Part shown: piece by piece, positions 1 through 64,000 of the stretch
Layout of the letters: each line of letters begins with the position of its first letter
Position numbering within the stretch: position 1 is the first letter of the stretch
DNA from: Candidatus Parcubacteria bacterium
GTDB lineage: Bacteria > Patescibacteriota > Minisyncoccia > Phycocordibacterales > Phycocordibacteraceae
Assembly: GCA_034666125.1 (NCBI GenBank)
Contig: JAXDML010000010.1
Location: 150,037 to 214,036 of the forward strand
Length of the DNA stretch: 64,000 nucleotides
Reading direction: 5' to 3'
The notes under the pieces: generated by a model
Seen by the model: the letters and a program-made list of their open reading frames with translations, nothing else
Database searches by the model: none
What the model was told of the DNA's origin: nothing
Made by a program: the position numbers and the translations under genes

Positions 1-119
1 TGAACGCGCGCGAGAAGCCGACCGGTTGAATACCGGGAATCAGGGTAGTACGCACTTTTGTTCTCCTCGTTTGAATCCCTCTAGTTCCTATTATAACACT
101 TCCTATACTTTATATCAAA

Positions 120-815
120 TCAGCCTTCGTGCGCCTGCAGCTCGCGTATCGAGCGGTTCCTATGGATGAGCTCGTCATTCCGGATCGACTCGAAGAGCTC
201 GTACTCGCTCCGTACCTGGCGGCCGTAGAAATCGAGGAAATCGGAGGCGAACGGGGTCACCTTGAGGCGCGCCTCGTGGTCCCGGAGGAATTCGTCATAC
301 TGTTCGAACGCATGATTCTCGAACATGAAGTTCAGTTCGAGGGACGCGCGGCGCGAGAACACGTACAGGATATAGAGCGCCCAGAAGTAGAAGAAAGCGA
401 AGATGAGGGGGATAAGGGTGTGACGGATGAAGCTCTCGCACTTCAAGCGCTGCACGATCTGGGACATGAGGACCACATGCAGGGTCTCGTTGTCCTGCGC
501 CATGCGGCTGAAAGCCGAGGTCTTCGCGAGCTCGATGGCCTTCTTCTCGTTGCTGTAGAAGCCGGTGAGCATGGTGTACGAGGCGACCTCCCAGGACTGG
601 TACGGGATGCGCGCGATGACCTCGAGCGCCTTGAACTTCTGGTACGAGGGCTTGCGGCCGTAAAGGAGATTCCCGGAGTTCACGAAGAAACTGCCCAAGG
701 CGCGGGCGATCCACATGGGGCGGTAGCCGTCATAGGCGGCGGCGTATTCGGCCCGCAGTGCGGGGTCGAAAAGCTTCCGATTCAGTTCCTCATGTTCGAC
801 GTGCTCATCATCCAT
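120..815 (-). CDS. Alternative oxidase (AOX/PTOX)-like di-iron carboxylate protein
   Basis: 231-aa ORF with four Glu/His motifs spaced like AOX iron ligands (SWEVAS, QDNETLHVVLM ~ NERMHL, FEQYDEFL, RNDELIHRNRS ~ RADEAHHRDVNH) and a hydrophobic helical stretch. Recognised by motif only. Confidence 0.5.
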   Translation of the reverse strand: MDDEHVEHEELNRKLFDPALRAEYAAAYDGYRPMWIARALGSFFVNSGNLLYGRKPSYQKFKALEVIARIPYQSWEVASYTMLTGFYSNEKKAIELAKTSAFSRMAQDNETLHVVLMSQIVQRLKCESFIRHTLIPLIFAFFYFWALYILYVFSRRASLELNFMFENHAFEQYDEFLRDHEARLKVTPFASDFLDFYGRQVRSEYELFESIRNDELIHRNRSIRELQAHEG

Positions 816-836
816 GTCGGGTACTGTAGCACGCCC

Positions 837-2498
837 TTATACGTCCTGGATAAGGTATTTTTCGATGTCCACGAACGTGCCGCCGATCTTCTTGCCGGGG
901 TTGAAGAGGTTGTCCGGATCGAAGATGCGTTTGGTCTCCTCGAAGAGACGCACGATGTCGTTGCCGAAGAGCTGGGGAAGATACGGCGTGCGGATGATGC
1001 CGTCGTTGTGCTCGCCGGTCGTGGTGCCGCCGTACTCGATGACGAGCGCGTACACCTTCGGAGCGAGTTCGAGAATGACGTTACGCACTTCGGCGCGCGA
1101 CAGGTCCATGAGCGGGATGATATGGAAATTGCCGTTTCCGACGTGGCCGGCGATCGTATAGATGAAGCGGTCGGCGTACTCGTCGAGCAGTTTGGAAAGG
1201 CGCGGGAGGAATTCGGTATACGAGTCCACGGGAACGACGAAGTCGTCGATGAAGGGCGCGGCGTAGTAGCCGTGGAGGCTTTTCCGGAGGAGCGAGAAGC
1301 TCTCGCGCCGCACGATCCAGAACTTCTCGCTCTCCTCCTCGTTCTTTTCAATGGCCGTGTGGAGGCCGAGGTCGGCAAGCGCAGCCTGCGCCTCTGCGGC
1401 TTTGCGGTCCGCCTCCTCGATGGAGTCCTCGGCGAATTCGGCCATGAGGAGCAGCTTCGGGACGCCTCCCGTTATGACGCTTCCGATCTCCGGGAGGAAC
1501 TCGATGCCGAGGTGGATGGCGCGCGCGAGCCCCATCTGCTTGAGCAGGTCGAACAGGAACCGGATGGCGAGCGTGAAGGTCTTGTCATCGTACGATTCAA
1601 AGGATTCCGGGTTGAAGGGAAGTACGCGGCGCACGATCTCCGGAAGAAGTGCCACGTCAGAGAGAAAGACGACGAGCATCGCGCGATGCTCCTTCGGCTT
1701 CACGAGCCGGAGCTTCATCTTCGTGGTGAGCGCGAGGGTGCCCTGCGCGCCGGTGATGAGCTGCGCGAGATCGAACGTGCCTTTCACCTCATTTTTCACG
1801 TTCCAAAGTGAATAGCCGGCGGAGTTCTTGGAGACCTTCGGTTTGGCGGCCGCGATAGCGTCAGCGTTCTTGGTTAAAAGCTCGTCCATGTCACGGTATA
1901 TCGAACCCTCGAGCGTATCGAGCCTCTTCTTTTCCGCCAGCTCATCGTTCGTGAGCGCCTTGAATGTACTTACAGAACCGTCCGACAGGACGACCTCGAG
2001 CTCCTCGACGTACTCCTCGGTCTTTCCGTACTTGAGCGTGCGCTCTCCGCCGGAGTTGTTGTTCACGATGCCGCCCAGCGCCGCGATGTCGCGGGAAGCG
2101 GGATACGAGGGAAGCATCTGGCGGCCGTGCGTGAGCGTGGCCTTCTCGAAGTCGCGGTAGTAGGCGCCCGGTTCGGCAATTGCATGACCGTCAGTAACCT
2201 CAAGCACCTTGTTCATGTATTTGGTGAACACGGCGACGACCGAGTCGTTCAGCGGCCCGCCCGACATGTCCGTGCCTGCCGAGCGCGCGGTGACGCTTGC
2301 GGGCAGACCGACCTTCTTAGCTTCACCGACCGCCTTCACGAGCGCCGACACGTCCTCCGTATCCTTCGGGAATACCACGACCTCGGGCATGCGCATGAAC
2401 ACGCTCGTGTCGCGGGAGTACAGCAGCCGCGACGCGTCGTCCGCGAGCACGTCGCCGCGCATATCCTTCTTAAGACGTTCGAACAGGCTCATATCCAT
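837..2498 (-). CDS. FAD-linked oxidase (GlcD/D-lactate dehydrogenase family)
   Basis: 553-aa ORF. N-terminal FAD-binding PCMH-type domain pattern (RMPEVVVFPKDTEDVSALVKA..GTDMSGGPL) and C-terminal FAD-oxidase_C-like region. The long antisense ORF 129..1811 (+) is the typical high-GC shadow ORF. Confidence 0.7.
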   Translation of the reverse strand: MDMSLFERLKKDMRGDVLADDASRLLYSRDTSVFMRMPEVVVFPKDTEDVSALVKAVGEAKKVGLPASVTARSAGTDMSGGPLNDSVVAVFTKYMNKVLEVTDGHAIAEPGAYYRDFEKATLTHGRQMLPSYPASRDIAALGGIVNNNSGGERTLKYGKTEEYVEELEVVLSDGSVSTFKALTNDELAEKKRLDTLEGSIYRDMDELLTKNADAIAAAKPKVSKNSAGYSLWNVKNEVKGTFDLAQLITGAQGTLALTTKMKLRLVKPKEHRAMLVVFLSDVALLPEIVRRVLPFNPESFESYDDKTFTLAIRFLFDLLKQMGLARAIHLGIEFLPEIGSVITGGVPKLLLMAEFAEDSIEEADRKAAEAQAALADLGLHTAIEKNEEESEKFWIVRRESFSLLRKSLHGYYAAPFIDDFVVPVDSYTEFLPRLSKLLDEYADRFIYTIAGHVGNGNFHIIPLMDLSRAEVRNVILELAPKVYALVIEYGGTTTGEHNDGIIRTPYLPQLFGNDIVRLFEETKRIFDPDNLFNPGKKIGGTFVDIEKYLIQDV

Positions 2499-2500
2499 GG

Positions 2501-3289
2501 ATGCAGTATAGCTTCCGTAAGCGGTTTCCTAAGCATGGGAAAGCGGCAGTTGTTCCGCATGACCAAAGATGGGATAGTAAGAGGCATGAAATCTCGGGGG
2601 GGGGGGGGGTACCACATGGTAAGAGCTCGCTCGCTGACTACCAGCGGTTCGTAGATGCCCTGTACGGTCGCAATAACCAGAGGCATTTCACGACCGATGA
2701 GATGCTCATCAATATCAACCGCTTTACCGGACGGGGACTGAAGGGCATCCGCAAGGGGGATGCCGGGAAGACCGTCAAGAACCTGACCATCGCGCTGAAC
2801 TGGACCTGTTCCCTGGCGAACCAACTCGATATCGATCTGGAGAAACAGGTATGGGAGCGCTTCCCGTATCTCTGCCTCTATTGCGGAAGCTGCCCGTGCG
2901 CGTGCAGGCTCCGGAAGGCGAAGAAACGGATGACGAAAAAGACGTTCGCGCACTCGCAGCCCCGTACCCTCCGGGGCCTCCAGGACATGTTCGGCGACAT
3001 CTACCCGCCCGCATCGCGCACGCTCGAGCACGCGGGCATCCACCTCGCCGAGGAAGTAGGCGAGCTCTCGGAAGCCGTCATGGGCTTTCGCGGTCGGCAT
3101 ACCCAGAAGGATTTCGAGAACATCAAGGTCGAAGCGGCGGATGTCTTCTCCTGCTTCATGGGCATCTTCAATTCCCTGAAGTTCGACTATCACGAGTACC
3201 TTATCAGCGCGCATGCGAACGGATGCTATTCCTGCAGGCATCTGCCGTGCACCTGCGAATATCGTTTCGTGATGAGCTTCAAGTCCTAA
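2501..3289 (+). CDS. MazG-like nucleoside triphosphate pyrophosphohydrolase; start uncertain (poly-G lies inside the ORF as called, first in-frame ATG after it is at 2702)
   Basis: C-terminal half carries MazG-type motifs (LAEEVGELSEAV..; EAADVFSCFMGIFNSL). A Cys cluster (CLYCGSCPCAC) is inserted mid-protein. The N-terminal part of the ORF spans the G14 tract. Confidence 0.5.
   Translation: MQYSFRKRFPKHGKAAVVPHDQRWDSKRHEISGGGGVPHGKSSLADYQRFVDALYGRNNQRHFTTDEMLININRFTGRGLKGIRKGDAGKTVKNLTIALNWTCSLANQLDIDLEKQVWERFPYLCLYCGSCPCACRLRKAKKRMTKKTFAHSQPRTLRGLQDMFGDIYPPASRTLEHAGIHLAEEVGELSEAVMGFRGRHTQKDFENIKVEAADVFSCFMGIFNSLKFDYHEYLISAHANGCYSCRHLPCTCEYRFVMSFKS
2596..2609. repeat. Homopolymeric G tract (14 nt) in a divergent promoter region
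   Basis: Direct read: c-GGGGGGGGGGGGGG-tacc, between the minus-strand FAD oxidase start (2498) and the plus-strand MazG-like gene. Confidence 0.9.
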
Positions 3290-3351
3290 TTTTTACAAAT
3301 GAATCCGGAGCGCCTATAATCGGAAAAGACGCGTTCACCGCCATTCATGGC

Positions 3352-4050
3352 ATGGGGAGATTTGACATGATCGTTGCTCAGGAAGCGATTGGAAGGGCAG
3401 TGATGCCCATGCCCGGCCGTTCTCGGCCAAAGCGGAAAAGATATTCAAGCGGCACGAAAAGCACTATCCTCGTATTCGATCAAGCGATCGGCGCGCCGGT
3501 CCGCAGAAACGTGCTCGACGTCCTCGACGAGATGCTTCTCCTGTATCGGAAAGAGGAGAGCTCGTACCTGGAGATCGCCGCCAGATTCCGCCTGCGGCGT
3601 GCGTTCGTGACGTCCCTATTCGCTCTTCGAAGACTGGTACCCGCAGTGCGCAAAATGCTTGCGGCGTCCACGCGCTACGTCGACCGCCTGAGCCTGATCG
3701 AGGCCAGGTATATCTCCGGATTGCGTCCGAAGCTGCAGGCTAAGGTGGCGGCACGGGTCCTGTCCGGGGAACTGTCCTTGAAGGACCTCGGCGACCTTCT
3801 TCGGGATCCTAAGAACAAGGCGCCCCATAAGAAGATCTCGCAAGGGAGACGGTCCCGAAAGGTGCCGTACGACCTGATGCGTAGGGCGCACAGGAAGATC
3901 GCCGCACTCGAACGCGAGGCCGATGCGCTCGCGGAAGTCATGGGCGCTATCAGCCAGCTCAAGCCGGCCAATTCTCATGATGCGCAACAGCTCCTCGAAG
4001 GGATACGGCTTCGCGTGCGCATGAAATTCGAAAGCCTGGGCGCGGAGTAG
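3352..4050 (+). CDS. Hypothetical helical protein (possible HTH/ParB-like C-terminus, unproven)
   Basis: The ORF 2851..4050 overlaps the MazG gene in another frame at its 5' end. The first non-overlapping in-frame ATG is 3352 (MGRFDMIVAQ..). No confident family match by eye. Confidence 0.35.
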   Translation: MGRFDMIVAQEAIGRAVMPMPGRSRPKRKRYSSGTKSTILVFDQAIGAPVRRNVLDVLDEMLLLYRKEESSYLEIAARFRLRRAFVTSLFALRRLVPAVRKMLAASTRYVDRLSLIEARYISGLRPKLQAKVAARVLSGELSLKDLGDLLRDPKNKAPHKKISQGRRSRKVPYDLMRRAHRKIAALEREADALAEVMGAISQLKPANSHDAQQLLEGIRLRVRMKFESLGAE

Positions 4051-4136
4051 GGCCTGAACCTGAAGAGAATGGCCGGCGCGCAGGGCGCGCCGGCTGTTTC
4101 TTATCTATCCAACGCTACTCCTAAAAGTTTTTGTTG

Positions 4137-4142
4137 TATACT
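4137..4142 (+). promoter_or_regulatory. -10-like TATACT 8 nt upstream of the ABC ATPase ATG (leaderless-type start)
   Basis: TATACT at 4137-4142, ATG at 4151, no Shine-Dalgarno purine run. Confidence 0.35.
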
Positions 4143-4150
4143 GCTCTTTC

Positions 4151-5086
4151 ATGAATTCGACTGCGCCGGCCATCCTCATCAAGGACGTGAGGAAGACGTA
4201 CGACCTCGAGAAGGGCGGGAAGACCGAAGCCCTGAAGGGCGTTTCGCTTTCTATTCCGCGAGGCGAGTTCTTCTCGTTGCTCGGCCCGAACGGGGCGGGA
4301 AAGACGACGCTCATCAGCATCGCGACCGGACTCGCCAACAAGACGAGCGGTACGGTCGAGATCGAGGGAGTATCGATCGACGAAGATCCGTCGAAAGCCA
4401 AGACATTCATCGGTCTCGTCCCGCAGGAGATGAACTTCGACATCTTCGAGAAGGTCATCAATATCATCATCTATCAGGCCGGCTATTACGGCATCACGAA
4501 GCGCGAGGCCATGCCATATGCCGAGGAACTCCTGAAGCAGCTCGGGCTCTGGGAGAAGCGCAACGACAAAGCGGAAACGCTCTCGGGCGGCATGAAGCGC
4601 CGCCTCTTGATCGCCCGCGCGCTCATACACAAACCGGCGATATTGCTGCTCGACGAGCCGACGGCCGGAGTCGATGTAGAGCTACGCCGTGGCATGTGGG
4701 ATTTCCTGCGGGAATTGAACGCCTCGGGAACGACCATCGTGCTCACGACACACTACCTCGAGGAAGCAGAGCAGCTTTCCAGAAAGGTCGCCATCATCAA
4801 CAAGGGCGAGATCATCGAGGAGGGCAGCGTAAAGGAGCTTCTCTCGAAACTGAATTACGTGACCCTGCTTGTCGACACGGTCGAGACAGTCACCGTGGAA
4901 TCGGTGCGCGCGCTCGGCGAGTCCGCAAAGCGCATTGACGAGCATACGATCGAGCTGACGCTCCCGCCGGGCGGCCTGGTGAACGACGCCTTCAAGAGGC
5001 TGTCCGACGCGGATATCAGGGTCGCGAACGTGCGAAACCCGGGCAGTCGGCTCGAGGAGGTATTCCTGCACCTCATCAATAACTAG
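4151..5086 (+). CDS. ABC transporter ATP-binding protein (ABC-2 type exporter)
   Basis: Walker A GPNGAGKTT, signature LSGGMKRR, Walker B LLLDEPTAGVD, H-loop TTHYLEEA. Confidence 0.88.
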   Translation: MNSTAPAILIKDVRKTYDLEKGGKTEALKGVSLSIPRGEFFSLLGPNGAGKTTLISIATGLANKTSGTVEIEGVSIDEDPSKAKTFIGLVPQEMNFDIFEKVINIIIYQAGYYGITKREAMPYAEELLKQLGLWEKRNDKAETLSGGMKRRLLIARALIHKPAILLLDEPTAGVDVELRRGMWDFLRELNASGTTIVLTTHYLEEAEQLSRKVAIINKGEIIEEGSVKELLSKLNYVTLLVDTVETVTVESVRALGESAKRIDEHTIELTLPPGGLVNDAFKRLSDADIRVANVRNPGSRLEEVFLHLINN

Positions 5087-5087
5087 T

Positions 5088-5858
5088 ATGAAATCTCCCG
5101 CACTCATCGGCTACGCCACCATGGTCCGCAAGGACGTCGGACGCATGATCCGGATCTGGGCGCAGACCCTGCTGCCCCCGGTGGTCACGTCCTCACTGTA
5201 CTTCACCATTTTCGGTGCCTTCATCGGGAATCAGGTCCAGCCCATCGACGGCTTCACTTATATGCAATTCATCGTGCCGGGACTCATCATGATGAACATG
5301 CTTACCAGCGCGTATTCGAATACCGTATTCAGCTTCTACTTCGCCAAGTGGACGCATACCATCGACGAGCTCCTCGTGTCGCCCATGCCGAACTGGGTCG
5401 TCATCGCAGGGTTCCTCTCGGGCGGCATCGTACGCGGATTCCTCACCGGTATCCTCGTCACTCTCGTCTCGCTCTTGTTCACGGACCTCGCGCTCACGAA
5501 TATCATAGTGCTTTTTGCGGCAGGGTTCCTGACCGCGCTCGCGTTCTCCATCGGCGGCATCATCAACGCCATCTACGCGAAATCCTTCGACGGCATGACG
5601 ATCGTGCCGACCTTCGTGCTCACGCCGCTCACGTACCTCGGCGGGGTCTTCTACTCGATCGACCTGCTTCCGCCGTTCTTCCGCACGCTCTCGCTCTTCA
5701 ACCCCATCCTCTATATGGTGAACGCCTTCCGCTACGGCTTCCTCGGTATCTCGGACGTGCCGCTCGCGACCTGCTTCGCCGTCATCATCGGCTTCACGCT
5801 CGCCATGTTCCTCTGGGCGATGTACCTCTTCAAGAAGGGCGCGGGGCTGAAACGCTAG
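5088..5858 (+). CDS. ABC-2 family transporter permease
   Basis: 256 aa, six predicted TM helices. Start overlaps the ATPase stop (operon). Confidence 0.8.
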   Translation: MKSPALIGYATMVRKDVGRMIRIWAQTLLPPVVTSSLYFTIFGAFIGNQVQPIDGFTYMQFIVPGLIMMNMLTSAYSNTVFSFYFAKWTHTIDELLVSPMPNWVVIAGFLSGGIVRGFLTGILVTLVSLLFTDLALTNIIVLFAAGFLTALAFSIGGIINAIYAKSFDGMTIVPTFVLTPLTYLGGVFYSIDLLPPFFRTLSLFNPILYMVNAFRYGFLGISDVPLATCFAVIIGFTLAMFLWAMYLFKKGAGLKR

Positions 5859-5884
5859 TTTTTGCCGAGTTAGGTTTAGCGCCG

Positions 5885-5890
5885 TATACT
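5885..5890 (+). promoter_or_regulatory. -10-like TATACT 9 nt upstream of the proS ATG
   Basis: gccgTATACTagggaaaccATG. Confidence 0.35.
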
Positions 5891-5899
5891 AGGGAAACC

Positions 5900-7147
5900 A
5901 TGCGGCAGAGCCATCTATTCACGAAGACGAGGCGCGAGGCGCCTTCGGACGAGGTGGCCAAGAACGCCCAGCTCCTCATCCGGGCCGGCTATATCCATAA
6001 GGAGATGGCGGGTGTCTACGGGTACCTGCCTCTCGGCCTGCGGGTAGTGGAGAAGATCAAGCAGATCGTGCGCGAGGAGATGGACGCCATCGGCGGCCAG
6101 GAGATGATCATGACATCCCTCCAGCGCAAGGAGCTCTGGGAAGTAACGGGCCGATGGGACGACAAGAACGTGGACGTCTGGTTCAAGTCGAAGCTCGCAA
6201 GCGGCGGGGAGGTCGGCTTCGGCTGGTCGCACGAGGAGCCCATCACCGACATGATGAAGCACTTCATCGGAAGCTACCGCGATCTGCCCGCGTACACGTA
6301 CCAATTCCAGACGAAGCTCCGCAACGAGCTGCGCGCGAAGTCGGGCATCATGCGCGGCCGCGAATTCGTCATGAAGGACCTGTATTCGTATACGAAGGAT
6401 GAGGCCGCGCACGAGGTTTTCTATAACTCTGCGATCGAGGCGTACAAGCGCGTCTTCGAGCGCGTGGGTCTTGGCGACCGCACGTACCTTACCTACGCCT
6501 CCGGAGGCGCGTTCACGGAGTTCTCGCACGAGTTCCAGACCGTATCCGATGTCGGCGAAGACGTCATTTATATACATAAAAGCAAGGGCATTGCCGTGAA
6601 CAAGGAGGTGCTCACCCCGGAAGTCCTCGAGAAGCTCGATATCGAGGAGAACGAGCTTGAGGAGGCGAAGTCCATCGAGGTCGGCAATATCTTCAACTTC
6701 GGCGATACGAAATCGAAGCAGCTCGGTCTTCTGTATCGCGATGACAACGGCGAAGAAAAGCCGGTCATTCTCGGTTCGTACGGTCTCGGCATCACGCGCC
6801 TTATGGGCACACTCGTTGAGGTCTTCGCCGACGACAAGGGCATCGTATGGCCTGAAGCGGTAGCGCCGTTCCGGGTGCACCTGGTCGCGCTCGTCCCTGA
6901 CGGGGTCACGGTGGCGTATGCGGACTCGGTATACGAGGACCTCGTGCGCGCGGGCGTGGACGTGCTCTATGACGACCGCGACGCCCGTGCCGGACAGAAG
7001 CTCACGGATTCGGACCTGCTCGGCATCCCGACGCGGCTCCTCATCGGCAAGGAGACGATCGAGACCGGGAAGATAGAGGCGGTCGATCGCAGGAGCGGGG
7101 AAGGGAAGCGCATCCCGCGCGGCGAGATCGTGGGCGCATTTGCATAG
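5900..7147 (+). CDS. proS: Prolyl-tRNA synthetase (short bacterial form without INS editing domain)
   Basis: The in-frame ATG at 5900 begins MRQSHLFTKTRREAP..; class II motifs and the anticodon-binding C-terminus are recognisable. The 5' part of ORF 5348..7147 is a read-through artifact overlapping the permease. Confidence 0.9.
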   Translation: MRQSHLFTKTRREAPSDEVAKNAQLLIRAGYIHKEMAGVYGYLPLGLRVVEKIKQIVREEMDAIGGQEMIMTSLQRKELWEVTGRWDDKNVDVWFKSKLASGGEVGFGWSHEEPITDMMKHFIGSYRDLPAYTYQFQTKLRNELRAKSGIMRGREFVMKDLYSYTKDEAAHEVFYNSAIEAYKRVFERVGLGDRTYLTYASGGAFTEFSHEFQTVSDVGEDVIYIHKSKGIAVNKEVLTPEVLEKLDIEENELEEAKSIEVGNIFNFGDTKSKQLGLLYRDDNGEEKPVILGSYGLGITRLMGTLVEVFADDKGIVWPEAVAPFRVHLVALVPDGVTVAYADSVYEDLVRAGVDVLYDDRDARAGQKLTDSDLLGIPTRLLIGKETIETGKIEAVDRRSGEGKRIPRGEIVGAFA

Positions 7148-7149
7148 AT

Positions 7150-8208
7150 ATGGCGCGCGGACTCTCCAAAAGCTCGTTCTTCTCCAGCGACATCGGAGTC
7201 GATCTCGGGACCGGGAACACCCTCGTGTACGTGCGTGGGCGCGGCATCGTGCTCAACGAGCCGTCGGTGGTGACCGTGAACGAGAAGACGGGACAGGTGG
7301 TCGCGGTGGGCCAGGACGCGAAGAACATGCTCGGGAAGACGCCGCCGCACGTACGCGTAGTGCGTCCGCTCGCGCACGGCGTCATCTCGGACTTCGAGGT
7401 GACGCAGGAGCTTCTCGCGTACCTGATTCAGAAGGCGCAGTCGGGAAGCACGAAGCTCTTCGGACCGCGGGTGGTGGTGGGCGTGCCCACGGGCGTGACG
7501 AATGTGGAGAGCCGCGCGGTGCGCGACGCCGCCCTTACGGCGGGCGCCCGCGAGGTCTTCGTGCTCGAGGAGCCGATGGCGGGAGCCATCGGCGCGAAGC
7601 TCCCGGTGACGGAAGCGGTCGGCACCATGGTGCTCGACATAGGCGCGGGTACGACCGACATCGCCGTCATCGCGCTCGGCGGCACGGTGGCCAGCAAGAG
7701 CTCGCAGGTAGCGGGCGACCGGTTCAACGAGAACATTACCGATTTCGTGAGAAGCGAGTTCCAGCTCGCCATCGGCGAGAAGACCGCCGAGGAGACGAAG
7801 ATCGCCATCGGCGCGGTGCTGCCGCTCGATGAGGAACTCGTCCATCCGATCCGCGGACGCGACCTCGCGACGGGATTGCCGCGCGAAGTGATGCTCACGG
7901 ACAGCCACGTGCGCGAGGCGCTCGCGTCCTCGCTCGACAGTCTCATGGAGGCGATGAAGGATGTCATCGAGCATACGCCTCCAGAGCTGCTGTCCGACGT
8001 GCTCGAGCGGGGAGTGACGGTCTTCGGCGGCGGGGCTCTCCTGCGCGGGCTGCCGGAGCTCCTCTCGAAGATGCTCGGCGTGCCGGTATACGTGGCTCCG
8101 GACCCGCTCACTGCCGTCGTGCGGGGTACGGGCATCGTGACCGAGGATCCGGGTCCGTGGGGCGATACTTTCATGCATGAAGAGGCGATCCTACCTCACC
8201 ACGCGTAG
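7150..8208 (+). CDS. mreB: Rod shape-determining protein MreB
   Basis: DIGVDLGTGNTLVY.. actin-fold phosphate-1 motif; full-length similarity pattern of MreB. Confidence 0.92.
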   Translation: MARGLSKSSFFSSDIGVDLGTGNTLVYVRGRGIVLNEPSVVTVNEKTGQVVAVGQDAKNMLGKTPPHVRVVRPLAHGVISDFEVTQELLAYLIQKAQSGSTKLFGPRVVVGVPTGVTNVESRAVRDAALTAGAREVFVLEEPMAGAIGAKLPVTEAVGTMVLDIGAGTTDIAVIALGGTVASKSSQVAGDRFNENITDFVRSEFQLAIGEKTAEETKIAIGAVLPLDEELVHPIRGRDLATGLPREVMLTDSHVREALASSLDSLMEAMKDVIEHTPPELLSDVLERGVTVFGGGALLRGLPELLSKMLGVPVYVAPDPLTAVVRGTGIVTEDPGPWGDTFMHEEAILPHHA

Positions 8209-8974
8209 GTTCGGCGGCGGGGGAGGCGGCCTGTTCTCGTCCATCGGCAGGCTTGTCGGCGCCCTCGTCGCGCTTTTGATACTCGTGCTCCTGGTCCTGC
8301 GGCTCGCCGCCCCCGGATTGCTTACGTCCCTCGCTTCGCCTTTCCTTCGCACGGGACAGGCTTTGACTGAGGGGGTAGGGAGTTCGATGACGCTTGATTC
8401 ACGCAGTTCTCTTATAAAGGATCGAGAGCGGCTCATACGCGAGAACGAGGCGCTCAACGTACAGAACGCGACATTTGCCGCACGCGTTGCGGACCTCCAG
8501 CGTCTGCTCGGGAACCGCACCGAACGCGCGGGCGGTGTGCTCGCGGGAGTCCTCGCGCGACCGCCGGTGTCGCCGTACGACGTGCTCGTCGTCGACCAGG
8601 GGTCGGACGCAGGCGTCAGGATCGGCGCGACCGCGTACGGCTCGGGCGGAGTGCCGCTCGGAACCGTAACGAGCGCGGATGCGCGCTCCGCTCGCGTCAC
8701 CCTCTACTCCCATACCGGCAATGTCACGGAAGGCTGGGCGGGCGCGTCGCGTATCCCGGTGAAGCTTACCGGCACCGGCGCGGGAGGATTCGATGCGGAG
8801 ATACCGGGGACGGCAGGCGCGCTGGTCGGCGACGAGATATTCGTGCCGGGACCGGGCGCGCTCCCGATCGCCGTCATCACGGAGGTCGTGACGGACCCGT
8901 CGTCGCCGTCGGTCGTACTGCGTATCCGCTCGCAGGTGAACCCTTTTTCCCTGACGTGGGTGACGATTCAGTAG
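8177..8974 (+). CDS. mreC: Rod shape-determining protein MreC
   Basis: Directly downstream of mreB. N-terminal TM, coiled-coil (ENEALNVQNATFAARVADLQRLL), and a beta-rich C-terminal domain. Confidence 0.75.
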   Translation: MKRRSYLTTRRFGGGGGGLFSSIGRLVGALVALLILVLLVLRLAAPGLLTSLASPFLRTGQALTEGVGSSMTLDSRSSLIKDRERLIRENEALNVQNATFAARVADLQRLLGNRTERAGGVLAGVLARPPVSPYDVLVVDQGSDAGVRIGATAYGSGGVPLGTVTSADARSARVTLYSHTGNVTEGWAGASRIPVKLTGTGAGGFDAEIPGTAGALVGDEIFVPGPGALPIAVITEVVTDPSSPSVVLRIRSQVNPFSLTWVTIQ

Positions 8975-8975
8975 C

Positions 8976-9236
8976 ATGACGAATCCTCCCAAGTGGCTCA
9001 AGATATTCTTCGCCATATTCCCGTTCGTATCCTTATTCTTCTTCCCGTGGCCGATGACGCTCGTCGCAAGCTTCGCTGCCGGCCTCGTCTTTCCTCCGCT
9101 CGCGCTCGTCGTCGGCATTCTAGTGGATGTGCTCTATAGCCCGGGGACGGGATGGTTCATCGGGGCTACTTCGGGGGTCATACTGTGCGCGCTTTCATAT
9201 GGGGTGCGTCATATAGTGAAAACCCGTATCATGTAG
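8976..9236 (+). CDS. mreD: Small membrane protein, MreD-like by position
   Basis: 86 aa with two or three TM helices, located between mreC and mrdA. Confidence 0.45.
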   Translation: MTNPPKWLKIFFAIFPFVSLFFFPWPMTLVASFAAGLVFPPLALVVGILVDVLYSPGTGWFIGATSGVILCALSYGVRHIVKTRIM

Positions 9237-9240
9237 GGAA

Positions 9241-10929
9241 ATGCTGTTCCGCAGGCGCCGTAAGAAATACAAGAACCACGAGCTCGCCCCCGACGAGATA
9301 TTCCTCGATTCGAGCAACCTTCCGGAATTCAACCAGGGCAGCCTTGAGGGGCGGCTCGAGAAGCCGATATCGCGCGGGAGCTACCTCGGCATCGCCGGCG
9401 TCATGGGGCTCATCCTGTTCGCGCTCGTCGCGCAGGCGGCAAACCTCGGAATCATGCAGGGAACGAAATACGCCCTGCAGAGCGAGCGGAACCGCCTGCG
9501 CCCGGAGGTCATCTTCGCGAAGCGCGGCGCGATCATGGACCGGAACGGCACGCATCTCGTGTCGAACAACGAGGAGCCGCAGGAAGGCGGAGGAATGCAG
9601 ATCCGTCGCACGTATGAGGCGCCCGGCTTCGCGCACCTCCTGGGTTACGTCTCGTACCCGAAGAAGGACTCTTCCGGGAATTATTACGACACCGACATAA
9701 CCGGGCTCGCCGGCGTTGAAGCCGCCTTCAACGATAGGCTCGCCGGAGAGAACGGCACGCTCCTCATCGAGGAGAACGCGAAGGGCGATCTGCAGTCCCA
9801 GGGGAGCGTGACGCCGGTCAAGAACGGCGATGCGGTCACGCTGTCGATAGACGCGCGCGCACAACGCGCGTTCTATGACGCTATCAAGGAACGCGCGGAC
9901 GCATCCGGCTTCCAGGGAGGCGCTGCGGTGCTCATGGACGTGGAGACCGGGGAAGTGCATGCGCTTGTGTCGTATCCCGAATACGATCCGAACATCCTCT
10001 CGAAGGGCACGCCTGCGGATGTCATCGAGGGATACGCGAACGACCACCGTCAGGTGTACCTCGACCGTGCCATATCCGGCCTGTATACTCCCGGCTCCAT
10101 CGTGAAGCCCGCTGAGGCGGCGGGTGCCATCTCGGACGGGGTTATTTTCCCGGAGAAGAGCATCTACTCCGCGGGTTCCATTTCCATACCGAACCCGTAT
10201 GACGCGTCGAAGCCCTCCATATTCAAGGACTGGAAGGCGCATGGGTGGGTGGACGCCCGCCGCGCCATCGCCGTCTCCTCCGACATCTATTTCTATGCGG
10301 TGGGCGGCGGGTACCAGGACCAGCGCGGGCTCGGCATCGAGCGGCTCGGCTACTGGTTCCGCGCGTTCGGGCTTACGAGCAAGACCGGCATCGAGCTTGG
10401 GAACGAGGCGGCGGGCATCATGCCGAGCCCCGCGTGGAAGGAGGAGAACTTCGGGGACCCGTGGCGGCTCGGTGACACGTACAACACGTCGATCGGCCAG
10501 TACGGCATGCAGATCACGATGATGGAGATCGCGCGCGCGTACGCCGCCATAGCCAACGGCGGCAGGCTCGTCCGTCCGACCCTGCGTTTCGGGCAGTCCA
10601 CTGCAAGCGAGAAGATCGAGATAAGCCCGTACGCGCTCCAGGTCGCGCGCGAAGGCATGCGCGACGGCGTGATCGGAGGGGGTACCTCGCAGGGGCTCGG
10701 AGACCTGTCATTCGCACGGCTCGCCGGAAAGACCGGCACCGCACAGCTGGGCGTCAACAACGAGTTCTATAACATGTGGGCCGTCGGCTTCTGGCCGTAC
10801 GAGCACCCGAAGTACGTGTACGTCGTGCTTATGGATCGGGGGCCGGCAGGCACCACCGTGGGCTCCATAGCGGCGACGCATAAGGCGCTTTCGGGACTCC
10901 ACGAGGCCGCGCCGGAGTATTTTGAATAA
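9241..10929 (+). CDS. mrdA: Penicillin-binding protein 2 (elongasome transpeptidase)
   Basis: N-terminal TM, SxxK (GSIVKP), SxN (SSD), KTG (KTGTA). Lies in the mreBCD-mrdA order. Confidence 0.85.
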   Translation: MLFRRRRKKYKNHELAPDEIFLDSSNLPEFNQGSLEGRLEKPISRGSYLGIAGVMGLILFALVAQAANLGIMQGTKYALQSERNRLRPEVIFAKRGAIMDRNGTHLVSNNEEPQEGGGMQIRRTYEAPGFAHLLGYVSYPKKDSSGNYYDTDITGLAGVEAAFNDRLAGENGTLLIEENAKGDLQSQGSVTPVKNGDAVTLSIDARAQRAFYDAIKERADASGFQGGAAVLMDVETGEVHALVSYPEYDPNILSKGTPADVIEGYANDHRQVYLDRAISGLYTPGSIVKPAEAAGAISDGVIFPEKSIYSAGSISIPNPYDASKPSIFKDWKAHGWVDARRAIAVSSDIYFYAVGGGYQDQRGLGIERLGYWFRAFGLTSKTGIELGNEAAGIMPSPAWKEENFGDPWRLGDTYNTSIGQYGMQITMMEIARAYAAIANGGRLVRPTLRFGQSTASEKIEISPYALQVAREGMRDGVIGGGTSQGLGDLSFARLAGKTGTAQLGVNNEFYNMWAVGFWPYEHPKYVYVVLMDRGPAGTTVGSIAATHKALSGLHEAAPEYFE

Positions 10930-11083
10930 TGATAAAAGACCCCAATTTCTAGACCGCACGGACTTGACTATTCCGCCTTAGATGCTATGCTATATGCGGT
11001 TCCTGCTTCGACAGGCCGTTCCTATCCGGTAGCTTGTTAGATCAAGCGCCGGGTCCCCAATCTAGAATGGAAGGAAAAGGGCA

Positions 11084-11845
11084 ATGCCCGTCAACCTCGA
11101 AAAAGCGACCGAGTCGCTGGGAATCTCGCTCAAGAAGAAGGGCGTCCTGACGTTGCCGACCGTCGATGTCGTCTTCGACTTCGACGTATCCGGCTCCTAT
11201 AAGGACGAGCACGAAGACGGCCTCACCGAGGCGCTGATGACGAGGGTTTTCCCCTGGGGGCTGCTGCTCGATCCGGACAAGAAGATGGAAGTCTTCACGT
11301 TCAGCGACGGCGCACGTCACGCCCACTATGTCGGCGACGTCACCGAGGCGACCTACCTCGGCTACGTCAAGCGCAACATCATCAATAAGGTGCCCGGCTG
11401 GTGCGGCTACACGGACTATGCGCATGTGCTTCGCCTCAATCTGCAGCAGCTCGGCTATGTGGGCGGCGGCAAGACGAGCGACGCTCCTCTGACGATGCCT
11501 GCACATATCGGGTGGTACAAGCCCGGTGAAAAGCCCGCAACGCTCGACTATCTGGCTTCCCGCAAATCGCTGATCATCTTCAACACCGACGGCGCCAACG
11601 ACGACGAGTCTGAAACCGAAGCGCTGTTCGAGGAAATGGAGCGGAAAGGCTACAGCGTCTACGTCATGTTCATCGGCGTTTCGAACCAGAACGAGAAGTT
11701 CACCTTCCTCAAGAAACTGGCCAAGCGGTTCGCGAACTGCGGCCTGACGATCATCAGGGATATGGACGCCTGGGTCAAGAAAACCGACGAAGAAATCGCC
11801 GACGAGCTCATCACGGAGGAGCTGATCGCGTGGTTCAACAATTGA
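11084..11845 (+). CDS. von Willebrand factor A (vWA) domain protein, TerY-like
   Basis: MIDAS DxSGS (DFDVSGSY) and the downstream vWA motif LIIFNTDGANDDE. The antisense ORF 11042..11989 is a shadow ORF. Confidence 0.6.
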   Translation: MPVNLEKATESLGISLKKKGVLTLPTVDVVFDFDVSGSYKDEHEDGLTEALMTRVFPWGLLLDPDKKMEVFTFSDGARHAHYVGDVTEATYLGYVKRNIINKVPGWCGYTDYAHVLRLNLQQLGYVGGGKTSDAPLTMPAHIGWYKPGEKPATLDYLASRKSLIIFNTDGANDDESETEALFEEMERKGYSVYVMFIGVSNQNEKFTFLKKLAKRFANCGLTIIRDMDAWVKKTDEEIADELITEELIAWFNN

Positions 11846-11970
11846 TCCTTCGCGCGCAAGCGCGGACTGGGGCCGGCGGAAACGCTGGCCCCCTCTTTTA
11901 TATACAGCCAAAGCCTGATTTGACGTCCCGATTTTTCCACGTAGAATAGGGTGAACTTCATAGGAACTAC

Positions 11971-12441
11971 ATGACCGAGCAAGAAACAATGGTGAGTCAG
12001 GAGAAGTTCGACGAGATGGTGAAAGAGCTCGAGAATCTCAAGACCGTGCGCCGGACCGAGATCGCTAAGAATCTCGAGTACGCCCGTTCCCTGGGCGATC
12101 TTTCTGAAAACGCCGAATACCAGGAGGCGCGCGAGCTTCAGGCCGCCACCGAGGAGCGCATCCGGAAGCTCGAGGAGCTCGTGAAGCGCGCCAAGATCGT
12201 CACCGACGGCAAGAAGCAGAAGGACATCGTCGGCTTCGGCTCGGTGGTCACCATCAAGAAGGAGGGAGGGGAAGCGCACCAATACACTATTGTCGGGAGC
12301 GAGGAGGCCGACATGCGCGACCACAAGCTCTCGCACGTCTCACCCCTCGGCGCCGCACTCATGGGCAAGAAGAAGGGAGAGGTGTTCACGTTCGAGACCC
12401 CGAACGGCAAGCAGACCTATACGATAGAGAAGGTGTCATAA
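11971..12441 (+). CDS. greA: Transcription elongation factor GreA
   Basis: Coiled-coil N-terminus with conserved acidic tip (ARSLGDLSENAEYQEA), and an FKBP-like C-terminus. Confidence 0.9.
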   Translation: MTEQETMVSQEKFDEMVKELENLKTVRRTEIAKNLEYARSLGDLSENAEYQEARELQAATEERIRKLEELVKRAKIVTDGKKQKDIVGFGSVVTIKKEGGEAHQYTIVGSEEADMRDHKLSHVSPLGAALMGKKKGEVFTFETPNGKQTYTIEKVS

Positions 12442-12463
12442 CTATAATAAGGACTGGGATGAC

Positions 12464-12492
12464 AAAACGCTGCAGGAATTCTGCAGCGTTTT
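12464..12492 (+). terminator. Rho-independent terminator after greA
   Basis: AAAACGCTGCAG-gaatt-CTGCAGCGTTTT perfect hairpin followed by a T-run. Confidence 0.7.
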
Positions 12493-12539
12493 GCCCTAAT
12501 CCACAGGGCGATTTCGATCCCCCTGTTAAAATAGGCTTT

Positions 12540-12935
12540 ATGACCAGGAAGAGAGAAAAGAAGCCGGAGCCTACGCTGCACGATATTCTTGCTGCTACCC
12601 AGGCACTCGATGATCGTTTGACCATAGAAATGCACGACGTCCTTAGTGCTATTCAAACGCTCGATAAGCGCCTGACCACAGAAATTGAAGGCGTGGTCGA
12701 GATTATGGGTACCAGGTTCCTCATAGTTGATAAGAAGCTCATAGCAATCCACGATCGAGTGGAGAATCTTAGTGAGCAGTTAAGTGAGGTAAAGAGACGC
12801 GTGGGAACTGTTGAACGCATTATGCTCGAAGTTCAGGATGAGCTGGATGACTCGCTTGCGATAAGGGATAAGGATGCCGAGACGGTTGTTGACCATGAGA
12901 GGCGCATTACTCGACTCGAAACGGCGACGCAATAG
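12540..12935 (+). CDS. Hypothetical coiled-coil protein with an internal tandem repeat
   Basis: Start taken at MTRKREKK. Two tandem ~18-aa repeats (LAATQALDDRLTIEM / LSAIQTLDKRLTTEI). No family assignment. Confidence 0.4.
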   Translation: MTRKREKKPEPTLHDILAATQALDDRLTIEMHDVLSAIQTLDKRLTTEIEGVVEIMGTRFLIVDKKLIAIHDRVENLSEQLSEVKRRVGTVERIMLEVQDELDDSLAIRDKDAETVVDHERRITRLETATQ

Positions 12936-12956
12936 GTATCGTGCTACGCTAGGAAT

Positions 12957-14861
12957 ATGTCGACGTTAGAGAATATCCGGCAGGAACGGATAGCGAAACT
13001 GCAGCGCCTCCGGGACAACGGCATGGACCCGTATCCGGCGCGGACCGAGCGGACTCACACGATTACGGACTTCCTTGAAGCGTACGGAGAGCTTGAAAAG
13101 GCTCAGACCAGCGTTACGATCGCGGGCCGCATCATGTCCATCCGCGACCAGGGCGGGGTACTGTTCGCCGACCTGATGGACGGAACGGGGAAGGCGCAGC
13201 TCGTCATCCAGGCCGACACCCTCGGCGAGGAGAAGCTTGAACTCTTCCGTTCATTGGTCGACGGCGGAGACATCATCGAGGCCGCCGGTACCGCGTACAC
13301 GACCAAGCGCGGCATGCAGTCGCTCTCGGTCAGCGGCTGGCGCATGCTCGCAAAGTCGCTGCAACCGGTGCCGGACCAGTGGTACGGCATCAAGGACGAG
13401 GATGAGCGATACCGGAAGCGGTACCTCGACATCCTGCTCTCGCCTGAGATCGCCGACCGCATCCGCCGCCGTTCGCTCTTCTGGAATACCATCCGCTCGT
13501 ACCTGCTTGAGCAGGATTTCGTCGAGGTCGAAACTCCGGCGCTCGAGACGACGACCGGCGGCGCGGATGCGCGCCCGTTCGTCACCCATCATCACGCGCT
13601 CGACATCGACGTGTACCTGCGTATCTCGGCAGGGGAGCTCTGGCAGAAGCGGCTTATGGTCGCGGGGCTGCCGAAGGTCTTCGAGATCGGGCGTATCTTC
13701 CGCAACGAAGGCATGTCCTTCGAGCATCTCCAGGACTACACCCAGCTCGAGTACTATCAGGCGTTCTCGGACTACGAGAAGGGCATGGAGATGATTACCG
13801 ACTTGTACCGCACGATCGCGGACAAGGTGTATGGGACGCGGATATTTACCATAAAGGACTTCACGGTCGACCTCGGCAAGGACTGGGTAATCTACGACTA
13901 CTGCACGCTTATACAGAAGGAGTTCGGCATCGACCCGCTCAAGAAGGATACGGCCGAGGTGGCGAAAGCGCTCACAAGCCGGGCTATACCGTTCGACGAG
14001 GAAGGGTTCAGCATCGAGCGTGGCGTGGACCTACTATGGAAGCAGTTGCGAAAGACCCTCACGGGTCCGGGCTTCCTGGTGCGCGTTCCCGCATACCTCG
14101 AGCCTCTTGCGAAGCGGAGCGCGGATGACGAGCGCGTCGTGGAGCGCTTCCAGGTGCTCATCGCCGGTTCAGAAATGGGGAAGGGATTCAGCGAACTGAA
14201 CGATCCGGTCGACCAGGCCGGACGATTCCAGCACCAGCAGGCGCTCCGGGATGGGGGAGACGAGGAGGCGCAGATGAACGATGCCTCGTACGTAGAAGCG
14301 CTCGAGTACGGCATGCCTCCAGCGTTCGGCTTCGGTCTCTCGGAACGCTTCTTCAGCTTCCTCGAAGGCGTGTCGGCGCGCGAAGCGCAGATATTCCCGC
14401 TTATGCGTCCAAAGACGGAAGATGCCAAGGAACCCAAGACCAAGGAACGGCAGGTCGCCGTCGCGGTCGTGCGTAAAGAAGGACTCGAGCCGTGGCAGGT
14501 GCTCAACACCGTCGCGCATCTCGCAGCCGAGCTCGGCATCCGCGAAGGCCGCACGCTTCTCACCCAGGATGCGCTCACGACCGCGGACGACGAGCGCATA
14601 CCGCTCAACATGCGCCACGCGATCATCCTTAAGGAGACCGGTGACGTAGCGGAACTGCGCAACCTCCTCCGGGGTGCGCAGGCCAATGGGCTCCAGGCCG
14701 GGGCGTTCACGCGCGAGATGATCGAGACGACGAACGATCGAAAGATCATCGAGACGACCGCGAAGATGACGTTCGACGAGGTTGATCTGCTCGGCGTGCT
14801 TGTGTTCGGTCCGGCTTCGGCGGTAGAGCCCATGACTGAAAGTTTCAATAGATACGCATAG
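12957..14861 (+). CDS. lysS: Lysyl-tRNA synthetase (class II) with a ~150-aa C-terminal PTH2/DUF2000-like extension
   Basis: OB-fold N-terminus; class II motifs (FRNEG, GxGxGxDR-like GFGLSERF). The core ends near IFPLMRPK. Beyond it are VAVAVVRKEGLEPWQVLNTVAHLAAELG and ...LLGVLVFGPAS, which resemble peptidyl-tRNA hydrolase 2-type motifs. Confidence 0.88.
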   Translation: MSTLENIRQERIAKLQRLRDNGMDPYPARTERTHTITDFLEAYGELEKAQTSVTIAGRIMSIRDQGGVLFADLMDGTGKAQLVIQADTLGEEKLELFRSLVDGGDIIEAAGTAYTTKRGMQSLSVSGWRMLAKSLQPVPDQWYGIKDEDERYRKRYLDILLSPEIADRIRRRSLFWNTIRSYLLEQDFVEVETPALETTTGGADARPFVTHHHALDIDVYLRISAGELWQKRLMVAGLPKVFEIGRIFRNEGMSFEHLQDYTQLEYYQAFSDYEKGMEMITDLYRTIADKVYGTRIFTIKDFTVDLGKDWVIYDYCTLIQKEFGIDPLKKDTAEVAKALTSRAIPFDEEGFSIERGVDLLWKQLRKTLTGPGFLVRVPAYLEPLAKRSADDERVVERFQVLIAGSEMGKGFSELNDPVDQAGRFQHQQALRDGGDEEAQMNDASYVEALEYGMPPAFGFGLSERFFSFLEGVSAREAQIFPLMRPKTEDAKEPKTKERQVAVAVVRKEGLEPWQVLNTVAHLAAELGIREGRTLLTQDALTTADDERIPLNMRHAIILKETGDVAELRNLLRGAQANGLQAGAFTREMIETTNDRKIIETTAKMTFDEVDLLGVLVFGPASAVEPMTESFNRYA

Positions 14862-14872
14862 GACATAGAAAA

Positions 14873-14905
14873 AAGCGGCCATAAAAGAGCCGCCGCCTTT
14901 CTCCA
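14873..14905 (+). terminator. Possible weak terminator after lysS
   Basis: GCGGC-cataaaaga-GCCGC followed by CCTTTCTCC. Confidence 0.35.
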
Positions 14906-15329
14906 TAAAGATAAGGCTACAGGTCCGTCCGAATCCGTCCATATAAATGAGTTAGAGCCCCCTTCCCGAACGGGGGCCCTTCCTCAAGGTGGATCGATCA
15001 CGTACAGCCGCGTTGTCCGAGGCGGCACGCCCTCGTCGCGGTTGCGGATTCATGCGGATCCCGATCTCCGAGACTCCGCAAAACAATTGCAGGTTCATCC
15101 GAATCGCCTTGACCCGGGGTATGGACTTTGTCTTCACCCGAATCCTGGCCAGAAATCCTGCCGTCTGGACTACCGTTTCCCTCGATCATAAATCCTCCCA
15201 GAGGTGTTGGGACGCCTTGGCCTGACGTCCGAAAGTACAACATTACCCGCGCGGCCAAAACGCAAGGCTTCATCCTAGACCCGAGACCGAAACCTGTCAA
15301 AAAGTTATCAACAGGGCCTTTTTATGATG

Positions 15330-15375
15330 GTGGGATGAAGTGGCATATACTTACCTACTAGTGGGAAAGAGTGGG
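15330..15375 (+). promoter_or_regulatory. Putative MraZ operator: four phased GTGG(G/C) direct repeats upstream of mraZ
   Basis: GTGGG at 15330, GTGGC at 15340, GTGGG at 15361 and 15371, giving 10/21/10-nt spacing. They end 36 nt before the mraZ ATG. Confidence 0.55.
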
Positions 15376-15410
15376 AAACCGCTCCAGACCACGAGACCTT
15401 CCTTTTTACT

Positions 15411-15842
15411 ATGTTTATCGGCGAATACAGGCACACCTTCGACGCGAAGAACCGTATTTCGCTGCCGTCCCGGTTCCGTAAGGAGCTTGGCGGGTCCGTT
15501 ATCGTGACGCGCGGCCTCGATAGATGCCTGTTCGTATACCCCAAGGCCGCGTGGAAGAAAGAAGCTGAGAAGCTCGCTGAGCACTCGACCGGCAATGCCG
15601 CTGGCCGAGGGCTTTCGCGTTTGATGCTCGCGGGCGCGTCCGAGGCGGACGTGGACTCCGCGGGCAGGATACTGGTGCCGGATTATCTGAAGTCGTTCGC
15701 CGGGCTTGCGGTGAAGACCGTCGTTGCCGGCGTTTCGGGACGGGTAGAGCTGTGGGACGAGCGCGCATGGGCGCAGTACACCAAGACGATCGAGAAGCAC
15801 GCTGACGAGTTCGCGGAGTCGCTTCAGCTCGGTAGCAAATAG
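15411..15842 (+). CDS. mraZ: Transcriptional regulator MraZ
   Basis: Two MraZ/SpoVT-AbrB repeats (DAKNRISLPSRFR.. and DSAGRILVPDYL..). Confidence 0.9.
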   Translation: MFIGEYRHTFDAKNRISLPSRFRKELGGSVIVTRGLDRCLFVYPKAAWKKEAEKLAEHSTGNAAGRGLSRLMLAGASEADVDSAGRILVPDYLKSFAGLAVKTVVAGVSGRVELWDERAWAQYTKTIEKHADEFAESLQLGSK

Positions 15843-15845
15843 CGT

Positions 15846-16826
15846 ATGCAAAGCCGCCACGACACCGTCCTGTTAAGCGAAGCTGTCGAAGGCCTTATGG
15901 TCCAGGCAAGGGACGTGGTCGTCGACGCGACCATCGGCGCGGCGGGACACTTCGCGCTGCTGCATGAAAAGCTCGGGTACGAGGGTATTTTGATAGGCAT
16001 TGATGCTGACCGGGATGCGGTGGATCGCGCCGAGAAAGTGGTAGAAGGGAAGAAGCAGGGCAAGAATGCGCCGAAGGTTCGCGTCATGCACGATAACTTC
16101 CGCAACCTCGACAAGATACTGGATGCCGTAGGCGCCGCGAAGGTCGACCGCGTGCTCTTCGACCTCGGCTGGAGCGGATACCACCTGGACAGCGGCCGCG
16201 GCTTCTCCTTCCAAACGTACGAGCCGCTCATCATGACGTACGGCACGCCTGCCGAGGGAGAGAGTGCGGCCGAGCTCGTGAACAGCGCGACCGAGGAGGA
16301 GCTGTCCGACATTTTGTATACGTACGGCGAAGAACGCTTCGCCCGCAAGATCGCGAAGTCGATAGTCCAGGCGCGGAAGAAGGCACCGATCTTGATGACC
16401 GATGACCTCGTGCGCGCGGTGGAGGACGGTACGCCCGACTGGTACAAGCATCGGAAGCTTCACCCGGCGACGAAGACCTTCCAGGCGCTCCGCATCGCGG
16501 TGAACGACGAGCTCGGCGCGCTTCGGGAAGGACTTGCAGCGGCGATCGACCGGCTCGGCACCAACGGACGCATCGCCGTCATCAGCTTCCATAGCATCGA
16601 GGACCGGATCGTGAAGCAGATGTTCCGGGACGCATCGCACGAAGGGAAGGGAACCTTGGTGACCCGGAAGCCACTCACCGCGTCCGCTGAAGAGACCGCG
16701 CGCAATCCCCGCGCACGGAGCGCCAAGCTCCGGATCTTCGCGGCAAATGTCGAAGGAGCGGCGCTTCTCTGCGTCGTACTGGCCGCGCTCCCGGTCGCAT
16801 TCGGCGTCATCAGCTACCGCCTATGA
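15846..16826 (+). CDS. rsmH: 16S rRNA (cytosine1402-N4)-methyltransferase RsmH (MraW)
   Basis: SAM-binding DATIGAAGH and DLGWSGYHLD motifs, with the typical C-terminal domain. Confidence 0.9.
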   Translation: MQSRHDTVLLSEAVEGLMVQARDVVVDATIGAAGHFALLHEKLGYEGILIGIDADRDAVDRAEKVVEGKKQGKNAPKVRVMHDNFRNLDKILDAVGAAKVDRVLFDLGWSGYHLDSGRGFSFQTYEPLIMTYGTPAEGESAAELVNSATEEELSDILYTYGEERFARKIAKSIVQARKKAPILMTDDLVRAVEDGTPDWYKHRKLHPATKTFQALRIAVNDELGALREGLAAAIDRLGTNGRIAVISFHSIEDRIVKQMFRDASHEGKGTLVTRKPLTASAEETARNPRARSAKLRIFAANVEGAALLCVVLAALPVAFGVISYRL

Positions 16827-17176
16827 ACGCATCCATGGCCATGAGAGCTCCCAGAAGGTCCGGAAACCGCGGTCAGGGCCTGGCCTTCGCCATGCCCGAC
16901 CGCACGAATTTCGTACTCGGCATCGCGGTCGCGGCGCTCGTCATCGTGTACGTAGGTCTCATGATCACGACCATCGTCTTCGCTTCATGGCAGACCCAGC
17001 TCGCCCGGGGTATCGACGACAGCCGGTCGCGCATCCAGGCCCTTGAGAGCGACTATTACGGCGCGATCGCGAAGCTCGACTCCACCGATCCGTACTCGGT
17101 CGGGCTCGTCGCGCCATCGAAAGTGGAATACGTAGTCGCCGCGCGGATGCCCGGCCTCACGTTCGCGGGCCGTTAA
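16823..17176 (+). CDS. ftsL: Cell division protein FtsL-like
   Basis: 117 aa with a single TM then a periplasmic coiled-coil, in the dcw position between rsmH and ftsI. Confidence 0.5.
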   Translation: MNASMAMRAPRRSGNRGQGLAFAMPDRTNFVLGIAVAALVIVYVGLMITTIVFASWQTQLARGIDDSRSRIQALESDYYGAIAKLDSTDPYSVGLVAPSKVEYVVAARMPGLTFAGR

Positions 17177-17179
17177 CGT

Positions 17180-18907
17180 ATGCGCAGAGCCTTTCGCGCG
17201 CGGCTCCGCATCGTCTGTTTCGGCGTCATCGTCGCCGCGTTCCTTCTCACCTCGCGGCTGTACTTCGTGCAGGTCGTGCAGGGCGAGGAATTCGCGCTTC
17301 GCGCCGAGCGGCAGTATGTGAGCTCTTCCCAAGAGCTTTTCGATCGCGGCAGCATCTTCTTCACGCGCAAGGACGGCACGCTTATTTCAGCCGCGAGCCT
17401 TACGAACGGCTTCCTGCTCGCCATCGACCCGGCTCGTATCGTCGACGAGGACAAGGCGTACGGGGCTATTTCCGGAATCCTGACCGATCTCGACCGCGAA
17501 GCGTTCCGGACATCGGCGTCGAAGCGGGACGACCCGTACGAAGTGATCCGCCGCAGGCTTTCGGACGAGCAAGGAAGGGCCATAGACGCGCTCGACATCC
17601 CGGGCGTCATCGTCGAGCGCGAGCGATGGCGGAACTATCCGGCAGGCAACCATGCGGCGCAGACCATCGGACTCATCGCGTACGACAACGACAACACCAT
17701 TGCCGGGCGCTTCGGCCTCGAGCGCTACTACAACGACGTGCTCACTCACGGCGGGCAGGGCGTTTTCGGAAACTTCTTCGCCGAGCTCTTCGCGAACCTC
17801 GACAGCGTGGTCGTGGACGCGCGCAGCGCCCGCGAGGGCGACGTCATCACGTCGATCGAGCCGGTCGCGCAGCAGAAGCTCGACGAGATACTGAGGGAGA
17901 CGAACGCACAGTACGGGAGCCGCGAAACGGGCGGCATCATCATGGACCCCAAGACCGGCGAGATCATCGCGATGGGCACGTACCCGTCCTTCGATCCGAA
18001 CGATTTCCAGAACGAGAACAGCGACAACTTCGGGAACCCGCTCGTGGAGAGCCGGTACGAGTTCGGGTCCATCGTGAAGGCGCTCACGGTGACGTCGGGA
18101 CTCGATTCGGGAGTCATCACGCCGGCGACGACGTATAACGACACGGGCTGCATGACCCTGAACACCCGGGAGATCTGCAACTACGACCTCAAGGCCCGCG
18201 GCGTCGTGCCCATGCAGGAGATTCTCTCGCAATCCCTGAACCTGGGCGCGACCTTCGTCGCGCTGCGCGTCGGCCACGAGCGCCAGCGGAAGTACTTCAC
18301 CGAGCTCGGCCTCGCCGAGGAGACGGGCATCGACCTGCCGAGCGAGATCAGGGGCGATATCCAGAACCTCGAGAGTCCCCGCGACGTGGAGCACGCGACC
18401 GCGTCCTTCGGACAGGGCATCGCTTCTACCCCGGTGGAGATGATCAGGGCCCTCGGCGCGCTCGCCAACGGCGGGGCGACCGTGACCCCGCATGTGGGGA
18501 AGGCGATACGTCTCGAGTCGGGAGTCACGCGGAAGCTCTCCTGGGGGAACCCGACGCGCGTATTCACGCCGGATGCCGTACGGGACGCCACCGGCATGCT
18601 CGTAGAGGTCGTCGATACGAAGCTTGGCGGGGGGACGGCGAAGATACCGAGCATGTCGGTGGCCGCGAAGACCGGTACCGCGCAGATGGCCGCGCCGGGA
18701 GGAGGTTATTACGAGAACCTCTACTTCCACTCCTTCTTCGGCTATTTCCCGGCGTATGAGCCGAAGTTCGTGATCCTCCTCTATACCCGCGAGCCGAACG
18801 GCGTGAAATATGCGTCCGAGACGCTCACGAAGCCCTTCACCGATCTTACGCACTTTCTGATCAATTATTACGAGATCCCGCCCGATAGGGCACAATACGC
18901 AGATTAG
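17180..18907 (+). CDS. ftsI: Peptidoglycan D,D-transpeptidase FtsI (PBP3-like)
   Basis: N-terminal TM; SxxK (GSIVKA), SxN (SLN), KTG (KTGTA). Confidence 0.85.
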   Translation: MRRAFRARLRIVCFGVIVAAFLLTSRLYFVQVVQGEEFALRAERQYVSSSQELFDRGSIFFTRKDGTLISAASLTNGFLLAIDPARIVDEDKAYGAISGILTDLDREAFRTSASKRDDPYEVIRRRLSDEQGRAIDALDIPGVIVERERWRNYPAGNHAAQTIGLIAYDNDNTIAGRFGLERYYNDVLTHGGQGVFGNFFAELFANLDSVVVDARSAREGDVITSIEPVAQQKLDEILRETNAQYGSRETGGIIMDPKTGEIIAMGTYPSFDPNDFQNENSDNFGNPLVESRYEFGSIVKALTVTSGLDSGVITPATTYNDTGCMTLNTREICNYDLKARGVVPMQEILSQSLNLGATFVALRVGHERQRKYFTELGLAEETGIDLPSEIRGDIQNLESPRDVEHATASFGQGIASTPVEMIRALGALANGGATVTPHVGKAIRLESGVTRKLSWGNPTRVFTPDAVRDATGMLVEVVDTKLGGGTAKIPSMSVAAKTGTAQMAAPGGGYYENLYFHSFFGYFPAYEPKFVILLYTREPNGVKYASETLTKPFTDLTHFLINYYEIPPDRAQYAD

Positions 18908-18909
18908 TC

Positions 18910-20217
18910 ATGAATCGCCTCTTCCGTAATCTCTTCGCCAGCTTCCTTGCCGTCTTCGCGCGGGCGGTGCTTCGAAAATACAGGCCCACGATCGTCATGG
19001 TGACGGGAAGCGTGGGAAAGACCTCCACCCGCGATGCGATCGCCGCCGCGCTCTCCCCGAGCGCGTACGTACGCGCGAGCATAAAGAGCTACAACAACGA
19101 GTTCGGCGTACCGCTCACCGTCCTCGGCGTCGTGAGCCCGGCGAGGAGCATTCCGGGGTGGCTGCACCTGTTCGGGGAGGCGTTCGCGCTCATCTGGCTG
19201 CCGAACGCGTATCCGAAGATCCTGGTGCTCGAGGTCGGGGCCGATCGTCCCGGAGACCTTGCCCGGGTGCTGCGCATCGCGACGCCGGACGCCGTGACGG
19301 TGACCCGCCTGCCCGATATACCGGTGCACGTGGAAGCGTACGCGACGCCCGACGCCGTGCGCGAGGAGGAGTTCCAGCCGGCCTACGCGCTCCGGCCCGG
19401 CGCGCCGCTCATCCTCTCCTGCGACGACCCGTTCGCGATGAAGCTCGCCGCGCCGCTTTCCGCCCGGAAGACATCCTTCGGCTTTGCGGAGAACTCCGAC
19501 ATAAGGCTCGGCGAACCGCGTCTCATGATGGAGGACGGCTATCCGGTCGGCATGGAGGCGGAAGTGACGATATCGGGAGGGACGGGAAGCGGGAAGCATC
19601 GGCTCACCGTGCGCGGTGCCGTAGGCATCCCGCAGCTCCTCGCTCCGGCGGCTGCGCTCGCGACATCGATCGCGCTCGGTTTCAGCCCCAAGGACGCGTT
19701 CAAAGGGCTCGAAGCGTATACGCCGCCACCGGGACGGGCGCGGCTCCTGCGCGGGAAGGAGGGCAGCATCCTGATAGACGATACGTATAACGCCTCACCG
19801 TCGGCCATGGAGGAAGCGCTCGCTACGCTCGCGCTCGTAGCGTGCGCAGTGCCCGCCGCCCGCCGCGTCGCCGTCCTCGGCGATATGCTCGAGCTCGGCC
19901 GCTACTCCAGGGACGAGCACGAGAAGATCGGGAAGCTCGCACGTGAGCGAGTCGACCTCCTCATCACCGTCGGTCCGCGCGCCCGCGCGATAGCGAACGC
20001 CGCTATCGAAGCCGGCATGCCCGATGAGGCCGTGCAGTCCTTCGAGACGTCGGACGAAGCGGCGCCTCAGGTGACCGCCCGCATCGGAGCGGGGGATATC
20101 GTTCTCGTTAAAGGCTCCCAGAGCGTCCGTACGGAGAAGATCGTCGATGCCCTCCTCGCCGACTACGCCGACCGCGAGCTCCTCGTACGGCAGGATAAGG
20201 ATTGGAAGAGGCGCTAG
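18910..20217 (+). CDS. murF: UDP-N-acetylmuramoyl-tripeptide--D-alanyl-D-alanine ligase MurF
   Basis: Mur ligase P-loop TGSVGKTST and the DDTYNASP motif. Confidence 0.85.
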   Translation: MNRLFRNLFASFLAVFARAVLRKYRPTIVMVTGSVGKTSTRDAIAAALSPSAYVRASIKSYNNEFGVPLTVLGVVSPARSIPGWLHLFGEAFALIWLPNAYPKILVLEVGADRPGDLARVLRIATPDAVTVTRLPDIPVHVEAYATPDAVREEEFQPAYALRPGAPLILSCDDPFAMKLAAPLSARKTSFGFAENSDIRLGEPRLMMEDGYPVGMEAEVTISGGTGSGKHRLTVRGAVGIPQLLAPAAALATSIALGFSPKDAFKGLEAYTPPPGRARLLRGKEGSILIDDTYNASPSAMEEALATLALVACAVPAARRVAVLGDMLELGRYSRDEHEKIGKLARERVDLLITVGPRARAIANAAIEAGMPDEAVQSFETSDEAAPQVTARIGAGDIVLVKGSQSVRTEKIVDALLADYADRELLVRQDKDWKRR

Positions 20218-20259
20218 CGCCCCTCCCTATTTTTTGTTATAAAACCTGGGTCGCCAGAC

Positions 20260-20334
20260 GGCCTCATCGTCTAACGGTTAGGACAGATCCCTCTCACGGA
20301 TCAAATCGGGGTTCGATTCCCCGTGAGGTCACCA
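20260..20334 (+). tRNA. tRNA-Glu (anticodon CTC)
   Basis: Manual cloverleaf: acceptor GGCCTCA/TGAGGTC with one G-U; D-arm GTCT/GGAC; anticodon stem GATCC/GGATC with loop CTCTCAC (U33, CTC, A37); T-arm CGGGG-TTCGATT-CCCCG; encoded CCA. Confidence 0.8.
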
Positions 20335-20400
20335 CAGCAGCTTTATCGGTTCTTGGAAGATGCTCCAACCTATAGGGAACTTGCCAATCTGGACCTTCCT

Positions 20401-21525
20401 ATGCATCATAATCGTATGACCCTCAAATCACGGGCGGAGGTGCTTGTTGCGCGTGCCGGTATCGAGATTGATGGCCCGAATCCCTGGGATCCTCAGGTCC
20501 ATGATGAGCGCTTGTACGGCCGCGTCATCAAGGAGGGGACGCTCGGGCTCGGAGAAGCGTACATGGACGGGTGGTGGGACGTCCCGAAGCTCGACCAATT
20601 CTTCGAACGGGTGCTCGGTGCGGACCTCGATGAGGACCTGACGCCTTTCCAGCAATGGCTCCGTAGCACCTGGCATAAGCTCTACAACTTCCAGTCGCAG
20701 GCGCGTGCCTTTCAGGTGGGGGAGCAGCACTACGATCTCGGGAACGATCTGTACGAAGGCATGCTCGACAAGCGCCTGGTGTACACCTGCGGGTACTGGA
20801 AGGACTCGAAGACGCTCGACGAGGCTCAGGAGGCGAAACTCGACCTCGTGTGCCGGAAGCTGAACTTCAAGCCAGGGGACCGGGTGCTCGACATCGGCTG
20901 CGGATGGGGGAGCTTCACGAAGTACGCGGCTGAGAAATACGGAGTGGAAGCCGTAGGCATCACGGTCTCGAAGGAGCAGGCGGCGCTCGCACGCGAGCTC
21001 TGTGCGGGGCTCCCGGTCGAGATACGGGTGCAGGACTACCGCGACGTCCGCGAACGTTTCGACCACATCGTGTCCCTCGGCATGTTCGAGCACGTGGGCC
21101 GCAAGAATTACCGCGAATACATGGAGGTCGCGCGCCGCTGCCTTAAGGAGGACGGATTGTTCCTGCTGCACACCATAGGCGGAAACCGCTCGTCATCGCC
21201 CCCGGACGCGTGGATGGACAAGTACATCTTTCCGAATGGAGTGGTGCCCTCGCTTAAGGAAATAGCCAGGGCGATCGAAGGCGTATTCATCATGGAAGAC
21301 TGGCACAACTTCGGTTCCAACTATGACAGGACCCTTATGGCATGGCACGCGAACTTCGAACGCTCGTGGCCGGGACTGCGCGACAAGTACGGCGACCGTT
21401 TCAAGCGCATGTGGGATTACTATCTCCTCCAGTGCGCCGGCGTCTTCCGGGCGCGCAAAAACCAGCTCTGGCAGATCGTGCTGTCGCCGAACGGCGTTCC
21501 GGGCGGGTATACGCCCGTACGATAG
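20401..21525 (+). CDS. cfa: Cyclopropane-fatty-acyl-phospholipid synthase
   Basis: SAM-MTase motif VLDIGCGWG and the CFA synthase C-terminus. The ORF as called (20323) overlaps the tRNA; start taken at the in-frame ATG 20401. Confidence 0.85.
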   Translation: MHHNRMTLKSRAEVLVARAGIEIDGPNPWDPQVHDERLYGRVIKEGTLGLGEAYMDGWWDVPKLDQFFERVLGADLDEDLTPFQQWLRSTWHKLYNFQSQARAFQVGEQHYDLGNDLYEGMLDKRLVYTCGYWKDSKTLDEAQEAKLDLVCRKLNFKPGDRVLDIGCGWGSFTKYAAEKYGVEAVGITVSKEQAALARELCAGLPVEIRVQDYRDVRERFDHIVSLGMFEHVGRKNYREYMEVARRCLKEDGLFLLHTIGGNRSSSPPDAWMDKYIFPNGVVPSLKEIARAIEGVFIMEDWHNFGSNYDRTLMAWHANFERSWPGLRDKYGDRFKRMWDYYLLQCAGVFRARKNQLWQIVLSPNGVPGGYTPVR

Positions 21526-21527
21526 CC

Positions 21528-21890
21528 ATGTACGACGATAAGCGCGGTATGGATATGGCGGTACCCGAGCAGATACCCGAAGCCGGCTTCTACTACCACT
21601 ACAAGCACGATCCGGAAGGACCGGAAGAGAACTATGCGTACGAGCTTCTTGCCGTAGGACACCATACCGAAGAAGATTCTCGTCCGGAGGACAAGTTCCT
21701 CGCGGTCTATCGTCCCCTGTACGAGTCGGCACTCGTGTACCGGCTCGGACGCATGTACGACGTGCGTCCCCTCGGCATGTTCATGGAACCGGTCACCCGG
21801 GACGGGAAGGAGCAGCCGCGCTTTTCGCGCGTCACCGATCCGGAACTCATCGGGCGGTTGGAGGAGCGACGCGATCGTATGTATCCCTAG
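21528..21890 (+). CDS. DUF1653 family protein
   Basis: YYHYKHDPEG...YAYELLAVGHHTE...LAVYRPLY pattern typical of DUF1653. The ATG at 21528 immediately follows the cfa stop. Confidence 0.55.
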   Translation: MYDDKRGMDMAVPEQIPEAGFYYHYKHDPEGPEENYAYELLAVGHHTEEDSRPEDKFLAVYRPLYESALVYRLGRMYDVRPLGMFMEPVTRDGKEQPRFSRVTDPELIGRLEERRDRMYP

Positions 21891-22699
21891 AACGACCTCG
21901 TCCAGAGACGGAACGGACCCAATTTCGCGTACGTGCCGATCTTCGTACGCTTGATGGAAAGCGCGAACCCATGCGTGCCGAGCTCCTTCGCGATGCGGGC
22001 GGCGAGCGTGCGCATATACGTGCCCGATCCGCAGGCGACGCGGAGCTTGAGGACGGTGAACTCGCGTTCCGGCATATGCTCGAACAGCACGCGCCAGCCA
22101 GCCCGGATGACATCCTGGCGGAAGTCGGCGCCGAGGGCCTTGCTTGCCTCGTCGCTGCGCGGCACATCCCTGAGCGCGACCGTGATGCGTTCCAGGAGGT
22201 CCGCGGGAGAGTACGTTCTTGTCTTAAGAAGCCTTATGCGATACACGGTCTCGTCGTGCTCGGGCATCCGGATCGTATCGAGCGTCCCTTCGAGCGCGTA
22301 CATAAAAAGCGACTTTCCGCCGACGGTCTTCGAGGAGAAGGCGGGATAGGGAACGCGATGCGTGCCCAGGACGGTGGTGAACGCTTCCCGGACACGCGCC
22401 CGCTCCGGATGCGTCTCCGTGGTGTCGTATGAAGGGATGCCGAGTGCGTCGCCCGTATCGGTCGCAAGGTCGAGGACGATCTCTATCGCGTACTCCTTAT
22501 CCAGTCCCGTATACGATTCCTGTTTCTTGCACTCGTCGCCGAGGAGCACGAGCAGTTTCCCGCTCGCCATGGGATCGAGGCGCCCGGCATATGACGCGAG
22601 CAGGGAAGCGTATGCGGGATTCTCAAGCCGCCATTTCTCCACCGCCTGAAGCGGCGTCTCACCCGGTTCCTTATGGATGACGGCGTAACGGGGTGCCAC
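21887..22699 (-). CDS. truB: tRNA pseudouridine synthase, TruB family
   Basis: HKEPGET...GRLDPMASGKLLVLLG (catalytic Asp in LDP) plus a PUA-like C-terminus. Confidence 0.7.
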   Translation of the reverse strand: MAPRYAVIHKEPGETPLQAVEKWRLENPAYASLLASYAGRLDPMASGKLLVLLGDECKKQESYTGLDKEYAIEIVLDLATDTGDALGIPSYDTTETHPERARVREAFTTVLGTHRVPYPAFSSKTVGGKSLFMYALEGTLDTIRMPEHDETVYRIRLLKTRTYSPADLLERITVALRDVPRSDEASKALGADFRQDVIRAGWRVLFEHMPEREFTVLKLRVACGSGTYMRTLAARIAKELGTHGFALSIKRTKIGTYAKLGPFRLWTRSF

Positions 22700-23154
22700 T
22701 AGGAAAGCAGGGAATCCACCACCTCTTTCACCGCGCCGCCGTCCGCCTTGCCCTTGAGCTCCTGCATGACCGCACCCGTGAGCTTTCCGGCTCCGGACTT
22801 GTCCGTAACTCCGAGAGCGGCGATCTTTGCCTTCACCACCGCCTCTATCTCCTCACGCGGCATCTGGGCAGGAAGAAGCTCCTCGATGATGGAGAGCTCG
22901 ATCTTCTCTGTTTCAGCAAGTTCCGGACGGCCGCCGTTCTCGTACTGCTGAATGGAGTCCTTCCGCTGGTTAGAAGCCCGCTTAATGACGGCAAGCGCTT
23001 CTTCGTCGGTGAGGAACTCGTCGGGCTTGCGCTTCTTCGCGACGACCTCGTTGGTCATCATGGTGACGAGGGAGCGGTACGTGGTGAGGCGGACGGTATC
23101 CTTGGCGCGCATAGCGTCCGGGATGCCGGCCTTGATGGTTTCGTGAATGGTCAT
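22699..23154 (-). CDS. GatB/YqeY domain protein
   Basis: 151 aa with YqeY-type repeat pattern (MRAKDTVRLTTYRSL..; ..KAKIAALGVTDKSGAGKLTGAVMQELKGKADG). Confidence 0.75.
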   Translation of the reverse strand: MTIHETIKAGIPDAMRAKDTVRLTTYRSLVTMMTNEVVAKKRKPDEFLTDEEALAVIKRASNQRKDSIQQYENGGRPELAETEKIELSIIEELLPAQMPREEIEAVVKAKIAALGVTDKSGAGKLTGAVMQELKGKADGGAVKEVVDSLLS

Positions 23155-23188
23155 GATGGAGCGATTTTAGCACGGGAAATAGTCGCGT

Positions 23189-23194
23189 TATAAT
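23189..23194 (+). promoter_or_regulatory. -10 TATAAT 7 nt upstream of the rmuC ATG (leaderless-type)
   Basis: gcgtTATAATaagcgatATG. Confidence 0.4.
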
Positions 23195-23201
23195 AAGCGA
23201 T

Positions 23202-24263
23202 ATGGACCCGCTCGTCATAGCCATCATCGTGCTGACGCTTATCTTTTTCCAGACGCTCGGCCTCTGGTTCATCCTCAAGCGACAGGGGAAGTTACGAGAA
23301 GCGCCTCAGGACAGCGACAGCGGCCTTATGCTCCTCCAGAAGCAGATTCAGAACATGGAGTCGGCGCTCGACTCCCGTATGAACGAGTCCTCTCGCAATG
23401 TGAACGAGACCATGCGCTCGCAGCTCGGCGAGTCGGCGAAGCTTATCCGCGAGATCACGGCCGAGATCACGAGCGTGAAGGAGATAGGGCGCGAGACCGG
23501 AAAGTTCGCTGAGCAGTTGAAGTCCCTCCAGGACATCCTGAAGAACCCGAAGCAGCGCGGCATCCTGGGCGAGTACTACCTCGAGACCGTCCTCAAGAAC
23601 GTGCTCCCGCCCGGCATGTACCAGATGCAGTACCCGTTCCCGAACGGGGAGATCGTTGACGCCGCGGTTTTCGTGAACGATAAGATCGTGCCGATCGACT
23701 CGAAGTTTTCATTAGATAACTACAACCGCCTCGTGCACGCCGAAGGTCCGGAGCGCGCGGTCCTCGAGAAAGCCTTCGTGAACGACCTGAAGCTCCGCAT
23801 CACCGAGACCGCGAAATACATCCGACCGGAGGAAGGCACGATGGACTTCGCCTTCATGTTCATTCCTTCCGAAGGCATCTACTACGACCTCCTCACCAAC
23901 CAGGTGGGCGCAGGGGAGGACGAGAACCTCATCCAGCGCGCGGCCGGGAAGCACAAGGTCATCATCGTCTCGCCGACCTCCTTCCTCGCCTACCTTCAAA
24001 CGGTCATGCAGGGGCTGAAAGCGCTGCAGATCGAGAAGCAGGCCGAGGAGATACAGAAACGCGTGGGGGAACTCGGGAAGCACCTGACCAGCTACGAGGA
24101 CTACTATAAGAAGCTCGGGAATGCGCTCGGTACCGCGGTCTCCCACTACAACAGCGGATACAAGGAGCTCGGAAAGGTGGAGAAGGACGTATATCGCATC
24201 GCGAAGGAGAAGATGGAGCTCGATGTGGAGTTGCTCGAGAAGCCGGGAATGCGGGAAGAATAA
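23202..24263 (+). CDS. rmuC: DNA recombination protein RmuC
   Basis: N-terminal TM, long coiled-coil, and the RmuC nuclease-like C-terminus (..MDFAFMFIPSEGIYYDLL..). Confidence 0.85.
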   Translation: MDPLVIAIIVLTLIFFQTLGLWFILKRQGKLREAPQDSDSGLMLLQKQIQNMESALDSRMNESSRNVNETMRSQLGESAKLIREITAEITSVKEIGRETGKFAEQLKSLQDILKNPKQRGILGEYYLETVLKNVLPPGMYQMQYPFPNGEIVDAAVFVNDKIVPIDSKFSLDNYNRLVHAEGPERAVLEKAFVNDLKLRITETAKYIRPEEGTMDFAFMFIPSEGIYYDLLTNQVGAGEDENLIQRAAGKHKVIIVSPTSFLAYLQTVMQGLKALQIEKQAEEIQKRVGELGKHLTSYEDYYKKLGNALGTAVSHYNSGYKELGKVEKDVYRIAKEKMELDVELLEKPGMREE

Positions 24264-24296
24264 AAAAACGCCGCCCCCTTTCGGAAGCGGCGCGAC
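24262..24296. terminator. Bidirectional terminator between rmuC (+) and the OMP gene (-)
   Basis: AAAAAAACGCCGC-cccctttcggaa-GCGGCG hairpin flanked by A and T runs. Confidence 0.55.
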
Positions 24297-24313
24297 ACCG
24301 GATTGGCGTCAGG

Positions 24314-25198
24314 CTAGAAGCGGACTTGGAACCTGGCCAGGATCTCGCCGCGGGAGGTCACGTCCCCGATCAGCTGGAACCGGTCGTGGTTGAACCGAAC
24401 GCCGACCGTCGCGAGGAACGGATCCTCGGCGCCGTGCTGATAGTCGAGCTGCACGTGCGGCTCGACCCCGTTCCCCACCCGGTAGCTGTAGAACGCAAAC
24501 CCGCCGGTGACGGGCCGATCGCCGAAGGTCTTGTAGACGGCCGCGTTCAGCAGGTGGCGTTCGGTCGGCCGCCAGGTGACGTCGCCAGCGAAGCGCTGAA
24601 AGTCGCCCGACACCTGGTAGGTGCCGCCGACCTGCAGCCTCTCGTTCACGTCGTAGGTGAGCCGGCCGGAGCTTTCGATCCCATTGAAGCTTTTGCTTTC
24701 GTTGAAGCGGGAGCGGCTGTTGGCGGTGACGTCCGCGACCAGGTTCACGCCGTCGCCGACGCGCGCCTGGATCTGCACCCCCCACGCGAAAGCGGAGAAG
24801 GGTGTCCGCATGTAATCGGCGGTTCGGAGCAGGAACGGGGGCGGCGTGACCATCGGCGCGGCCAGGAACAGGCGGCCGGCCCGGACGGTCACGTTCTCGG
24901 AAGGCGTGTAGGTCACGTAGGCCTGCCGGAGCCAATTCTGGTCGCCGTCCAGGCCGCGGGTCACGTCGAACTCGACAAAGGCGTCAAACGGCGTTTCGGT
25001 CTCGACGGTGACCCGGAGGCGCGCCATGCTGAGCAGCTCGTCCTCGCGGTCGGTGCCGATGGTGGTCCACGTCCAGCCGTGAGGCCTGATGTCGATGCTG
25101 CCGACCTCGATCGTCGGGATGACGGGATCCGGATTCTGGGCGTTCGCGGTCGAAGCGAGTCCGAACGCGAACAAGGGCGCAAGTAACAAGGTCCTCAT
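24314..25198 (-). CDS. Outer-membrane beta-barrel protein (porin-like) with signal peptide
   Basis: Start taken at MRTLLLAPLFAFGLASTANAQ (cleavable signal peptide). Alternating amphipathic beta-strand pattern and a C-terminal ...FQVRF aromatic terminus typical of OMPs. The upstream GTG-extended ORF and the antisense ORF 24326..25186 are rejected. Confidence 0.5.
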   Translation of the reverse strand: MRTLLLAPLFAFGLASTANAQNPDPVIPTIEVGSIDIRPHGWTWTTIGTDREDELLSMARLRVTVETETPFDAFVEFDVTRGLDGDQNWLRQAYVTYTPSENVTVRAGRLFLAAPMVTPPPFLLRTADYMRTPFSAFAWGVQIQARVGDGVNLVADVTANSRSRFNESKSFNGIESSGRLTYDVNERLQVGGTYQVSGDFQRFAGDVTWRPTERHLLNAAVYKTFGDRPVTGGFAFYSYRVGNGVEPHVQLDYQHGAEDPFLATVGVRFNHDRFQLIGDVTSRGEILARFQVRF

Positions 25199-25347
25199 GG
25201 GTTCTCTCCCCCAAGGGTGGACGTCTGAAGACGTGAAGAGCGGATGCCCTCTAAAATGAATTATATACACAATTTTTACGTCTTGTCAAGGATGCATCGT
25301 GGCCAGGCATTGCTTTTATGCAAAGAAACCCGTAAGATAGCCCCTAT

Positions 25348-25680
25348 ATGGAATTCGCGGTCATCAAGACGGGCGGGAAGCAGTACGTCGTCGCCCCGGG
25401 CGATGTCGTCACCATCGAGAAGCTCGGCAGCCGCTCGAAAACCGAACCCCTCAAGAAAGGGGACTCCGTGACCTTCTCCGAGGTGCTTCTCGTCGATAAC
25501 GGCAAGGATACGACCATCGGCGTTCCCACCATCTCCGGTGCCGCAGTCATGGGGACCGTACAGGTCGTCGGCCGCGCCCCTAAGGTCGAGGTCGTGAAGT
25601 ACAAGGCCAAGAGCCGGTACCTGAAGCGACGCGGCCACCGCCAGCCGTACATCAAAGTGAAGATCGACAAGATCAAGTAG
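25348..25680 (+). CDS. rplU: 50S ribosomal protein L21
   Basis: MEFAVIKTGGKQYVVAPGDVV.. matches the conserved L21 N-terminus. Confidence 0.9.
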   Translation: MEFAVIKTGGKQYVVAPGDVVTIEKLGSRSKTEPLKKGDSVTFSEVLLVDNGKDTTIGVPTISGAAVMGTVQVVGRAPKVEVVKYKAKSRYLKRRGHRQPYIKVKIDKIK

Positions 25681-25706
25681 AAACCGTCCCGAAAGGACGG
25701 TTTCTT
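25681..25706 (+). terminator. Rho-independent terminator after rplU
   Basis: AAACCGTCC-cgaaa-GGACGGTTTCTTG. Confidence 0.7.
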
Positions 25707-25726
25707 GCTGTGCTACCCTATATCCC

Positions 25727-26695
25727 ATGCCAAATCCTGAATTTCTCCAACCGAATCCCACAGGAAAGCCCCCGGTTCCGCCAGTCCTTGCTTCAGTCGA
25801 CGATTTCCTCGACAGTCAGGAGATATACACGCGCTTGAAGCGTCTTCCTCCGGAACTTCGTGCCCGGCACCTGGAGCGGATAACGATTATGGAAGAAGCA
25901 GAAGATGCGGACGACATTGCCATCGTCGCCTACCTCGACGGCATCCTCGAAAAGCGCAAGGAGGCCATGCAGGAGTCAGTAGTGAGCGACCCTTCCATAC
26001 AGGAATACTTCGGACGGCACGCCGAGGAGATCTGGAAGGAGATCGAGACGGATGTCTTTAACGATGCCGACTCGCTCCTTGGCCGCGGACAGACCGCTCG
26101 CGTCATGCGCTACGAGCTTGACAACCCGAGCGAAGACTTCTCAGCCAAGTTCGCGGTCAAGTACCTCGTCACGCCCTCCGAGAAGACCCTCTCGGCAAGC
26201 GGTGAGCATGACCTCCTTATGGAAGTCGAGCGGATAGAGCAGATCGAGCGGGCCGAGGCAATGCGCGCCGACGAGGTAAAGCATTTCCGCGTCCCACATC
26301 CTTACTTCCACCACCAGCGGGGCGAGCTCCAGTGCTATGGAATGGAACTTGTCGATGGACTCGACCTTCAGCAATATGTCGACGGAAAGGGCGATGAAAA
26401 AACGCGCTCTGATATCAGAGCAGCGCTTCACGGCATTAACCGTGAAGCGCTTTTCCGCGAAGTTGATATTTTTTTCAGTGTCATGCATACCATCTGCCTC
26501 CATGGCGACATGCTGAAATTGGGTAACCTGATGGTCAATCGCGAAGGGCGTTTCTATGTCATCGACTTCGGCCAATCCGTACTTGCGAACGATATCGACG
26601 AGAAGTCGCAGGAAAGCTTCGGGAACCTCAAAGAGGATGAGATCCGGAATACCAAACTCCTCCTTACGCAGTTCCTGAACGCCCTCGAAGCCTAA
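25727..26695 (+). CDS. Eukaryotic-like protein kinase-fold protein
   Basis: Gly-loop/VAIK-like (GRGQTARV..FAVKYL), catalytic loop HGDMLKLGNLMV, and a DFG motif (VIDFGQS). Local GC is lower than flanks. Confidence 0.6.
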   Translation: MPNPEFLQPNPTGKPPVPPVLASVDDFLDSQEIYTRLKRLPPELRARHLERITIMEEAEDADDIAIVAYLDGILEKRKEAMQESVVSDPSIQEYFGRHAEEIWKEIETDVFNDADSLLGRGQTARVMRYELDNPSEDFSAKFAVKYLVTPSEKTLSASGEHDLLMEVERIEQIERAEAMRADEVKHFRVPHPYFHHQRGELQCYGMELVDGLDLQQYVDGKGDEKTRSDIRAALHGINREALFREVDIFFSVMHTICLHGDMLKLGNLMVNREGRFYVIDFGQSVLANDIDEKSQESFGNLKEDEIRNTKLLLTQFLNALEA

Positions 26696-27291
26696 GTCTC
26701 CTTGCGATTCTGTAAGGCCGCCGAGAGGGTGGTGGAGTCGGCGTACTCGAGCTCGGAACCGGTGGCGAGGCCGCGGCCGAGCGCGTAGAAGCGTAGATGG
26801 CCGCGCAGCGGCTGCAGGAGCCCCCGGATGTGGTCGGCGGTGTGTTCGCCCTCGCTCGTCGCGGACAGCGCGAGCACGATCTCCGTGAGAACGCCCTGAG
26901 CGCCTTTTTCCACCCGGTTCACTAATTCTTTTTCACGTATCGCGCCTTTGCCGGAAAGGGTGAGGGAGCCGCCGAGCACGAAATACCGGCCCTTGTAGCT
27001 TCCGGAGCGCTCGACCGCGAGGAGATCCTGGTCTTTCTCGACGAGCATAAGCTGGGCGTCGTCGCGCGACGGATCGCTGCAGTACGTGCACATGGCGGCC
27101 TTGCCGCTCCAGAAGCGCATGCATTCGGAACACTGCCTGACGTCCTCAGAGAGGCGGGAGATAAGCTCGGAGAGCTTCGAGCGGTCGCTCTGCGTGCGTG
27201 CAAGGAGATAGTACACGAAGCGCTTCGCCTGCCGCGGCCCGATGCCCGGAAAACGCTCGAAGGCGTGCGCAAGATCCTCGACTCTATCCAT
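26692..27291 (-). CDS. recR: Recombination protein RecR
   Basis: Start at MDRVEDLAHAFERFPGIGPRQAKRF (HhH), C4 zinc finger CSEC..CTYC, and a Toprim domain. The long N-terminal extension of ORF 26692..27687 is rejected. Confidence 0.85.
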   Translation of the reverse strand: MDRVEDLAHAFERFPGIGPRQAKRFVYYLLARTQSDRSKLSELISRLSEDVRQCSECMRFWSGKAAMCTYCSDPSRDDAQLMLVEKDQDLLAVERSGSYKGRYFVLGGSLTLSGKGAIREKELVNRVEKGAQGVLTEIVLALSATSEGEHTADHIRGLLQPLRGHLRFYALGRGLATGSELEYADSTTLSAALQNRKET

Positions 27292-27354
27292 ATCATTAAC
27301 AATACTAAGCCGTACAAGGTATGTCCAAGTCCCGTTGTCTGAAGGACTTGACAA

Positions 27355-27369
27355 CGGGGGGGGGGGGGG
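27355..27369. repeat. Homopolymeric G tract (15 nt) in a divergent promoter region, preceded by a 9-bp hairpin
   Basis: Direct read: caac-GGGGGGGGGGGGGGG-tacat. It lies between the recR start (27291, -) and ORF 27421 (+). The hairpin CCCGTTGTC...GACAACGGG sits immediately 5' of it. Confidence 0.9.
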
Positions 27370-27420
27370 TACATTCGATGTGGACGAAGTGTCCGAGCCA
27401 ATAACCTGGGGAGACCTGAG

Positions 27421-27747
27421 ATGAGCCTGCAACCGATGCCGCTTCCGCCAACCGCCCTCGAGCCTTCGGGCATCAACGACATCATGGTCGCGCTCGAGCG
27501 CATCGAGCCGGGCCAGCTCGTCGTCTACCATCGCGGTCGCCTCGCCGTCGATCGCATCGACGACGAGAGGCTCGAGCCCGAAGAGAGGGGGCATCGCAGG
27601 GAAATCGCCCTGATCGCTACGCGCGCCCACGAGATGGCAACCGAGGACCGTCCGCGGATTCACCTGACGCAATTCAGGATGGATCACGGCAACTTCGCCT
27701 ATGTCGCCACCGGCGCGGCGGGATGCGATCGCCGCCTCTACAACTAG
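27421..27747 (+). CDS. Hypothetical protein (weak call)
   Basis: 108-aa ORF in the high-GC background with no recognisable motifs. Confidence 0.25.
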   Translation: MSLQPMPLPPTALEPSGINDIMVALERIEPGQLVVYHRGRLAVDRIDDERLEPEERGHRREIALIATRAHEMATEDRPRIHLTQFRMDHGNFAYVATGAAGCDRRLYN

Positions 27748-27842
27748 ACGCCAAGGTTTCCGGGGAGCTACCTTCGAACGCTCCCCACAGCACCGCCACG
27801 GATTCTACATCGTGGCGGTCTACTTTTATACTTTGTAATCAA

Positions 27843-29222
27843 TTAAAACTCGCTCCCCAAATCTCCATATCCCGATTTGTCCATCGGCATGAAGCTTGTG
27901 CGCTTCTCGTCGAAGTAGAGCTCCACGCGCCCCGTCGGGCCGTTGCGGTGCTTCTCGATGAGGATCTCGGCGATGTTGGGCCGGTCGCTGTCGGGGTTAC
28001 GCTTGTCATCACGATGGATGAACATCACAACGTCGGCATCCTGCTCGATCGATCCCGAGTCGCGGAGGTCCGATAGGCGGGGCTTACCGCCACGCTGCTC
28101 CACGGCGCGCGAAAGCTGCGAGAGAGCGAGGACGGGCACTTCGAGCTCGCGGGCCAGCGACTTGAGCGAGCGTGATATCTCGGTGACCTGCTGCACCATG
28201 GAATCCGATGCCTTAAGGCCGCCCGAGGGCGCCATGAGCTGGAGATAGTCGACGACGATGAGCCCGATGCCGCGTTCTCGCTTCAGGCGCCGGGCGACCG
28301 CGCGCATCGCGAGGATGTTATTGCCCGGCTTGTCGTCGATATAGATAGGGGCCTTGGAAAGGGTCTCGAGCGCGTCGCGGATACGGCCGAACTCCTCCTC
28401 GGCACGCACAGCGCCCGTACGGATCTTCCAGGAGTTCACGTACGACTCGGCCGCAAGCATGCGGTCGACGAGCTGCTCGGAGCTCATCTCGAGCGAGAAG
28501 ATGCCGACCGGCACGTTGTGCTTCACCGCGGCATTGCGGGCGATATCGAGTCCGAGCGACGTCTTACCGACCGACGGACGCGCGGCGAGGATAACGAGGT
28601 CCGACGGATGGAGCCCTGAAAGCAGGTTGTCGAGGTCGGGGAAGCCGGTCGGCACACCGCGGATGGCCCCGTCCTGCTTCGATAGCGACTCGATGCGCTC
28701 CCAGGCATTCTCGAGCTTGTCCGAGATAGCCGTGAACTTATGCGATGCCGAGCCGTTGCCGACCTCGTAGATGGCCTTTTCGGCGGAGTCGAGGACCTCG
28801 GCGGCATCGCGTCCTTCCTCGTACGCGTGCTCGGTGATCTCATGCGCGACGTCTATAAGCGAACGCATGACGTGCTTGCGCGAGACGAGTTCGGCATAGT
28901 GCGCGAAGTTGCCCGGGGTGGGGGAAGAGTTCGCGAGCTCCGCGATGTACGCGCGACCGCCGCAGCGCTCGAGCGTGCTGCGTCCCTGGAGTCGTTCGGA
29001 AAGCGAGAGGATGTCGATGGGCTCGCCGCGATCCGAGAGATCGCGCATCGCCTCGAAGATCAGCTTGTGCTTCTCGGCGTAGAAGGAGTCCGCACGTATG
29101 GTGTCGGAGACGTCATGAATAGCGTCCGGCTTGAGGAGCAGGGAACCGAGGAGCCCGCGCTCGCTGTCGAGGCTCTGGGGAGGGATGCGGGAGAAGTCGG
29201 CCATGTAGACCGATTGTATCAA
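27843..29222 (-). CDS. dnaB: Replicative DNA helicase DnaB
   Basis: N-terminal DnaB domain. RecA-like core with Walker A (ARPSVGKTS), Walker B (LIVVDYLQLM), and the H4 motif. Confidence 0.9.
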   Translation of the reverse strand: MIQSVYMADFSRIPPQSLDSERGLLGSLLLKPDAIHDVSDTIRADSFYAEKHKLIFEAMRDLSDRGEPIDILSLSERLQGRSTLERCGGRAYIAELANSSPTPGNFAHYAELVSRKHVMRSLIDVAHEITEHAYEEGRDAAEVLDSAEKAIYEVGNGSASHKFTAISDKLENAWERIESLSKQDGAIRGVPTGFPDLDNLLSGLHPSDLVILAARPSVGKTSLGLDIARNAAVKHNVPVGIFSLEMSSEQLVDRMLAAESYVNSWKIRTGAVRAEEEFGRIRDALETLSKAPIYIDDKPGNNILAMRAVARRLKRERGIGLIVVDYLQLMAPSGGLKASDSMVQQVTEISRSLKSLARELEVPVLALSQLSRAVEQRGGKPRLSDLRDSGSIEQDADVVMFIHRDDKRNPDSDRPNIAEILIEKHRNGPTGRVELYFDEKRTSFMPMDKSGYGDLGSEF

Positions 29223-30661
29223 CCGGGCCGCCTGGTGACCATCGCGCCTTCAGGCCGGTCGTCCACATCATATCCCCGTTCCTGTATGTGGATACGGAGC
29301 CCGTCGGCTTTCTTGAAATCGCCCTGCTGACGGGCCTGCTGGCGGCTGGCGATGAGCTTCTGCACGTCTTCAGGAATATCCGTGTCCTTGAGGCGTCCAT
29401 AGAACGGAGGCTCGATCAGAGAAAGGCCGAGAATGCTATCCGCCGCCTTGATGACCCCCCAGGCAGTCTTGGCTTGGACACCGTCGTCGCGCACGGTCTC
29501 CCAGAGGAGGGCGAGCGCAGCAGGAGTCGAAAGGTCATCTCGCAGGAGCGCCGTTATGCGGTCCGATGCAGGAGACGATGTGGCGGCTCCTCTCGACTCC
29601 TCCTTGAACTCGCGCGCGTGGCGCCAGAGGCGCGTAAGGGCTTCGTTCGCGGCCTCGAGCGACTCCCACGAGAAGGAGAGGGGAGATCGGTAGTGCGCCT
29701 GGAGGAAGAGGTAGCGGAGTGCGAGTGGGTGGATGCCGCGCTCGATGATGTCGGAGAGGTATACGACGCGGTTCTCAGACTTGGCAAAGCGTTCTCCTTC
29801 GAGGTTCAGGAACGCACCGTGCATGAAGTACCTCACGAACGGCTTTCCGTTCGCCGCTTCCGACTGCGCGATCTCATTGTTGTGGTGCGTGGGGATGTGA
29901 TCGATCCCGCCCGTATGAATATCAAGCGTCTCGCCGAGAAGCGCTTTCGACATCGCCGAGCACTCGATGTGCCAACCGGGGAAACCTCGACCCCAGGGGC
30001 TGTCCCATTCCTGCTGGCGCTTCTCTCCCGGTGCGGAGAATTTCCAGAGGGCGAAGTCCGCAGGACTTCGCTTCTCCGCGTTCTCTTCGATGCGCGCCTC
30101 GGTCTTCTTCGAGATACCGCCAAGTTTCCCGTATCCTGAGAACTTCGTTGTATCAAAGTAGATACCGTCGCGGATCTCATACGTAAGTCCTTTCTCTTCG
30201 AGCGTCTTGATGAGCGCGATCTGTTCCTTTATATATTCGGTCGCGCGCGGGAAGAGGATATCGCCCGTATCAAGGTTCAGCGCCCGGATGTCCTCCAAAA
30301 AGAGCTTCGTGTAGCGCTCGGCGATATCGGCAGCGGTTGCGCCCGCTTCGCGTGCGCTCTTCTCCATTTTGTCCTCGCCTTCGTCAGCGTCCGACACCAG
30401 GTGCCCGACATCCGTGATGTTGATGACTCTGCGCACGCGGTACCCCGACTCGCCGAGAACGCGGGCAATAAGGTCAGAGAACACATACTGACGGAGATTC
30501 CCGATGTGCGCCTGGCTATACACCGTCGGTCCGCAGGAATACAGGCTCGCCTGGCCAGCTTTAAGGGGGGCGAAAGGCTCCTTTTTGCCTGAAAGGGTAT
30601 TAGTAAAAAAGATAGGCGAAGTATTCTTTCGCTCCGTTTCCTTATTAGAAAAGGGCCACAT
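29219..30661 (-). CDS. cysS: Cysteinyl-tRNA synthetase
   Basis: HIGH-region (LYSCGPTVYSQAHIGN) and the CysRS zinc/active-site segment (IHTGGIDHIPTHHNNEIAQSEA). Confidence 0.85.
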   Translation of the reverse strand: MWPFSNKETERKNTSPIFFTNTLSGKKEPFAPLKAGQASLYSCGPTVYSQAHIGNLRQYVFSDLIARVLGESGYRVRRVINITDVGHLVSDADEGEDKMEKSAREAGATAADIAERYTKLFLEDIRALNLDTGDILFPRATEYIKEQIALIKTLEEKGLTYEIRDGIYFDTTKFSGYGKLGGISKKTEARIEENAEKRSPADFALWKFSAPGEKRQQEWDSPWGRGFPGWHIECSAMSKALLGETLDIHTGGIDHIPTHHNNEIAQSEAANGKPFVRYFMHGAFLNLEGERFAKSENRVVYLSDIIERGIHPLALRYLFLQAHYRSPLSFSWESLEAANEALTRLWRHAREFKEESRGAATSSPASDRITALLRDDLSTPAALALLWETVRDDGVQAKTAWGVIKAADSILGLSLIEPPFYGRLKDTDIPEDVQKLIASRQQARQQGDFKKADGLRIHIQERGYDVDDRPEGAMVTRRPG

Positions 30662-30794
30662 AGTCCTTATACGGTAGCACGTCGTTTTAATTACGTATGA
30701 TCTACAGGCCCACCACTAGGGATTGGAAACGAAATACGCTCCAGCCAAAGCCGGAGCGCCGCACTTGTACCAGGTGTGCGAAACCTCGTCGAGA

Positions 30795-31214
30795 TTAGTC
30801 GCCCTCGCGAAGTCGCCGACGAACGTCCTCGGGAACGCCTGCTAAAGCGCTACGGAGCACCCCAAGCAGACGAGCTTCCTGTTGAGCGAGGTCGAGCCAA
30901 TATTGAACATAACGTGCGACCACCACACGAAGCTCCTCGGGAATCGGCTGACCTTTGACGAAAGACCGCAGGCTAAGCACGATCGCACGGAGCGCGTCCG
31001 TAACCTTCGCCGCGTCCTCATCGTGGTGCAGAACGGCCTGCATCGAAACCCGAGACACGAAATACCGAATACGGCCTTCGTTATCCTCGGTATGCTCGAG
31101 GAAGTCGGCAACTGCTTGCCGATCCCCATCCGAAATGGCACCTGGGTGCCGCTGAACGGCAGCAAGAGCCGTCGTGTAGATGTCAGTTCTTTCCGCGTCC
31201 ATATGTACCTCCAT
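30795..31214 (-). CDS. Hypothetical protein
   Basis: 139-aa acidic helical protein with no family recognised. Confidence 0.35.
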   Translation of the reverse strand: MEVHMDAERTDIYTTALAAVQRHPGAISDGDRQAVADFLEHTEDNEGRIRYFVSRVSMQAVLHHDEDAAKVTDALRAIVLSLRSFVKGQPIPEELRVVVARYVQYWLDLAQQEARLLGVLRSALAGVPEDVRRRLREGD

Positions 31215-31343
31215 CGACAGTGCGGTTCTGGGTCAACCGTACCACAACATCTTTATTTAACCAGGCAGAAGATAATTCGAACGACTACCAGGATAGCCTT
31301 AGAGAAACCTGTATTTAAAAACCGAATAACGGTGTTTGGATTC

Positions 31344-32690
31344 CTACACAAACGACACGAGCAGCGCGACCCCGAAGACGGCCATGACCGCGAATGCCGC
31401 CCAGAGCCCGAGCTTCGATAGCCAGCCGCTCTTATGGTTCCCCATGATGTCGCTCCGGCCGGAAAGCCGCGCGATGAGGTAGATGAGCGGGACCGCGGCG
31501 ATGCCGTTGAACACGGCGGTGAACACGAGGACCTTGATGGGGTCGAAGCCGACGAAGTTAAACAGGAGGCCGGCCAGGGTGCCGAAGATGATGACGAGGT
31601 AGAAGTTGCGCGACTGCTTGAACTTGCGGAAAAGACCTTCGCGCCAGTTGAAGGTCTCGGACACGGCGTACGCGGAACTTCCCGCGAGGACCGGGATGCT
31701 CTGGAGCCCGATACCGATGACGCCGATCGCGAAGATGAGCTTGGCGAGGAAACCGGCGTTCGGGAACGTCTGGACGAGCGGCTCGAGCGCTCGGGCCGCG
31801 TCAGCGGCGTTCTCAATGTTCGTGATGCCCGCCTGGTTCAGCACCACCGCGCCGACAATGATGATGAACCATGCGGTGACGTTCGAGAAGAGCATGCCGA
31901 TGAACGTATCGATCCGGAGGCGCTTCAGATACGGCTTGCTCAGTTTCGGGACGCCGCCGCGCTGCGGCAGCCGGTGGTCCGCGATCTCGTCTTCGACGAC
32001 GTTGCTCGTCTGCCAGAAGAACAGGTACGGCGAGATCGTGGTCCCGAAGATGGCGACGATAATATAGATGAATGACTCATTGAATTGTATCTGTGGCGTG
32101 AGCGTTGCCTTCAGCACCGTCGTCCACGGAACGTCTATCAGAAAGGCCGTGATGATGTACGCGAACAGGGCCATGGCGAGCCACTTCAGGATGCGTATGT
32201 ACGTGCGGTAGGGGATGAAGACCTCGAGGACCAGGATGAGCATGGCGAACCCTATGGCGAGCGCCGGGAACGGCAGCCACGGAACGAGCAGCTCCGCGCT
32301 CGCGGCCATCGCCCCGATGTCAGCGCCGATGTTGAGGGTGTTCGCGCATACCACTAATAGAACGATCGGGTACAGGACTTTCTTCGGGTAGTGCTCCCTG
32401 ACGACCGCAGCCAGCCCTTTTCCCGTCACGGCGCCGATGCGCATGCACGCCTCCTGTACGGCCGTCATGAGCGGGTAGGTGAAGAGCATCGTCCATGGCG
32501 TCTGTAAGCCGAACTGCGCTCCCGCCTGGGAATAGGTGGCGATGCCGCTGGGATCGTCGTCGGCGGCACCCGTCACGACGCCCGGGCCGAGTATGCGCAG
32601 GAACCTGCCGAACTTCTTCGGCTGCTTCCGTTTCTTGGCGCCCGCGTCCAGCTGCGCTTCGGCGATGACCTCGTCCGGGAATTTGACCAT
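31344..32690 (-). CDS. mntH: NRAMP-family divalent metal (Mn2+/Fe2+) transporter MntH
   Basis: GPGVVTGAADDDPSGIATYSQAGAQFG (NRAMP consensus DPGN-like segment) and 11-12 TM helices. Confidence 0.85.
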   Translation of the reverse strand: MVKFPDEVIAEAQLDAGAKKRKQPKKFGRFLRILGPGVVTGAADDDPSGIATYSQAGAQFGLQTPWTMLFTYPLMTAVQEACMRIGAVTGKGLAAVVREHYPKKVLYPIVLLVVCANTLNIGADIGAMAASAELLVPWLPFPALAIGFAMLILVLEVFIPYRTYIRILKWLAMALFAYIITAFLIDVPWTTVLKATLTPQIQFNESFIYIIVAIFGTTISPYLFFWQTSNVVEDEIADHRLPQRGGVPKLSKPYLKRLRIDTFIGMLFSNVTAWFIIIVGAVVLNQAGITNIENAADAARALEPLVQTFPNAGFLAKLIFAIGVIGIGLQSIPVLAGSSAYAVSETFNWREGLFRKFKQSRNFYLVIIFGTLAGLLFNFVGFDPIKVLVFTAVFNGIAAVPLIYLIARLSGRSDIMGNHKSGWLSKLGLWAAFAVMAVFGVALLVSFV

Positions 32691-32692
32691 GC

Positions 32693-33604
32693 TTACAGTA
32701 TCTCTATGAAGGCGGCGATTAGGGACAGCGCGATCGCGACGAAGGAGACGGCCGTAAGGCGTTTGATGACCTCGTTCTGGGATGCGGAGAGAAGCGAGTC
32801 GTTGGTGCTGCGCAGCTCAGCGACGACGGCCCGGTACGTGCGCACGATCGCGGTGGTATGGTCGTGCTCCGCCTGGATGTGCGCGGCGCGGATCGCGAAG
32901 CGCTTTCCGAAGAAGCCGCTTCCCGAAAGGTATTCGAGGAAGGACTTGAGCGGCACGGCATGCCGCGCGAGGGCCGTATCGAAGCGCAGGAGCACCCGCC
33001 CGACGAGCGAGATGGTGCGTACCATCTTCCGTTCCTTCCCCGCGAATATGTCCTCCTCGATGCGTTCGGTCGAACGCGCGGTCTCATGCGCCTGCTCGCG
33101 GATGGCCCGGTACATGTGCCGGAGTATCCGCTCCACGAGCACGTCGGCATGCGTCGCCCGCGCCGGCAGGCCGAGGAGCTCCTCGGCCTCGAACACCCGA
33201 TGCAGGGCGAGCATGGGTTCCACTACCTCGTACCGGACCGTGATAAGGAACTCCTTGCCGACGATGAAGTCGATCTCCTGGTTCCGGGCGCCGCCCTTGG
33301 GGTCGGTCGTGGGAAAATGGAGGATAAGGTACACGTAGCCTTCGGAGGGAAGGACAAGCGGGTACGGAGTGGGGGAGACGATCTCGTCTTCCACCCTCTC
33401 TTCGACGCCGAATTCCTGCATCACCGCGTGCAGCTCCTCGCGCGCAGGCGCTTCCAGGTCCACCCATGTAACTCCGTTCCGGCTATGTCGCTTTACCATG
33501 CTGTCTTTAGTATACAAGCGTTGTGCGCGGGGACCGCGCACGGGCTGGGTATAGACCGCATCATGCAGCAGGAACACCTCCTGTGATACACTTTGCGCAT
33601 GCAA
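32693..33604 (-). CDS. corA: CorA-family Mg2+/Co2+ transporter homolog, truncated immediately before the GMN pore motif
   Basis: The cytoplasmic CorA-like domain and TM1 (..NEVIKRLTAVSFVAIALSLIAAFIEIL*) are present. The stop falls where YGMNF and TM2 are expected. Its stop abuts the mntH start codon. Confidence 0.55.
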   Translation of the reverse strand: MHAQSVSQEVFLLHDAVYTQPVRGPRAQRLYTKDSMVKRHSRNGVTWVDLEAPAREELHAVMQEFGVEERVEDEIVSPTPYPLVLPSEGYVYLILHFPTTDPKGGARNQEIDFIVGKEFLITVRYEVVEPMLALHRVFEAEELLGLPARATHADVLVERILRHMYRAIREQAHETARSTERIEEDIFAGKERKMVRTISLVGRVLLRFDTALARHAVPLKSFLEYLSGSGFFGKRFAIRAAHIQAEHDHTTAIVRTYRAVVAELRSTNDSLLSASQNEVIKRLTAVSFVAIALSLIAAFIEIL

Positions 33605-34879
33605 GGCGAACCTTCTCGATCTTTCGAGGATTCGGCGATTTCGAGTAAACGATTCAGGCGGACGCTCCGCCTGGGCGTGCTGTTCGCTCTCGTGCTCTCG
33701 CTCGGCTTCGCGGGCGGGCTCTCCGTGGGGGCCGCAGGCGGCTCGCGCATTATCTCAAGCCTGCCGCTCATCGGCGACGGCCTGAATGCCACGCCCGATC
33801 CCAGCCTCGACTTCACCGAGTTCTGGAAGGTGTACAACACGCTGAACGGCAAGTTCGTGCAGACCCACGGCTCGTCGACCCTCCCGACCCTCGAAGAGAG
33901 GATGTGGGGCGCCATCCAGGGCCTGACCGACTCCTATGGCGACCCCTACACCGTCTTCCTTCCTCCCGAGGAGGCGAAGCTGTTCCAGGAGGAGATATCC
34001 GGTAATTTTGAAGGCGTCGGCATGGAGATCGGCCTCAGTCCGGAGGGCGTGCTTACGGTCATCGCGCCACTCAAGGGAACGCCTGCCGAGCGCGCCGGTC
34101 TCGTGCCGGGTGACCTCATCCTTTCCATAGACGGCAAATCGACCGAGGGCATGACGACGGAAGCCGCCGTGAAACTCATCCGCGGCCCCAAGGGATCGAC
34201 CGTGAAGTTCACCATTCTTCGTGAGGGGAAGCCGCGCGACATATCCGTCGTGCGTGACACTATCCAGGTCCCGACCCTCGACACGAACTTCGATCGCGAT
34301 ACGGGCATCTACACCATTGCGCTCTATGAGTTCACCGGAAACTCGGTGACCCTCTTCGAGAACGCCCTCGCGGACTTCAGGTCCTCCGGAAGCAAGAAGC
34401 TCATTCTCGACCTGCGGGGCAATCCGGGCGGGTACCTCGACGCCGCCGTGGACATGTCGAGCCATTTCCTCCCGCGCGGCGAGATCGTCGTCACCGAGGA
34501 CTACAAGGGCAAGGAGCAGAACCTCGTGCATAAGAGCACGGGTACGGGCGGGCTTCCGGCAGGCACGAAGATCGTCATATTGATCGACAAGGGCTCGGCA
34601 AGCGCGTCCGAGATCCTTGCGGGCGCGCTGAAGGACCACGGCCTCGCGACGCTTATCGGCACGCGCTCCTTCGGCAAGGGATCGGTCCAGGAGCTCATCC
34701 CGGTCGGGCAGGGAGCCCTCAAGGTCACGGTCGCGCGCTGGCTCACGCCTTCCGGCAAGTCGATCTCGGACGGAGGACTCGCGCCCGACATCGAGGTCGA
34801 GCGAACGCCCGAGGACGTCACTGCGGGCAAGGACCCGCAGATGGATCGGGCGGTGGAGTTTTTAAATACGGGAAAATAG
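33593..34879 (+). CDS. ctpA: C-terminal processing peptidase (S41, CtpA/Prc family)
   Basis: PDZ domain (GVLTVIAPLKGTPAERAGLVPGDLILSIDG), the S41 motif LILDLRGNPGG, and the catalytic Ser/Lys region. Confidence 0.85.
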   Translation: MRMQGEPSRSFEDSAISSKRFRRTLRLGVLFALVLSLGFAGGLSVGAAGGSRIISSLPLIGDGLNATPDPSLDFTEFWKVYNTLNGKFVQTHGSSTLPTLEERMWGAIQGLTDSYGDPYTVFLPPEEAKLFQEEISGNFEGVGMEIGLSPEGVLTVIAPLKGTPAERAGLVPGDLILSIDGKSTEGMTTEAAVKLIRGPKGSTVKFTILREGKPRDISVVRDTIQVPTLDTNFDRDTGIYTIALYEFTGNSVTLFENALADFRSSGSKKLILDLRGNPGGYLDAAVDMSSHFLPRGEIVVTEDYKGKEQNLVHKSTGTGGLPAGTKIVILIDKGSASASEILAGALKDHGLATLIGTRSFGKGSVQELIPVGQGALKVTVARWLTPSGKSISDGGLAPDIEVERTPEDVTAGKDPQMDRAVEFLNTGK

Positions 34880-34923
34880 CCGCAGTTGCGGGAAGCAGGC
34901 GGAAACGGTAGGATACCCCCACT

Positions 34924-35349
34924 ATGAAAGTCGTATTACTGAAGGATGTGCGTGATATGGGCAGGGCAGGGAGCGCGGTCGACGTCGCGGACGGACACGC
35001 GCTCAACTTCCTCATCCCCCGCAAGATGGCCGTGCTCGCCACTCCCGTGGCACTCAAGCGCGCCGAATCACTTGCCAAGGCTGCGACTGAGCGCCGGGAG
35101 CTCGATGCGAAACTCATCTCCGATCGCCTCACCGCGCTTGCCGAAGAGCGTATCGTCATCAGGAAGAAGGCGAATGATCAGGGTCATCTCTATGACGCCG
35201 TCGACGCGAAGGACATCGCCGAAGCCGCGCAGCTTCCCGTAGAGGCCGTCCACATCGAGCGGCCGTTCAAGGAGATCGGCGAGTTCGAGGTTCCCGTCGC
35301 CAAAGGCGAGGATTTCGGGAAGATCACGATAGTGATCGAAGCAGAATAA
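34924..35349 (+). CDS. rplI: 50S ribosomal protein L9
   Basis: MKVVLLKDV..G..G..VDVADGHALNFLIP matches the conserved L9 N-terminus. Confidence 0.9.
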   Translation: MKVVLLKDVRDMGRAGSAVDVADGHALNFLIPRKMAVLATPVALKRAESLAKAATERRELDAKLISDRLTALAEERIVIRKKANDQGHLYDAVDAKDIAEAAQLPVEAVHIERPFKEIGEFEVPVAKGEDFGKITIVIEAE

Positions 35350-35370
35350 ATAAGGAGGGAAGGGGAAAAG

Positions 35371-35406
35371 AAAAACCGCCGGACATCATGGGTCCGGCGG
35401 CTTTTC
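35371..35406. terminator. Bidirectional terminator between convergent rplI (+) and rpmA (-)
   Basis: AAAAACCGCCGGAC-atcatgg-GTCCGGCGGCTTTTCTG. Confidence 0.7.
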
Positions 35407-35418
35407 TGCAGGAAGACG

Positions 35419-35700
35419 TTAGGCTATCGCCAGGACATCTACCACTTTCTTGCGGACGACGCGCCCGTCGAAGTTCGTCTTGCGACGATCACGGAAGCTC
35501 ACCTTGCCGGTGATCATCGCGTAGAGCGTATGATCTTTGCCGACTTTCACGTTCTTGCCGGGCATGATCTTCGTGCCGCGCTGGCGAACGATGACCATCC
35601 CGGGACGCGCTGCCTGCCCGTCGGAAAGTTTTACCCCGAGGTACTTGGGGTTCGAAGTATTCAGGTTTCGTGCTGACCCGCCAGCTTTTGTATGTGCCAT
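35419..35700 (-). CDS. rpmA: 50S ribosomal protein L27
   Basis: MAHTKAGGSARNLNTSNPKYLGVK..VIVRQRGTKIMPGKNVKVGKDHTLYAMITGKV matches L27, with a short C-terminal extension. Confidence 0.9.
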   Translation of the reverse strand: MAHTKAGGSARNLNTSNPKYLGVKLSDGQAARPGMVIVRQRGTKIMPGKNVKVGKDHTLYAMITGKVSFRDRRKTNFDGRVVRKKVVDVLAIA

Positions 35701-35887
35701 GGTGTTACGTTGTGAATATGACTATAGCAGAAAGGCTGAGGCGGAGCAAGGGCGTAGATACGGGGCAGAATGAGGAAGTCCCGGCGGGCGCCGGCAAAGA
35801 ACTGAAAGGGAATCTAAACGTACGAATCCCGCTTGCGCGGGGTTCTCGGAGGCCGGAACCATTTGTACCTCAAGTGTATCACGCTGC

Positions 35888-35893
35888 TATACT
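35888..35893 (+). promoter_or_regulatory. -10 TATACT 6 nt upstream of the exonuclease ATG (leaderless-type), with TTGTAC 17 nt further upstream
   Basis: TTGTAC-N17-TATACT-gcacgc-ATG. Confidence 0.4.
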
Positions 35894-35899
35894 GCACGC

Positions 35900-36502
35900 A
35901 TGATCGCCGTGGACGTGGAAGCGACCGGAATCGACGCCGAACGGGCGTCGATCGTGTCGATAGGCGCCGTCGATCTCGACGACCCCGCGAACCAGTTCTA
36001 TGAGGAGTGCCGGGCATGGGACGGCGCGCATCTTTCCAATGAAGCCCTCGCCATCACCGGCTTCTCGAAGGACGAGATAGGGGAGGAGAGCGGCAAGCAA
36101 ACGGAGGGCGAGCTTGTCCGGAATTTCATCACCTGGGCCATGGACCGTCCGCAGACCCATACGTTCGTCGGACAGAACCCGCGCTTCGACAGCGACTTCA
36201 TCGCGGCGGCCTGCCGCCGCGCCGGCACGGAGTTCCCGTTCGCGTACCGCTCCATCGATACGCATACGCTTTGCTGGAACCATATCGTACAGAGAGGGGA
36301 GCAGCCGCCCGTGGCGAATAAGCGTTCCGCCATCAACCTCGACTATATCCTCCAGTACTGCGGGGTGCCAGCCGAACCGAAGCCTCACAACGCCCTCAAC
36401 GGCGCGTTATCCCATGCCGAGGTCTTCTTCCGCTTGGTCTATACTAAGAAAGTATTACCCGAGTTCCTTGAACATGACATTCCATGGATAAAGACGCAGT
36501 AG
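35900..36502 (+). CDS. DEDDh 3'-5' exonuclease (DnaQ/epsilon-like)
   Basis: Exo I (IAVDVEATG), Exo II (FVGQNPRFDSDF), and Exo III (HNALNGALSHAEVF) motifs. Confidence 0.75.
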   Translation: MIAVDVEATGIDAERASIVSIGAVDLDDPANQFYEECRAWDGAHLSNEALAITGFSKDEIGEESGKQTEGELVRNFITWAMDRPQTHTFVGQNPRFDSDFIAAACRRAGTEFPFAYRSIDTHTLCWNHIVQRGEQPPVANKRSAINLDYILQYCGVPAEPKPHNALNGALSHAEVFFRLVYTKKVLPEFLEHDIPWIKTQ

Positions 36503-37305
36503 GGCAGCAGCCGGCAGGCCCGAAGGAGCAGAGGGGCGGAACGACCGTACCGCCCGTACCGACCCCCGAGCACTCGAACACGCCCGAGCATCACGAGGCG
36601 ATGGGGCGGATCCTGTCGCAGACTATCGAGCGCGGGAAGCAGGAAGTGCCGGACAATCCGTCTCCGCTCGTCTGCAAGCCGCGGGAGCTCGAGAGCTGGC
36701 GCGTGTTCAAGATCATGTCCGAGTTTGTCGAGGGGTTCGAGCTCATCAGGAAATATGGGCTCGCGGTGAGCTTCTTCGGCACCGCGCGTGTGGGCTTCGA
36801 GGAGCATTTCTATAAGGAAGCGACCGACCTCGCCGGGAAGCTTGCGAAGGCCGGCTTCGCGGTCATCACGGGCGGGAGCTCCGGCGTCATGGAGGCGGCG
36901 AACAAGGGAGCGTTCGAAGCGGGCGGCGCATCCGTCGGTCTCAACATACGCCTCGACCAGAACCAGGGACTTAACACGTACCTCACCGACTCGTACACCT
37001 TCGAGCACTTCTTCGTACGGAAGGTCATGCTCGCCTTCGCCTCAGAGGTGTACGTCTTCTTCCCGGGTGGATACGGCACCATGGACGAGTTCTTCGAGAT
37101 AGTCACGCTCGTGCAGACGGGGAAAATACGGAAAGTCCCGATCGTCGTCTTCGGCAAGGAATACTGGGAACCGCTCATCGCCTTCATGCAGCTGAAGTTC
37201 CTCGAAGAGCACGCGGCCATCGACGCTCCCGATCTCGAGCTCTTTTTCGTGGCCGATACGGTGGATGAGGCGTATGAATTCATCACGAAGAACGTGCAGT
37301 GCTAG
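36484..37305 (+). CDS. LOG family protein (cytokinin riboside 5'-monophosphate phosphoribohydrolase-like, TIGR00730). The start is probably an internal ATG near 36598.
   Basis: GGSSGVMEAANKGA and PGGYGTMDEF LOG motifs. The ORF as called overlaps the exonuclease 3' end by 19 nt. Confidence 0.75.
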   Translation: MDKDAVGQQPAGPKEQRGGTTVPPVPTPEHSNTPEHHEAMGRILSQTIERGKQEVPDNPSPLVCKPRELESWRVFKIMSEFVEGFELIRKYGLAVSFFGTARVGFEEHFYKEATDLAGKLAKAGFAVITGGSSGVMEAANKGAFEAGGASVGLNIRLDQNQGLNTYLTDSYTFEHFFVRKVMLAFASEVYVFFPGGYGTMDEFFEIVTLVQTGKIRKVPIVVFGKEYWEPLIAFMQLKFLEEHAAIDAPDLELFFVADTVDEAYEFITKNVQC

Positions 37306-37345
37306 TCCGAGAGCAGAGAAAGGGAAGAGGAGAAAGCAGGATAAC

Positions 37346-37372
37346 GCAAAAACGCCCCGAGGGGCGTTTTTG
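37346..37372 (+). terminator. Rho-independent terminator after the LOG gene
   Basis: AAAAACGCCCC-gag-GGGCGTTTTTGC. Confidence 0.7.
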
Positions 37373-37624
37373 CTGATAGCCGGTTGATGTCTCATCCCGA
37401 TCGCGCCGGAGAGGGTTTACCGCATCTCTCCCGAAGGTTCGATGCAGGACCGGACTCCAACACTCGCTTACAAGACCCGGTTCTCAATCGATAGGCTGCT
37501 TTTGGCCGAAGCCTCGAACAGTTATCTACCGACCCTGCCCGAGGCCGAAGCCAAGGGCTAAGTTCGAGTATCGCGCCTGCCGCAAAACCCGGCAACTGTG
37601 GATACTGTTTATAAGGTGGGGACA

Positions 37625-37690
37625 AAAAATATAATAGGGAAAAGCCGTTTCTTCAACGCGGCTTGATATCCCAGGTTTGAAGAAGCGGCT
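37625..37690 (-). terminator. Long hairpin terminator downstream of the minus-strand gene 37692..37922
   Basis: AGCCGTTTCTTCAA...TTGAAGAAGCGGCT: a 13-bp stem with one mismatch. On the minus strand it is followed by TTTTCCCTATTATATTTTTTG. Confidence 0.5.
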
Positions 37691-37691
37691 T

Positions 37692-37922
37692 TCAACTCAG
37701 CCCGGGGATGTGCAGGTCCCCCTCCACGAAGAGCCAGAAAATGAGCCCGGCGACGACGACGATCAGCGATGTCTCGGGCCATGGCAACCCTATCCAATGG
37801 CAGATCAGCGCGATGAGGGCCAGAAGGATTAGTCCCCAGATGGTCGGGCCTAGACTGTTACCCCTCAACATGATGATCAGCGTCCAGATTGCGCACAACG
37901 CAAAGGGCAGGTACTGGGTCAC
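37692..37922 (-). CDS. Small membrane protein (2 TM)
   Basis: 76 aa, hydrophobic. Confidence 0.35.
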   Translation of the reverse strand: MTQYLPFALCAIWTLIIMLRGNSLGPTIWGLILLALIALICHWIGLPWPETSLIVVVAGLIFWLFVEGDLHIPGLS

Positions 37923-38118
37923 GGTGACCTCCTTTCGTTTCAGTACCCTATGACTGTACGACTTACAAAGTAGAGAGTCAATAGAGAAGAGAATCGTATC
38001 AAAAGGAAAAAACTATCACATTCAACAGGGAGGCAAAGAAGACGGATGGCCGTTTTCCTTACAATGGCGACACGTGACCATAGGCATGTCGAGTGGCGGG
38101 GAAAGGCCCGAACCGTAT

Positions 38119-38292
38119 TTATATCTGAGGCGGAGTCTTCTTCTTGCTCTTCACTACGCTGACGATGCCGATAATTACCACTACGAGTCCGAGCAACTGC
38201 GCTCCGGGACTATCATCGATTCCGCCGTATACGAACATGAATGCTCCGAAAGCTATCGCGAGAATGGAACATAGCAACCTTCCTTTATTCAT
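38119..38292 (-). CDS. Small membrane protein (57 aa, 2 TM), not in the supplied ORF track
   Basis: Manual translation: MNKGRLLCSILAIAFGAFMFVYGGIDDSPGAQLLGLVVVIIGIVSVVKSKKKTPPQI. Confidence 0.3.
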   Translation of the reverse strand: MNKGRLLCSILAIAFGAFMFVYGGIDDSPGAQLLGLVVVIIGIVSVVKSKKKTPPQI

Positions 38293-38433
38293 ATAAAGAT
38301 CCTACCAAATGGGGAAATAAAAGAAAAAGGGCCCGGTATTTACTCCGGGACAGGGAAGTATACAAAAGGAAAAGGCCATCTGGGGGGAGACGACCGATTC
38401 CTTTGGTCCTCTCCCGGCTGATGGCCTTGGGCG

Positions 38434-38676
38434 TCAGTCCTCCTTGGTCGACGCCGCCGCTTCGAGCCGCTGCGCCACGTGCTCGATGTAGAGCAGGATG
38501 GCGCAGAGCATGAAGCCCAGTGTGATGACGACGAGCACCGCACCCCCGCCGATCTTGATGAAGCTCTGGTTCGGCGACGCCAGGACGATGGTGGCGAAGA
38601 AGGCGAAGATCAGCGCCATGACGACGTAGGTCGCGCTATCTTTGGCACCCCTGGCAATTCTTTCCGACTTGGACAT
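38434..38676 (-). CDS. Small membrane protein (2 TM)
   Basis: 80 aa, with an N-terminal charged segment then two TM helices. Confidence 0.4.
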   Translation of the reverse strand: MSKSERIARGAKDSATYVVMALIFAFFATIVLASPNQSFIKIGGGAVLVVITLGFMLCAILLYIEHVAQRLEAAASTKED

Positions 38677-38773
38677 CTTTCTCTCCTTGAAACATCAGTG
38701 GATTCATAGGCAGATTGGCACATATAGCCTACTTTTGTCAATCCAGCAGGGAAGTCAGATCTATACTGGAGGG

Positions 38774-38947
38774 ATGGAGAGAAAATGCGATGGGTGCGGA
38801 AATGAGATGCGTAGGATCGGTTCTTTTGCTCGAACAAAACGAGAAGGAGAGCGCTCATTCAAGAGCGACGGCTCGGTGCAATACCAGTGTATCAACGAAG
38901 TTTGCTCTGAGTACGAGAAAGTAGTGACGATTCAGCCGGGGGAGTAA
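38774..38947 (+). CDS. Small zinc-ribbon protein
   Basis: MERKCDGCGNEM...CINEVCSEYEK: two CxxC pairs. It sits at the beginning of the low-GC island. Confidence 0.35.
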   Translation: MERKCDGCGNEMRRIGSFARTKREGERSFKSDGSVQYQCINEVCSEYEKVVTIQPGE

Positions 38948-39517
38948 CCGGGTTGCGCGAAGTGGGGTTAATTCTTTGTTTCTAGAAGAGGGCATAGACT
39001 TGGACGACTCAAAGAAGTCTTGAGGAAAACTTGAGAACCTCTTCTGTAGGGTAGGGGAGTCCCCGGCACTTAGATCGGGGACGTGAGTAACTGCAGATTA
39101 CCGCTATGACGAAGGTAAAAGCGTGGCATTCGGCCAGGGAGACTGACCGTCAGGTATACCACGACAACGATGCGTGCACAGAAGGGAACAACATTGAAGA
39201 GAAGTACCGCCGGGAAGGTACTGACAATCGTCCTCAATGTGACCACTGTAGACGCCTCAGTTAAGGGTTTGTAGCGGAGTCTGCCCGGACGTAGCATCCC
39301 TGATACTTCTTCGGGAGGTCTGGGTGATCGCTCCTCTGGCACTCCCCGTGCAACCAGAACCATCGTCCCGTCTTGTCTTCGTCGGCAGCCGGGACGATGG
39401 TCTTTTGTATTACTGAGAGCTCGTAGTGAAGTCCGTCGTGTATGTAGGTGTCATCCTCTTCGGCCTCCGTCTTAGCCGCGCAGTAGATTTGACCGTTTTT
39501 TCGTATCCGTAGAGCCA

Positions 39518-39541
39518 TAGGGTAGGGAAGTCAGGTATAAT
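39518..39541 (+). promoter_or_regulatory. Island promoter motif copy 1: TAGGGTAGGGAAG-N5-TATAAT, followed by an ORF-free structured region
   Basis: Direct read. Nothing codes for >1 kb downstream. Confidence 0.45.
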
Positions 39542-39762
39542 GGGGGTGTAAGGTCAAGTCGAGCAAAGTTTAGTAAAGTCGAGTTAAGCAGATGAACTAT
39601 GGGCCTCGTGCCCTGCCCTCGCTTGCGAGGAAAAAGAGACCTTAGACCTGGGAACCTAGATCAGTAACATGGCTCCGCGCTCCAAAAGTCCACGCGCGTG
39701 GCAGGGAAGAGTTCGTTTGTCGTTACTGACCTAATCACTCCCAGGTCTAAACTCTATTTAAG

Positions 39763-39844
39763 TACAACGCACAATATCTGGATCAAATATTTCTGTCTTT
39801 TGTCAAGGCTTTGGGGCTCATTATTGAAAAGTGGGGAGACCCTT
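39763..39844 (+). repeat. 82-bp direct repeat, copy A (partner at 42953..43035)
   Basis: ACAACGCACAATATCTGGATCAAATATTTCTGTCTTTTGTCAAGGCTTTGGGGCTCATTATTGAAAAGTGGGGAGACCCTTA. Differs from copy B by 1 substitution and 1 indel. Confidence 0.9.
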
Positions 39845-40109
39845 AGAACGATCTAGGGGAGGCTCGGCAAGAAGAGAAATATGTTGTAGTTTGGACGCGA
39901 AAATCGTCCACAAGTTGTCCACTTAGGGTCGCGCTTGCGTCAAAATAGCCTCGGGTTAGGATACTTGGAGGAGAGTGGTTACCTTCCTTTTCCACTCCTC
40001 TGAAACGGTCAGTCCGGCCTTTTTATCAGACAACTACTAGCTCGCGGGCTCTAAATCCCAGAAAGGGGTTATTTTTCGTCCTTGTGCGTTCAGAACTTTG
40101 AAAACTTGA

Positions 40110-40214
40110 GTATTGAAGTGTGCCCCGACCGGGAATCGAACCCGGATCATTTCCTGAGAGAGGGAACGCCCTTTCGGGTGGAGTTTTCTAGACTCTTGCT
40201 CTATCCATTGAGCT
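40110..40214 (-). tRNA. tRNA-like gene with a ~34-nt insertion between anticodon stem and T-arm (apparent anticodon AGA); possible intron-containing or degenerate tRNA
   Basis: On the minus strand: perfect 7-bp acceptor (GCCCCGA/TCGGGGC), canonical D-arm (GCTC-AATGGATA-GAGC), anticodon stem-loop AGAGT-CTAGAAA-ACTCC, and a perfect T-arm (CCGGG-TTCGATT-CCCGG). A 34-nt segment with two hairpins (CCC-GAAA-GGG and TTCC...GGAA) sits where the 4-5 nt variable loop should be. Confidence 0.45.
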
Positions 40215-40909
40215 ATCGGGGCACGCTTCAGTACTCAAGATGCTTATGAGATGGGCAGTAGGTCGAAACCTTTTCGGCACACTGCCCAGCCCGTAAGGAC
40301 TGGGTAAATCTCTGGCGAGATTTAGGAAAGGGATCGGGTATTACCTGGTCCTTTTTCCGTTATCATTTCGCTCGCGGATGGTAGTGTCGGGGAACTTGTC
40401 GTTCACCCATTCACGGACATACCTTCCGGTCTTGGCGCTGCGATAAGAGTAGGGAATAAGCCTAGTCGTTAGTCGCGTCTAAACACCCGCATTGTCACTG
40501 CGGGGCCACTTTTCTCGGGAGACCGACCTCCGTCGCCTGCCGCTACGTATCGGCGGGGTATAGTGAGAAACGACACTTGTATCCGATACAAATAGAACCC
40601 ATCCCGACATCTGGCGTAGGCGCTCTCCCTTTCGGGTATCACGCCATACTGGCGAGTGGTCTCTTGAAACCTACGCCAGATGTCGAAACAGGTTCTCTGT
40701 TTCGGGAGAGCATATGAGGGGGACCAACCCCTGTTTATGAAAGTACCGCCCAGCGATTGAGCGTAGCTTTAGTATAACCGAACCGCGCCAAGCTCGTCTT
40801 GGGGATAGGGGTCGCTCCGAAACAGTCCGGCTATAAGGCAAGGGCAAATTGAGCGCTCCTTCTTGGTCCAGGTATTGTGCGATACAGCGATATAAACCGA
40901 GAAGGGAAG

Positions 40910-41125
40910 TTAACCTTTCAGTTTCTTCAGAGCGGCCTTCATGATTTTCTTACGTCCTTCACTCGGGCTGATCTCACGTGCCGCTTCGAAAAGGGCTTCT
41001 TTAGAGGCTTTCTTGGTCGCTTCCGCGAGCTTCGCCAGTTGCTTCACCGCGAAGTCAACCTCCCACTTCTGCTTAAAGGCTATAAGGTTGCGGTCTTCTT
41101 TCACTTTCTTTGGGTCGTCGGCCAT
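40910..41125 (-). CDS. Small basic lysine-rich protein (module 1)
   Basis: 71 aa, MADDPKKVKEDRNLIAFKQKW.. Preceded on its strand by the conserved CAGAGTCCGTATTTGGC motif and TATACT immediately before the ATG. Confidence 0.4.
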   Translation of the reverse strand: MADDPKKVKEDRNLIAFKQKWEVDFAVKQLAKLAEATKKASKEALFEAAREISPSEGRKKIMKAALKKLKG

Positions 41126-41142
41126 AAGTATAGAGTTACTAA

Positions 41143-41177
41143 TACCCCTTAACCCTATCAGAGTCCGTATTTGGCGG
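41143..41177. repeat. Island repeat family 2, copy 1 (CTAYCAGAGTCCGTATTTGGC-GGGGAGGG)
   Basis: Direct read. Partner at 44046..44080. Confidence 0.8.
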
Positions 41178-41189
41178 GGGAGGGTAGTC

Positions 41190-41567
41190 CTACTTTCCCT
41201 GAAGCTTCTTGAGCTCTTTAGTGAGCTTTTCTATCTGTTTCAGGAGCTCGTCGATTCGCTTCTGGTTCTTAGAGACGGCGGGACCGTTCGCCTTACACTC
41301 GCCCCCTTTGGTTAGGTAGTAGCCTGCGTTGCAACTGAACTTACAAGTGCTTTTGGCGGTTATGAGAACGGTCGCGTTCTTGGGAGCACTCTTCGTACAG
41401 GCTTTGAGGGCCTTGTTCTCGCAAGATCTGAGCTCGATCTTCTGACTCGCGGTCGGATTCGGTCCGAACGAAGTACGCATCGATGCGCAGCTGGAAGTGT
41501 TAAATGCCGCGTGTGCAGGCACCGACAAAAGAAATACAGCAATTAGCCCTATAAGGGTCTTTTTCAT
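41190..41567 (-). CDS. Secreted Cys-rich protein with C-terminal coiled-coil (paralog of 44659..45027)
   Basis: Signal peptide MKKTLIGLIAVFLLSVPAHAA, 10 Cys, and a C-terminal KRIDELLKQIEKLTKELKKLQGK. Confidence 0.5.
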   Translation of the reverse strand: MKKTLIGLIAVFLLSVPAHAAFNTSSCASMRTSFGPNPTASQKIELRSCENKALKACTKSAPKNATVLITAKSTCKFSCNAGYYLTKGGECKANGPAVSKNQKRIDELLKQIEKLTKELKKLQGK

Positions 41568-41736
41568 AGTGGAAGGTTTAAGTGTCTAAACGGTGCACCG
41601 CCCGAGGGTATCCCGGAAACCTTCCACGGAAACCGGGACCTGAACTCAGCCGGTGCATTGGTGGAAGGTTATATGTGGCCCTCTAGGGTACTGAACCTCA
41701 GTATACAACGGCTCCTTTTGAGGAAACAACGGGTCG

Positions 41737-41760
41737 TGGGGTAGGGGAGGCCTTATACTT
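41737..41760 (+). promoter_or_regulatory. Island promoter motif copy 2: TGGGGTAGGGGAG-N5-TATACT, 5 nt before the ATG at 41766
   Basis: Direct read. Confidence 0.45.
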
Positions 41761-41765
41761 TGGGG

Positions 41766-42614
41766 ATGGTCGATTTCCTATATAACTGGCAGACCCTGCT
41801 GGGCTCTTTGCTGGGAGCAGGCGTCCCATTGTCTTTACTGCTCGTCGGTAGGTTTTATTTTCAGAGACGGGATCACTTACGATCTCTGCATAAATTTGTG
41901 CTCCTTGCGAGCAATAACCTGATTGAGATAGATAGAACCGTTAGGGAGTTCAGGGACATTCGTATCGAGAAGCTCCTCTCAGACCTGGCGCGGGACCTGG
42001 AGGCGAACGAACCAAAATTCGTGGTGCCAATGGCGTATTTTCCACTTCAATCAGTCTTACGTTTACCAGACGACCTAATTAATCAGTCCACTGAAAGTGG
42101 GTATGTTGACACATGGGGACTCGAAGTTCTCTCGAAGTCCCGCGATCTTGAGAAGATAATGGACGACCTCCAGAGACAGTTCGAAGCGACTCTGGCTATG
42201 AATAAGGAATTAACTTTCTTGCTGTCGAATAAAATTGACGAAAAGGATAGAGAAGCCGCCCTAAGGCATTCGAGAGGCCTTATTTCCAGTCTGCGCCAAC
42301 AAATTACAGATTACGCAATCGTTCTCGAAAGAGACTTCTTTGGAAAGAACGTGCCTATCTATCTAAAGAGTCTCGCCACAACGTTGGCGGTCATAGATGA
42401 ATACAACCGAATTGGTTATATGTCTTGGAAATGGAAGTTCCGGATAGGCTTTAAGTGCTACAGAAATAAGGAATCGTATTTGCATGCAAAGGCCAACATC
42501 ATGAAAAAGATCGATCTTTACCTAAAAGAGAAAGTAGACGCAAAAATTGCCAGTACATTAGAACTGCTTACGCAGAGTCAATCGACATCTGTAGTGGTCC
42601 GTCAGGAGAGCTGA
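41766..42614 (+). CDS. Hypothetical protein with N-terminal TM helix
   Basis: The ORF as called starts at TTG 41760; first ATG at 41766 (MVDFLYNWQTLLGSLLGAGVPLSLLLVG..). Helical, with no family recognised. Confidence 0.5.
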   Translation: MVDFLYNWQTLLGSLLGAGVPLSLLLVGRFYFQRRDHLRSLHKFVLLASNNLIEIDRTVREFRDIRIEKLLSDLARDLEANEPKFVVPMAYFPLQSVLRLPDDLINQSTESGYVDTWGLEVLSKSRDLEKIMDDLQRQFEATLAMNKELTFLLSNKIDEKDREAALRHSRGLISSLRQQITDYAIVLERDFFGKNVPIYLKSLATTLAVIDEYNRIGYMSWKWKFRIGFKCYRNKESYLHAKANIMKKIDLYLKEKVDAKIASTLELLTQSQSTSVVVRQES

Positions 42615-42952
42615 TAGTCCAAATAGTGCTCGGGTAATGTCTGACCAAAAGGGCAGGGGAGTCAGCCTTAGACACCCCTAAAGGCTGATCTTCTTCTTTT
42701 TTGTTCATAGGGTAGGGAAGTCAGGGTGTGAGCCCTGAAAAGCCAGCCTGATTTTGCTACTATTCTCGTGGGGTAGGGAGACAAGTCCCTACCCCAGTCA
42801 GTTACGGCCATAGAGGGGACCCAGATTCATGGACATCCTCGAACTGATCCTTATCTACCTGATTCTTAAAAAGATCCTGTAGAGAAGGGAGTACGGACCG
42901 CGTTACAAGCGCGGTTTCTGCTTTCGGGCTGGCTTTTGAAGGTTCAAATCAA

Positions 42953-43035
42953 ACAACGCACAATATCTGGAACAAATATTTCTGTCTTTTGTCAAGGCTT
43001 TGGGGCTCATTATTGAAAAGTGGGGAAGACCCTTA
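42953..43035 (+). repeat. 83-bp direct repeat, copy B; overlaps the 5' end of ORF 43000..43530
   Basis: Near-identical to 39763..39844. Confidence 0.9.
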
Positions 43036-43530
43036 AAGCAATTCGAAGCAGCCTCGCCGAAAACAGAAGTGTGTTCTAGTTTGACGCATCTTCAGCGAAG
43101 ATTTAGGCTTAATGTTACAAACTTGAAGAACACCAAGAAAAAGAAGGTCCGGACAAGACCACATACCCGTACTGATGTGATTTCAGACACGGAAAGGCTG
43201 GAGATCCACTACTGGACCTTAGGAAGTAGGGTGACTAGATTTGCTGTTTGCTACTGCTGCGAGATCGACGGGGAATGGGTGAGTATCACTTGGTGTGATG
43301 ACGCGCATCTCGAAAAAGGAAGGTATGTCGGCAAAGGCCGAAAAGGGCATTGCCACAGTTTCTCGGCCCAGGGTGGCAAACTTGTAGAAAACGAGTATCT
43401 TTTAGGTCTGGGGACTCCGGCTGAGCATCTGACTGAGGTTCTGAATAATTTCAAGAAGAATCACGAGCAAATACGGGCTCAGTATATGAAGGCTGTGGAG
43501 AAAGCCGCTAGACAGGCAAAGAATAGGTAA
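43000..43530 (+). CDS. Hypothetical Cys/His-rich protein (start uncertain; ORF as called begins at TTG inside the repeat)
   Basis: VCYCCEIDGEWVSITWCDDAHLEKGRYVGKGRKGHCHSF suggests metal binding. The lysine-rich N-terminus may not be translated. Confidence 0.4.
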   Translation: MGLIIEKWGRPLKQFEAASPKTEVCSSLTHLQRRFRLNVTNLKNTKKKKVRTRPHTRTDVISDTERLEIHYWTLGSRVTRFAVCYCCEIDGEWVSITWCDDAHLEKGRYVGKGRKGHCHSFSAQGGKLVENEYLLGLGTPAEHLTEVLNNFKKNHEQIRAQYMKAVEKAARQAKNR

Positions 43531-43540
43531 GAATATAGAT

Positions 43541-43801
43541 ATGGCTGCTACTAACAAAAGGATCGTAAGAAAGAATCTGACCTGCTCAGTGGCTTTTAAC
43601 GAATACTTAATCAAGAACTCTGGTAAGAGAATCCTGCCTAATGGAGCAACCGTAGTTTTTAGTGATACGAGAGACGCCGCCTTTTCGGCTGCGAATAGAT
43701 TACTTTGTAATAGCATAGTCAGAAGTGGGGAAAGTTGCTACATAGCAGAAAAAAGCGGCAGGTCTTGGAATGTAGATAGAATATCTCCGGTCAGCAGATA
43801 G
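43541..43801 (+). CDS. Hypothetical protein
   Basis: 86 aa with no motifs. Confidence 0.3.
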   Translation: MAATNKRIVRKNLTCSVAFNEYLIKNSGKRILPNGATVVFSDTRDAAFSAANRLLCNSIVRSGESCYIAEKSGRSWNVDRISPVSR

Positions 43802-43860
43802 AGGTAGTTGTCTAAACAGAAAAGCCGCCCTACGGCGGTTCTTTTCTTGGAGGAGGGGAG

Positions 43861-44013
43861 TTACTTCTTCCCGCGAGGCTTGTTGGCTGCGTTATCAAGA
43901 GCAACTGCCGCTAACGTCTTCACTTGGGCACTTGTTGGCTTGATCGCACCACTGAGAACCTTCGAAGCCAGGGTCGCATTCTTCGAGGAGGTCACGTCAT
44001 CTTTCTTTGCCAT
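43861..44013 (-). CDS. Small basic lysine-rich protein (module 2; 50 aa, not in ORF track)
   Basis: Manual translation MAKKDDVTSSKNATLASKVLSGAIKPTSAQVKTLAAVALDNAANKPRGKK. Preceded by repeat family 2, copy 2. Confidence 0.3.
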   Translation of the reverse strand: MAKKDDVTSSKNATLASKVLSGAIKPTSAQVKTLAAVALDNAANKPRGKK

Positions 44014-44045
44014 AACTGTAGTGGTTAACTAATAATCTCCTATAA

Positions 44046-44080
44046 CTCTACCAGAGTCCGTATTTGGCCAGGGGAGGGGA
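44046..44080. repeat. Island repeat family 2, copy 2
   Basis: CTACCAGAGTCCGTATTTGGCCAGGGGAGGGG. Confidence 0.8.
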
Positions 44081-44089
44081 TAACGGGAG

Positions 44090-44674
44090 TTAGTCGTCTC
44101 CAATCCTCCCGGCAGTTAATCTGCTTAACTCTGCCTTCCATTTCGCCCGGGCAGCTGCATTGGCTGATACTGTGACCGATATATCGCTTGGTATCGGGTC
44201 GGCATCCATCTTCTGTATTTCGGGGTTCGAGATCCTCTCGCTAAGAGGCGAGTAACTGCTCAGTAACTCGTTTGTGCCGAGGTTCTGTATGAAGTAACTT
44301 GTCTCAGTAATCCAACTGCGCTCCCCAGTACTCATCACTTGGAACGAGTCTTCTGTAGTGCTGTATCCGCCCACACACTCTTTGAGTTCAGGACTGAACC
44401 CGACAAGGAAACTACTCATGTCCATACGAACGACCATTCTCTCTGGGTACCCGTTTGTTATGGCTTTCTGGCTATAGAAGTCCTGGATCCCAGCCGTACG
44501 CTCACGGAATGCGTCTAGTTTCTGAGAACAGTCTTTCGAGTCGGCACTGCCTAACGTCTTTGGAGTCGAACTGCCAATGGCGTAAACCGTAATTGCAAAA
44601 ATCAAGAGGACGACACACGCGCCCAGGGCGAATCCCTCAAAGGAGATTTTCCTCATAGCTAGAAGGAGCCACAA
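44090..44674 (-). CDS. Membrane-anchored/secreted hypothetical protein
   Basis: Probable start at MRKISFEGFALGACVVLLIFAITVYA (signal anchor). No family. Confidence 0.45.
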   Translation of the reverse strand: MWLLLAMRKISFEGFALGACVVLLIFAITVYAIGSSTPKTLGSADSKDCSQKLDAFRERTAGIQDFYSQKAITNGYPERMVVRMDMSSFLVGFSPELKECVGGYSTTEDSFQVMSTGERSWITETSYFIQNLGTNELLSSYSPLSERISNPEIQKMDADPIPSDISVTVSANAAARAKWKAELSRLTAGRIGDD

Positions 44675-45027
44675 GCCTGTACCATACCGTTAGATAGGTA
44701 GCTGCATACGGACGTCTGGGTCCCCAATTGCTTGTCGATCTCCTGTATCTCTTTCGCCGCAGCGTTCCTCTGCTGTGCGGTTACCTTCATATTCCGGTTC
44801 AGTTTGACGAGCTCCGCTTTGCGCCGCTCAAGCTTCTCAGTCTTAGCCGAGGTCTTAACTGGGGTCTTTTTGTCGATCTGAACGACCGACCTTCCTTCAA
44901 GAGCAGAGACACGTTTCTCAAGGGCCAGGAGCCTTGAAGCGAGAGAACCGATAGAGTCAGGGGCTGCGTACGTGAAGGCGGGCACGATCAGGACGCCCAG
45001 AACGAAGCCCGCAAGGGTCTTTTTCAT
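44659..45027 (-). CDS. Secreted coiled-coil protein with C-terminal Cys pair (paralog of 41190..41567, domains in the opposite order)
   Basis: Start at MKKTLAGFVLGVLIVPAFTYA (signal peptide), coiled-coil LASRLLALEKRVSALEGR.., and C-terminal ..VCSYLSNGMVQACGSF. The upstream extension of the ORF as called is rejected. Confidence 0.45.
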   Translation of the reverse strand: MKKTLAGFVLGVLIVPAFTYAAPDSIGSLASRLLALEKRVSALEGRSVVQIDKKTPVKTSAKTEKLERRKAELVKLNRNMKVTAQQRNAAAKEIQEIDKQLGTQTSVCSYLSNGMVQACGSF

Positions 45028-45260
45028 AGGGAAGTTTGCGTGAGGTTTCGTGGAATAAACGCACCGCCCAAGGATGGAATCTCCGAGCAAACTTCCCAGA
45101 AAGCCGGAGACCCCAAGGAACTTGGGCGGTGCGGTCGGGAAGTTTGCTGCTATGGGTGGTGTCACTACCACGATACAACAGGGCAGACCCCTTGTAAATA
45201 CTAGCCTGGGGACACATTTCACGTCCCTAAAGTTTTTCTAAAGGCGTTATCAACTGGAAA

Positions 45261-45284
45261 TAGGGCAGGGAAGTGTGGTATAAT
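45261..45284 (+). promoter_or_regulatory. Island promoter motif copy 3: TAGGGCAGGGAAG-N5-TATAAT, 8 nt before the ATG at 45293
   Basis: Direct read. Confidence 0.45.
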
Positions 45285-45292
45285 GCAGAAGC

Positions 45293-45538
45293 ATGGACTT
45301 GAATAAACAAGAGAAAACCATGGCTGACGTGATACTCGTGTCCTACAATCCAGCGTTTTTCATGCTTGGAATGCAGCACGGGGAATCAGTCTCGGTGTAC
45401 ACCACTACCCCAGAAGGGGCTAAGGCGTTCGCCGAGAACCTTACGAAGCGTGTGGCTGAGTACGAATCCACGATACGTAAGATTGATTCCTCGGGTCTAC
45501 AGTTAGGGACCGTGTCACCGATCCAGCCTCGCAAATAA
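45293..45538 (+). CDS. Hypothetical protein
   Basis: 81 aa with no motifs. Confidence 0.35.
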   Translation: MDLNKQEKTMADVILVSYNPAFFMLGMQHGESVSVYTTTPEGAKAFAENLTKRVAEYESTIRKIDSSGLQLGTVSPIQPRK

Positions 45539-45640
45539 AGCTTTTTGTTCCTGTTACTTTAGAGAGTCCTTCTTTCATATTTCTACATCGCACAATATCT
45601 GTTTTGCGTAATACAAATACGTAAAGCACGCAAAGGCAGA

Positions 45641-45826
45641 TTAGGACTTTGCCCTTGGAGAGAGACTCTCAAGTAGTTTAGTGACTTGACTTACCATCTG
45701 TTCAACGACTGAACGCTTCATATGGAAGCTTGTAACGCGTCCTTGTTTGTTATGAAGATGAAGAAGTATCTCATCTTCAGCCTCCCTAACGTCCATTTTG
45801 ATATCTATGATAGGCAAGTTTTCCAT
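45641..45826 (-). CDS. Hypothetical small protein
   Basis: 61 aa. Confidence 0.25.
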   Translation of the reverse strand: MENLPIIDIKMDVREAEDEILLHLHNKQGRVTSFHMKRSVVEQMVSQVTKLLESLSPRAKS

Positions 45827-45995
45827 AGATCCATTATACTCGTTTATCCGAGATATGGCTCACTTATTGGTTTCTTTAGTACCAAGACCTACTCAACTTA
45901 TATGAAGAGCTGTGCGGGTCTTGAAGACTGCCAATAGGTGTTGGACTTCCGGTGAAGAATGAGACTAGTTTCTGAAGATTCCAAGGCTCCAGCTA

Positions 45996-46607
45996 TCAAG
46001 TAAGGGGTTGCGACTCCCCTACCTTCAAATTTGGAAGGAATGTGTTGAAAATAGAAAGCCTAAAACTATCTGAGAAATGCTTCCATTCTTCCATTAAGGA
46101 TCGGAGAGTCTCGAAGCCCGCTTTTATAAGAAGCTGGTCTCTCTCGTCGTCAGGATTCTTGCCACCGTGAAAGAGGTTATTTCGTATTGAATGCCAGAAC
46201 TCAATCATATTTCTCCAGTCTTCCAGATTACGAATCCTTCCCTGTTGGTCACAAAAATGACTTTCCTGGTCCTGTACGTTCTGACAGTCACAATCCCAGT
46301 ACCAGATCGCATGAACATCGTCCGTATTTTTGTCGAGCTCGCCCAAGGGACGTTCATCCAGCTCATTTTTAATAGACTGCCAAGACTGCTGAAGATGGTT
46401 ATCCCTAGCAACTAAGTCAAGGTACATATTTCGCACCTCTGCATCGTATTTAAGAGCTCGAATTGCGCTTGAGTCTGTCACTCTGTTTGTAAACTTAATT
46501 CGCTTCAAATATGCAATAAATGCCAGGTACTCGAAAACATACTTTGAAAAGTAGTCCTCACTACCGGCCTGGGCGTGCCAACTTCTTATTAATTGTTCGA
46601 AGTCCAT
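45996..46607 (-). CDS. Hypothetical protein with HEPN-type Rx4H motif (candidate RNase), third gene of a compact 3-gene operon
   Basis: WHSIRNNLFHGGK contains R-N-x3-H, as in HEPN catalytic motifs. 203 aa, helical. Starts 9 nt after the stop of the 4-TM gene. Confidence 0.45.
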   Translation of the reverse strand: MDFEQLIRSWHAQAGSEDYFSKYVFEYLAFIAYLKRIKFTNRVTDSSAIRALKYDAEVRNMYLDLVARDNHLQQSWQSIKNELDERPLGELDKNTDDVHAIWYWDCDCQNVQDQESHFCDQQGRIRNLEDWRNMIEFWHSIRNNLFHGGKNPDDERDQLLIKAGFETLRSLMEEWKHFSDSFRLSIFNTFLPNLKVGESQPLT

Positions 46608-46616
46608 TAGCAGTCT

Positions 46617-47066
46617 CTACTTAATTGATAGGTTAAAGATTCTCCTTGTAATCCAAATACAGCGTCCAGTTTTTATAATAACTAAAAAAACAATGGCCAA
46701 GAACATGAACATTTCTACCTTCGGAGATGCGTCTATGTTTAGTACCTCTCTTAGGATCAGAATAATAACTCCAAAGGATATCCAAAAAAGTGCGTTTACA
46801 ATTATATCCATTACAGTTCGAAACGACTTTGTCTTTTTGAAATAAACTAATTTTTCACTGTCGTTAAAAGAGAAAATTATAGCCATGAAAGCCATAACAA
46901 ACCCCAAGAGTCCAATCAGTGACTCAGTCATATTAAGTAAAAACTCGTTGCTTAACGAGGAAGACAAATTGAAACGGAATAAGAAATACGTTATTCCACC
47001 CGCGCATAGAAAAGTGAGTAAGGTATCTATAGGCTGAAAGAATTTTTGATACCAATTCTTTAACAT
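46617..47066 (-). CDS. Small 4-TM membrane protein (middle gene of the 3-gene operon)
   Basis: 149 aa with four hydrophobic helices. ~33% GC. Starts 3 nt after the stop of the upstream 306-aa gene. Confidence 0.55.
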   Translation of the reverse strand: MLKNWYQKFFQPIDTLLTFLCAGGITYFLFRFNLSSSLSNEFLLNMTESLIGLLGFVMAFMAIIFSFNDSEKLVYFKKTKSFRTVMDIIVNALFWISFGVIILILREVLNIDASPKVEMFMFLAIVFLVIIKTGRCIWITRRIFNLSIK

Positions 47067-47069
47067 ATT

Positions 47070-47990
47070 TTATTCACCTATAATACTTAGAAGATCGCCC
47101 CGCTTCTTTTTGTAGGCAGCGCAGATATTTTCGAACATATCTTTCGGGTCAACTTCTCGAGCGTTGTTTAATTTAGTAGTTCTAACTTCGTACACCATTT
47201 TGTCTTTGAGGAGGTCAAAGTCTTGAATTTTTTGTGTCTGAGAGTCCCAGGCTTTGATATTAAAACGATCAAATTGCTCACCGGGGTAGAAACGTCCCAC
47301 ATACCCCTTTAAGTTTTTAAGGAATGTCTTTCGTTCAGTGCCCTTAAGAATCGGCTTCCTGCCGTTCTTTTTTGGTCTTAGTACTAGTTCGATTTCTTCC
47401 AAATCTCCAAAGGAAGACGCAGTCCTGAGGGATGAATAAAGATTCGAGTCCAGATTTTTTATACTGTCGACGTGATTCTTATGTACCATTAGGGAGATTG
47501 ATGTAATATCTCCCATTCTACTAATTTGTCGGAGCGCGTCCTTATTAAATAGAATATTAAAGTATAAGAAAAGTGGATTCTTTACTCCAATATTTACGTT
47601 CTCCATCTTTTCGTTCAGATACTTAGCAAGTGTGCCAATGCGCGGTCCATAAAAGTTATATTCCATAGCTACGATGCCCTTCTCAGGGAAATACACAAAG
47701 TGTGTAGGTATGACCAGACCCTCGCTATCTTTAAGTTTTAGGGGATGAACTTTTGTGTCGTCAACCGACGCGACAGAAGGAAAGTCACTACCTCTCCATT
47801 CGTATAAACTTCCGTAAATTACCCCCTTGCCCGTGTCTTTTACGGTGCAGAATATCTTTCTGTCCCTCTCTCTTTCCCAGAAGATATCTTTTTGATCCAG
47901 TGAACTTAATTCTTTAACAACGTCAACAAAAGTGCCGTTCATAACAGCCGATCGGTAGAAGTAGACCTGTCGCACAACAGTTTCCTTCAT
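47070..47990 (-). CDS. Hypothetical 306-aa cytoplasmic protein (first gene of the 3-gene operon), unknown function
   Basis: No TM and no confidently recognisable catalytic motif. A weak GS..DD nucleotidyltransferase-like pattern (YGSLYEWRGSDFPSVASVDD) does not fit the canonical spacing. Lowest GC in the window. Confidence 0.5.
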   Translation of the reverse strand: MKETVVRQVYFYRSAVMNGTFVDVVKELSSLDQKDIFWERERDRKIFCTVKDTGKGVIYGSLYEWRGSDFPSVASVDDTKVHPLKLKDSEGLVIPTHFVYFPEKGIVAMEYNFYGPRIGTLAKYLNEKMENVNIGVKNPLFLYFNILFNKDALRQISRMGDITSISLMVHKNHVDSIKNLDSNLYSSLRTASSFGDLEEIELVLRPKKNGRKPILKGTERKTFLKNLKGYVGRFYPGEQFDRFNIKAWDSQTQKIQDFDLLKDKMVYEVRTTKLNNAREVDPKDMFENICAAYKKKRGDLLSIIGE

Positions 47991-48315
47991 GAGGCCTTCA
48001 TTTTACCACCAGGGTGAATCTTGTACAGACGGACCCAATGTCAAGCCTTTAAAAGGCTTGTGAGCTCCTTTCGCTTTGATAGAAACTTTGCTTCTATATT
48101 TCCGTGACTGATTTCAAAACACGTTAGGATCTACTTGACCTAAACTAGGCTGTTTGGCCTGGCGTGGTCTAAAAACGCGACAAACATAGAAAACCCGTCA
48201 TCAGGGCGTTTGTCGCGTTATAGGGGTAAACTCCTATAGGGGCTTCGGCCCTACTGGTGGCGGGTTTTGTGTTTGCCCACCTCCCCGCCCCGTCTTACTT
48301 CCCTAGTAAACGAAC

Positions 48316-48798
48316 ATGGCACAAGAAACTACTGTTACTGAAGACACTAAGGTCTGTCCGAAATGTGCGACAAATATCCCCAAGCAAGCAATACGCTGCC
48401 CTAACTGTAGGAGCAAGATAGGAACCTCGAGACTTGGAAAGCTTCTTGCGATCTTCTTCGGGCTCTTCATTGTCATGATGGTCATCTCAGTTCAAAGTGC
48501 CACCCCTACCCCACGAGTCCCTGGACCTGAGACGGAACCGGGCTGGGCTGACTCTGCCGCAGGAAAACTTTGTTCCAAGCACCCTGACTGGCAACCGGAA
48601 GAATGCGTTAAGGTTGCTGGAAAGAAGATCTGGATCGGTATGGACTACGATATGCTCGTATATCAATACGGAAAGCCAGATTCTATAAACCCTTCTAACT
48701 ATGGAGGCGGAACAAGATACCAATACTGTTGGCATGATTACTCCCCTTCTTGCTTTTATGACGAGAATGGGGATAACAAGATAGACGCTTATAACTAA
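48316..48798 (+). CDS. Zinc-ribbon / TM / extracytoplasmic domain protein
   Basis: CPKC...CPNC zinc ribbon, one TM (LLAIFFGLFIVMMVISV), and a C-terminal Cys-containing domain. Confidence 0.5.
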   Translation: MAQETTVTEDTKVCPKCATNIPKQAIRCPNCRSKIGTSRLGKLLAIFFGLFIVMMVISVQSATPTPRVPGPETEPGWADSAAGKLCSKHPDWQPEECVKVAGKKIWIGMDYDMLVYQYGKPDSINPSNYGGGTRYQYCWHDYSPSCFYDENGDNKIDAYN

Positions 48799-48886
48799 GC
48801 TGTTTATAATTATTGGAACAAAGACGCGTGCGTAACGAGTCAATGGAAGTCTTTGGTGAGGAAATTCCCTTATCAGTTAGGTTCCA

Positions 48887-49258
48887 TTGACTATGTCAAC
48901 ATCCATAAAAACGAAGACATACGAGTGTCTTACAAGTGTATTTAGCTCCGAATATATAGAGATTGCGAAAGATCTCTATATACGAATGGTGCGTGACTAT
49001 AGACCAAGTACCTCGGGAGAACTTGCTCTAATTGAGATGGCAGTACGATCTCTCGTACGGTCTATGCATTTATCGAAAGAAATTAGCGGTCAGATAGATT
49101 GGGAAGGCTGCTCGAAGACACGCACGATCGTTTCTTATATAGACCTATTAAGTAAGCAAGTCGATCGAGAAGATAGGAAGTTTATTCAGCTTATAAACGA
49201 GCTCAAGAACTTTACCCCTAGTGTAATTCGACTTAAGGGTACTGTTCTCCCTACTTAA
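48887..49258 (+). CDS. Hypothetical protein
   Basis: 123 aa with no motifs. Confidence 0.35.
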   Translation: MTMSTSIKTKTYECLTSVFSSEYIEIAKDLYIRMVRDYRPSTSGELALIEMAVRSLVRSMHLSKEISGQIDWEGCSKTRTIVSYIDLLSKQVDREDRKFIQLINELKNFTPSVIRLKGTVLPT

Positions 49259-49368
49259 AATCGTACTAATTCGTTCCGAATAAGGTGAGGTTGATATACT
49301 GGACTCGGTAGGCTATAAGTGGAATAAGGCAGGGACAAAATGTGTTCTAAAATAGACTGATTCTCGAC

Positions 49369-50004
49369 TCACTTGTTTATCTCAAGGAAGATTGTCGCAA
49401 GCAAGTCCATCATGGTGGCAGCCGTAGGTTTAGACTCGGGAGTTTCGGATGCACACGCATTATCTGCCCACAGTCCCTCCTTATTCACTCGTGCTGTTGT
49501 CTCTGCCTCTTTAAACTGAGCCTGGTATTTGTACGGTAAGTTGTATGTATATTCCTGGGCAAACCCTTCCTGGATCATCTTTAAATTAAGGTTAGATCCG
49601 TTTTCAAGAAAAATATATCCAAGTCTCCTATTGTATTTGTCGTAGGTACCCTGGGATGGGTCTGTCTCGACATACACTTTTGCGTCAGTAAGGAGCGCCT
49701 TGGCTCGATTAGAGGCCTCGCGACCAAAACACTCGACCGCTTGAGTTGGATGAACTGTTTCAGGAGTATCTATACCAATGAGTCGGAATGTCTGAACTTC
49801 GTTATCTATGCGAATTTTTACCGTATCTCCATCTACGACGTCAACAACAGAGTAGAGACTGCTAGGTGCTTGGAAGCCTTCCTCAACAGATTGAGTTTGT
49901 TTCGCTACTTCCCCTCCCGATCTATCTGTAAGAAATAGTAAGCCCCCACCAACAAAAAGGATGCCAATGCAACATGCTGTTAATTTTTTGAGAGCCGCAC
50001 TCAT
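49369..50004 (-). CDS. Secreted thermonuclease (staphylococcal nuclease/SNase family)
   Basis: Signal anchor; SNase motifs VVDGDTVKI, FRLIGIDTPE, RRLGYIF, GLW. Confidence 0.75.
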   Translation of the reverse strand: MSAALKKLTACCIGILFVGGGLLFLTDRSGGEVAKQTQSVEEGFQAPSSLYSVVDVVDGDTVKIRIDNEVQTFRLIGIDTPETVHPTQAVECFGREASNRAKALLTDAKVYVETDPSQGTYDKYNRRLGYIFLENGSNLNLKMIQEGFAQEYTYNLPYKYQAQFKEAETTARVNKEGLWADNACASETPESKPTAATMMDLLATIFLEINK

Positions 50005-50019
50005 TCCTAGAGTATATCT

Positions 50020-51015
50020 CTAGGGCGTGTGATTCATGGGTAACCGAAATTCACCCATATCCTCCCCTATCTGATACTGAGTGGCAGAAATAACCTTTAA
50101 GTCCCCCAAATCGAGCATTTTGTGATGGTTAGGACATAGCACGAGCATATTTGATGGGAGGTCTGCACCAGGAAGTCGTTTGGCAATTGGCACAATGTGG
50201 GCTACTTCAGAATAAAGGTTTCCGCTTCTCTGTCTGAAGGTAAATCCACAAATTTGGCATTCGTTTTTATACTTCTCCTTCATCCGACGAACGAGAGATA
50301 CGTTGCGCTTAATAACGGTCACCTTCCTGGCTACAGATTCAGGCACGTCATCCGCATGACGTTGCTGCCATTCGAGTAGCAGTGAATCCTCTTCCTTATC
50401 TCGTGTAAGCGCGTCGACCTCCGCGAGTTCACTTGCAGTGAGGTCTTCCTTCCCACTAATACTATCGAGCAAAGCCACGTCTTTTGCCTTAAGTCCAGGA
50501 GAGTATGCGTCGAAGAATGAATCTAGACTTCCGTAAGTTGCATAGATCCTGTCCAAAGCACCTTCACGTAGACTTACGAAACCCTGAACAACCATCTTGT
50601 CGTCATAGGCTCCTAATTCGCGGATAATCTCAAGAGGAAGCTGAATTGGCCGAAGTTCGTCGAGAAAGAATAGGTATTCCCAGGTTTCTTCTTTTTGCGG
50701 GATATTGCCCCACAGAGCTCTCGCGATCTCGGCGCTCTGCTTTTTCAATATACATTTACCCGTATACACAAAAACTCCTTTTGCGTAAAAAAGAACACTG
50801 TCACCCGGTTGCATTTGATCCCAATAGAAGCGCCTCCCTTCTCCACTTCCCCATATATAAAGCTGGTCTTGTACACCCAGAGCCTGCTCTTCCTCGGTCG
50901 AGAGATATTGATGTATATGGTCACGTGGGTAACCGCTGGCAAGCGTTGCAATAAAGTTTGCCTGCGATGTTTCGTTGCTCCGAGGAGCCAGGTATATCTT
51001 TGGACGTTCAGCCAT
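50020..51015 (-). CDS. HNH endonuclease with N-terminal PUA-like (EVE/ASCH-type) domain, candidate modification-dependent nuclease
   Basis: Start at MAERPKIY. HNH: CQICGFTF..SEVAHIVPIA..N.LVLCPNHHKMLD. N-terminal GDSVLFYAKGVFVYTGK-type PUA-like pattern (fold assignment is inference). Confidence 0.65.
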   Translation of the reverse strand: MAERPKIYLAPRSNETSQANFIATLASGYPRDHIHQYLSTEEEQALGVQDQLYIWGSGEGRRFYWDQMQPGDSVLFYAKGVFVYTGKCILKKQSAEIARALWGNIPQKEETWEYLFFLDELRPIQLPLEIIRELGAYDDKMVVQGFVSLREGALDRIYATYGSLDSFFDAYSPGLKAKDVALLDSISGKEDLTASELAEVDALTRDKEEDSLLLEWQQRHADDVPESVARKVTVIKRNVSLVRRMKEKYKNECQICGFTFRQRSGNLYSEVAHIVPIAKRLPGADLPSNMLVLCPNHHKMLDLGDLKVISATQYQIGEDMGEFRLPMNHTP

Positions 51016-51116
51016 ATTTCCTTGCACAAAGGCTACGCCTGAACCGTAGTATGTCAATCGCCGCTGATTTGAGACAATCTTAAAAACAAAAAGATCACAT
51101 AGCGCGGACACCAACT

Positions 51117-51320
51117 ATGTCTCGGTCCCGGGAACGTATAGCCGAACATGTCGTTCAGCGCATAGCGCATCCGTATTTTCGGAGAAAGGTCGCGGAAGAA
51201 TTTCGGCAGGGCTTCCAGGGTTCTGTCGGTGACGACTTGCTCCATGCCGTGGTTCGCGAGAAGGAAGAAACCCGTAGTCGAGAGGGATTCGCGAACGGCC
51301 TCTGTAAACTAAGCCCCGAC
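51117..51320 (-). pseudogene. Fragment of a 2OG-Fe(II) oxygenase gene (DIOX_N region) truncated at the island junction
   Basis: The minus-strand translation ..STTGFFLLANHGMEQVVTDRTLEALPKFFRDLSPKIRMRYALND.. matches the N-terminal GFF(Q/L)VxNHG region of 2OG-dependent dioxygenases. A stop lies upstream and the low-GC island lies downstream; no HxD..H core is present. Confidence 0.4.
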
Positions 51321-51351
51321 CCATTAAAGAAACACCCCGAGCAAGCTCGGG
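51318..51351 (-). terminator. Rho-independent terminator downstream of pyrF
   Basis: CCCCGAG-caag-CTCGGGG. On the minus strand it is followed by TGTTTCTTTAAT. Confidence 0.6.
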
Positions 51352-51387
51352 GCGGCTTCCCTATGAGGGAAGACTCTCTTCTCCGCT

Positions 51388-52137
51388 TCACGCGGCCTTC
51401 GAGATCTCCTCGATGGTTCGCATGGCGGCGTCGTAGGGGTCCTTGGCATGGACGATCGGACGGCCGACCACGATGCGATCGGCACCGGCGGCGATGGCCT
51501 GGGCCGGGGTCATGATCCGGTTCCGGTTCTGGTCGCCCGGGTCGAGTGCCCAGATCGGCCGGATCGCCGGGGTATTGATGGTCATCGCGTTGCCGACGAG
51601 CTGCCGCAGCATTGCGGCTTCGGCACCGGAGGCGATCAAACCGTCAACGCCCGCTTCCTTGGCCATCTCCGCGAATTCGGCGACCGCCTGCTCGGTCAGT
51701 TCGCGGCGATACATCCTCGTCACGTCCCTGTCCTCGAGGCCGGTCAGGACCGTCACGCCGAGCACCTCCGTGTCCGGCAGAAGGGCCTTCAGAGCCGCCA
51801 TCCCCTTCACACCGGAGCCGCACATGACCGTGAGCAGGTCAGGACCGGCCTCGCGCAGGAATATGGCGTCGGTCTCGAGGGTCTCGCGGATGTCGCAGAG
51901 CTTCAGGTCCGCGAACACCCTGAGGCCGCGTTCGCGAAGCTCGCCGATCACACCATAGCCGAAAGCCCGGAGCGGCGCGTTCACTTTGAACGTGACGCCG
52001 GTTCTCCCGAGGCAGTCGGCAAGTGCGAGGACCTGCCGGTAAGCGACGGCGACTCCGTCGGGGCCCTCGGGCCTGAAGTCCGCCGCGACGATCAGGCGTT
52101 GTGCCGGCTCCAATGCCGGTCTCCCGTCCTTGCGCAT
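51388..52137 (-). CDS. pyrF: Orotidine 5'-phosphate decarboxylase
   Basis: Start at MRKDGRPALEPAQRLIVAADF. Conserved FKVN, FADLKLCDI, and IVGRPI motifs. The N-terminal extension of ORF 51388..52293 is rejected. Confidence 0.85.
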   Translation of the reverse strand: MRKDGRPALEPAQRLIVAADFRPEGPDGVAVAYRQVLALADCLGRTGVTFKVNAPLRAFGYGVIGELRERGLRVFADLKLCDIRETLETDAIFLREAGPDLLTVMCGSGVKGMAALKALLPDTEVLGVTVLTGLEDRDVTRMYRRELTEQAVAEFAEMAKEAGVDGLIASGAEAAMLRQLVGNAMTINTPAIRPIWALDPGDQNRNRIMTPAQAIAAGADRIVVGRPIVHAKDPYDAAMRTIEEISKAA

Positions 52138-52168
52138 TTCGTACCGTTCCTTTCTCGGCCGGTGGCCG

Positions 52169-52852
52169 TCAATCGTAATGGGCGTTGAGGCGGCCCCAAT
52201 TCTCCGCAGATTCCTTCGGCCGAATGGCCTCCGAGCCCTGCGCGCACAACGGGCATTCCTCGGCCGCCCAGATCGGCAGATGCCGGGTGACAAGCGCGAT
52301 AATCTTGCGCCCGTCGACTTCCTCGAGGCCCGACCGGTTCACCAGGACCGCGACGTAGGGCAGGAGATCGCCCAAAGCGCCCGTAATGGCCGTAGCCGCA
52401 CGGTTGACGCTCCCGCCGGTCGTGATCACGTCTTCGCACAGAAGAACGCTGTCGCCGTAGATCGCCTTGGCCTCGTCCTGGCTGAAGACCATGGTCCGCT
52501 CCTCGCCTTCCCCGCTTTTGGCTGGCGAGGACCAGGAGCAGCCGAGCTCGTGGGCGATGAGCTCTGCCAGGTCCGTGGCCCCGGTCTGGGGGCCGACGAC
52601 CCGGTCGATGAGGCAAAGGATTTCGCCCCGACCATCGATGAGCTCGACGAGGTCCTGGGCGGCCAGGTTGAGGAGCGGCTTATCTTCGATGACCAGCTTG
52701 CTGTTGAAGAAGCCGTTCGAATGCTGTCCCGAAGTCAGAAGCGCGTGAGGACGGCGCGGATTGCCGTCGTGGATCCAAAGCGCACCCAGATCCTGGTAGG
52801 CTCGAAGCCACCCGTTCTCGTCTCTATGCATTTCCCTTCCTTCTCGTTTCAA
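52169..52852 (-). CDS. pyrE: Orotate phosphoribosyltransferase
   Basis: PRPP-binding motif VLLCEDVITTGGS and the OPRTase N-terminal pattern. Confidence 0.85.
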   Translation of the reverse strand: MKREGREMHRDENGWLRAYQDLGALWIHDGNPRRPHALLTSGQHSNGFFNSKLVIEDKPLLNLAAQDLVELIDGRGEILCLIDRVVGPQTGATDLAELIAHELGCSWSSPAKSGEGEERTMVFSQDEAKAIYGDSVLLCEDVITTGGSVNRAATAITGALGDLLPYVAVLVNRSGLEEVDGRKIIALVTRHLPIWAAEECPLCAQGSEAIRPKESAENWGRLNAHYD

Positions 52853-52945
52853 ACTGCTGCACGCTTAAGGGCGGTGCAATGCCGATACTCCGGAGATAAC
52901 GATAATAGGATATAGGGGAATTGGCAATACTGACGACTTGAAGCT

Positions 52946-53926
52946 CTAAACGTCCCACACGAAGCCGTTCCCGAAGTGCCCGTACTTCGCGGTCTCCCGG
53001 AATTGCGGTTTTCGAAGACCCAGCGCTTCGATGATCGCCGAAGGGCGCAGATCATATCCCTGGATCCCCTCCTGCACGCCGTCTATGGTTACCACGGCCA
53101 TCAGGGGCTCGGCTACGCCTATGGCGTACGCGAGGTGCGCATACGTCTCCTTCGCGCCGTGCTTGCGGAGATAGTCGACGGCGATGCGGCGCGCCATGTA
53201 GGCGGCACTCCGGTCAACCTTCGTCGCATCTTTGCCCGAGAACGCACCGCCACCGAGAGGGATGTTCGGGCCGTAGTTATCGACCGCAAGCTTCCTGCCC
53301 GTAAGTCCGGTGTCGGCGCCGAACCCTCCGACCAGCCACTCGCCGTTCGGATTCCGTAACCATGCGTCCTTGAGTTCCGTGCCGTCCGCGAGGAAGGGGA
53401 CGATCTCCTTCGCGACGGTTTCCTCAAGCCGTTTGTTGTCCTCATCGGACGGCGCGCAGAACGACGTCACGAAGGCGGTGACGCGGCCCTGATCGACCGT
53501 CACCTGGGCCTTGGCATCGTGCGCTCCCATGGCCTTTGCGAGTTTCCGCGAGAGCATGACCTCGAGCGGCAGGAATTCGGGAGTCTCGCTTGTAGCGTAC
53601 CCGACCATGATGCCCTGGTCGCCGGCGCCGTCCTGGTCGACGCCCTTGCCGATCTCGGTGCTCTGCTCGACGACGTTCACTGCAACGCCGATGTCCTCCG
53701 CATACCCGCACTCGCGATACGTGTCTTTCGCGATCTTGCGGATATTCACCTGTGCCGTCGTGGTGAGCTCTCCCGTCACCGTGATAATGCCGTGACCGCC
53801 GAGGACTTCGACGGCTGCTCGCGTATGCGGATCTTGCGCGAGGCAGGCGTCGAGTACCGCGTCCGATATCTGATCGCACACCTTGTCGGGATGGCCGATG
53901 GAAACTGATTCTGCTGTTCTAATCAT
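52946..53926 (-). CDS. metK: S-adenosylmethionine synthetase
   Basis: Start at MIRTAESVSIGHPDKVCDQISDAVLDA. GHPDK and the downstream MetK signature regions are present. The upstream extension of the ORF is rejected. Confidence 0.9.
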   Translation of the reverse strand: MIRTAESVSIGHPDKVCDQISDAVLDACLAQDPHTRAAVEVLGGHGIITVTGELTTTAQVNIRKIAKDTYRECGYAEDIGVAVNVVEQSTEIGKGVDQDGAGDQGIMVGYATSETPEFLPLEVMLSRKLAKAMGAHDAKAQVTVDQGRVTAFVTSFCAPSDEDNKRLEETVAKEIVPFLADGTELKDAWLRNPNGEWLVGGFGADTGLTGRKLAVDNYGPNIPLGGGAFSGKDATKVDRSAAYMARRIAVDYLRKHGAKETYAHLAYAIGVAEPLMAVVTIDGVQEGIQGYDLRPSAIIEALGLRKPQFRETAKYGHFGNGFVWDV

Positions 53927-54134
53927 AAGGGTAGGTGTTATCTCGAAAATAAAAACTCCCTCCGCAGGGAGGGTCGAGCCGTGATAGCTGTATCTTCCCT
54001 TGCGGGTCGGATGGAGCACCTACTTGGTCACGCGCGGTGACTAAGGGTTGCTGGACGGATCACGGAGCCGATTCTCTACCCGTCGCTCTTGATAACGATA
54101 TGGAGTTGTACCGGAAGTATAGCATCGTCGGCGG

Positions 54135-54140
54135 TATACT
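54135..54140 (+). promoter_or_regulatory. -10 TATACT 8 nt upstream of the MBL hydrolase ATG
   Basis: ggTATACTtaggaagtATG. Confidence 0.35.
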
Positions 54141-54148
54141 TAGGAAGT

Positions 54149-54922
54149 ATGAAATGTGTATATTGGATCGTTCCGATGGTCGCGGTCGTTGCACTCGTTC
54201 TCTATATTTACTCGGTAAGAGAAAATCATATGAATACGTCGAAACTGGCAGAGAGCGATAAGGACTTCCCTGTTCAGATCGTCCCGATAGAACATGCGAC
54301 CGCCGTACTGCGCTGGGGTGATACGGTCATCTACACGGATCCGACCGGAGGCGCGGAAGCCTTCGCCGGGCAGCCGCAGGCCGGCATGGTCCTCGTGACC
54401 GACATCCATGGTGATCATCTCGATGCCGATACCCTGGGTGCAGTCATCGGGGACGCCGTGCTTGTCGTCCCGCAGGCGGTTAAGGAACAATTGCCCGAGA
54501 CGTTCGCTTCGCGCGCGCGGGTGCTGCGGAACGGAGAGTCACTTTCAGAAGCAGGCCTTACCGTTACGGCGGTTCCCATGTACAACCTCCCCGAATCCCC
54601 CGACGCCTTCCATACGAAAGGCCGCGGGAACGGATACGTTCTCGAGCGCGACGGCATCCGCGTCTATGTTGCCGGCGATACTGCGGGCATCCCGGAGATG
54701 CGCGCGCTTGAGGATATCGACATCGCGCTTGTGCCCATGAACCTCCCGTACACCATGGACGTCAAAGAAGCGGCCGATGCCGTACTCGCCTTCGCGCCGC
54801 GTACCGTCTATCCGTACCACTACCGCGGCAAGGACGGCTTAAGTGATATAAACCGCTTCAAGGAGCTCGTGAACGCCGGAAACCCGGACATACACGTCGT
54901 GTTTGCGGAGTGGTATCCGTAA
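54149..54922 (+). CDS. MBL-fold metallo-hydrolase (UPF0173-like) with N-terminal signal anchor
   Basis: Start MKCVYWIVPMVAVVALVLYIY. HxHxDH-like VTDIHGDHLD and downstream His/Asp ligands. Confidence 0.7.
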   Translation: MKCVYWIVPMVAVVALVLYIYSVRENHMNTSKLAESDKDFPVQIVPIEHATAVLRWGDTVIYTDPTGGAEAFAGQPQAGMVLVTDIHGDHLDADTLGAVIGDAVLVVPQAVKEQLPETFASRARVLRNGESLSEAGLTVTAVPMYNLPESPDAFHTKGRGNGYVLERDGIRVYVAGDTAGIPEMRALEDIDIALVPMNLPYTMDVKEAADAVLAFAPRTVYPYHYRGKDGLSDINRFKELVNAGNPDIHVVFAEWYP

Positions 54923-54991
54923 ATAGATCGGAAGACACTCTTTATTAATATAAAAAGTTGCCGCCCTGACCGGGGCGGCGCGGTGTGCAGG

Positions 54992-55489
54992 TCATTGTTC
55001 GGGGAACACGACCTGCACAAGATATTCTGAACGATGCACTTCGCGTCTGGCGCGGTCAAGATCGGCACGGGCCGTCTCGATCTCGTTTTCACCAAACGGA
55101 AGCGGGCAGCGGTTGCGAATGCGCAGGACGGCCCCGGTCGCCGGGTCCATCACGATATTCGCATCGCAATCCTCGCGCTCGCGGGAGAACATGATGCCCT
55201 CGAGCTGCCAGGCGCCCGCACGATAGGAATAGGATCCGACGACCCTTCCGTCCGTCCGCACCAGATGCACGGCGGTACCCGGAGCATCGTTGTCGGGCGT
55301 GAAGAAGTCCTCGATCAGGACGCGGTAGCCGCTCATTCGCCCTTCGTAGCTCGAATTCCCGCCAAGGATCGGGACTTGCCCCGCCTCCTGGTACGCGGCG
55401 ACCACGGGTGCCGCCGCCGTCAGCAAGTAGATGAGCGGAAGGGTCGGAATGATTCGCAGCCCCATTTTCTGATATTTCCCCTGACGCAT
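54992..55489 (-). CDS. Secreted hypothetical protein
   Basis: Signal peptide MGLRIIPTLPLIYLLTAAAPVVAA. Confidence 0.4.
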   Translation of the reverse strand: MRQGKYQKMGLRIIPTLPLIYLLTAAAPVVAAYQEAGQVPILGGNSSYEGRMSGYRVLIEDFFTPDNDAPGTAVHLVRTDGRVVGSYSYRAGAWQLEGIMFSREREDCDANIVMDPATGAVLRIRNRCPLPFGENEIETARADLDRARREVHRSEYLVQVVFPEQ

Positions 55490-55576
55490 CTCACTCTCCC
55501 CTTTTCTCCTCTGCCGGCCAAACGCCAGCAGGGCTGTCCTATACCGTAGTACTTCGCAATAGCGGAGTCAATAACC

Positions 55577-55909
55577 CTAGGATCGGGCGTCGATAGGGGG
55601 CAGGGATGCGGTCTGCGCCTCATAGTGCGCGACCGTATCCTCGTTCCATTTGCGAAGCGTGTCGGCCTCGTCGCGGAGGCCCTGGTTCTCCTTCCGGAGA
55701 CGCCGTACGAAAAGGCTCTTATGAATGAGGCTCGGGATGGCCGCGAGGATGCCCAGGAGGGCGCCGACCGCCGCCGTAAGGATGATGACCAGGGCGAGCG
55801 GGCTTGCGAACTGCCATGAGAAGAAGCTGAGGGAAACGACCTCGGTATTCTGGAGCGCGAAGATGATGGTCGCCGCGCCGAGAACGAAGCCTAGAAGAAG
55901 AGGGAGCAT
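55577..55909 (-). CDS. Small inner-membrane protein (LapA/DUF1049-like)
   Basis: Two TM helices then a charged coiled C-terminus. Confidence 0.4.
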   Translation of the reverse strand: MLPLLLGFVLGAATIIFALQNTEVVSLSFFSWQFASPLALVIILTAAVGALLGILAAIPSLIHKSLFVRRLRKENQGLRDEADTLRKWNEDTVAHYEAQTASLPPIDARS

Positions 55910-55994
55910 AAGGTCATTGGTTAGGTGTGTACCTATAGTATCACCGATGATTCATGCGGGTTAGATGAAGCGACCTCTACACGTGCGATGGTCC

Positions 55995-57065
55995 TTAATA
56001 CCCGATCGCCCAGGTGGTACCGCGGAGCGGGAATGCGCCCTTCTCGGTGCCGTTGCCTTCGACTCCGGTGACGTCGAGCATGAGATTCGTGCCGACGATA
56101 GCATTCGTGCCAAGCATTGCTTTTATGGTAAAGAGCTTCATCGCGCCCGGTTCGATCTTCGCGTCGGTGGGCGCGAACGCGCTCCCGCTCGTGAAGGGAT
56201 TCATGGCCGAGGCGCCGCGCGACCCGCCCTTATCATCGCTCGTCGATAGACTCGTGATAACGTTTCCGGAAGCCGTACCGTTCTGCTTCACCGTGAAGCC
56301 GGTCACCTGCACGGCTTCGGTCCCGGTGTTACGGAGCTGGAGGTACGCTACGGGCACCGTCGCGCCCGCGCGCGTCGTGCCCCCCGCAAGGAGTGGGATG
56401 GTCGTGACGGAGAGGACGCCCTTCGAGCTGCCGCCTCCGGAGACCGTGTTCTTGTCGCCTATGGTGAGCGTTGCCGTAGCGATCCCGTTCAGGTCGTAGC
56501 TCTTATCTCCGGTGAGGCGTACCTCGTACTCGCCTTTCTTGAGCGCCTTCGTCACCTTCGCCTCCCACTCCCCGCGCTTCACGGAAATGTTTTTCTTCTC
56601 GAAAACCTTCTTGTTCTTCTGGTAGATAGCGACATTCACTTTCTTGGTCCCGGATACCTCCCCGGAAAGGGCCGGCTTGGTGCCCGAAGTGACGTCGTCT
56701 ACGCTTCCGTCGATGACATTCGCCGTCACTTCGCAGGCGGCTTTTTTGCTGCCGTTCTTGAATTCGAACTCATAGGTCGTGGTCCTTTTCGGAGTGAACG
56801 TCTCGCTGTCCGATTCGGCTACCTCTTCCCCGTCGAGCTCGGCTTCCTGAGCGTTCTTGCTGTCCCACTCGATCTTGAGCGTTCCGCCCTCGCGGATAAT
56901 GACGTCGCCCTCTTTCGTTATCTCGGCTTCCCCTGCTGCGGTCGTTACGGTCAGGGTACAGCTCGGTTTCTTGGTCGCGGCTTCGGCCGTTGTCGGCATA
57001 AAGGCAATGAGAAGGAACGTCGCTCCGGTGAGGAGCGCATAGCGGGTCTTGTGTAGTGATGTCAT
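55995..57065 (-). CDS. Secreted beta-rich protein (Ig-like/repetitive)
   Basis: Signal peptide ..ATFLLIAFMPTTAEA; Thr/Gly/Val-rich repeats. Confidence 0.5.
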   Translation of the reverse strand: MTSLHKTRYALLTGATFLLIAFMPTTAEAATKKPSCTLTVTTAAGEAEITKEGDVIIREGGTLKIEWDSKNAQEAELDGEEVAESDSETFTPKRTTTYEFEFKNGSKKAACEVTANVIDGSVDDVTSGTKPALSGEVSGTKKVNVAIYQKNKKVFEKKNISVKRGEWEAKVTKALKKGEYEVRLTGDKSYDLNGIATATLTIGDKNTVSGGGSSKGVLSVTTIPLLAGGTTRAGATVPVAYLQLRNTGTEAVQVTGFTVKQNGTASGNVITSLSTSDDKGGSRGASAMNPFTSGSAFAPTDAKIEPGAMKLFTIKAMLGTNAIVGTNLMLDVTGVEGNGTEKGAFPLRGTTWAIGY

Positions 57066-57136
57066 GTCTTAAGTATACGTGCGCCGGAGCCAAAGGAAAG
57101 CTGAGCCGTAGATCATAAAAGCACCCCGCAAGATTG

Positions 57137-57172
57137 CGGGGTGCTTTTATCGAACGCAACGCCTCGTGGGTT
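57137..57172. terminator. Strong bidirectional rho-independent terminator
   Basis: AAAAGCACCCCGC-aagatt-GCGGGGTGCTTTTAT. Confidence 0.8.
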
Positions 57173-57407
57173 ATGCGCCCGGAACGTCGTCACCGACGAG
57201 GTCCTCGTCATCGGAGCTGTCGAGCAGCAGCACGCCACTGTGCATGTGAATGCCGGGTGCCGTGCTAAGGGCCGCATTCGGGTTTGCGGCCTCAACGGAG
57301 CGCACGTCGCCGTCCTGGTTTACGTAGGCGAACATGGCCGCGCCTGCTCCAGCAGGACCCGCAACGAGTGCCGCCAGGGCGAGCGTTCCAAGAAGATACT
57401 TTTTCAT
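57171..57407 (-). CDS. Small secreted acidic protein
   Basis: Signal peptide MKKYLLGTLALAALVAGPAGAGAA. Confidence 0.35.
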   Translation of the reverse strand: MKKYLLGTLALAALVAGPAGAGAAMFAYVNQDGDVRSVEAANPNAALSTAPGIHMHSGVLLLDSSDDEDLVGDDVPGA

Positions 57408-57535
57408 AGTCGATCGTAGGTTAGTTCTTAGGATGCCAGCGGCTATCCTTAAATAGAAGTTAAGCGCAAGCGTGATGAATCTTTCATGAACGGCTGAGCT
57501 TGCCTCATCTATAAGCTTACCACCCTTACCCTCTT

Positions 57536-58756
57536 TTATTTCTCTTCCCTGGGAGTAAAAAGGGACAGCATTTCCTCGTATGTCTGGCGTTTTTTAGTAA
57601 GTGTCGCCTTATTACCGGTAATTAGGACCTCTGCCGCGAATCCGTTGAGGTTGTAATTTGAACTCAGCACGCTCGCATGCCCTCCGGAGACGAGAATGGC
57701 GACAAGGTCGCCCTCCCGGGGGTCGGCTAGCTCGATATCCCGGTTGAATACGTCCGCAGATTCGCAAAGATACCCGACGACGGCGACTTTCCGCATTGCG
57801 CCGCCAGGTCTTGAAACGTTGACTATGTGATGATACGCCCCGTACATCGCCGGGCGGATGAGATGGTTGAAACCGGTGTCGAGCCCGACGAACGTCGTAC
57901 CGTCCTTCTCTTTTATCGTCGTTACGCGTGCAAGCAGGACGGTGGTCGTGGAAACCAGGAACTTCCCCGGTTCAAGGTAGAGTTGGATATCCCTCTTGGT
58001 CGACGCGGCGAACGTAGTGAATATCCCACCGATCTCTCGCGCGAATCCGCCGATGTCCACCTCTTCTTCGCCCGGAAGGTACCGCACTCCGTATCCTCCG
58101 CCCACATCCACGAATGTCACTTCCGGCAGGGTCATGGCGACCTCGCACAGTTTTGTTACCGCCTTCCTGAAAGCCGAGGGCTCGTAGAATCCGGAGCCAA
58201 TGTGACCGTGGATACCTACGATCGAGACCCCGGCAACCTTGCAGATAGCCTGCGCTTCTTTCATATCGGTAAGGGAGATGCCGAACTTGCTCCCGATGCC
58301 TCCCGTGAGGTTCGCTTCGAACTCCCCCGCCGCGACTTCGGGGCAGATGCGCACAGAGATCTGCCCGCCAGGAAATATCCCGCAGAAGCGAGAGATTTCC
58401 GAGAGTGAGCCGAGATTCTGAAGCACCCCCTGTTCGCCCACCTCCCTGATCGCGTCCGTAGACGGGTTGCTCGGAGTGAAGATGACCTGTTCGGGCCGAT
58501 ATCCAAGTTCAAGCGCCAGACGGACCTCGTTCGAGGAAACCGCATCGATGCCGTATATCCCCGCATCCTTGATGAGTCGTACGATGTGCGGATTCGAGTT
58601 CGTCTTTATCGCGTAAAAGATCTTAGCGGGAAGGTCCTTGAACGCATCGAGCATCTTACGAGCCTGCTCGGTAACTGCCGCTGCGTCGGTCACGAATGTC
58701 GGCGTCCCGTATTCCTCCGCAATGGATTCGGCCTGCTCCTTCGTAGGGATGAACAT
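57536..58756 (-). CDS. lysA: Diaminopimelate decarboxylase (PLP fold-III decarboxylase)
   Basis: Start MFIPTKEQAE..; PLP-Lys FYAIKTN, EPGKFLV, CESAD motifs. The long Arg/Ser-rich N-terminal extension of the ORF is rejected. Confidence 0.85.
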   Translation of the reverse strand: MFIPTKEQAESIAEEYGTPTFVTDAAAVTEQARKMLDAFKDLPAKIFYAIKTNSNPHIVRLIKDAGIYGIDAVSSNEVRLALELGYRPEQVIFTPSNPSTDAIREVGEQGVLQNLGSLSEISRFCGIFPGGQISVRICPEVAAGEFEANLTGGIGSKFGISLTDMKEAQAICKVAGVSIVGIHGHIGSGFYEPSAFRKAVTKLCEVAMTLPEVTFVDVGGGYGVRYLPGEEEVDIGGFAREIGGIFTTFAASTKRDIQLYLEPGKFLVSTTTVLLARVTTIKEKDGTTFVGLDTGFNHLIRPAMYGAYHHIVNVSRPGGAMRKVAVVGYLCESADVFNRDIELADPREGDLVAILVSGGHASVLSSNYNLNGFAAEVLITGNKATLTKKRQTYEEMLSLFTPREEK

Positions 58757-58757
58757 G

Positions 58758-59012
58758 CTACGACTCCGACATCTGATCGAGATGCCGCGTGAAGTGCTTC
58801 TTGATGGTGGCGTCGAGCGCGCGGCTGAAGTCGATGGCATGCTTGGGCGAGAGCACGATCTCGCCGATGAGCTGTCCCGTGGGCGCCTCCGGCCGTACAT
58901 ACGCGAACTGAATGACGACCGAATCGTCAGAGACCGTGACCTGAGTCGCATTGCTGAAAGTCGGCTTCGCCGCCTGCGGGATGGTGATGGCTATCTGCTT
59001 GCGTTCGGCCAT
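58758..59012 (-). CDS. Hypothetical protein, translationally coupled upstream of lysA
   Basis: 84 aa. Its stop lies 1 nt from the lysA start. Confidence 0.35.
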   Translation of the reverse strand: MAERKQIAITIPQAAKPTFSNATQVTVSDDSVVIQFAYVRPEAPTGQLIGEIVLSPKHAIDFSRALDATIKKHFTRHLDQMSES

Positions 59013-59015
59013 ACG

Positions 59016-59228
59016 TTAGCCGGGAATAAGCCCTGTTATGAGATCCACGACCCCCATGACCACGCCGCTTACGAGGTCCCAGATGGTGTTCCATCCCTGT
59101 TCGACAAGGCCGAGCACGAAGCCCATGTTGGTCTGCGTCGTCGGATTTTCTATGAGCCCTTGGACGGAAATGCCGAAGAACGACAGGAAGAGGACGGCGA
59201 CCACGACCCAGAAGATGATGCGAAGCAT
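59016..59228 (-). CDS. Small membrane protein (2 TM)
   Basis: 70 aa, hydrophobic. Confidence 0.35.
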   Translation of the reverse strand: MLRIIFWVVVAVLFLSFFGISVQGLIENPTTQTNMGFVLGLVEQGWNTIWDLVSGVVMGVVDLITGLIPG

Positions 59229-59253
59229 ATGCCTAGAGTATATACTGCCCGCG

Positions 59254-59907
59254 ATGAGGCGGAAACCGCAGGAACAGGACGAGGCCTTCGCCGCCTATGA
59301 ACGGGAGGCGTATACGCATCTGAAGAAGGCCGACCCGGTGCTCCACCAGGCTGCCCTTCCCTTCCGGGGGAAGTTCGCCATGCGCCCGGACCCGAAGTCC
59401 CGCAACGATCAGCTTTTCGCCGCGCTTGCGGCGAGCGTCGTCGGGCAGCAGCTTTCCATGCGCGCGGCCGACACTATCTGGGTACGCGTAAAGGCCACCT
59501 GCGACGGCTCCGTGACTGCGCATACCATCGCAGCCGCCTCCGTTGCGCGCCTGCGCAAGGCCGGACTCTCGGCTGCGAAGGTGAAGACCCTGAAGGAACT
59601 CTCGAAAGCCGTACTCAAAGACGGCCTCAATCTCCTCGCGCTCCGTAAGCTCACTTACGAGGAAGCTGCCGCGCGCCTCACGAGGATCTGGGGCATCGGT
59701 CCCTGGACCGTCGAGATGTTCCTTATCTTCTCGCTCGGCGCCCGGGACATCTTCTCTCCGGGCGACCTGGCGCTCGCACGTGCTGTGGAGAAGCTCTACG
59801 GACTGCCGAAGAACGTCGCGCGCGCCGAGCTTTCTCGCATCGCCGAACGCTGGGCGCCCCATCGCTCGTTCGCCTGCCTTATCCTTTGGAAGCTGTACGA
59901 GGGGTAG
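59254..59907 (+). CDS. HhH-GPD DNA glycosylase (AlkA/3-methyladenine glycosylase II-like)
   Basis: Start MRRKPQEQ. HhH-GPD motif LTRIWGIGPWTVEMFLIFSLGARDIFSPGDLAL with catalytic Asp. Confidence 0.75.
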   Translation: MRRKPQEQDEAFAAYEREAYTHLKKADPVLHQAALPFRGKFAMRPDPKSRNDQLFAALAASVVGQQLSMRAADTIWVRVKATCDGSVTAHTIAAASVARLRKAGLSAAKVKTLKELSKAVLKDGLNLLALRKLTYEEAAARLTRIWGIGPWTVEMFLIFSLGARDIFSPGDLALARAVEKLYGLPKNVARAELSRIAERWAPHRSFACLILWKLYEG

Positions 59908-59927
59908 GAGTATACTGGAGTAACTAT

Positions 59928-60413
59928 ATGGAAGAAGGATTCAAGTCCAGGGGAGGAATACCAGACCCATCAGACAATCCCTGGTCGCCTGCCGAGAGGC
60001 GACCGGGGGAAATGACCGCCGGCGAGCTGGAATATCGACGGGACGAGTTCCTCAAAGAACCTCACTATATTCAGGATTCAAAGGGTCATCATCTAGGCCG
60101 CATAACAAACATCCTTTCTCCGGATGATGAAATAGTCAGGGTGGCGCTTGATGACGGTGAAGAGATTGAGTATGGATCCGGTGATCCGATACAGGTGCAC
60201 GCAGAGTCGACGAGAATGAATGTTGAGAACAACGAGCTTAAGGTACGAGACTGTATTATTATCGGTTCAAAGATGCTCTATATTGCCGAACTCCCCCTAC
60301 GCGTGGGCGATCCCAACGAGATCAAGGTTATCCTGAAAGACGGATCCAGTATGATTTTTTATAAGGACGATCCGGAATACAAGCGGCTGAACATCATCCG
60401 GACCGGCGCCTAG
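59928..60413 (+). CDS. Hypothetical protein
   Basis: Start MEEGFKSRGG. Lower GC than neighbours, with no motifs. Confidence 0.4.
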   Translation: MEEGFKSRGGIPDPSDNPWSPAERRPGEMTAGELEYRRDEFLKEPHYIQDSKGHHLGRITNILSPDDEIVRVALDDGEEIEYGSGDPIQVHAESTRMNVENNELKVRDCIIIGSKMLYIAELPLRVGDPNEIKVILKDGSSMIFYKDDPEYKRLNIIRTGA

Positions 60414-61768
60414 AGATACGACATCGGATTGAGGTACGCCTCCTTCGGGGCGACCGGCATACGCGCGTTGGCGCAGGGCGTGGTAGCTCCGCGGAACTGC
60501 CCGAGGGTCATGATCTGGACACCTTGCGAGGCATAGGTGGCGAAGTGGAGGTGGGGTCCCGTCGCGTACCCGGTCATGCCGGAGTAGCCGAGCACCGCGC
60601 CGGTCGCCACCGCCTGTCCCGGCGAGACGCTGATGCTTGAGAGGTGGGCGTAGAGGGTGGTGATGCCGTTCGCGTGCTTCACGAGCACCCACTTGCCGAA
60701 GGAGTAGCAGCCGGGGATGGCATCGGTGTTCCCCGTTCCCATGACCGAGCCCCCGAGCGCGGCGAGCACGCTCGTACCGCTCGGCATGCCGATATCGATG
60801 CCGTTATGCCCGCTGCCGTTGTATACCTGCGGGTTGGCGGTCGAGAACGGCGTCGTGCCGAAGTACTGAGTGATGCAGAAGCGGTTGGCAAGGGCTCCCG
60901 CCTTCGAGATGCAGCTGTCCGCGAACGCGCTGGTGTACGGCCAGGCGAGGACGCCCGTACCCACGCTCGGGATGCTCGACGGGCTGACCGTGACGTTCAG
61001 GCTGTCTTCGAGCGCCGACAGCGCGCTCTCGAAGGCCTTCTGCTGCGCGCGCTTCTGCTCGATGATGGACTGGTACGTGGTCGCGGTCTGGTTCGCCTGG
61101 TTGAGGAGCCGCTGCTTCTCGGCCTTGTTCGCGTCGAGCTCGCCCTGCTGCGTGACGAGCTGGCGGCGGAGCTGTCCCAGCTCCGCCTTCGTCGCCTCGA
61201 CGGCGGTGTGTTGGTCGGTGAGCACGATGCGATCATTGGCGAGCCCATCTGCGTTCTCCTTGAGCGCGCCGTTGACCTCGCTCAATTGGTCGACGCTCGT
61301 CCATCCGTCCGTTAGGGTGTCGGCCGCGAAGATCCGTTCGATAAGGCTCGCGTCCTCCTCGTGCTGGAGCCGGCGCATCGCCTGCGCGACGGCCTTCAGG
61401 TCGAGCGCGATGGCCTCCGACTTATCGGTGATCTTGAGCGCGAGCTGGTCGAGCTTCAGGTTCGTAGCCGTGATCTTCGCCTGCGTCACGGATACCTGCG
61501 CGAGGATCTTCTGGCGCGAGATGTCGATGGACTTGATCGCGGACTCGTACGTCTGCTTCTGTCCGCTGATGACGTTCAGTTCCTTTTGATAGATGGCGAT
61601 CTCAGCCTCGAGCTCGGCGATCGCCTGATTGTGCTGATCTATCTGCGACTTGATCTCCGCTATGGACTGCGCGTGAAGCGCATGCGGGTACAGGTTCGCG
61701 AGCAGCGCGGAAATCCCCAGAAGGACCGCGAATATGAGGAAAAGTGACGTGAAGGAACGCAAACTCAT
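60410..61768 (-). CDS. M23 family peptidase with N-terminal coiled-coil (EnvC-like murein hydrolase activator/LytM)
   Basis: Signal anchor, ~250 aa of coiled-coil, then a LytM domain with HxxxD (HNGIDI) and HxH (HLHF). Confidence 0.8.
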   Translation of the reverse strand: MSLRSFTSLFLIFAVLLGISALLANLYPHALHAQSIAEIKSQIDQHNQAIAELEAEIAIYQKELNVISGQKQTYESAIKSIDISRQKILAQVSVTQAKITATNLKLDQLALKITDKSEAIALDLKAVAQAMRRLQHEEDASLIERIFAADTLTDGWTSVDQLSEVNGALKENADGLANDRIVLTDQHTAVEATKAELGQLRRQLVTQQGELDANKAEKQRLLNQANQTATTYQSIIEQKRAQQKAFESALSALEDSLNVTVSPSSIPSVGTGVLAWPYTSAFADSCISKAGALANRFCITQYFGTTPFSTANPQVYNGSGHNGIDIGMPSGTSVLAALGGSVMGTGNTDAIPGCYSFGKWVLVKHANGITTLYAHLSSISVSPGQAVATGAVLGYSGMTGYATGPHLHFATYASQGVQIMTLGQFRGATTPCANARMPVAPKEAYLNPMSYL

Positions 61769-63189
61769 ACAGTCAGTATATCAATAGACGATTGGATGCG
61801 GGACATGCTTTCAGCCTTGCCGAGAATATGGATGAGGGTGAACGGGTCGGGCGACTTCTCGCGGCCAGAGAGCGCGTAGCGGAGCGGCCAGAGGGCCGCT
61901 CCGCGTCCCCCGTCCTCCTTCGCGATACCGTCCGCATACGGCATCAAGGCGGCTTTGGCCTCCTCGGCACCGATGTCTTCATGAAGCGGCTCCAGTAGGG
62001 CTTTTAGGGCCTCTAGATGGCTCTTCGCGGCATTCTGTTCCCCTTTCGCGAGGAGCTGGGACATATCAAGCTCAGGTGTCGTAAAGATGCCCGAAAGCTC
62101 ATCCGCTAGCATCTCCCGGGCCTCCACGAGCGTGTAGGCTCGTTCGCGAATCGTGGGAACGGCGCGGCGGAGCCGCGCCGCGTCCGGCACTTTCAAATTG
62201 GCCTTCTTGACGAATTCGTCGTCAGAAAGCTTGCGCATATGCTCGCGATTCAGATAATTCAGTTTCTCTGTATCGAACTGAGCACCGCTCTTCTGTACGC
62301 GCTCGAGTGAGAACTCGGTCATCAGTTCTTGTGCCGTGAACACTTCCTCGTTCCCGCTCGGGTGCCAGCCGAGGAGCGCGAGGAAGTTGACCATCGCTTC
62401 GGGAAGATACCCGTCATCACGATAGTCGAGGAGCCCTTTCGCTCCGTCGCGCTTGGAAAGCTTTTTTGTGCCGTCCTTGCCAAGGATCGGTGGGAGCGTC
62501 GCGAATATCGGTCGCGGCTGATCGAGCGCGTCATACAGGGAGAGGAACTTCGGAGTCGACGCGACGAACTCGTGACCGCGCATGACGTGCGTGACTTCCA
62601 TCTCGATGTCGTCGACCACGTGCGCGAAGTTGTACGTCGGATACCCGTCGCCTTTTAAGAGTATGAAATCGTCGAGCGCTTCCTCCCCCGCCGAGAGCTT
62701 TCCAAGGACGACGTCGTCCCACTCGTACCGCTTGATAAGCGGCGTTTTGAAGCGCACTGGCGATAGGCCGTTCCACTCCTGAACGCGCGCGGGCCGATGT
62801 TCGCGGAACAGGAACGGCTTCTTCGCCATCTCGGCTTCCTTGCGGAAGGCCTCCATGTCCCTTTCCGTGTACGGATCCGGATAGGCGAAACCGGCCTCAA
62901 GCAGCTGCTCCACGTACTTCTTATAGATAGGAAGCCGTTCCGACTGGATGTATGGCTCGTGCGGTCCGCCGACGTCGATGCTCTCGTCCCATTTGATGCC
63001 GAGCCACTTCAAGGATTCCATCAGATTCCCTATGGCGCCTTCGACCTCCCGTTCCTTGTCCGTGTCCTCGATACGCAATATGAACGAGCCGCCGTGCTTG
63101 CGGGCATAGAGCCAGGCATAGAGCGCGGTGCGCGCTCCTCCCACGTGCATGAATCCTGTCGGACTGACGGCGAATCGTGTCCGTACCAT
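61765..63189 (-). CDS. gltX: Glutamyl-tRNA synthetase
   Basis: HIGH-type PTGFMHVGGAR and KMSKS-type KLSKRDG motifs, with the GluRS anticodon-binding C-terminus. Confidence 0.9.
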   Translation of the reverse strand: MVRTRFAVSPTGFMHVGGARTALYAWLYARKHGGSFILRIEDTDKEREVEGAIGNLMESLKWLGIKWDESIDVGGPHEPYIQSERLPIYKKYVEQLLEAGFAYPDPYTERDMEAFRKEAEMAKKPFLFREHRPARVQEWNGLSPVRFKTPLIKRYEWDDVVLGKLSAGEEALDDFILLKGDGYPTYNFAHVVDDIEMEVTHVMRGHEFVASTPKFLSLYDALDQPRPIFATLPPILGKDGTKKLSKRDGAKGLLDYRDDGYLPEAMVNFLALLGWHPSGNEEVFTAQELMTEFSLERVQKSGAQFDTEKLNYLNREHMRKLSDDEFVKKANLKVPDAARLRRAVPTIRERAYTLVEAREMLADELSGIFTTPELDMSQLLAKGEQNAAKSHLEALKALLEPLHEDIGAEEAKAALMPYADGIAKEDGGRGAALWPLRYALSGREKSPDPFTLIHILGKAESMSRIQSSIDILTV

Positions 63190-63194
63190 AGGCG

Positions 63195-64000
63195 CTAGCG
63201 CTTTACGGGCGCCTGATGAGAAAGCCCGATGCGCAGGAGCTCCTCGGCGATAAGCCGGGCAGCGTCCGGATTCGCGAAGCCTTGTGCGGCCGCGCTCATG
63301 ACGTTCGCCACTGCCGGATTCGTGATGCGCTTGATCTCGGACATGAGGATGTGCGGCGTCATGTTCTCTTCCTCGAGCACGACCGCGGCTCCCGTACGCG
63401 CGTACGCGTACGCGTTCGTCCGTTGATCGTGACTGATGGACTCCGGTATGGGAACGAGGATGGAGGGCTTCCCCCAGAGCGATATCTCCGCGATGGCGGT
63501 CGAGCCCGCGCGCGATACCACCACGTCCGCCGCGCCTGCGGCGCGGCGCAGCGGTTCGAGAGTCAGGTACGGGAATGCATGATACCGACCCGCGTTCCCG
63601 CCGCTTCCCAGGACCACCCTGGAACGCGCAGACACTTCCGGGAAGTTATCCTTCCCCGTCTGGTGGATGACGTTCGCGAACGACGTCAGGTCAAGCAGTC
63701 CTTCAAGCACGATCTCGTTGATGCGCTTCGAGCCGGACGAGCCTCCGATGACGAAGACCGTCGGGACTCCCGGATCAAGGCCGAGTTCCTGCTTCGCGCC
63801 CTCGGGAAGCGGCTGCGTCATGAGCCCGCGCACGGGGATGCCCGTCAGCGCGATGTTCCCCCGCACCTTCTTCGGGAAGTACGGGATGGAGCTTTCGAAG
63901 GAAACCGCGATGCGCTTGGCGAACTTCGCCGCAAGCAGAACCGCCCGGCTCGGCTTCGAATCCGATTCGTGGACCATGACGGGTATGCCGAGCAGCCGTG
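63195..64000 (-). CDS. murG: MurG glycosyltransferase, C-terminal part (gene runs off the window end)
   Basis: GT-B C-terminal domain with VFVIGGSSGSKRIN (GGSQGA-like) motif. No stop reached before 64000 in the minus frame. Confidence 0.7.
   Translation of the reverse strand, partial: RLLGIPVMVHESDSKPSRAVLLAAKFAKRIAVSFESSIPYFPKKVRGNIALTGIPVRGLMTQPLPEGAKQELGLDPGVPTVFVIGGSSGSKRINEIVLEGLLDLTSFANVIHQTGKDNFPEVSARSRVVLGSGGNAGRYHAFPYLTLEPLRRAAGAADVVVSRAGSTAIAEISLWGKPSILVPIPESISHDQRTNAYAYARTGAAVVLEEENMTPHILMSEIKRITNPAVANVMSAAAQGFANPDAARLIAEELLRIGLSHQAPVKR

Follow-up and report, generated by a model that had tools for sequence, protein, structure and literature searches.

The long variable arm is the main determinant recognized by SerRS, and in some lineages it is a handle for other enzymes too. 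The UCN-reading tRNA-Ser carry an anticodon loop of the form CUNGAAA, and an encoded A34 is unusual in bacteria outside tRNA-Arg. In E. coli, tRNA-Ser has G73 and G2-C71, and C2-G71 acts against SerRS; the leucine identity elements are A73, A15:U48, and G18G19, and LeuRS ignores the anticodon (PMC9976931). Bacterial class II tRNA-Ser combines G73 and G2-C71 with a single variable arm of roughly 13–21 nt.

The tRNA-Sec, allo-tRNAs, and selC* tRNAs have acceptor/T stems of 8/5, 8/4, or 9/3 and a single arm. In tRNA-Sec, allo-tRNAs, selC* tRNA-Cys (PMC7609411), and the nematode nev-tRNAs (PMC3333845), long arms occur together with rule-breaking pairings of anticodon and identity, and gene finders miss or mislabel them. 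YrlA, known from both bacteria and phages, carries a tRNA-like domain on a long stem (PMC4201824). In Patescibacteria, tRNA introns abound; the known ones are self-splicing group I introns of hundreds of nucleotides, located in the anticodon loop, and annotation tools miss the corresponding genes due to the inserted sequence (PMC13011429). Nothing like a bipartite variable region is described in the review of non-canonical tRNAs (PMC7609411) or in the paper on Patescibacteria tRNA introns (PMC13011429).

We analyzed a stretch of 64,000 nt from a Candidatus Parcubacteria bacterium, a member of the candidate phyla radiation, hereafter called the window. For the CysRS encoded in it, the nearest named homologs belong to Candidatus Paceibacterota/Parcubacteria. 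Its minus strand carries, at 40121–40222, a real and intact tRNA gene with a serine anticodon, which is of an unusual type. To our knowledge, no natural tRNA has a bipartite variable region of 34–36 nt, and we know of no described phage tRNA with either a bipartite variable region or a conserved leader–trailer helix. The window gene is best read as a new structural variant of the long-arm tRNAs, located on mobile DNA. Like bacterial class II tRNA-Ser, it has a serine anticodon and an arm that begins 1 nt past the anticodon stem, and ARAGORN calls it tRNA-Ser once it is shortened. Unlike these tRNAs, it has 34 nt in two hairpins, A73, C2-G71, a 4-bp class-I-type D stem, A34, and a leader–trailer helix. 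Its CUNGAAA loop is the form found in E. coli tRNA-Ser(UGA), and its first hairpin, CCC-GAAA-GGG, resembles the E. coli tRNA-Ser arm. A class-I-type D arm together with a long arm is also present in a jumbo-phage tRNA-Ser(CGA) (L026), which, unlike the window gene, retains G1-G2 and G73, its one arm being 14 nt long.

Other known RNAs were compared with the locus. We rejected tRNA-Sec and allo-tRNAs as candidates because the stems of the window gene are 7/5 and its variable region holds two hairpins. YrlA resembles it in joining a tRNA-shaped module to a long helix formed by the RNA ends; unlike the window RNA, YrlA is permuted, its "acceptor" is a closed stem-loop, its ends exit on the anticodon side, it has no true anticodon arm, and a Ro60 ortholog is adjacent. 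YrlA and the bacterial Y RNAs were therefore rejected as well, the topology of the window gene being normal, with no YrlA match and no ORF of TROVE size in the surrounding island. The intron-containing tRNAs of Patescibacteria come from the same phylum and are likewise overlooked by annotation tools; in contrast to them, the extra 34 nt of the window gene lie in the variable region and carry no intron signature.

A tRNA gene with two hairpins in its variable region

The first-pass annotation had placed a tRNA-like gene at 40110–40214 on the minus strand. The gene and its strand held, but the start was 11 nt and the end 8 nt off: the full cloverleaf occupies 40121–40222, 102 nt in total. The Rfam tRNA model RF00005 matched the locus end to end with 56.7 bits, where 29 is the gathering score, and treated 34 nt as a variable-loop insertion. 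At E 1.5e-9 over the full 64 kb, this match greatly exceeds chance expectation. The order on the minus strand is GCCCCGA UA GCUC AAUGGAUA GAGC A AGAGU CUAGAAA ACUCC (34 nt) CCGGG UUCGAUU CCCGG UCGGGGC A.

The acceptor stem has 7 bp (5′ strand GCCCCGA, 40216–40222; 3′ strand UCGGGGC, 40122–40128) and is supported by Rfam, the fold, and compensatory changes. It is followed by A73 at 40121, and CCA is not encoded. The D arm, GCUC-AAUGGAUA-GAGC (40198–40213), has a 4-bp class-I-type stem and G18G19, and the T arm, CCGGG-UUCGAUU-CCCGG, spans 40129–40145, so that the acceptor/T-stem geometry is 7/5. Both arms are supported by Rfam and the fold, as is the anticodon arm AGAGU-CUAGAAA-ACUCC (40180–40196). 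The anticodon is AGA (40187–40189), and the Rfam alignment confirmed this reading together with the encoded A34. As judged from the sequence, the tertiary nucleotides are complete: U8, A14, A15:U48, G18G19, A21, U33, U54-U55-C56, and A58. All the arms first listed for the gene are thus present, but the statement that every element is perfect did not hold, the anticodon stem consisting of 4 bp plus an A27·C43 mismatch.

Alternative anticodon registers (a CUA amber anticodon, loops of 8 or 9 nt, or a tRNA-Phe with an inserted A) gave no better stem by eye. The only Rfam family besides tRNA at the locus was Plastid-ycf2, an antisense artefact whose model is a plastid tRNA reversed.

The unconstrained minimum free energy (MFE) fold of the gene is a cloverleaf in which, as proposed initially, the 34 nt between the anticodon and T stems form two hairpins, which abut. 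The fold places hairpin 1, CCC-GAAA-GGG, at 40169–40178 and hairpin 2, CGUU.CCU-CUCUC-AGG.AAUG, at 40148–40168; the latter contains the UUCC/GGAA pairing noticed before and is longer than had been described. The variable region does exceed a normal type II arm, and no standard tool gave a normal type II fold. In the window, ARAGORN called only the host tRNA-Glu (20260–20334) and missed 40121–40222. In silico deletion of either hairpin led ARAGORN to call tRNA-Ser(aga), and the length of the variable region is therefore the sole obstacle to its detection by this program.

The extra nucleotides had also raised the options of an intron-containing tRNA or a tRNA attachment-site remnant, a reading that is very improbable. 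The richness of Patescibacteria in tRNA introns would favor the former. However, 34 nt is too short for the group I introns known from this phylum, no group I or group II match was found at E ≤ 1 in 37000–52000, the fold contains no bulge-helix-bulge motif, and the relatives described below retain the region as structured variable-arm hairpins.

Rare relatives and covariation

We searched for relatives with a pattern in which part of the D arm, the CUAGAAA loop, and the T loop were fixed and a long gap was allowed. Among 185,579 species genomes, it found no member, only chance matches and an unrelated archaeal intron tRNA. Among 241 million metagenome records, it found one true relative, on contig Ga0181522_10019634 (L010), and 5 chance matches, and pattern scans of viral sequences returned no member. 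Homologs of an 85-aa gene that lies just downstream of the window tRNA led to two further contigs, L041 and L043, which carry an identical tRNA. The relatives are these two rare ones (L010; L041/L043), in Patescibacteria-type or phage-like DNA, and the tRNA family is extremely rare. The closest named homologs of the L010 ATP synthase gamma subunit come from Candidatus Paceibacterota/Parcubacteria; the synteny around its atpG yielded no lead: in close relatives, this gene belongs to an ordinary atp operon, and no tRNA lies in its vicinity. Phage records searched by BLAST with the tRNA unit and with the upstream region produced no useful match.

The L010 tRNA, GCUCCCA UA GCUU AAAGGAUA GAGC A ACGAU CUAGAAA AUCGC (23 nt) CCGGG UUCGAAU CCCGG UGGGAGC A, scores 54.9 bits with Rfam and is called tRNA-Ser(aga) by ARAGORN. 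Its variable region of 23 nt forms a single hairpin, and the 3′ strand GGAAAUG of hairpin 2 is common to both genes, as is the A27·C43 mismatch. Comparison of the window gene with L010 showed double-sided compensatory changes at 3:70, 6:67, 29:41, and 30:40, to which 28:42 is added after manual realignment; these four changes (five with realignment) stand against no broken Watson-Crick pair.

The tRNA shared by L041 and L043, CGCCCCG UA GCUU AAUGGUUA GAGC A AGGGU CUUGAAA ACCCU (36 nt) GCGGG UUCGAAU CCCGC CGGGGUG A, has the anticodon UGA and scores 62.7 bits with Rfam, and ARAGORN misses it. Its variable region of 36 nt folds into two abutting hairpins, CACU-UCGC-GGUG followed by GUGUCU-AAUCUUA-AGGCAU, whose sequences are unrelated to those of the window. 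In L041, constraining the fold to the cloverleaf costs no more than 0.1 kcal/mol relative to the free optimum. A third contig with a homolog of the 85-aa gene, L040, carries a 74-nt tRNA with the anticodon GCU, a short variable loop, and a poor anticodon stem. Covariation is seen in all helices. Adding L041 and L040 revealed more of it in the acceptor, D, and T stems, with compensatory changes in the acceptor at 1:72, 2:71, 3:70, 6:67, and 7:66 across the relatives; the covariation as a whole rests on 3–4 sequences and its statistics are weak (32/500 shuffles).

Aligned with L010, the window gene has one clean insertion of 11 nt (ACCCGAAAGGG) that accounts for its hairpin 1, and a 10-mer from this insertion is found again 460 nt upstream. 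Such a clean insertion might point to a decaying pseudogene, i.e., a mobile-element tRNA-Ser-like gene that gained an 11-nt hairpin and an odd anticodon and has fallen out of use. The poor anticodon stem of the L040 tRNA and the location of the window gene in a mosaic island, with a truncated gene duplicate nearby, would fit this view. We nevertheless consider it improbable: all stems of the window gene are intact, its free MFE structure is the cloverleaf, and the two-hairpin layout occurs again in L041. As this recurrence involves unrelated sequence, it points to selection on the design and not to an accident.

The 7-nt anticodon loop C-U-N-G-A-A-A, with U33, A37, and A38, is present in the window, L010, and L041, a long-arm set of three sequences of which two were found with a pattern fixing this loop. 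The anticodons of the four element tRNAs (window, L010, L041, and L040) are AGA, AGA, UGA, and GCU; all are serine anticodons and they cover both serine codon boxes. All four tRNAs also have A73, A15:U48, no encoded CCA, and a helix formed by the leader and the trailer.

Leader–trailer helix and identity marks

In the window, the fold pairs the 5′ leader strand CUUGAGUACUGAAGCGU (40223–40239) with the 3′ trailer strand CACUUCAAUACUCAAG, followed by UUUUC (40100–40120). The resulting 15 extra bp extend the acceptor stem without a break, and the unit of 148 nt has a z-score of −6.35. The helix of L010 has about 23 bp (z −7.5), that of L040 about 14 bp (z −5.7), and that of L041 is a 24-nt inverted repeat with 92% complementarity (z −4.9), while the host tRNA-Glu, which encodes CCA, has no leader–trailer helix (z −0.6). 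The sequence of the helix differs in each of the four members and its architecture is kept. In the window and L010, pairing runs through the acceptor end via U(−1):A73, and U runs follow the helix; in L041 and L040, unpaired nucleotides separate the helix from the acceptor stem, as in a processing stem.

L041 and L043 have an identical tRNA and helix but diverge immediately upstream, so that the unit bounded by the helix behaves as a module. Further structured modules closed by a helix are found directly upstream in L010, L041, L043, and the window. The first-pass annotation had also suggested that the window tRNA might be a module of a surrounding ncRNA. The 620 nt upstream of it, a putative RNA at most, are very structured, equally on both strands, and no homolog of this region was found. 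In L010, the gene is preceded by a 12/12 sigma-70 promoter and directly followed by a terminator, and no sigma-70 promoter was found upstream of the window tRNA.

This architecture could also be that of a tRNA mimic that does not decode. The whole helix-closed RNA (~135–150 nt) would then be a tRNA-shaped head on a long stem and might act as a decoy, a regulator, or a protein handle, such as one that counters tRNA-targeting nucleases or binds an element-encoded partner. We regard this as rather unlikely. It would agree with a helix conserved in architecture, not in sequence, in all four members and followed by U runs, with the continuity of helix and acceptor stem in the window and L010, where position −1 pairs with A73, and with the modules further upstream. 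The unencoded CCA, the acceptor identity marks that match no single isotype, the variable region without precedent, the extreme rarity of the family, and the defence-type genes of the island (RexA-like, SNase, and HNH type IV restriction) point the same way. Against a mimic stand the textbook anticodon loop of the window, L010, and L041, the serine anticodons of all four tRNAs, the retention of every nucleotide of the L-shape tertiary contacts, the fit between these anticodons and the codons enriched in the elements, and the processing-stem-like offset of the helix in L041 and L040.

We then compared the identity marks with those of ordinary tRNAs. The window gene departs from an ordinary bacterial tRNA-Ser in three of four features. 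It does have a serine anticodon of the NGA or GCU type; in place of an ordinary single variable arm, it has two hairpins, and it lacks the combination of G73 with G1-C72/G2-C71, a rule that derives from E. coli and may differ in Patescibacteria. Instead, the window and L010 have A73, C2-G71, and A15:U48. The tRNA-Leu combination of A73, A15:U48, and G18G19 is found in all four members; a leucine anticodon and a class II D arm are not, the window having AGA and a 4-bp class-I-type D stem. By the E. coli rules, which may not hold in Patescibacteria, the acceptor side of the window and L010 tRNAs looks more Leu-like than Ser-like. The amino acid to be charged may be argued from two sides, the anticodon suggesting serine, and A73 with C2-G71 suggesting leucine under the E. 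coli rules.

If these marks were decisive, the tRNA could be mischarged and act in recoding, i.e., carry leucine, or another amino acid, while reading serine codons. A73 and A15:U48 in all four members and C2-G71 in the window and L010 would be compatible with this, given that in E. coli A73 and A15:U48 mark leucine, G73 marks serine, C2-G71 is an anti-SerRS element, and LeuRS is blind to the anticodon (PMC9976931). This reading is quite doubtful, however: these rules are those of E. coli and the enzymes of Patescibacteria may follow others, the D arm is not of the tRNA-Leu type, the long variable arm on which SerRS chiefly relies is present, and the pairs 1:72 and 2:71 vary among members, L041 having C1-G72 and G2·U71.

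A broader and speculative proposal, to which we give little credence, is that of a new class of mobile-element tRNAs with a private identity, conferred by the second hairpin and the Leu-like marks (A73, C2-G71, and A15:U48). Such tRNAs might be charged with an amino acid other than serine and act at serine codons, a natural form of mistranslation or recoding by a phage or a defence island in bacteria of the candidate phyla radiation, or they might be recognized by a dedicated partner at the extra hairpin; under either option, the leader–trailer helix would gate their release.

The leader–trailer helix, the Leu-like discriminator with the 2:71 pair, and the recurrence of the two-hairpin design had been overlooked in the first-pass annotation.

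Island context and a proposed decoding role

The window tRNA lies inside a stretch of 46%–51% GC (about 38.0–51.1 kb) amid DNA of ~60% GC. In a JGI assembly of the same population, 37344–48451 is a separate 11.1-kb contig, and the chromosome contigs end at its borders, which is what strain-level presence/absence or alternative content would give. The island is a mosaic that includes a RexA-like gene with two partners, an SNase-family nuclease, an HNH type IV restriction-like gene, and a LOOT RNA. It also contains a DUF7718 gene, a truncated duplicate of whose 5′ end lies 300 nt from the tRNA, and short motifs are repeated upstream of several genes. The mobile-element neighborhood suspected at first was borne out by this variable low-GC island and by the location of the relatives in phage-like and IS-bearing DNA.

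The location of the gene within an island is also what recommends the attachment-site half of the very improbable reading mentioned above. That half fared no better than the intron: the tRNA is inside the island and not at its edge, a scan of island proteins showed no integrase domain, and the 64 kb contain no second copy of the tRNA 3′ half when up to 3 mismatches are allowed.

Just downstream of the tRNA, on the same strand, is the 85-aa gene (39261–39518), to which no function is assigned. The AlphaFold model of its product is poor (pLDDT 64.7), it has a handful of homologs, and the protein is recorded in a "Candidatus Parcubacteria bacterium" MAG. Its homologs adjoin tRNA genes of the same style in L040, L041, and L043, that is, in a phage-like contig (L040) and in IS1595-bearing contigs, and these related contigs have 45%–50% GC. 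L040 encodes an SU10 adaptor, a tail protein, a Rad52-type recombinase, an SSB, and a DnaC-like loader, and its gene order is the 85-aa gene homolog, an IS1595 transposase, and then the 74-nt tRNA. The 85-aa gene and the tRNA are all that the window island and L040, L041, and L043 have in common. Three other contigs with homologs of the gene (L042, L044, and L045) are too short and showed no tRNA.

Codon usage sets the island apart from its host. UCU occurs 15.0 times per 1000 codons in island genes and 3.0 times in host genes, island genes likewise show a surplus of UCA and AGU, and the anticodons of the element tRNAs match codons enriched in the elements, a match that is partly a general GC3 effect. 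As with phage and mobile-element tRNAs, the gene lies in low-GC phage-related DNA within a high-GC host, and its anticodon reads a codon enriched fivefold. Serine anticodons together with UCU enrichment follow the familiar logic of phages and mobile elements, which supply tRNAs for codons rare in the host, and we therefore favor a decoding tRNA. With moderate confidence, we propose that the window gene is a mobile-element decoding tRNA and belongs to a small group found on phage-derived or mobile DNA of Parcubacteria/Paceibacterota.

We infer the following route of expression, processing, charging, and decoding for this tRNA. It would be transcribed within a longer RNA and released by a cut in the leader–trailer helix by an RNase III-like activity, followed by RNase P, 3′ trimming, and CCA addition. 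Once aminoacylated, it would read UCU, a serine codon ending in A/U whose frequency in the low-GC element is fivefold that in the 60% GC host. The extra hairpin could be tolerated because variable arms point away from the contact surfaces of the ribosome and EF-Tu, and it may double as a handle for a partner protein.

Several observations count against such a decoding tRNA. The acceptor marks do not fit bacterial tRNA-Ser, and a helix that runs through U(−1):A73, as in the window and L010, makes an awkward substrate for RNase P. The unencoded CCA, in a host whose tRNA-Glu encodes it, speaks against decoding too, as do the encoded A34, the failure to find a promoter in the window, and the extreme rarity of the family.

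If these RNAs are charged, the structural range known for functional tRNAs would widen, and they would provide a natural position where RNA modules can be inserted into tRNAs. With their mixed marks, a serine anticodon and a Leu-like discriminator, their charging would also shed light on the scarcely studied identity rules of Patescibacteria. Uncharged, they would constitute a new tRNA-mimic RNA of phage-derived DNA. Standard tRNA finders miss such mobile-element tRNAs in Patescibacteria, which affects both estimates of genome completeness and the annotation of phages.

Predicted structured regions upstream of the tRNA genes

A stretch of 620 nt without an ORF (window 40246-40865) lies immediately upstream of the window tRNA (anticodon AGA, minus strand). 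Its predicted structure is very strong, with z-scores of -6.9 on the minus strand and -6.6 on the plus strand. The fold contains a near-perfect inverted repeat of about 30 bp (40594-40696), which closes a small three-way junction. On the minus strand, several hairpins capped by GAAA are also predicted. The stretch matched no Rfam family and gave no phage match by BLAST. Within it, the 10-mer CCCGAAAGGG (40627-40636) also occurs in the variable region of the tRNA and nowhere else in the 64 kb.

Another region (L010 3040-3260, minus strand) precedes the related tRNA(AGA) of L010, the metagenome contig Ga0181522_10019634. A perfect sigma-70 promoter (TTGACA-18-TATAAT) is followed by an RNA of about 130 nt with an apparent pseudoknot, in which GCCGAGG/CCUCGGC is interleaved with GUCCUGUCAGUGG/CCGCUGAAAGGAC, and then by a terminator-like hairpin with its U run ahead of the tRNA. 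The layout resembles a riboswitch or an attenuator placed ahead of a tRNA, and nothing in Rfam matched the upstream RNA. The same contig carries a solitary ATP synthase gamma gene (1631-2659), with a CAAX-protease-like gene on one side and the tRNA locus on the other. In its relatives, which are 77-84% identical, the gene lies inside a complete atp operon; the lone gene may be a paralog, or the contig may be rearranged or chimeric.

L041 and L043, two contigs with an identical tRNA(UGA) module, share a promoter-like TTGACT box. Between this box and the tRNA module sit helix-closed, multi-branched modules of about 110-150 nt that end in U runs and differ between the two contigs (L041 3690-3850, L043 1240-1440). 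The upstream cassette is exchanged, with the tRNA unit retained.

tRNA genes in a transposon-like unit and in phage arrays

On the phage-like contig L040, an inverted repeat of 32 nt (84% complementary) lies on both sides of a 2.4-kb unit (9940-12409). Besides a 79-aa homolog of the window's 85-aa gene, the unit contains a gene of 120 aa, a transposase of the IS1595 family and a tRNA(GCU) in which position 33 is C and the anticodon stem is weak. The unit may be a transposon with a passenger tRNA.

Phage tRNA arrays contain a further tRNA-like gene (L029 12173-12257, L030 2060-2144 and L032 at about 790-870), in which the anticodon stem AGAGU/ACUCG closes a loop of 17 nt, CUCGAAAGUGUAAAUGA. The gene received the ARAGORN label tRNA-??? 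in L029 and L030, and no call in L032. The enlarged loop may represent a tiny insertion or intron within the anticodon loop.

Composition and variability of the island

A LOOT RNA (Rfam RF03000; 48137-48252, plus strand; 70.2 bits, gathering score 46.4) lies within the same island as the window tRNA, flanked by a divergent RexA-like operon and a gene for a zinc-ribbon membrane protein (48316-48798). Two groups of defence-type genes are found on the minus strand. The first (45996-47990) encodes a RexA-like protein of 306 aa, a membrane protein of 149 aa and a protein of 203 aa. The second (49369-51114) encodes an SNase-family nuclease, matched by PADLOC C3a212 (E 4.6e-46), and then an HNH protein that is similar to methyl-directed restriction enzymes of type IV.

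Two short motifs are found repeatedly ahead of genes in the island: CGCACAATAYCTG in four copies (39763-39780, 42952-42969 and 45584-45601, plus strand; 40869-40896, minus strand) and CCCCTACCC in three exact copies (39049-39057, 41739-41747 and 48503-48511; 0.28 expected), with looser copies directly adjoining start codons. These motifs may serve the element as promoters, operators or translation signals.

A 137-nt duplication (39764-39900 and 42953-43087) covers the region upstream of a DUF7718 gene together with its opening codons, with 86% identity overall and 99% in the first 74 nt. In the tRNA-proximal copy, a stop after 11 codons truncates the reading frame. This duplicate points to cassette shuffling.

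The low-GC segment 37344-48451 (11.1 kb) forms its own contig, Ga0467041_0001359, when the same population is assembled by JGI. The chromosome contigs stop at the borders of this segment and overlap it by 32 nt at 48420-48451. This separation into distinct contigs suggests strain-level variation at the site.

Follow-up and report, generated by a model that had tools for sequence, protein, structure and literature searches.

Genes A, B and C, three adjacent minus-strand genes, most probably represent two independent defence modules that lie side by side: a RexAB-type pair (A and B) and a stand-alone HEPN-like gene (C), the whole being probably co-transcribed. They are located within a 64,000-nucleotide stretch of DNA (the window) from an uncultured bacterium, and no new kind of system is present here. 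An earlier reading, made without database searches, had proposed an undescribed three-gene abortive-infection system. Two results, both named beforehand as refuting it, contradict this proposal. A is a RexA homolog, and therefore two of the three parts belong to kinds already described, and the three-gene arrangement is not conserved in other genomes. The broader reading of the locus as defence-related and horizontally acquired is upheld, as is the proposed logic of a cytoplasmic sensor, a small membrane effector and a protein with the Rx4H HEPN motif. It is also correct that neither Kiwa nor CBASS is matched: at E <= 0.1 the three proteins hit only the PADLOC models for RexA and PDC-M67A.

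The three ORFs are found exactly at the coordinates and with the lengths first reported (Table 1), and the same holds for the gaps of 3 nt between A and B and 9 nt between B and C. Terminator-like sites in the region number 4, with 2.3 +/- 1.6 expected; since this count is within expectation, there is no convincing terminator between the genes, and A, B and C are probably co-transcribed here. The promoter match upstream of A is by itself not significant, because the number of promoter-like sites in the region (4, with 5.8 +/- 2.7 expected by chance) is likewise within chance expectation.

Table 1. Features of the locus, in window coordinates.
Feature	Coordinates	Strand	Description and basis
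Gene A	47070..47990	-	306 aa; ORF list and predicted structure
Gene B	46617..47066	-	149 aa; ORF list and hydropathy
Gene C	45996..46607	-	203 aa; ORF list, motif and predicted structure
Sigma-70-like promoter match TGTACA-16-TAAAAT with TG	48000..48027	-	upstream of gene A; consensus-level, weak
LOOT RNA (Rfam RF03000)	48137..48252	+	70.2 bits vs gathering score 46.4, E 2.2e-12, full model 1-121

The GC content of the three-gene span is the lowest of the window, as had been claimed; only 7 of 617 sliding windows fall below it, all of them overlapping the span. The values originally given (33-38 % against a background of 62 %) have to be corrected to 40.8 % against 60.5 %, with 40.4 % for A, 33.3 % for B and 43.1 % for C. 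The surrounding low-GC island extends over approximately 38.0-51.2 kb (GC 47.0 %). Among the scanned ORFs of this island (38-51 kb) no phage structural, repressor or integrase genes are recognisable, and therefore a lambda-like position beside cI is not seen. A search for direct repeats of the att-site type at the island ends or at a tRNA returned internal repeats only. The neighbouring HNH and SNase genes are real; the PUA part of the label PUA-HNH has to be dropped, as the domain search matched HNH domains only.

The region upstream of A had been described as a leader with several hairpins. The spacer of 325 bp exists, as do all three hairpins that were quoted, but two of the three belong to an RNA of the opposite strand: the hairpins CGCGACAAAC...GTTTGTCGCG and GGGC-UUCG-GCCC correspond to helices within a LOOT RNA of full length (Table 1). 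Located on the plus strand, opposite to the operon, LOOT is therefore an independent structured RNA and no leader of the operon. A second copy (73.3 bits) is found 4.2 kb from the A-B pair on an independent contig, L001. A role of LOOT as 5' leader to some conserved gene was also considered and rejected; both contigs show a 63-nt spacing, but the ORFs that follow are unrelated to each other. No description of LOOT was found in the main text or accessible supplements of its discovery paper.

Gene A encodes, according to its predicted structure, a RexA-like cytoplasmic protein (pI 9.2) with the RexA/RdgC two-domain fold, assigned to a DUF6731-type family. The AF2 model (pLDDT 82) displays the two-domain fold that characterizes RexA, a split globular domain plus a dimerisation domain, with homology to RdgC. 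The top PDB match of the model is lambda RexA (8TWQ), at a sequence identity of ~12 %, followed by RdgC, IML3, CENP-N, CHL4 and 3oh8, a list of runners-up identical to the one given in the RexA structure paper (PMC11077077). Global TM-scores against 8TWQ are only 0.33-0.37, a low value that we attribute to a differing orientation of the two modelled domains. At the level of sequence, A remains below the threshold of the Pfam RexA family (PF15969), with no Pfam match at E <= 0.1, and gives a remote, sub-threshold signal with the PADLOC RexA model (3.6e-4). Its close homologs match PADLOC RexA in 7 of 7 cases and Pfam RexA in 4 of 7 (best 1.7e-5). A profile of 60 A-family sequences aligns with lambda RexA over 185 colinear columns (hhalign E 4.7e-5, 68 % probability); the corresponding comparison with a 7-sequence profile is not significant, hmmsearch of A-family profiles against PDB sequences did not recover RexA, and searching PDB sequences with A or C, as single sequences or as shallow profiles, yielded nothing useful. 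The link between A and RexA came solely from the structure comparison and the deep (60-sequence) profile. As both the curated Pfam threshold and the PDB hmmsearch missed it, the homology rests on structure prediction together with weak HMM and profile matches.

A different function, which we regard as very unlikely, would be that of a DNA-binding protein similar to RdgC, associated with the nucleoid or modulating recombination, with a role in housekeeping or in the phage life cycle; B would then be a functionally unrelated membrane protein, and abortive infection would not be involved. RexA without RexB, for example, can bias the lysis-lysogeny switch.

Gene B encodes, as judged from its sequence, a RexB-like small membrane protein with four hydrophobic segments. 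By hydropathy alone these are located at residues ~14-32 (weak), 49-67, 87-105 and 119-137, to be compared with 8-26, 49-67, 84-102 and 116-134 in lambda RexB. The earlier assignment of four transmembrane helices is thereby sustained for the last three segments, which pass the hydropathy threshold; the first is just below it in the B protein of the window and passes in all homologs. A conserved RCxW motif is located at the C-terminus. The B protein of the window matches no Pfam or PADLOC model, and its profile comparisons with lambda RexB are not significant (hhalign E 0.05 and 0.11). The PADLOC RexB model is matched by 2 of 10 B-type partners (best E 1.3e-8), and a B profile is matched at <= 1e-12 by 9 of 10 sequences, B of the window included; the shared profile and the two RexB matches together suggest a transitive link between B and RexB. 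The position of B agrees with this assignment: a four-segment gene of ~145 aa is expected immediately 3' of a RexA-type gene, and B (149 aa) begins 3 nt downstream of A.

Synteny of the A-B pair is strict even among distant relatives, and phages or prophages are frequent carriers. All 18 other loci, comprising 12 genome or metagenome loci and 6 IMG/VR viral contigs and including two Firmicutes prophages, consist of an A-type gene directly followed by a B-type gene of 142-160 aa with four hydrophobic segments in a RexB-like placement. The partner is located downstream in 12 of 12 genome or metagenome loci and in 6 of 6 IMG/VR contigs, the latter sought with a 14-sequence alignment, and the gaps range from -14 to +21 nt. 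Genes for a terminase, a methyltransferase and a serine recombinase are found near the pair in L001, L002 and L005. In L089 the pair belongs to a defence island that also contains Fic and a type I R-M system; here a gene of 225 aa, lying between hsdM and hsdS beside the pair, was considered as a possible C-like gene and rejected, as it has neither a match to the C profile nor an Rx4-6H motif.

In the two Firmicutes prophages (L014 and L016, both from Bacillus) the pair lies in the tail and holin-amidase regions, directly beside holin and amidase genes, and B, like holins, is a small protein with several TM segments. Both observations would suit a prophage lysis cassette in which B is a holin, an antiholin or a superinfection-exclusion protein and A is its regulator, the function being lysis timing and not defence. 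However, these prophages already encode a canonical holin (Phage_holin_4_1) and an endolysin beside the pair, which is where morons typically lie; lysis genes are absent from the vicinity of most other loci, and two B-type partners match the RexB model. We therefore give this possibility almost no weight.

Gene C encodes a HEPN-like protein and constitutes a separate single-gene cassette outside the conserved A-B module; the protein is a probable RNase. The motif IRNNLFHGGK noted in the sequence-only reading is present, and its residues R142, N143, N144, F146 and H147 do not vary among 40 diverse homologs (43-68 % identity). HEPN proteins are characterized by an Rx4-6H motif with a polar residue after the arginine, located at the end of core helix 3, and by an insert before this helix (PMC3710099). 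C possesses the motif, R being immediately followed by a polar residue. The AF2 model (pLDDT 85.7) shows a long non-helical insert (residues 86-130), then a helix (131-146) that ends in the motif, a loop and a further helix (155-190). The predicted motif thus lies where core helix 3 ends and the loop to helix 4 starts, and the insert is between helices 2 and 3. Compared against PDB structures, the modelled fold appears to be a HEPN-like helical bundle; the last ~30 residues are a locus-specific extension of low confidence. No curated Pfam HEPN family is matched by C or the 40 homologs at E <= 1, and C has no match in NCBIfam, PADLOC or the PDB sequences.

The C family (~180 aa) is widespread and unannotated, with an invariant RNNxFH motif, and its span includes CPR, DPANN and many other phyla. 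Its members are most often found between hsdM and hsdS (10 of 33 loci have hsdM upstream, and 9 of 32 have hsdS downstream); further neighbours are GmrSD, DUF2326, AAA_13 and Zeta toxin. Two genes upstream of C homologs were inspected as candidate A-like partners; one (L009) is the tail of hsdM and the other (L011) an unrelated 286-aa protein, neither resembling A.

A single integrated system of sensor, membrane effector and RNase effector, as first proposed, would account for the shared strand, the short gaps and the lack of a convincing terminator, as well as for the fully intact catalytic motif of C. An identical A-B-C arrangement is also found on an independently assembled JGI contig (L007), which has the same sequence and therefore does not represent an independent lineage. 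Against such a system, none of the 18 other A-B loci contains a C-like gene, the gene 3' of B being different in every lineage, and none of the 69 C-family loci contains an A- or B-like gene. In addition, C has a recurrent context of its own (hsdM-C-hsdS), and the RexA homology of A makes two of the three parts known ones. We consider an integrated system improbable. A related reading, to which we assign a small chance, holds that a RexAB-type pair captured a HEPN RNase to form one system and that the C family is a new class of R-M-guarding RNases. The captured enzyme would be of a kind ordinarily dependent on a type I R-M complex; in place of HsdM/HsdS, either the RexA-like sensor or the RexB-like protein would hold it latent, and its release upon infection would result in an abortive response with two effectors, directed at membrane and RNA. 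Separately from this, the C family would be an R-M-guarding class without an ATPase domain and of very broad phylogenetic range. Owing to the B-C spacing of 9 nt, C may be functionally linked to the pair in this one lineage.

For the two adjacent modules that we favour, the following mode of action can be proposed. By analogy to lambda RexAB and P. putida RexAB, A is predicted to be a DNA-binding sensor and activator and B a membrane-permeabilising effector, and the pair would constitute a two-gene phage-exclusion (abortive infection) system of the RexAB type. A dimer of A would bind DNA non-specifically, sense a nucleoprotein state associated with infection and activate B, which would oligomerise into a channel or pore. 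The membrane would become depolarised or leaky, ATP would drop, and the infected cell would halt growth before completion of the phage cycle. The second module would be a metal-independent RNase that stays latent until the defence is breached, in the manner of PrrC/EcoprrI; in this window it would have landed 9 nt after B and not inside an R-M operon.

RexAB is the oldest known phage-exclusion system; to our knowledge, few divergent members have been recognised so far. The A family comprises ~1,150 clusters at 50 % identity and is partly covered by the Pfam family DUF6731 of 'unknown function' (25 of 60 sampled members, best 3.3e-16); it is here tied to RexA by predicted structure, with a RexB-like partner in every one of the 18 loci. 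The range of RexAB-type modules thereby grows to include a genome labelled Candidatus Parcubacteria, several uncultured lineages (for the most part metagenomic contigs) and Firmicutes prophages. The locus would probably be missed by the PADLOC models used, given the weak score of A and the lack of any score for B, and is therefore useful for improving them. Gene C defines a HEPN-like family and with it a candidate minimal 'R-M guard' RNase in the style of PrrC. Since no new kind of system is involved, the value of these results is incremental.

Among known systems, PDC-M67 shows a partial correspondence. The PADLOC model PDC-M67A is matched by 7 of 7 close A homologs (best 1.4e-7) and by A itself at E 9.7e-6, with residues 94-173 aligned to model positions 104-181, that is, ~80 of 329 positions. 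At E <= 1 none of the PDC-M67 models is matched by B or its relatives, so that the second of the two components was not detected. A literature search under the names PDC-M67 and DUF6731 returned no publications.

The Rx4H motif of C, with its polar residue after R and its place where core helix 3 ends, is shared with the HEPN RNases of R-M operons (PrrC/EcoprrI) and with Abi2/AbiD/AbiF and ApeA (PMC3710099). The C family further resembles the R-M-embedded HEPN RNases in its predicted helical bundle, the long insert before the motif-bearing helix and its typical site inside type I R-M operons. In contrast to PrrC and RloC, C lacks an ABC-ATPase domain, and the family is located between hsdM and hsdS, whereas prrC lies between hsdS and hsdR. 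In the window, C is not associated with R-M genes, in contrast to PrrC-type enzymes.

For the A-B pair, a close parallel is provided by RexABpp (PP_5643/PP_5644) of Pseudomonas putida prophage P1, where the A component was recognised via remote homology and structure and the four-TM partner has no detectable homology to RexB (PMC12894663). RexABpp was shown experimentally to confer phage defence and to cause membrane damage (PMC12894663). The evidence for the pair in the window is of the same kind; the two are likened by description, not by sequence, and RexABpp, unlike A-B, is located downstream of a CI-like repressor. Lambda RexAB differs in its enterobacterial host, in adjoining the cI repressor, in a gap of 15 nt instead of 3 nt and in lacking an additional HEPN-like gene after the second component, and similarity at the sequence level is low for A, which falls below the Pfam RexA threshold, and not directly significant for B. 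Nevertheless, in both cases a gene for a cytoplasmic protein of ~300 aa is followed by a gene for a ~145-aa protein with four hydrophobic segments, the first proteins have the (for A, predicted) two-domain fold in common, the second are alike in size and in the placement of their hydrophobic segments, and the relatives of the pair in the window are, like lambda RexAB, also borne by phages or prophages.

The three closely packed minus-strand genes A, B and C (in order of transcription) probably constitute two modules: a RexAB-type pair, A-B, distantly related to lambda RexA and RexB, and an independent HEPN-like gene, C. The sequence-only reading had described three ORFs with gaps of 3 nt between A and B and of 9 nt between B and C, and these are present exactly as described. 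Co-transcription, then called almost certain, is plausible: in addition to the short gaps, terminator-like sites in the region do not exceed their number in shuffled sequence and none is located at a gene junction. Gene A has 40.4% GC, gene B 33.3% and gene C 43.1%. The span 45996..48315 (40.8%, versus 60.5% in the window outside the low-GC island) is indeed the lowest-GC stretch of the window, with the earlier figures of 33-38% versus 62% slightly exaggerated; the island itself (approximately 38.0-51.2 kb of the window) has a GC content of 47.0%. The NCBI record of the MAG ('Candidatus Parcubacteria bacterium', 252,821-bp contig) labels all three proteins as hypothetical.

Features of the A-B-C locus and its surroundings (window coordinates unless a contig is named)
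Feature	Position	Strand	Remarks
Gene A	47070..47990	-	306 aa
Gene B	46617..47066	-	149 aa
Gene C	45996..46607	-	203 aa
Candidate A promoter	48027..48000	-	consensus-level match, between LOOT and A start codon
LOOT RNA (Rfam RF03000)	48137..48252	+	full-length, 70.2 bits (gathering score 46.4), E 2.2e-12
Second LOOT RNA	L001 1296..1427	+	73.3 bits
SNase-family nuclease and HNH protein	49369..51114	-	16 nt apart, same low-GC island

Gene A encodes a RexA-like protein. The window protein has no match at a useful level to Pfam or NCBIfam families and weak matches to PADLOC models (RexA, 3.6e-4; candidate PDC-M67A, 9.7e-6), and it matches two function-unknown PHROGs families over nearly its full length. 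Close homologs are scarce (14 clusters among 5.8 billion proteins); the seven closest match PADLOC RexA in all cases (7/7), Pfam RexA in four (best 1.7e-5) and DUF6731 in three. The family of proteins of approximately 300 aa is large: an exhaustive profile search recovers 1,150 representatives with E <= 1e-3, 607 of them with E <= 1e-10, and DUF6731 is matched by 25 of 60 sampled members. A 60-sequence profile aligns with the single lambda RexA sequence over 185 colinear columns (hhalign, E 4.7e-5, 68% probability), placing the most conserved block of the family, EYNFYGPRI, onto RexA ARTVFGPTT. The structure of A was predicted using AlphaFold2 from a 14-sequence alignment (pLDDT 82.1, pTM 0.69) and compared with the whole PDB. 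Lambda RexA (8TWQ) occupies Foldseek ranks 1 and 2 (E 8.7e-9 and 1.3e-7, probability 1.00); RdgC comes next (4.8e-5), and all remaining matches have E >= 0.018. The predicted structure shows the RexA fold. Its global TM-scores against 8TWQ are low (0.33-0.37); given that RexA crystallized in what has been described as a 'closed' state, we tentatively put this down to the two domains being oriented differently. The similarity to RexA links the 306-aa protein, for which the sequence-only reading recognized no named system, to one.

Gene B encodes the RexB-like partner of A. Its 149 aa compare with 144 aa in lambda RexB, and hydropathy places hydrophobic segments at approximately 14-32, 49-67, 87-105 and 119-137 (the first just below threshold in the window protein) versus 8-26, 49-67, 84-102 and 116-134 in RexB; a basic loop behind the second segment is common to both. 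The window protein matches none of the library models, and its direct hhalign comparison with lambda RexB is not significant (E 0.05 and 0.11). Synteny provides strong evidence: in all other loci examined, a protein of 142-160 aa with four hydrophobic segments is encoded directly downstream of the A-type gene, with a gap of -14 to +21 nt, mostly 1-3 nt. The pairing is kept in 12 of 12 genome and metagenome loci, at identities to A from 100% down to approximately 21-25%, and in 6 of 6 IMG/VR viral contigs. Eight of the nine non-window partners tested from genome and metagenome loci match the B profile at E <= 1e-12, and all six viral-contig partners match it at E 1.8e-8 to 7e-39; the PADLOC RexB model is matched by 2 of 10 partners (best 1.3e-8), providing a transitive sequence link from B to RexB. 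The RexB-like membrane protein is a strict companion of A, and mobile elements or phages carry the pair: its context comprises terminase, N6/N4-methyltransferase and large serine recombinase genes (contigs L001, L002 and L005), Bacillus prophage tail and holin-amidase regions (L014 and L016), or an island of serine recombinase, Fic and type I R-M genes (L089).

Gene C is a HEPN-like cassette separate from A-B. No C-like gene follows B in the other A-B lineages, where the following gene is different in every lineage. The C family comprises at least 227 clusters of proteins of approximately 180 aa, matching residues 1-173 of C; the window protein extends ~30 residues past this boundary, and the model has low confidence there. 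A scan with one genome per species yielded 69 loci in CPR bacteria, DPANN and other archaea, Proteobacteria, Bacteroidota, Acidobacteriota and others, none of which (0/69) has an ORF resembling A or B within +/- 5 kb. The juxtaposition of A-B and C is lineage-specific. That the three genes form a truly integrated system in this one lineage is improbable, as both distributions speak against it. Since A resembles RexA and the three-gene arrangement does not recur in the other A-B lineages or the C-family loci examined, the proposal of an undescribed three-gene system falls; the interpretation of the locus as defence survives.

As a module of its own, C shows an intact HEPN-type motif, a predicted HEPN-like fold and a distribution linked to R-M systems. 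Among the full-length loci, N6_Mtase/HsdM is encoded upstream in 10 of 33 and HsdS downstream in 9 of 32; these neighbours frequently abut or overlap the C-family gene, and hsdR comes next. Further neighbours are GmrSD, DUF2326, AAA_13, SLFN-like helicase and Zeta toxin. The Rx4H motif noted from the sequence (R142-N143-N144-x-F146-H147) is intact and invariant among 40 homologs. In the AF2 model (pLDDT 85.7, pTM 0.80) it ends helix 131-146, immediately ahead of the loop that leads into the long final helix, and a long insert (86-130) precedes this helix. C shares the motif position, the helix and insert architecture and a polar residue after the arginine with HEPN domains (PMC3710099), yet neither C nor the 40 homologs match any curated family. 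On L011 (4120..5534) and on L017 (Candidatus Kaiserbacteria chromosome OY969413.1), the conserved ribosomal-protein operon is interrupted between rplE and rpsN by a C-family gene, an unannotated 286-aa gene and an rve-type transposase. On L089 (6375..9702), the type I R-M operon adjoining the A-B module harbors an unannotated 225-aa gene between hsdM and hsdS that is not C-like and lacks an Rx4-6H motif; small genes of diverse kinds thus seem to land repeatedly at the hsdM-hsdS junction.

The 325-bp spacer upstream of A, described before as a leader with several hairpins, is real, but two of the three hairpins listed are helices of a LOOT RNA located 146 bp upstream of A on the opposite strand and divergent from A-B-C. 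The independent contig L001 has a second LOOT copy beside the large serine recombinase, at a distance of 4.2 kb from its A-B module. In both cases an ORF begins 63 nt downstream of LOOT; these ORFs are unrelated, and LOOT as leader of a conserved gene was rejected. LOOT therefore looks like cargo of one type of mobile element or phage rather than a regulator of A-B-C.

We note several further properties of the island and its surroundings. The SNase-family nuclease matches PADLOC C3a212 'SNc+LTD' (E 4.6e-46); the HNH protein weakly matches type IV methyl-directed and phosphorothioate-dependent restriction enzymes; both genes may form another defence module. A 102-nt tRNA-like gene (40121..40222, minus strand; Rfam tRNA model 56.7 bits, no detection by ARAGORN) has approximately 30 extra nt after the anticodon arm, possibly reflecting a long variable arm or an insertion. 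On the A-B contigs L001 and L003, a tRNA directly follows B. Within 38700..45300, a 74-nt direct repeat (99% identical) occurs at 39764 and 42953, the latter copy overlapping the start of a DUF7718 ORF (43000..43530), and the short motif TAGGGTAGGGAAGTCAG occurs in 4-6 copies, frequently after TTTTGT; such repeats may represent promoters or operators that recur within a mobile element. Window positions ~37344..48451 are identical to an independently assembled metagenome contig (L007, Ga0467041_0001359 of JGI; 11.1 kb), whose left end very nearly coincides with the GC drop at the left edge of the island, suggesting either that the island is a discrete element or that assemblies break there. The window yielded neither an integrase nor an att repeat. 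The background GC of approximately 60% and an OMP-decarboxylase-like ORF (51388..52293, identified solely by reading the translation) are both unusual for Parcubacteria; how the MAG was classified, or how the contig was binned, may deserve a check.

Lambda RexAB and RexABpp serve as models for A-B (PMC11077077, PMC12894663). By analogy, a dimer of A would bind DNA and signal an infection-associated state to B, which would form a channel or pore; membrane potential and ATP would be lost and the infection aborted. C would be a latent, metal-independent RNase, as modelled on PrrC and other R-M-embedded HEPN proteins (PMC3710099), that landed behind B here and probably acts independently of A-B. 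For annotation, the analysis offers a link between DUF6731 and RexA and a HEPN family without annotation that apparently guards R-M systems. The locus also exemplifies the presence of a RexAB-type module in a genome that carries the label Candidatus Parcubacteria (CPR). A-B falls below the thresholds of curated sequence models of RexAB, and the position adjoining the repressor in lambda is not seen; nevertheless, the pair shares with RexAB the structural and syntenic features by which 'RexAB-type' systems are recognized in the field.

Follow-up and report, generated by a model that had tools for sequence, protein, structure and literature searches.

The gene at 50020..51015 on the minus strand of the window, a 64,000-nucleotide stretch of a Candidatus Parcubacteria contig that was analysed as a whole, probably encodes a restriction endonuclease of Type IV, a single chain that would need no NTP and would depend on DNA modification, as profile searches, a structure model and analogy with characterised enzymes jointly suggest. 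A preliminary description of this DNA had put forward a candidate Type IV-like nuclease, and that proposal gains weight from a whole-chain Foldseek match of the predicted structure to VcaM4I, a profile match to TgMcrB-NTD and the Type IV fusions seen in a survey of the N-terminal domain (n = 56). In its predicted fold, its HNH domain and the lack of a nearby methyltransferase, the protein resembles PUA-reader-HNH Type IV enzymes. For the window itself, the outcome is mainly a well-supported annotation of a hypothetical protein. Single-chain PUA-HNH enzymes are tools for DNA-modification mapping and part of the phage-host arms race, and the reader-HNH family described here, with a TgMcrB-type (YTH/EVE-like) reader placed directly on an HNH domain, is found widely in uncultured lineages, CPR bacteria among them.

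A predicted modified-base reader joined to an HNH domain

The gene and its parts are as follows, in window coordinates:

50020..51015, (-): complete reader-linker-HNH gene, 331 aa, stop-free (ORF and translation)
51019..51023, (-): possible ribosome-binding site AAGGA, weak, read from the sequence 3 nt 5' of the ATG
50569..51015, (-): residues 1-149, predicted PUA-superfamily modified-base reader of the TgMcrB-N type (YTH/EVE-like)
50275..50568, (-): residues 150-247, linker made up of six helices, of which the last is long and runs into the HNH domain (DSSP on the model)
50023..50274, (-): residues 248-331, HNH (beta-beta-alpha-metal) nuclease domain (Pfam HNH_2)

The ORF reported earlier holds as 331 residues without stops, closed by the stop codon at 50020-50022. 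Its ATG is also the start in an independent gene call on a JGI contig, which gives an identical protein, and 44 aligned homologs begin at the same position (alignment A1). A longer form starting from a TTG at 51114 was rejected: its extra 33 residues are unconserved, and this start is unsupported because both the homolog alignment and the JGI call begin at the ATG. Both motifs quoted in the preliminary description are present as written, the N-terminal GDSVLFYAKGVFVYTGK at residues 70-86 and the C-terminal CQIC...AHIVP...PSNMLVLCPNHHKM at residues 252-299. An NCBI entry from a Candidatus Parcubacteria MAG, labelled 'hypothetical protein', matches the window protein at 100% identity, and 104 homologs were found, the majority of them 320-345 aa long.

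Three independent lines of evidence (profile, structure model and a weak Pfam signal) lead us to predict that the first ~150 residues are a PUA-superfamily modified-base reader. In searches against the PDB, TgMcrB-NTD of Thermococcus gammatolerans (6p0f) was matched by the family profile at E = 7.5e-5 and by an N-domain-only profile at E = 2.6e-5, over ~130 positions with the common motifs ENF..T, (Y/I)WG, GD.VLFY, (L/F)W and GY. The AlphaFold2 model of the window protein, built on a 45-sequence alignment, has a mean pLDDT of 88.9 (84-97 in the N-domain blocks). When the whole chain was compared with the PDB by Foldseek, the top match was the EVE-HNH restriction enzyme VcaM4I (E = 8e-8), followed by TgMcrB-NTD (E = 4e-7, TM 0.67) and, further down, by the EVE-like MJECL36 and PH1033 and then by ASCH and YTH domains. 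Pfam EVE gave weak matches in 9 of the 45 homologs (best E = 0.01); for the window protein alone, EVE (PF01878), YTH (PF04146) and ASCH had no match at E <= 1, and Pfam returned nothing within residues 1-250. The earlier assignment of a ~200-aa EVE/ASCH/PUA-like reader is supported as to the fold by the VcaM4I Foldseek and TgMcrB-NTD profile matches, but not as to the length, since the domain spans ~150 aa and residues 150-247 are helical. At E = 8e-8 (VcaM4I) and E = 2.6e-5 (TgMcrB-NTD), the N-terminal domain does not model as an unrelated fold. These results agree with Bell et al. on a blurred boundary between the TgMcrB type and EVE, prokaryotic homologs of the TgMcrB-type YTH-like domain being hard to tell from EVE domains (PMC7641849).

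Conservation within this domain centres on aromatic residues. W54, W64, D71, W101 and W111 do not vary across the 45 aligned sequences, and G55, G70, F75, Y76, F81, L100, Y136, G144 and F145 hardly do. The HMM alignment sets W54, W101 and W111 opposite TgMcrB W53, W115 and F121 (numbering counted from the alignment; 17% identity), and this sequence-level correspondence suggests that they may be equivalents of the YTH/TgMcrB-N cage residues. YTH domains, TgMcrB-N and MJECL36 have three hydrophobic cage residues in common (PMC8868631), and the cage of YTHDC1 consists of Trp377, Trp428 and Leu439/Met434 (PMC7544203).

DSSP on the model places the linker helices at residues 150-160, 163-169, 176-186, 193-203, 208-218 and 224-247, with pLDDT 76-82. 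Conservation in alignment A1 is lowest in this segment, and haloarchaeal homologs combine a shorter linker with an N-terminal HTH. A hidden winged-helix sensor, as found in PUA-wH-HNH enzymes, was considered for the linker and rejected, the segment being predicted as all-helical without strands.

The C-terminal HNH nuclease domain, already named in the preliminary description, was recovered far above chance. Pfam HNH_2 matches residues 253-305 (E = 7.5e-9; 35.8 bits against a cutoff of 21) and Pfam HNH was also matched, while TagI HNH (6ghs) was found at E = 9e-12 with the single sequence and 3e-19 with the profile, and EcoKMcrA (6ghc) at E = 2e-11 by profile. TagI and EcoKMcrA, both modification-dependent, are the nearest solved relatives of this domain by sequence. 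Residues C252, C255, H272, N288, C293, N295, H296 and H297 are invariant in 45 sequences, a Cys/His/Asn set that fits a zinc-stabilised beta-beta-alpha-metal active site; by analogy, we propose C252, C255, C293 and H296 as the zinc site and H272, N288 and H297 as catalytic or metal-binding residues. A search of a phage collection matched the HNH part, at 40% identity, to the HNH ORF of Haloarcula hispanica pleomorphic virus 4, the source of the G6mATC-/Dam-dependent restriction enzyme HhiV4I (PMC11037411). The PADLOC 'Type IV methyl-directed restriction enzyme' gave weak matches confined to the HNH part, and the phosphorothioate-dependent SBD-HNH model (NCBIfam NF045808, ScoMcrA type) scored 34.4 bits against a cutoff of 180, over residues 237-318 (HNH) only.

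Family distribution and the MazG-like partner gene

The family has a patchy distribution across Parcubacteria, Saccharibacteria, Magasanikbacteria, Parachlamydiales, Gammaproteobacteria and Solirubrobacterales, and its more distant members occur in Bacillota and Haloarchaea. From genome and metagenome collections we assembled 36 loci that contain full-length homologs; neighbours at homolog loci include serine recombinases, integrases, an OLD-like ATPase, PLD nucleases, and RES or NucS proteins. The N-domain profile matched 2364 cluster representatives at E <= 1e-3 among 1.84 billion. A survey of fusions covered 56 N-domain matches whose length is unlike that of the ~325-aa HNH form, and the attached domains were AAA_5 (McrB-type GTPase family) in 26, nSTAND3 in 9, NOV_C in 8, recognisable EVE in 5 and HNH in 4, with GmrSD_N, MrcB_N and DndB in 2 each and Mrr_N, NucS_C, KAP and ParB_N as single cases. 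One protein (P0097) joins an MrcB_N reader (E = 2e-53) to an HNH_2 C-terminal part with 46% identity to the window protein across 43% of its length, and another (P0103) consists of Mrr_N and an HNH domain. Such domain combinations point to the reader as a reusable Type IV module, reader/effector swapping being a hallmark of modification-dependent restriction enzymes.

A DCTPP1-like MazG partner gene is present at 28 of the 36 loci, or in 24 of 31 distinct members once sequences are collapsed at 90% identity. It lies immediately upstream on the same strand in 23 of these 24, the remaining locus (L006) having it downstream on the opposite strand. The gene is 116-123 codons long, its stop abuts or overlaps the reader-HNH start, and the two may often be translationally coupled. 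The product is Pfam MazG-like (PF12643); among solved structures it is closest to mouse RS21-C6 and human dCTP pyrophosphatase 1 (DCTPP1), at E = 1.2e-17, and the blocks R.W..FH.P, EA.E..E.F.W, ELADV and KY..L are kept in 23 partner sequences. This likeness to human and mouse DCTPP1 (RS21-C6), in motif blocks as in E-value, belongs to the family's partner gene and not to the window gene. DCTPP1 has been described as clearing 5-methyl-dCTP and other abnormal cytosine triphosphates from the nucleotide pool (PMC4491611; PMC13510388), and the pairing in most members points to a link between nucleotide-pool cleaning and Type IV restriction. It is the most novel lead on the family, yet it is missing from the window: tblastn with two partner proteins found no MazG-like sequence there at E <= 10, including no upstream remnant. 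The closest full-length relatives (57-59% identity; L001 and L039) possess the partner, and the simplest reading is that the window copy lost it, perhaps at island insertion or truncation. The missing partner may mean that the window copy is impaired, is under different regulation or relies on a gene beyond the window.

On the Peribacillus simplex plasmid pSHB26, a distant member (23% identity) has a truncated 'MazG-like family protein' directly upstream, with a NucS-type nuclease, a RES-domain protein and two cytosine methyltransferases in the vicinity; the sole cultured carrier found has a truncated partner gene. The literature searched on MazG in connection with Type IV restriction, modification-dependent restriction or EVE domains contains no description of the gene pair. 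Bell et al. reported MutT homologs adjoining SauUSI homologs (PMC7641849), and Jablonska et al. described a 'Group 23' of unannotated His-Me finger proteins beside MazG genes, without a Pfam entry (PMC5714182). The reader-HNH family is probably not Group 23, because that group lacks a Pfam entry while the HNH domain of the window protein matches HNH_2.

One tentative idea, which we hold to be possible though somewhat doubtful, is a 'sanitise-and-restrict' two-gene module in which the partner would destroy the triphosphate of the same modified nucleotide that the reader-HNH protein attacks in DNA. If this is true, salvaged modified nucleotides could be kept from host DNA, preventing self-restriction, and phages could be starved of modified dNTPs. 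The solo copy in Parcubacteria would, on this view, be a derivative that tolerates the loss or uses another sanitiser, and the substrate on which the partner enzyme acts would tell what the reader recognises.

The same gene pair also lends itself to a genome-hygiene or repair role, in which the reader would find a misincorporated salvaged modified base in host DNA and the HNH domain would nick it for repair, while the MazG/DCTPP1-like partner of most relatives would clear the same dNTP, in parallel to MutT with MutM/MutY and dUTPase with Ung. In favour of such a role we count the reliance on nucleotide salvage that is generally ascribed to CPR bacteria. We likewise count the DCTPP1-like gene adjacent in 24 of 31 distinct members (23 abutting the reader-HNH start), the action of DCTPP1 on abnormal cytosine triphosphates (PMC13510388; PMC4491611), the fact that ScoA3V, a distant PUA-HNH protein, merely nicks (PMC6765204), and the secreted DNase gene adjoining the window gene. 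The patchy, transfer-like spread, the low-GC island and the mobile and defence neighbours are, however, the pattern of defence genes and not of housekeeping repair; moreover, the reader module is elsewhere fused to McrB, GmrSD and NOV_C restriction effectors, and the window copy has no MazG partner. On balance, we regard a hygiene nuclease as unlikely.

Comparison with characterised enzymes and proposed mode of action

Judged by its sequence, the window gene is an additional member of an already-known enzyme type, assigned neither to Pfam EVE nor to YTH by their HMMs. It is not McrBC either, as Pfam finds no AAA+ domain in the protein and the HNH is the only effector. The VcaM4I/TspA15I group (EVE-HNH, PDB 6yex) supplies the best whole-chain Foldseek match, at 10-13% identity and with no sequence-level match; compared with VcaM4I, the window reader is closer to TgMcrB-N than to EVE, and the window HNH is closer to TagI. 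The VcaM4I linker is ~30 aa (helical, residues 148-178; PMC7897488), whereas ~100 aa occupy the corresponding position in the window protein, and the VcaM4I pocket (Y130, W82, P24) is not obviously the same as W54/W101/W111.

TgMcrB carries its reader on an AAA+ GTPase and works with a separate McrC, whereas the window protein has a reader of the same type directly on HNH, without an NTPase. TgMcrB-NTD is described as a YTH-like domain with a preference for 6mA-containing DNA, ahead of both unmodified and 5mC DNA, and with low affinity for RNA (PMC7544203; PMC7680126). Its 6mA specificity cannot be carried over to the window protein; the two readers are 17% identical, and the third cage position is Phe in TgMcrB and Trp in the window protein. 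TgMcrB-type YTH-like domains were described by Bell et al. in fusions to McrB GTPases or PD-(D/E)XK nucleases (PMC7641849).

The closest HNH domains, those of TagI (SRA-HNH) and EcoKMcrA (NEco-HNH), are ~34% identical to that of the window protein in a match that takes in the pre-HNH helix; both are 5mC/5hmC-dependent Type IV enzymes whose readers (SRA, NEco) are unlike the window reader. ScoA3V (Sco5330), compared here by description only, is like the window protein in having an atypical PUA-like N-domain and an HNH. It is a 'distant PUA'-HNH nickase stimulated by 6mA and the only such HNH fusion reported to prefer 6mA (Lutz et al. 2019, PMC6765204). Close homologs of ScoA3V have been reported from Actinomycetales only (PMC6765204), and Lutz et al. 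characterised the EVE/YTH/PUA-like-HNH enzymes of the TspA15I group, with ScoA3V separate (PMC6765204).

In the Type IV mode of action that we propose, residues 1-149 would scan DNA, and a modified base would be flipped into a pocket formed by the invariant tryptophans W54, W101 and W111, perhaps together with W64 and D71. The helical linker of ~100 residues would hold the zinc-stabilised C-terminal HNH domain, which, as in VcaM4I and TagI, may dimerise and cut both strands near the modified site; for the window protein, base flipping, dimerisation and double-strand cleavage are steps that we infer from these relatives and from TgMcrB-N. Incoming phage or plasmid DNA carrying the modification would be destroyed and host DNA without it spared, so that no methyltransferase would be needed.

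By analogy, we give roughly equal weight to 6mA and to modified cytosine as the base that may be read, and a smaller share to others. Two points favour 6mA: it is the base bound by the nearest reader of solved structure, and the pattern of three tryptophans looks like a methyl-binding cage. A 6mA specificity would place the protein among the very few single-chain 6mA-dependent enzymes that have a reader of PUA type. Pointing to modified cytosine, the EVE-HNH and SRA-HNH enzymes characterised so far read 5mC/5hmC, and most family members have a DCTPP1-like partner. As a counter-point, PUA domains in some PUA-wH-HNH enzymes (HhiV4I) are reported not to sense modification (PMC11037411).

That report (PMC11037411), along with the binding of modified RNA by eukaryotic YTH and many EVE/ASCH domains (PMC7641849), could also suit a non-specific or RNA-directed nuclease or toxin, in which the PUA-like domain would bind modified RNA or restrain the nuclease. 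We consider this very improbable given that TgMcrB-NTD, the closest structural relative, binds DNA and has little RNA affinity (PMC7544203), that the HNH domain falls in the TagI/McrA/HhiV4I group of DNA endonucleases, and that the invariant tryptophans argue for a working ligand pocket.

Genomic surroundings of the gene

The reader-HNH gene lies at the right-hand edge of a low-GC island of ~14 kb in this Parcubacteria MAG (roughly 37.4-51.1 kb; GC 0.39-0.52 vs ~0.60 for the genome), and this island was probably acquired horizontally. Two features on either side of the gene concern its transcription:

51333..51354, (-): terminator-like hairpin of the upstream OMP-decarboxylase gene (consensus scan)
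49369..50004, (-): signal-anchored staphylococcal-type nuclease (SNase) gene, 15 bp downstream on the same strand (Pfam PF00565, E = 1e-26)

Upstream, a 370-bp spacer separates the reader-HNH gene from the OMP-decarboxylase gene. The latter ends in the terminator-like hairpin, and the nuclease gene therefore starts its own transcription unit. GC falls from 0.61 to 0.47 just downstream of this hairpin. A consensus scan found no terminator between the reader-HNH gene and the SNase gene, and the two are probably co-transcribed.

The identity and signal anchor given earlier for the SNase are borne out by the PF00565 match (E = 1e-26) and an N-terminal hydrophobic anchor. SNase homologs occur at 0 of the 36 full-length homolog loci and, even at E <= 10, at 0 of 117 other related loci; the SNase is not a conserved partner of the reader-HNH gene, and the link implied between the two nucleases fails because of its absence from all 36 loci. 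The shared strand, the 15-bp gap with no terminator-like site, the common position inside the low-GC island and an SNase match to the PADLOC candidate-defence model 'SNc+LTD' (E = 4.6e-46) would suit a functional two-nuclease unit, such as a defence or DNA-scavenging operon, but with no SNase homolog at the 117 other related loci (E <= 10) and an SNase that is membrane- or signal-anchored and predicted to be extracellular, while the HNH protein has no such signal, the chance of this is slight.

The statement that no cognate methyltransferase lies nearby accords with a motif scan, itself a weak test, in which no credible DNA-methyltransferase motif set was found among the ORFs of at least 150 aa in the 64-kb window. 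The sole [DNS]PP[YFWH] match was in an ORF antisense to a longer ORF at 36484..37305 and lacked an FxGxG motif. In weighing the Type IV role, we counted for it the low-GC island, the lack of a methyltransferase nearby, the mobile and defence genes beside homologs and the patchy spread, and against it the lack of a Pfam EVE/YTH/ASCH match for the window protein and of a MazG-like partner in the window.

No repeat pair flanks the island, and PHROGs and Pfam searches of its other ORFs gave only unknown-function or weak matches. ARAGORN found no tRNA in the island region; Rfam reported one odd tRNA at 40121-40222.

A MazG-like partner gene in relatives

We noticed that, in 24 of the 31 distinct members of the reader-HNH family, a gene for a DCTPP1/RS21-C6-like MazG pyrophosphatase, 116-123 codons long, lies directly 5' of the reader-HNH gene, whose start it frequently overlaps. 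The homolog loci carrying it are as follows.

L001, L004/5/8/66, L009-L013, L017, L039, L041, L043, L045-L056, L067: MazG-like partner gene
L001 5654-6004: example of the MazG-like partner gene

No DCTPP1/RS21-C6-like MazG pyrophosphatase gene is present in the window, and no description of this gene pairing was found in the searchable literature. One further locus, with a MazG-like ORF, comes from a cultured organism.

NZ_CP011009.1 61883-70851: locus L120, Peribacillus simplex plasmid pSHB26

Here, a distant family member (23% identity) directly follows a truncated MazG-like ORF of 73 aa. Two genes for DNA cytosine methyltransferases flank the pair, together with one for a NucS-type PD-(D/E)XK protein and one for a RES-domain protein. 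This locus may offer an experimentally tractable example, although its MazG-like partner gene is truncated.

Domain variants among homologs

Two distant homologs, of 393-404 aa, are encoded on haloarchaeal megaplasmids.

L121 3734-4915: megaplasmid homolog
L122 3746-4960: megaplasmid homolog

Both have an additional N-terminal segment of ~90 aa and a much shorter linker; the extra segment in L122 is a LuxR/GerE-type HTH, and the type is thus an HTH-reader-HNH variant. Reader swapping is exemplified by two other homologous proteins. P0097 (366 aa) joins an MrcB_N (EcoKMcrB-type) reader to a C-terminal HNH_2 part, the latter 46% identical to the window protein across 43% of its length, and P0103 (259 aa) combines Mrr_N and an HNH domain in one protein.

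The low-GC island and a RexA/RexB-like gene pair

The reader-HNH gene lies at the right edge of a low-GC stretch (37400-51100; GC 0.39-0.52 vs about 0.60) that holds mainly small ORFs without family assignment. An independent JGI contig stops inside this island, ~1.6 kb beyond the SNase gene. Two genes within it, the second beginning 3 bp after the first, resemble in arrangement the RexA/RexB abortive-infection pair.

47070-47990 (-): gene for a 306-aa protein with weak PADLOC matches and a phrog_10865 match
46617-47066 (-): gene for a protein of 149 aa containing four hydrophobic segments

In PADLOC, the 306-aa protein weakly matches PDC-M67A with an E of 1e-5 and RexA with one of 3.6e-4; its match to phrog_10865 has an E of 2.5e-8.

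RNA elements and repeats in the island

48137-48252 (+): LOOT RNA motif (Rfam RF03000)
40121-40222 (-): tRNA-like gene, 102 nt (Rfam, 56.7 bits)
39764-39837 and 42953-43026: 74-nt direct repeat, copies 99% identical and 3.2 kb apart
39046, 39516, 41736, 42706, 45259: positions also listed with this repeat and the GGGTAGGGAAGTCAGG-like motif

The LOOT match is clear (E 1e-11; 70.2 bits, where the gathering score is 46.4) and intergenic, with the RexA-like gene on one side and the gene for a zinc-ribbon membrane protein on the other. The tRNA-like gene, though matched by Rfam, was not detected by ARAGORN; it carries a 31-nt insertion where the variable arm sits, and its anticodon is apparently AGA, which is unusual for bacteria. 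The GGGTAGGGAAGTCAGG-like motif recurs between genes of the island, in four or five copies; both it and the 74-nt repeat could represent regulatory sites or mobile-element remnants.
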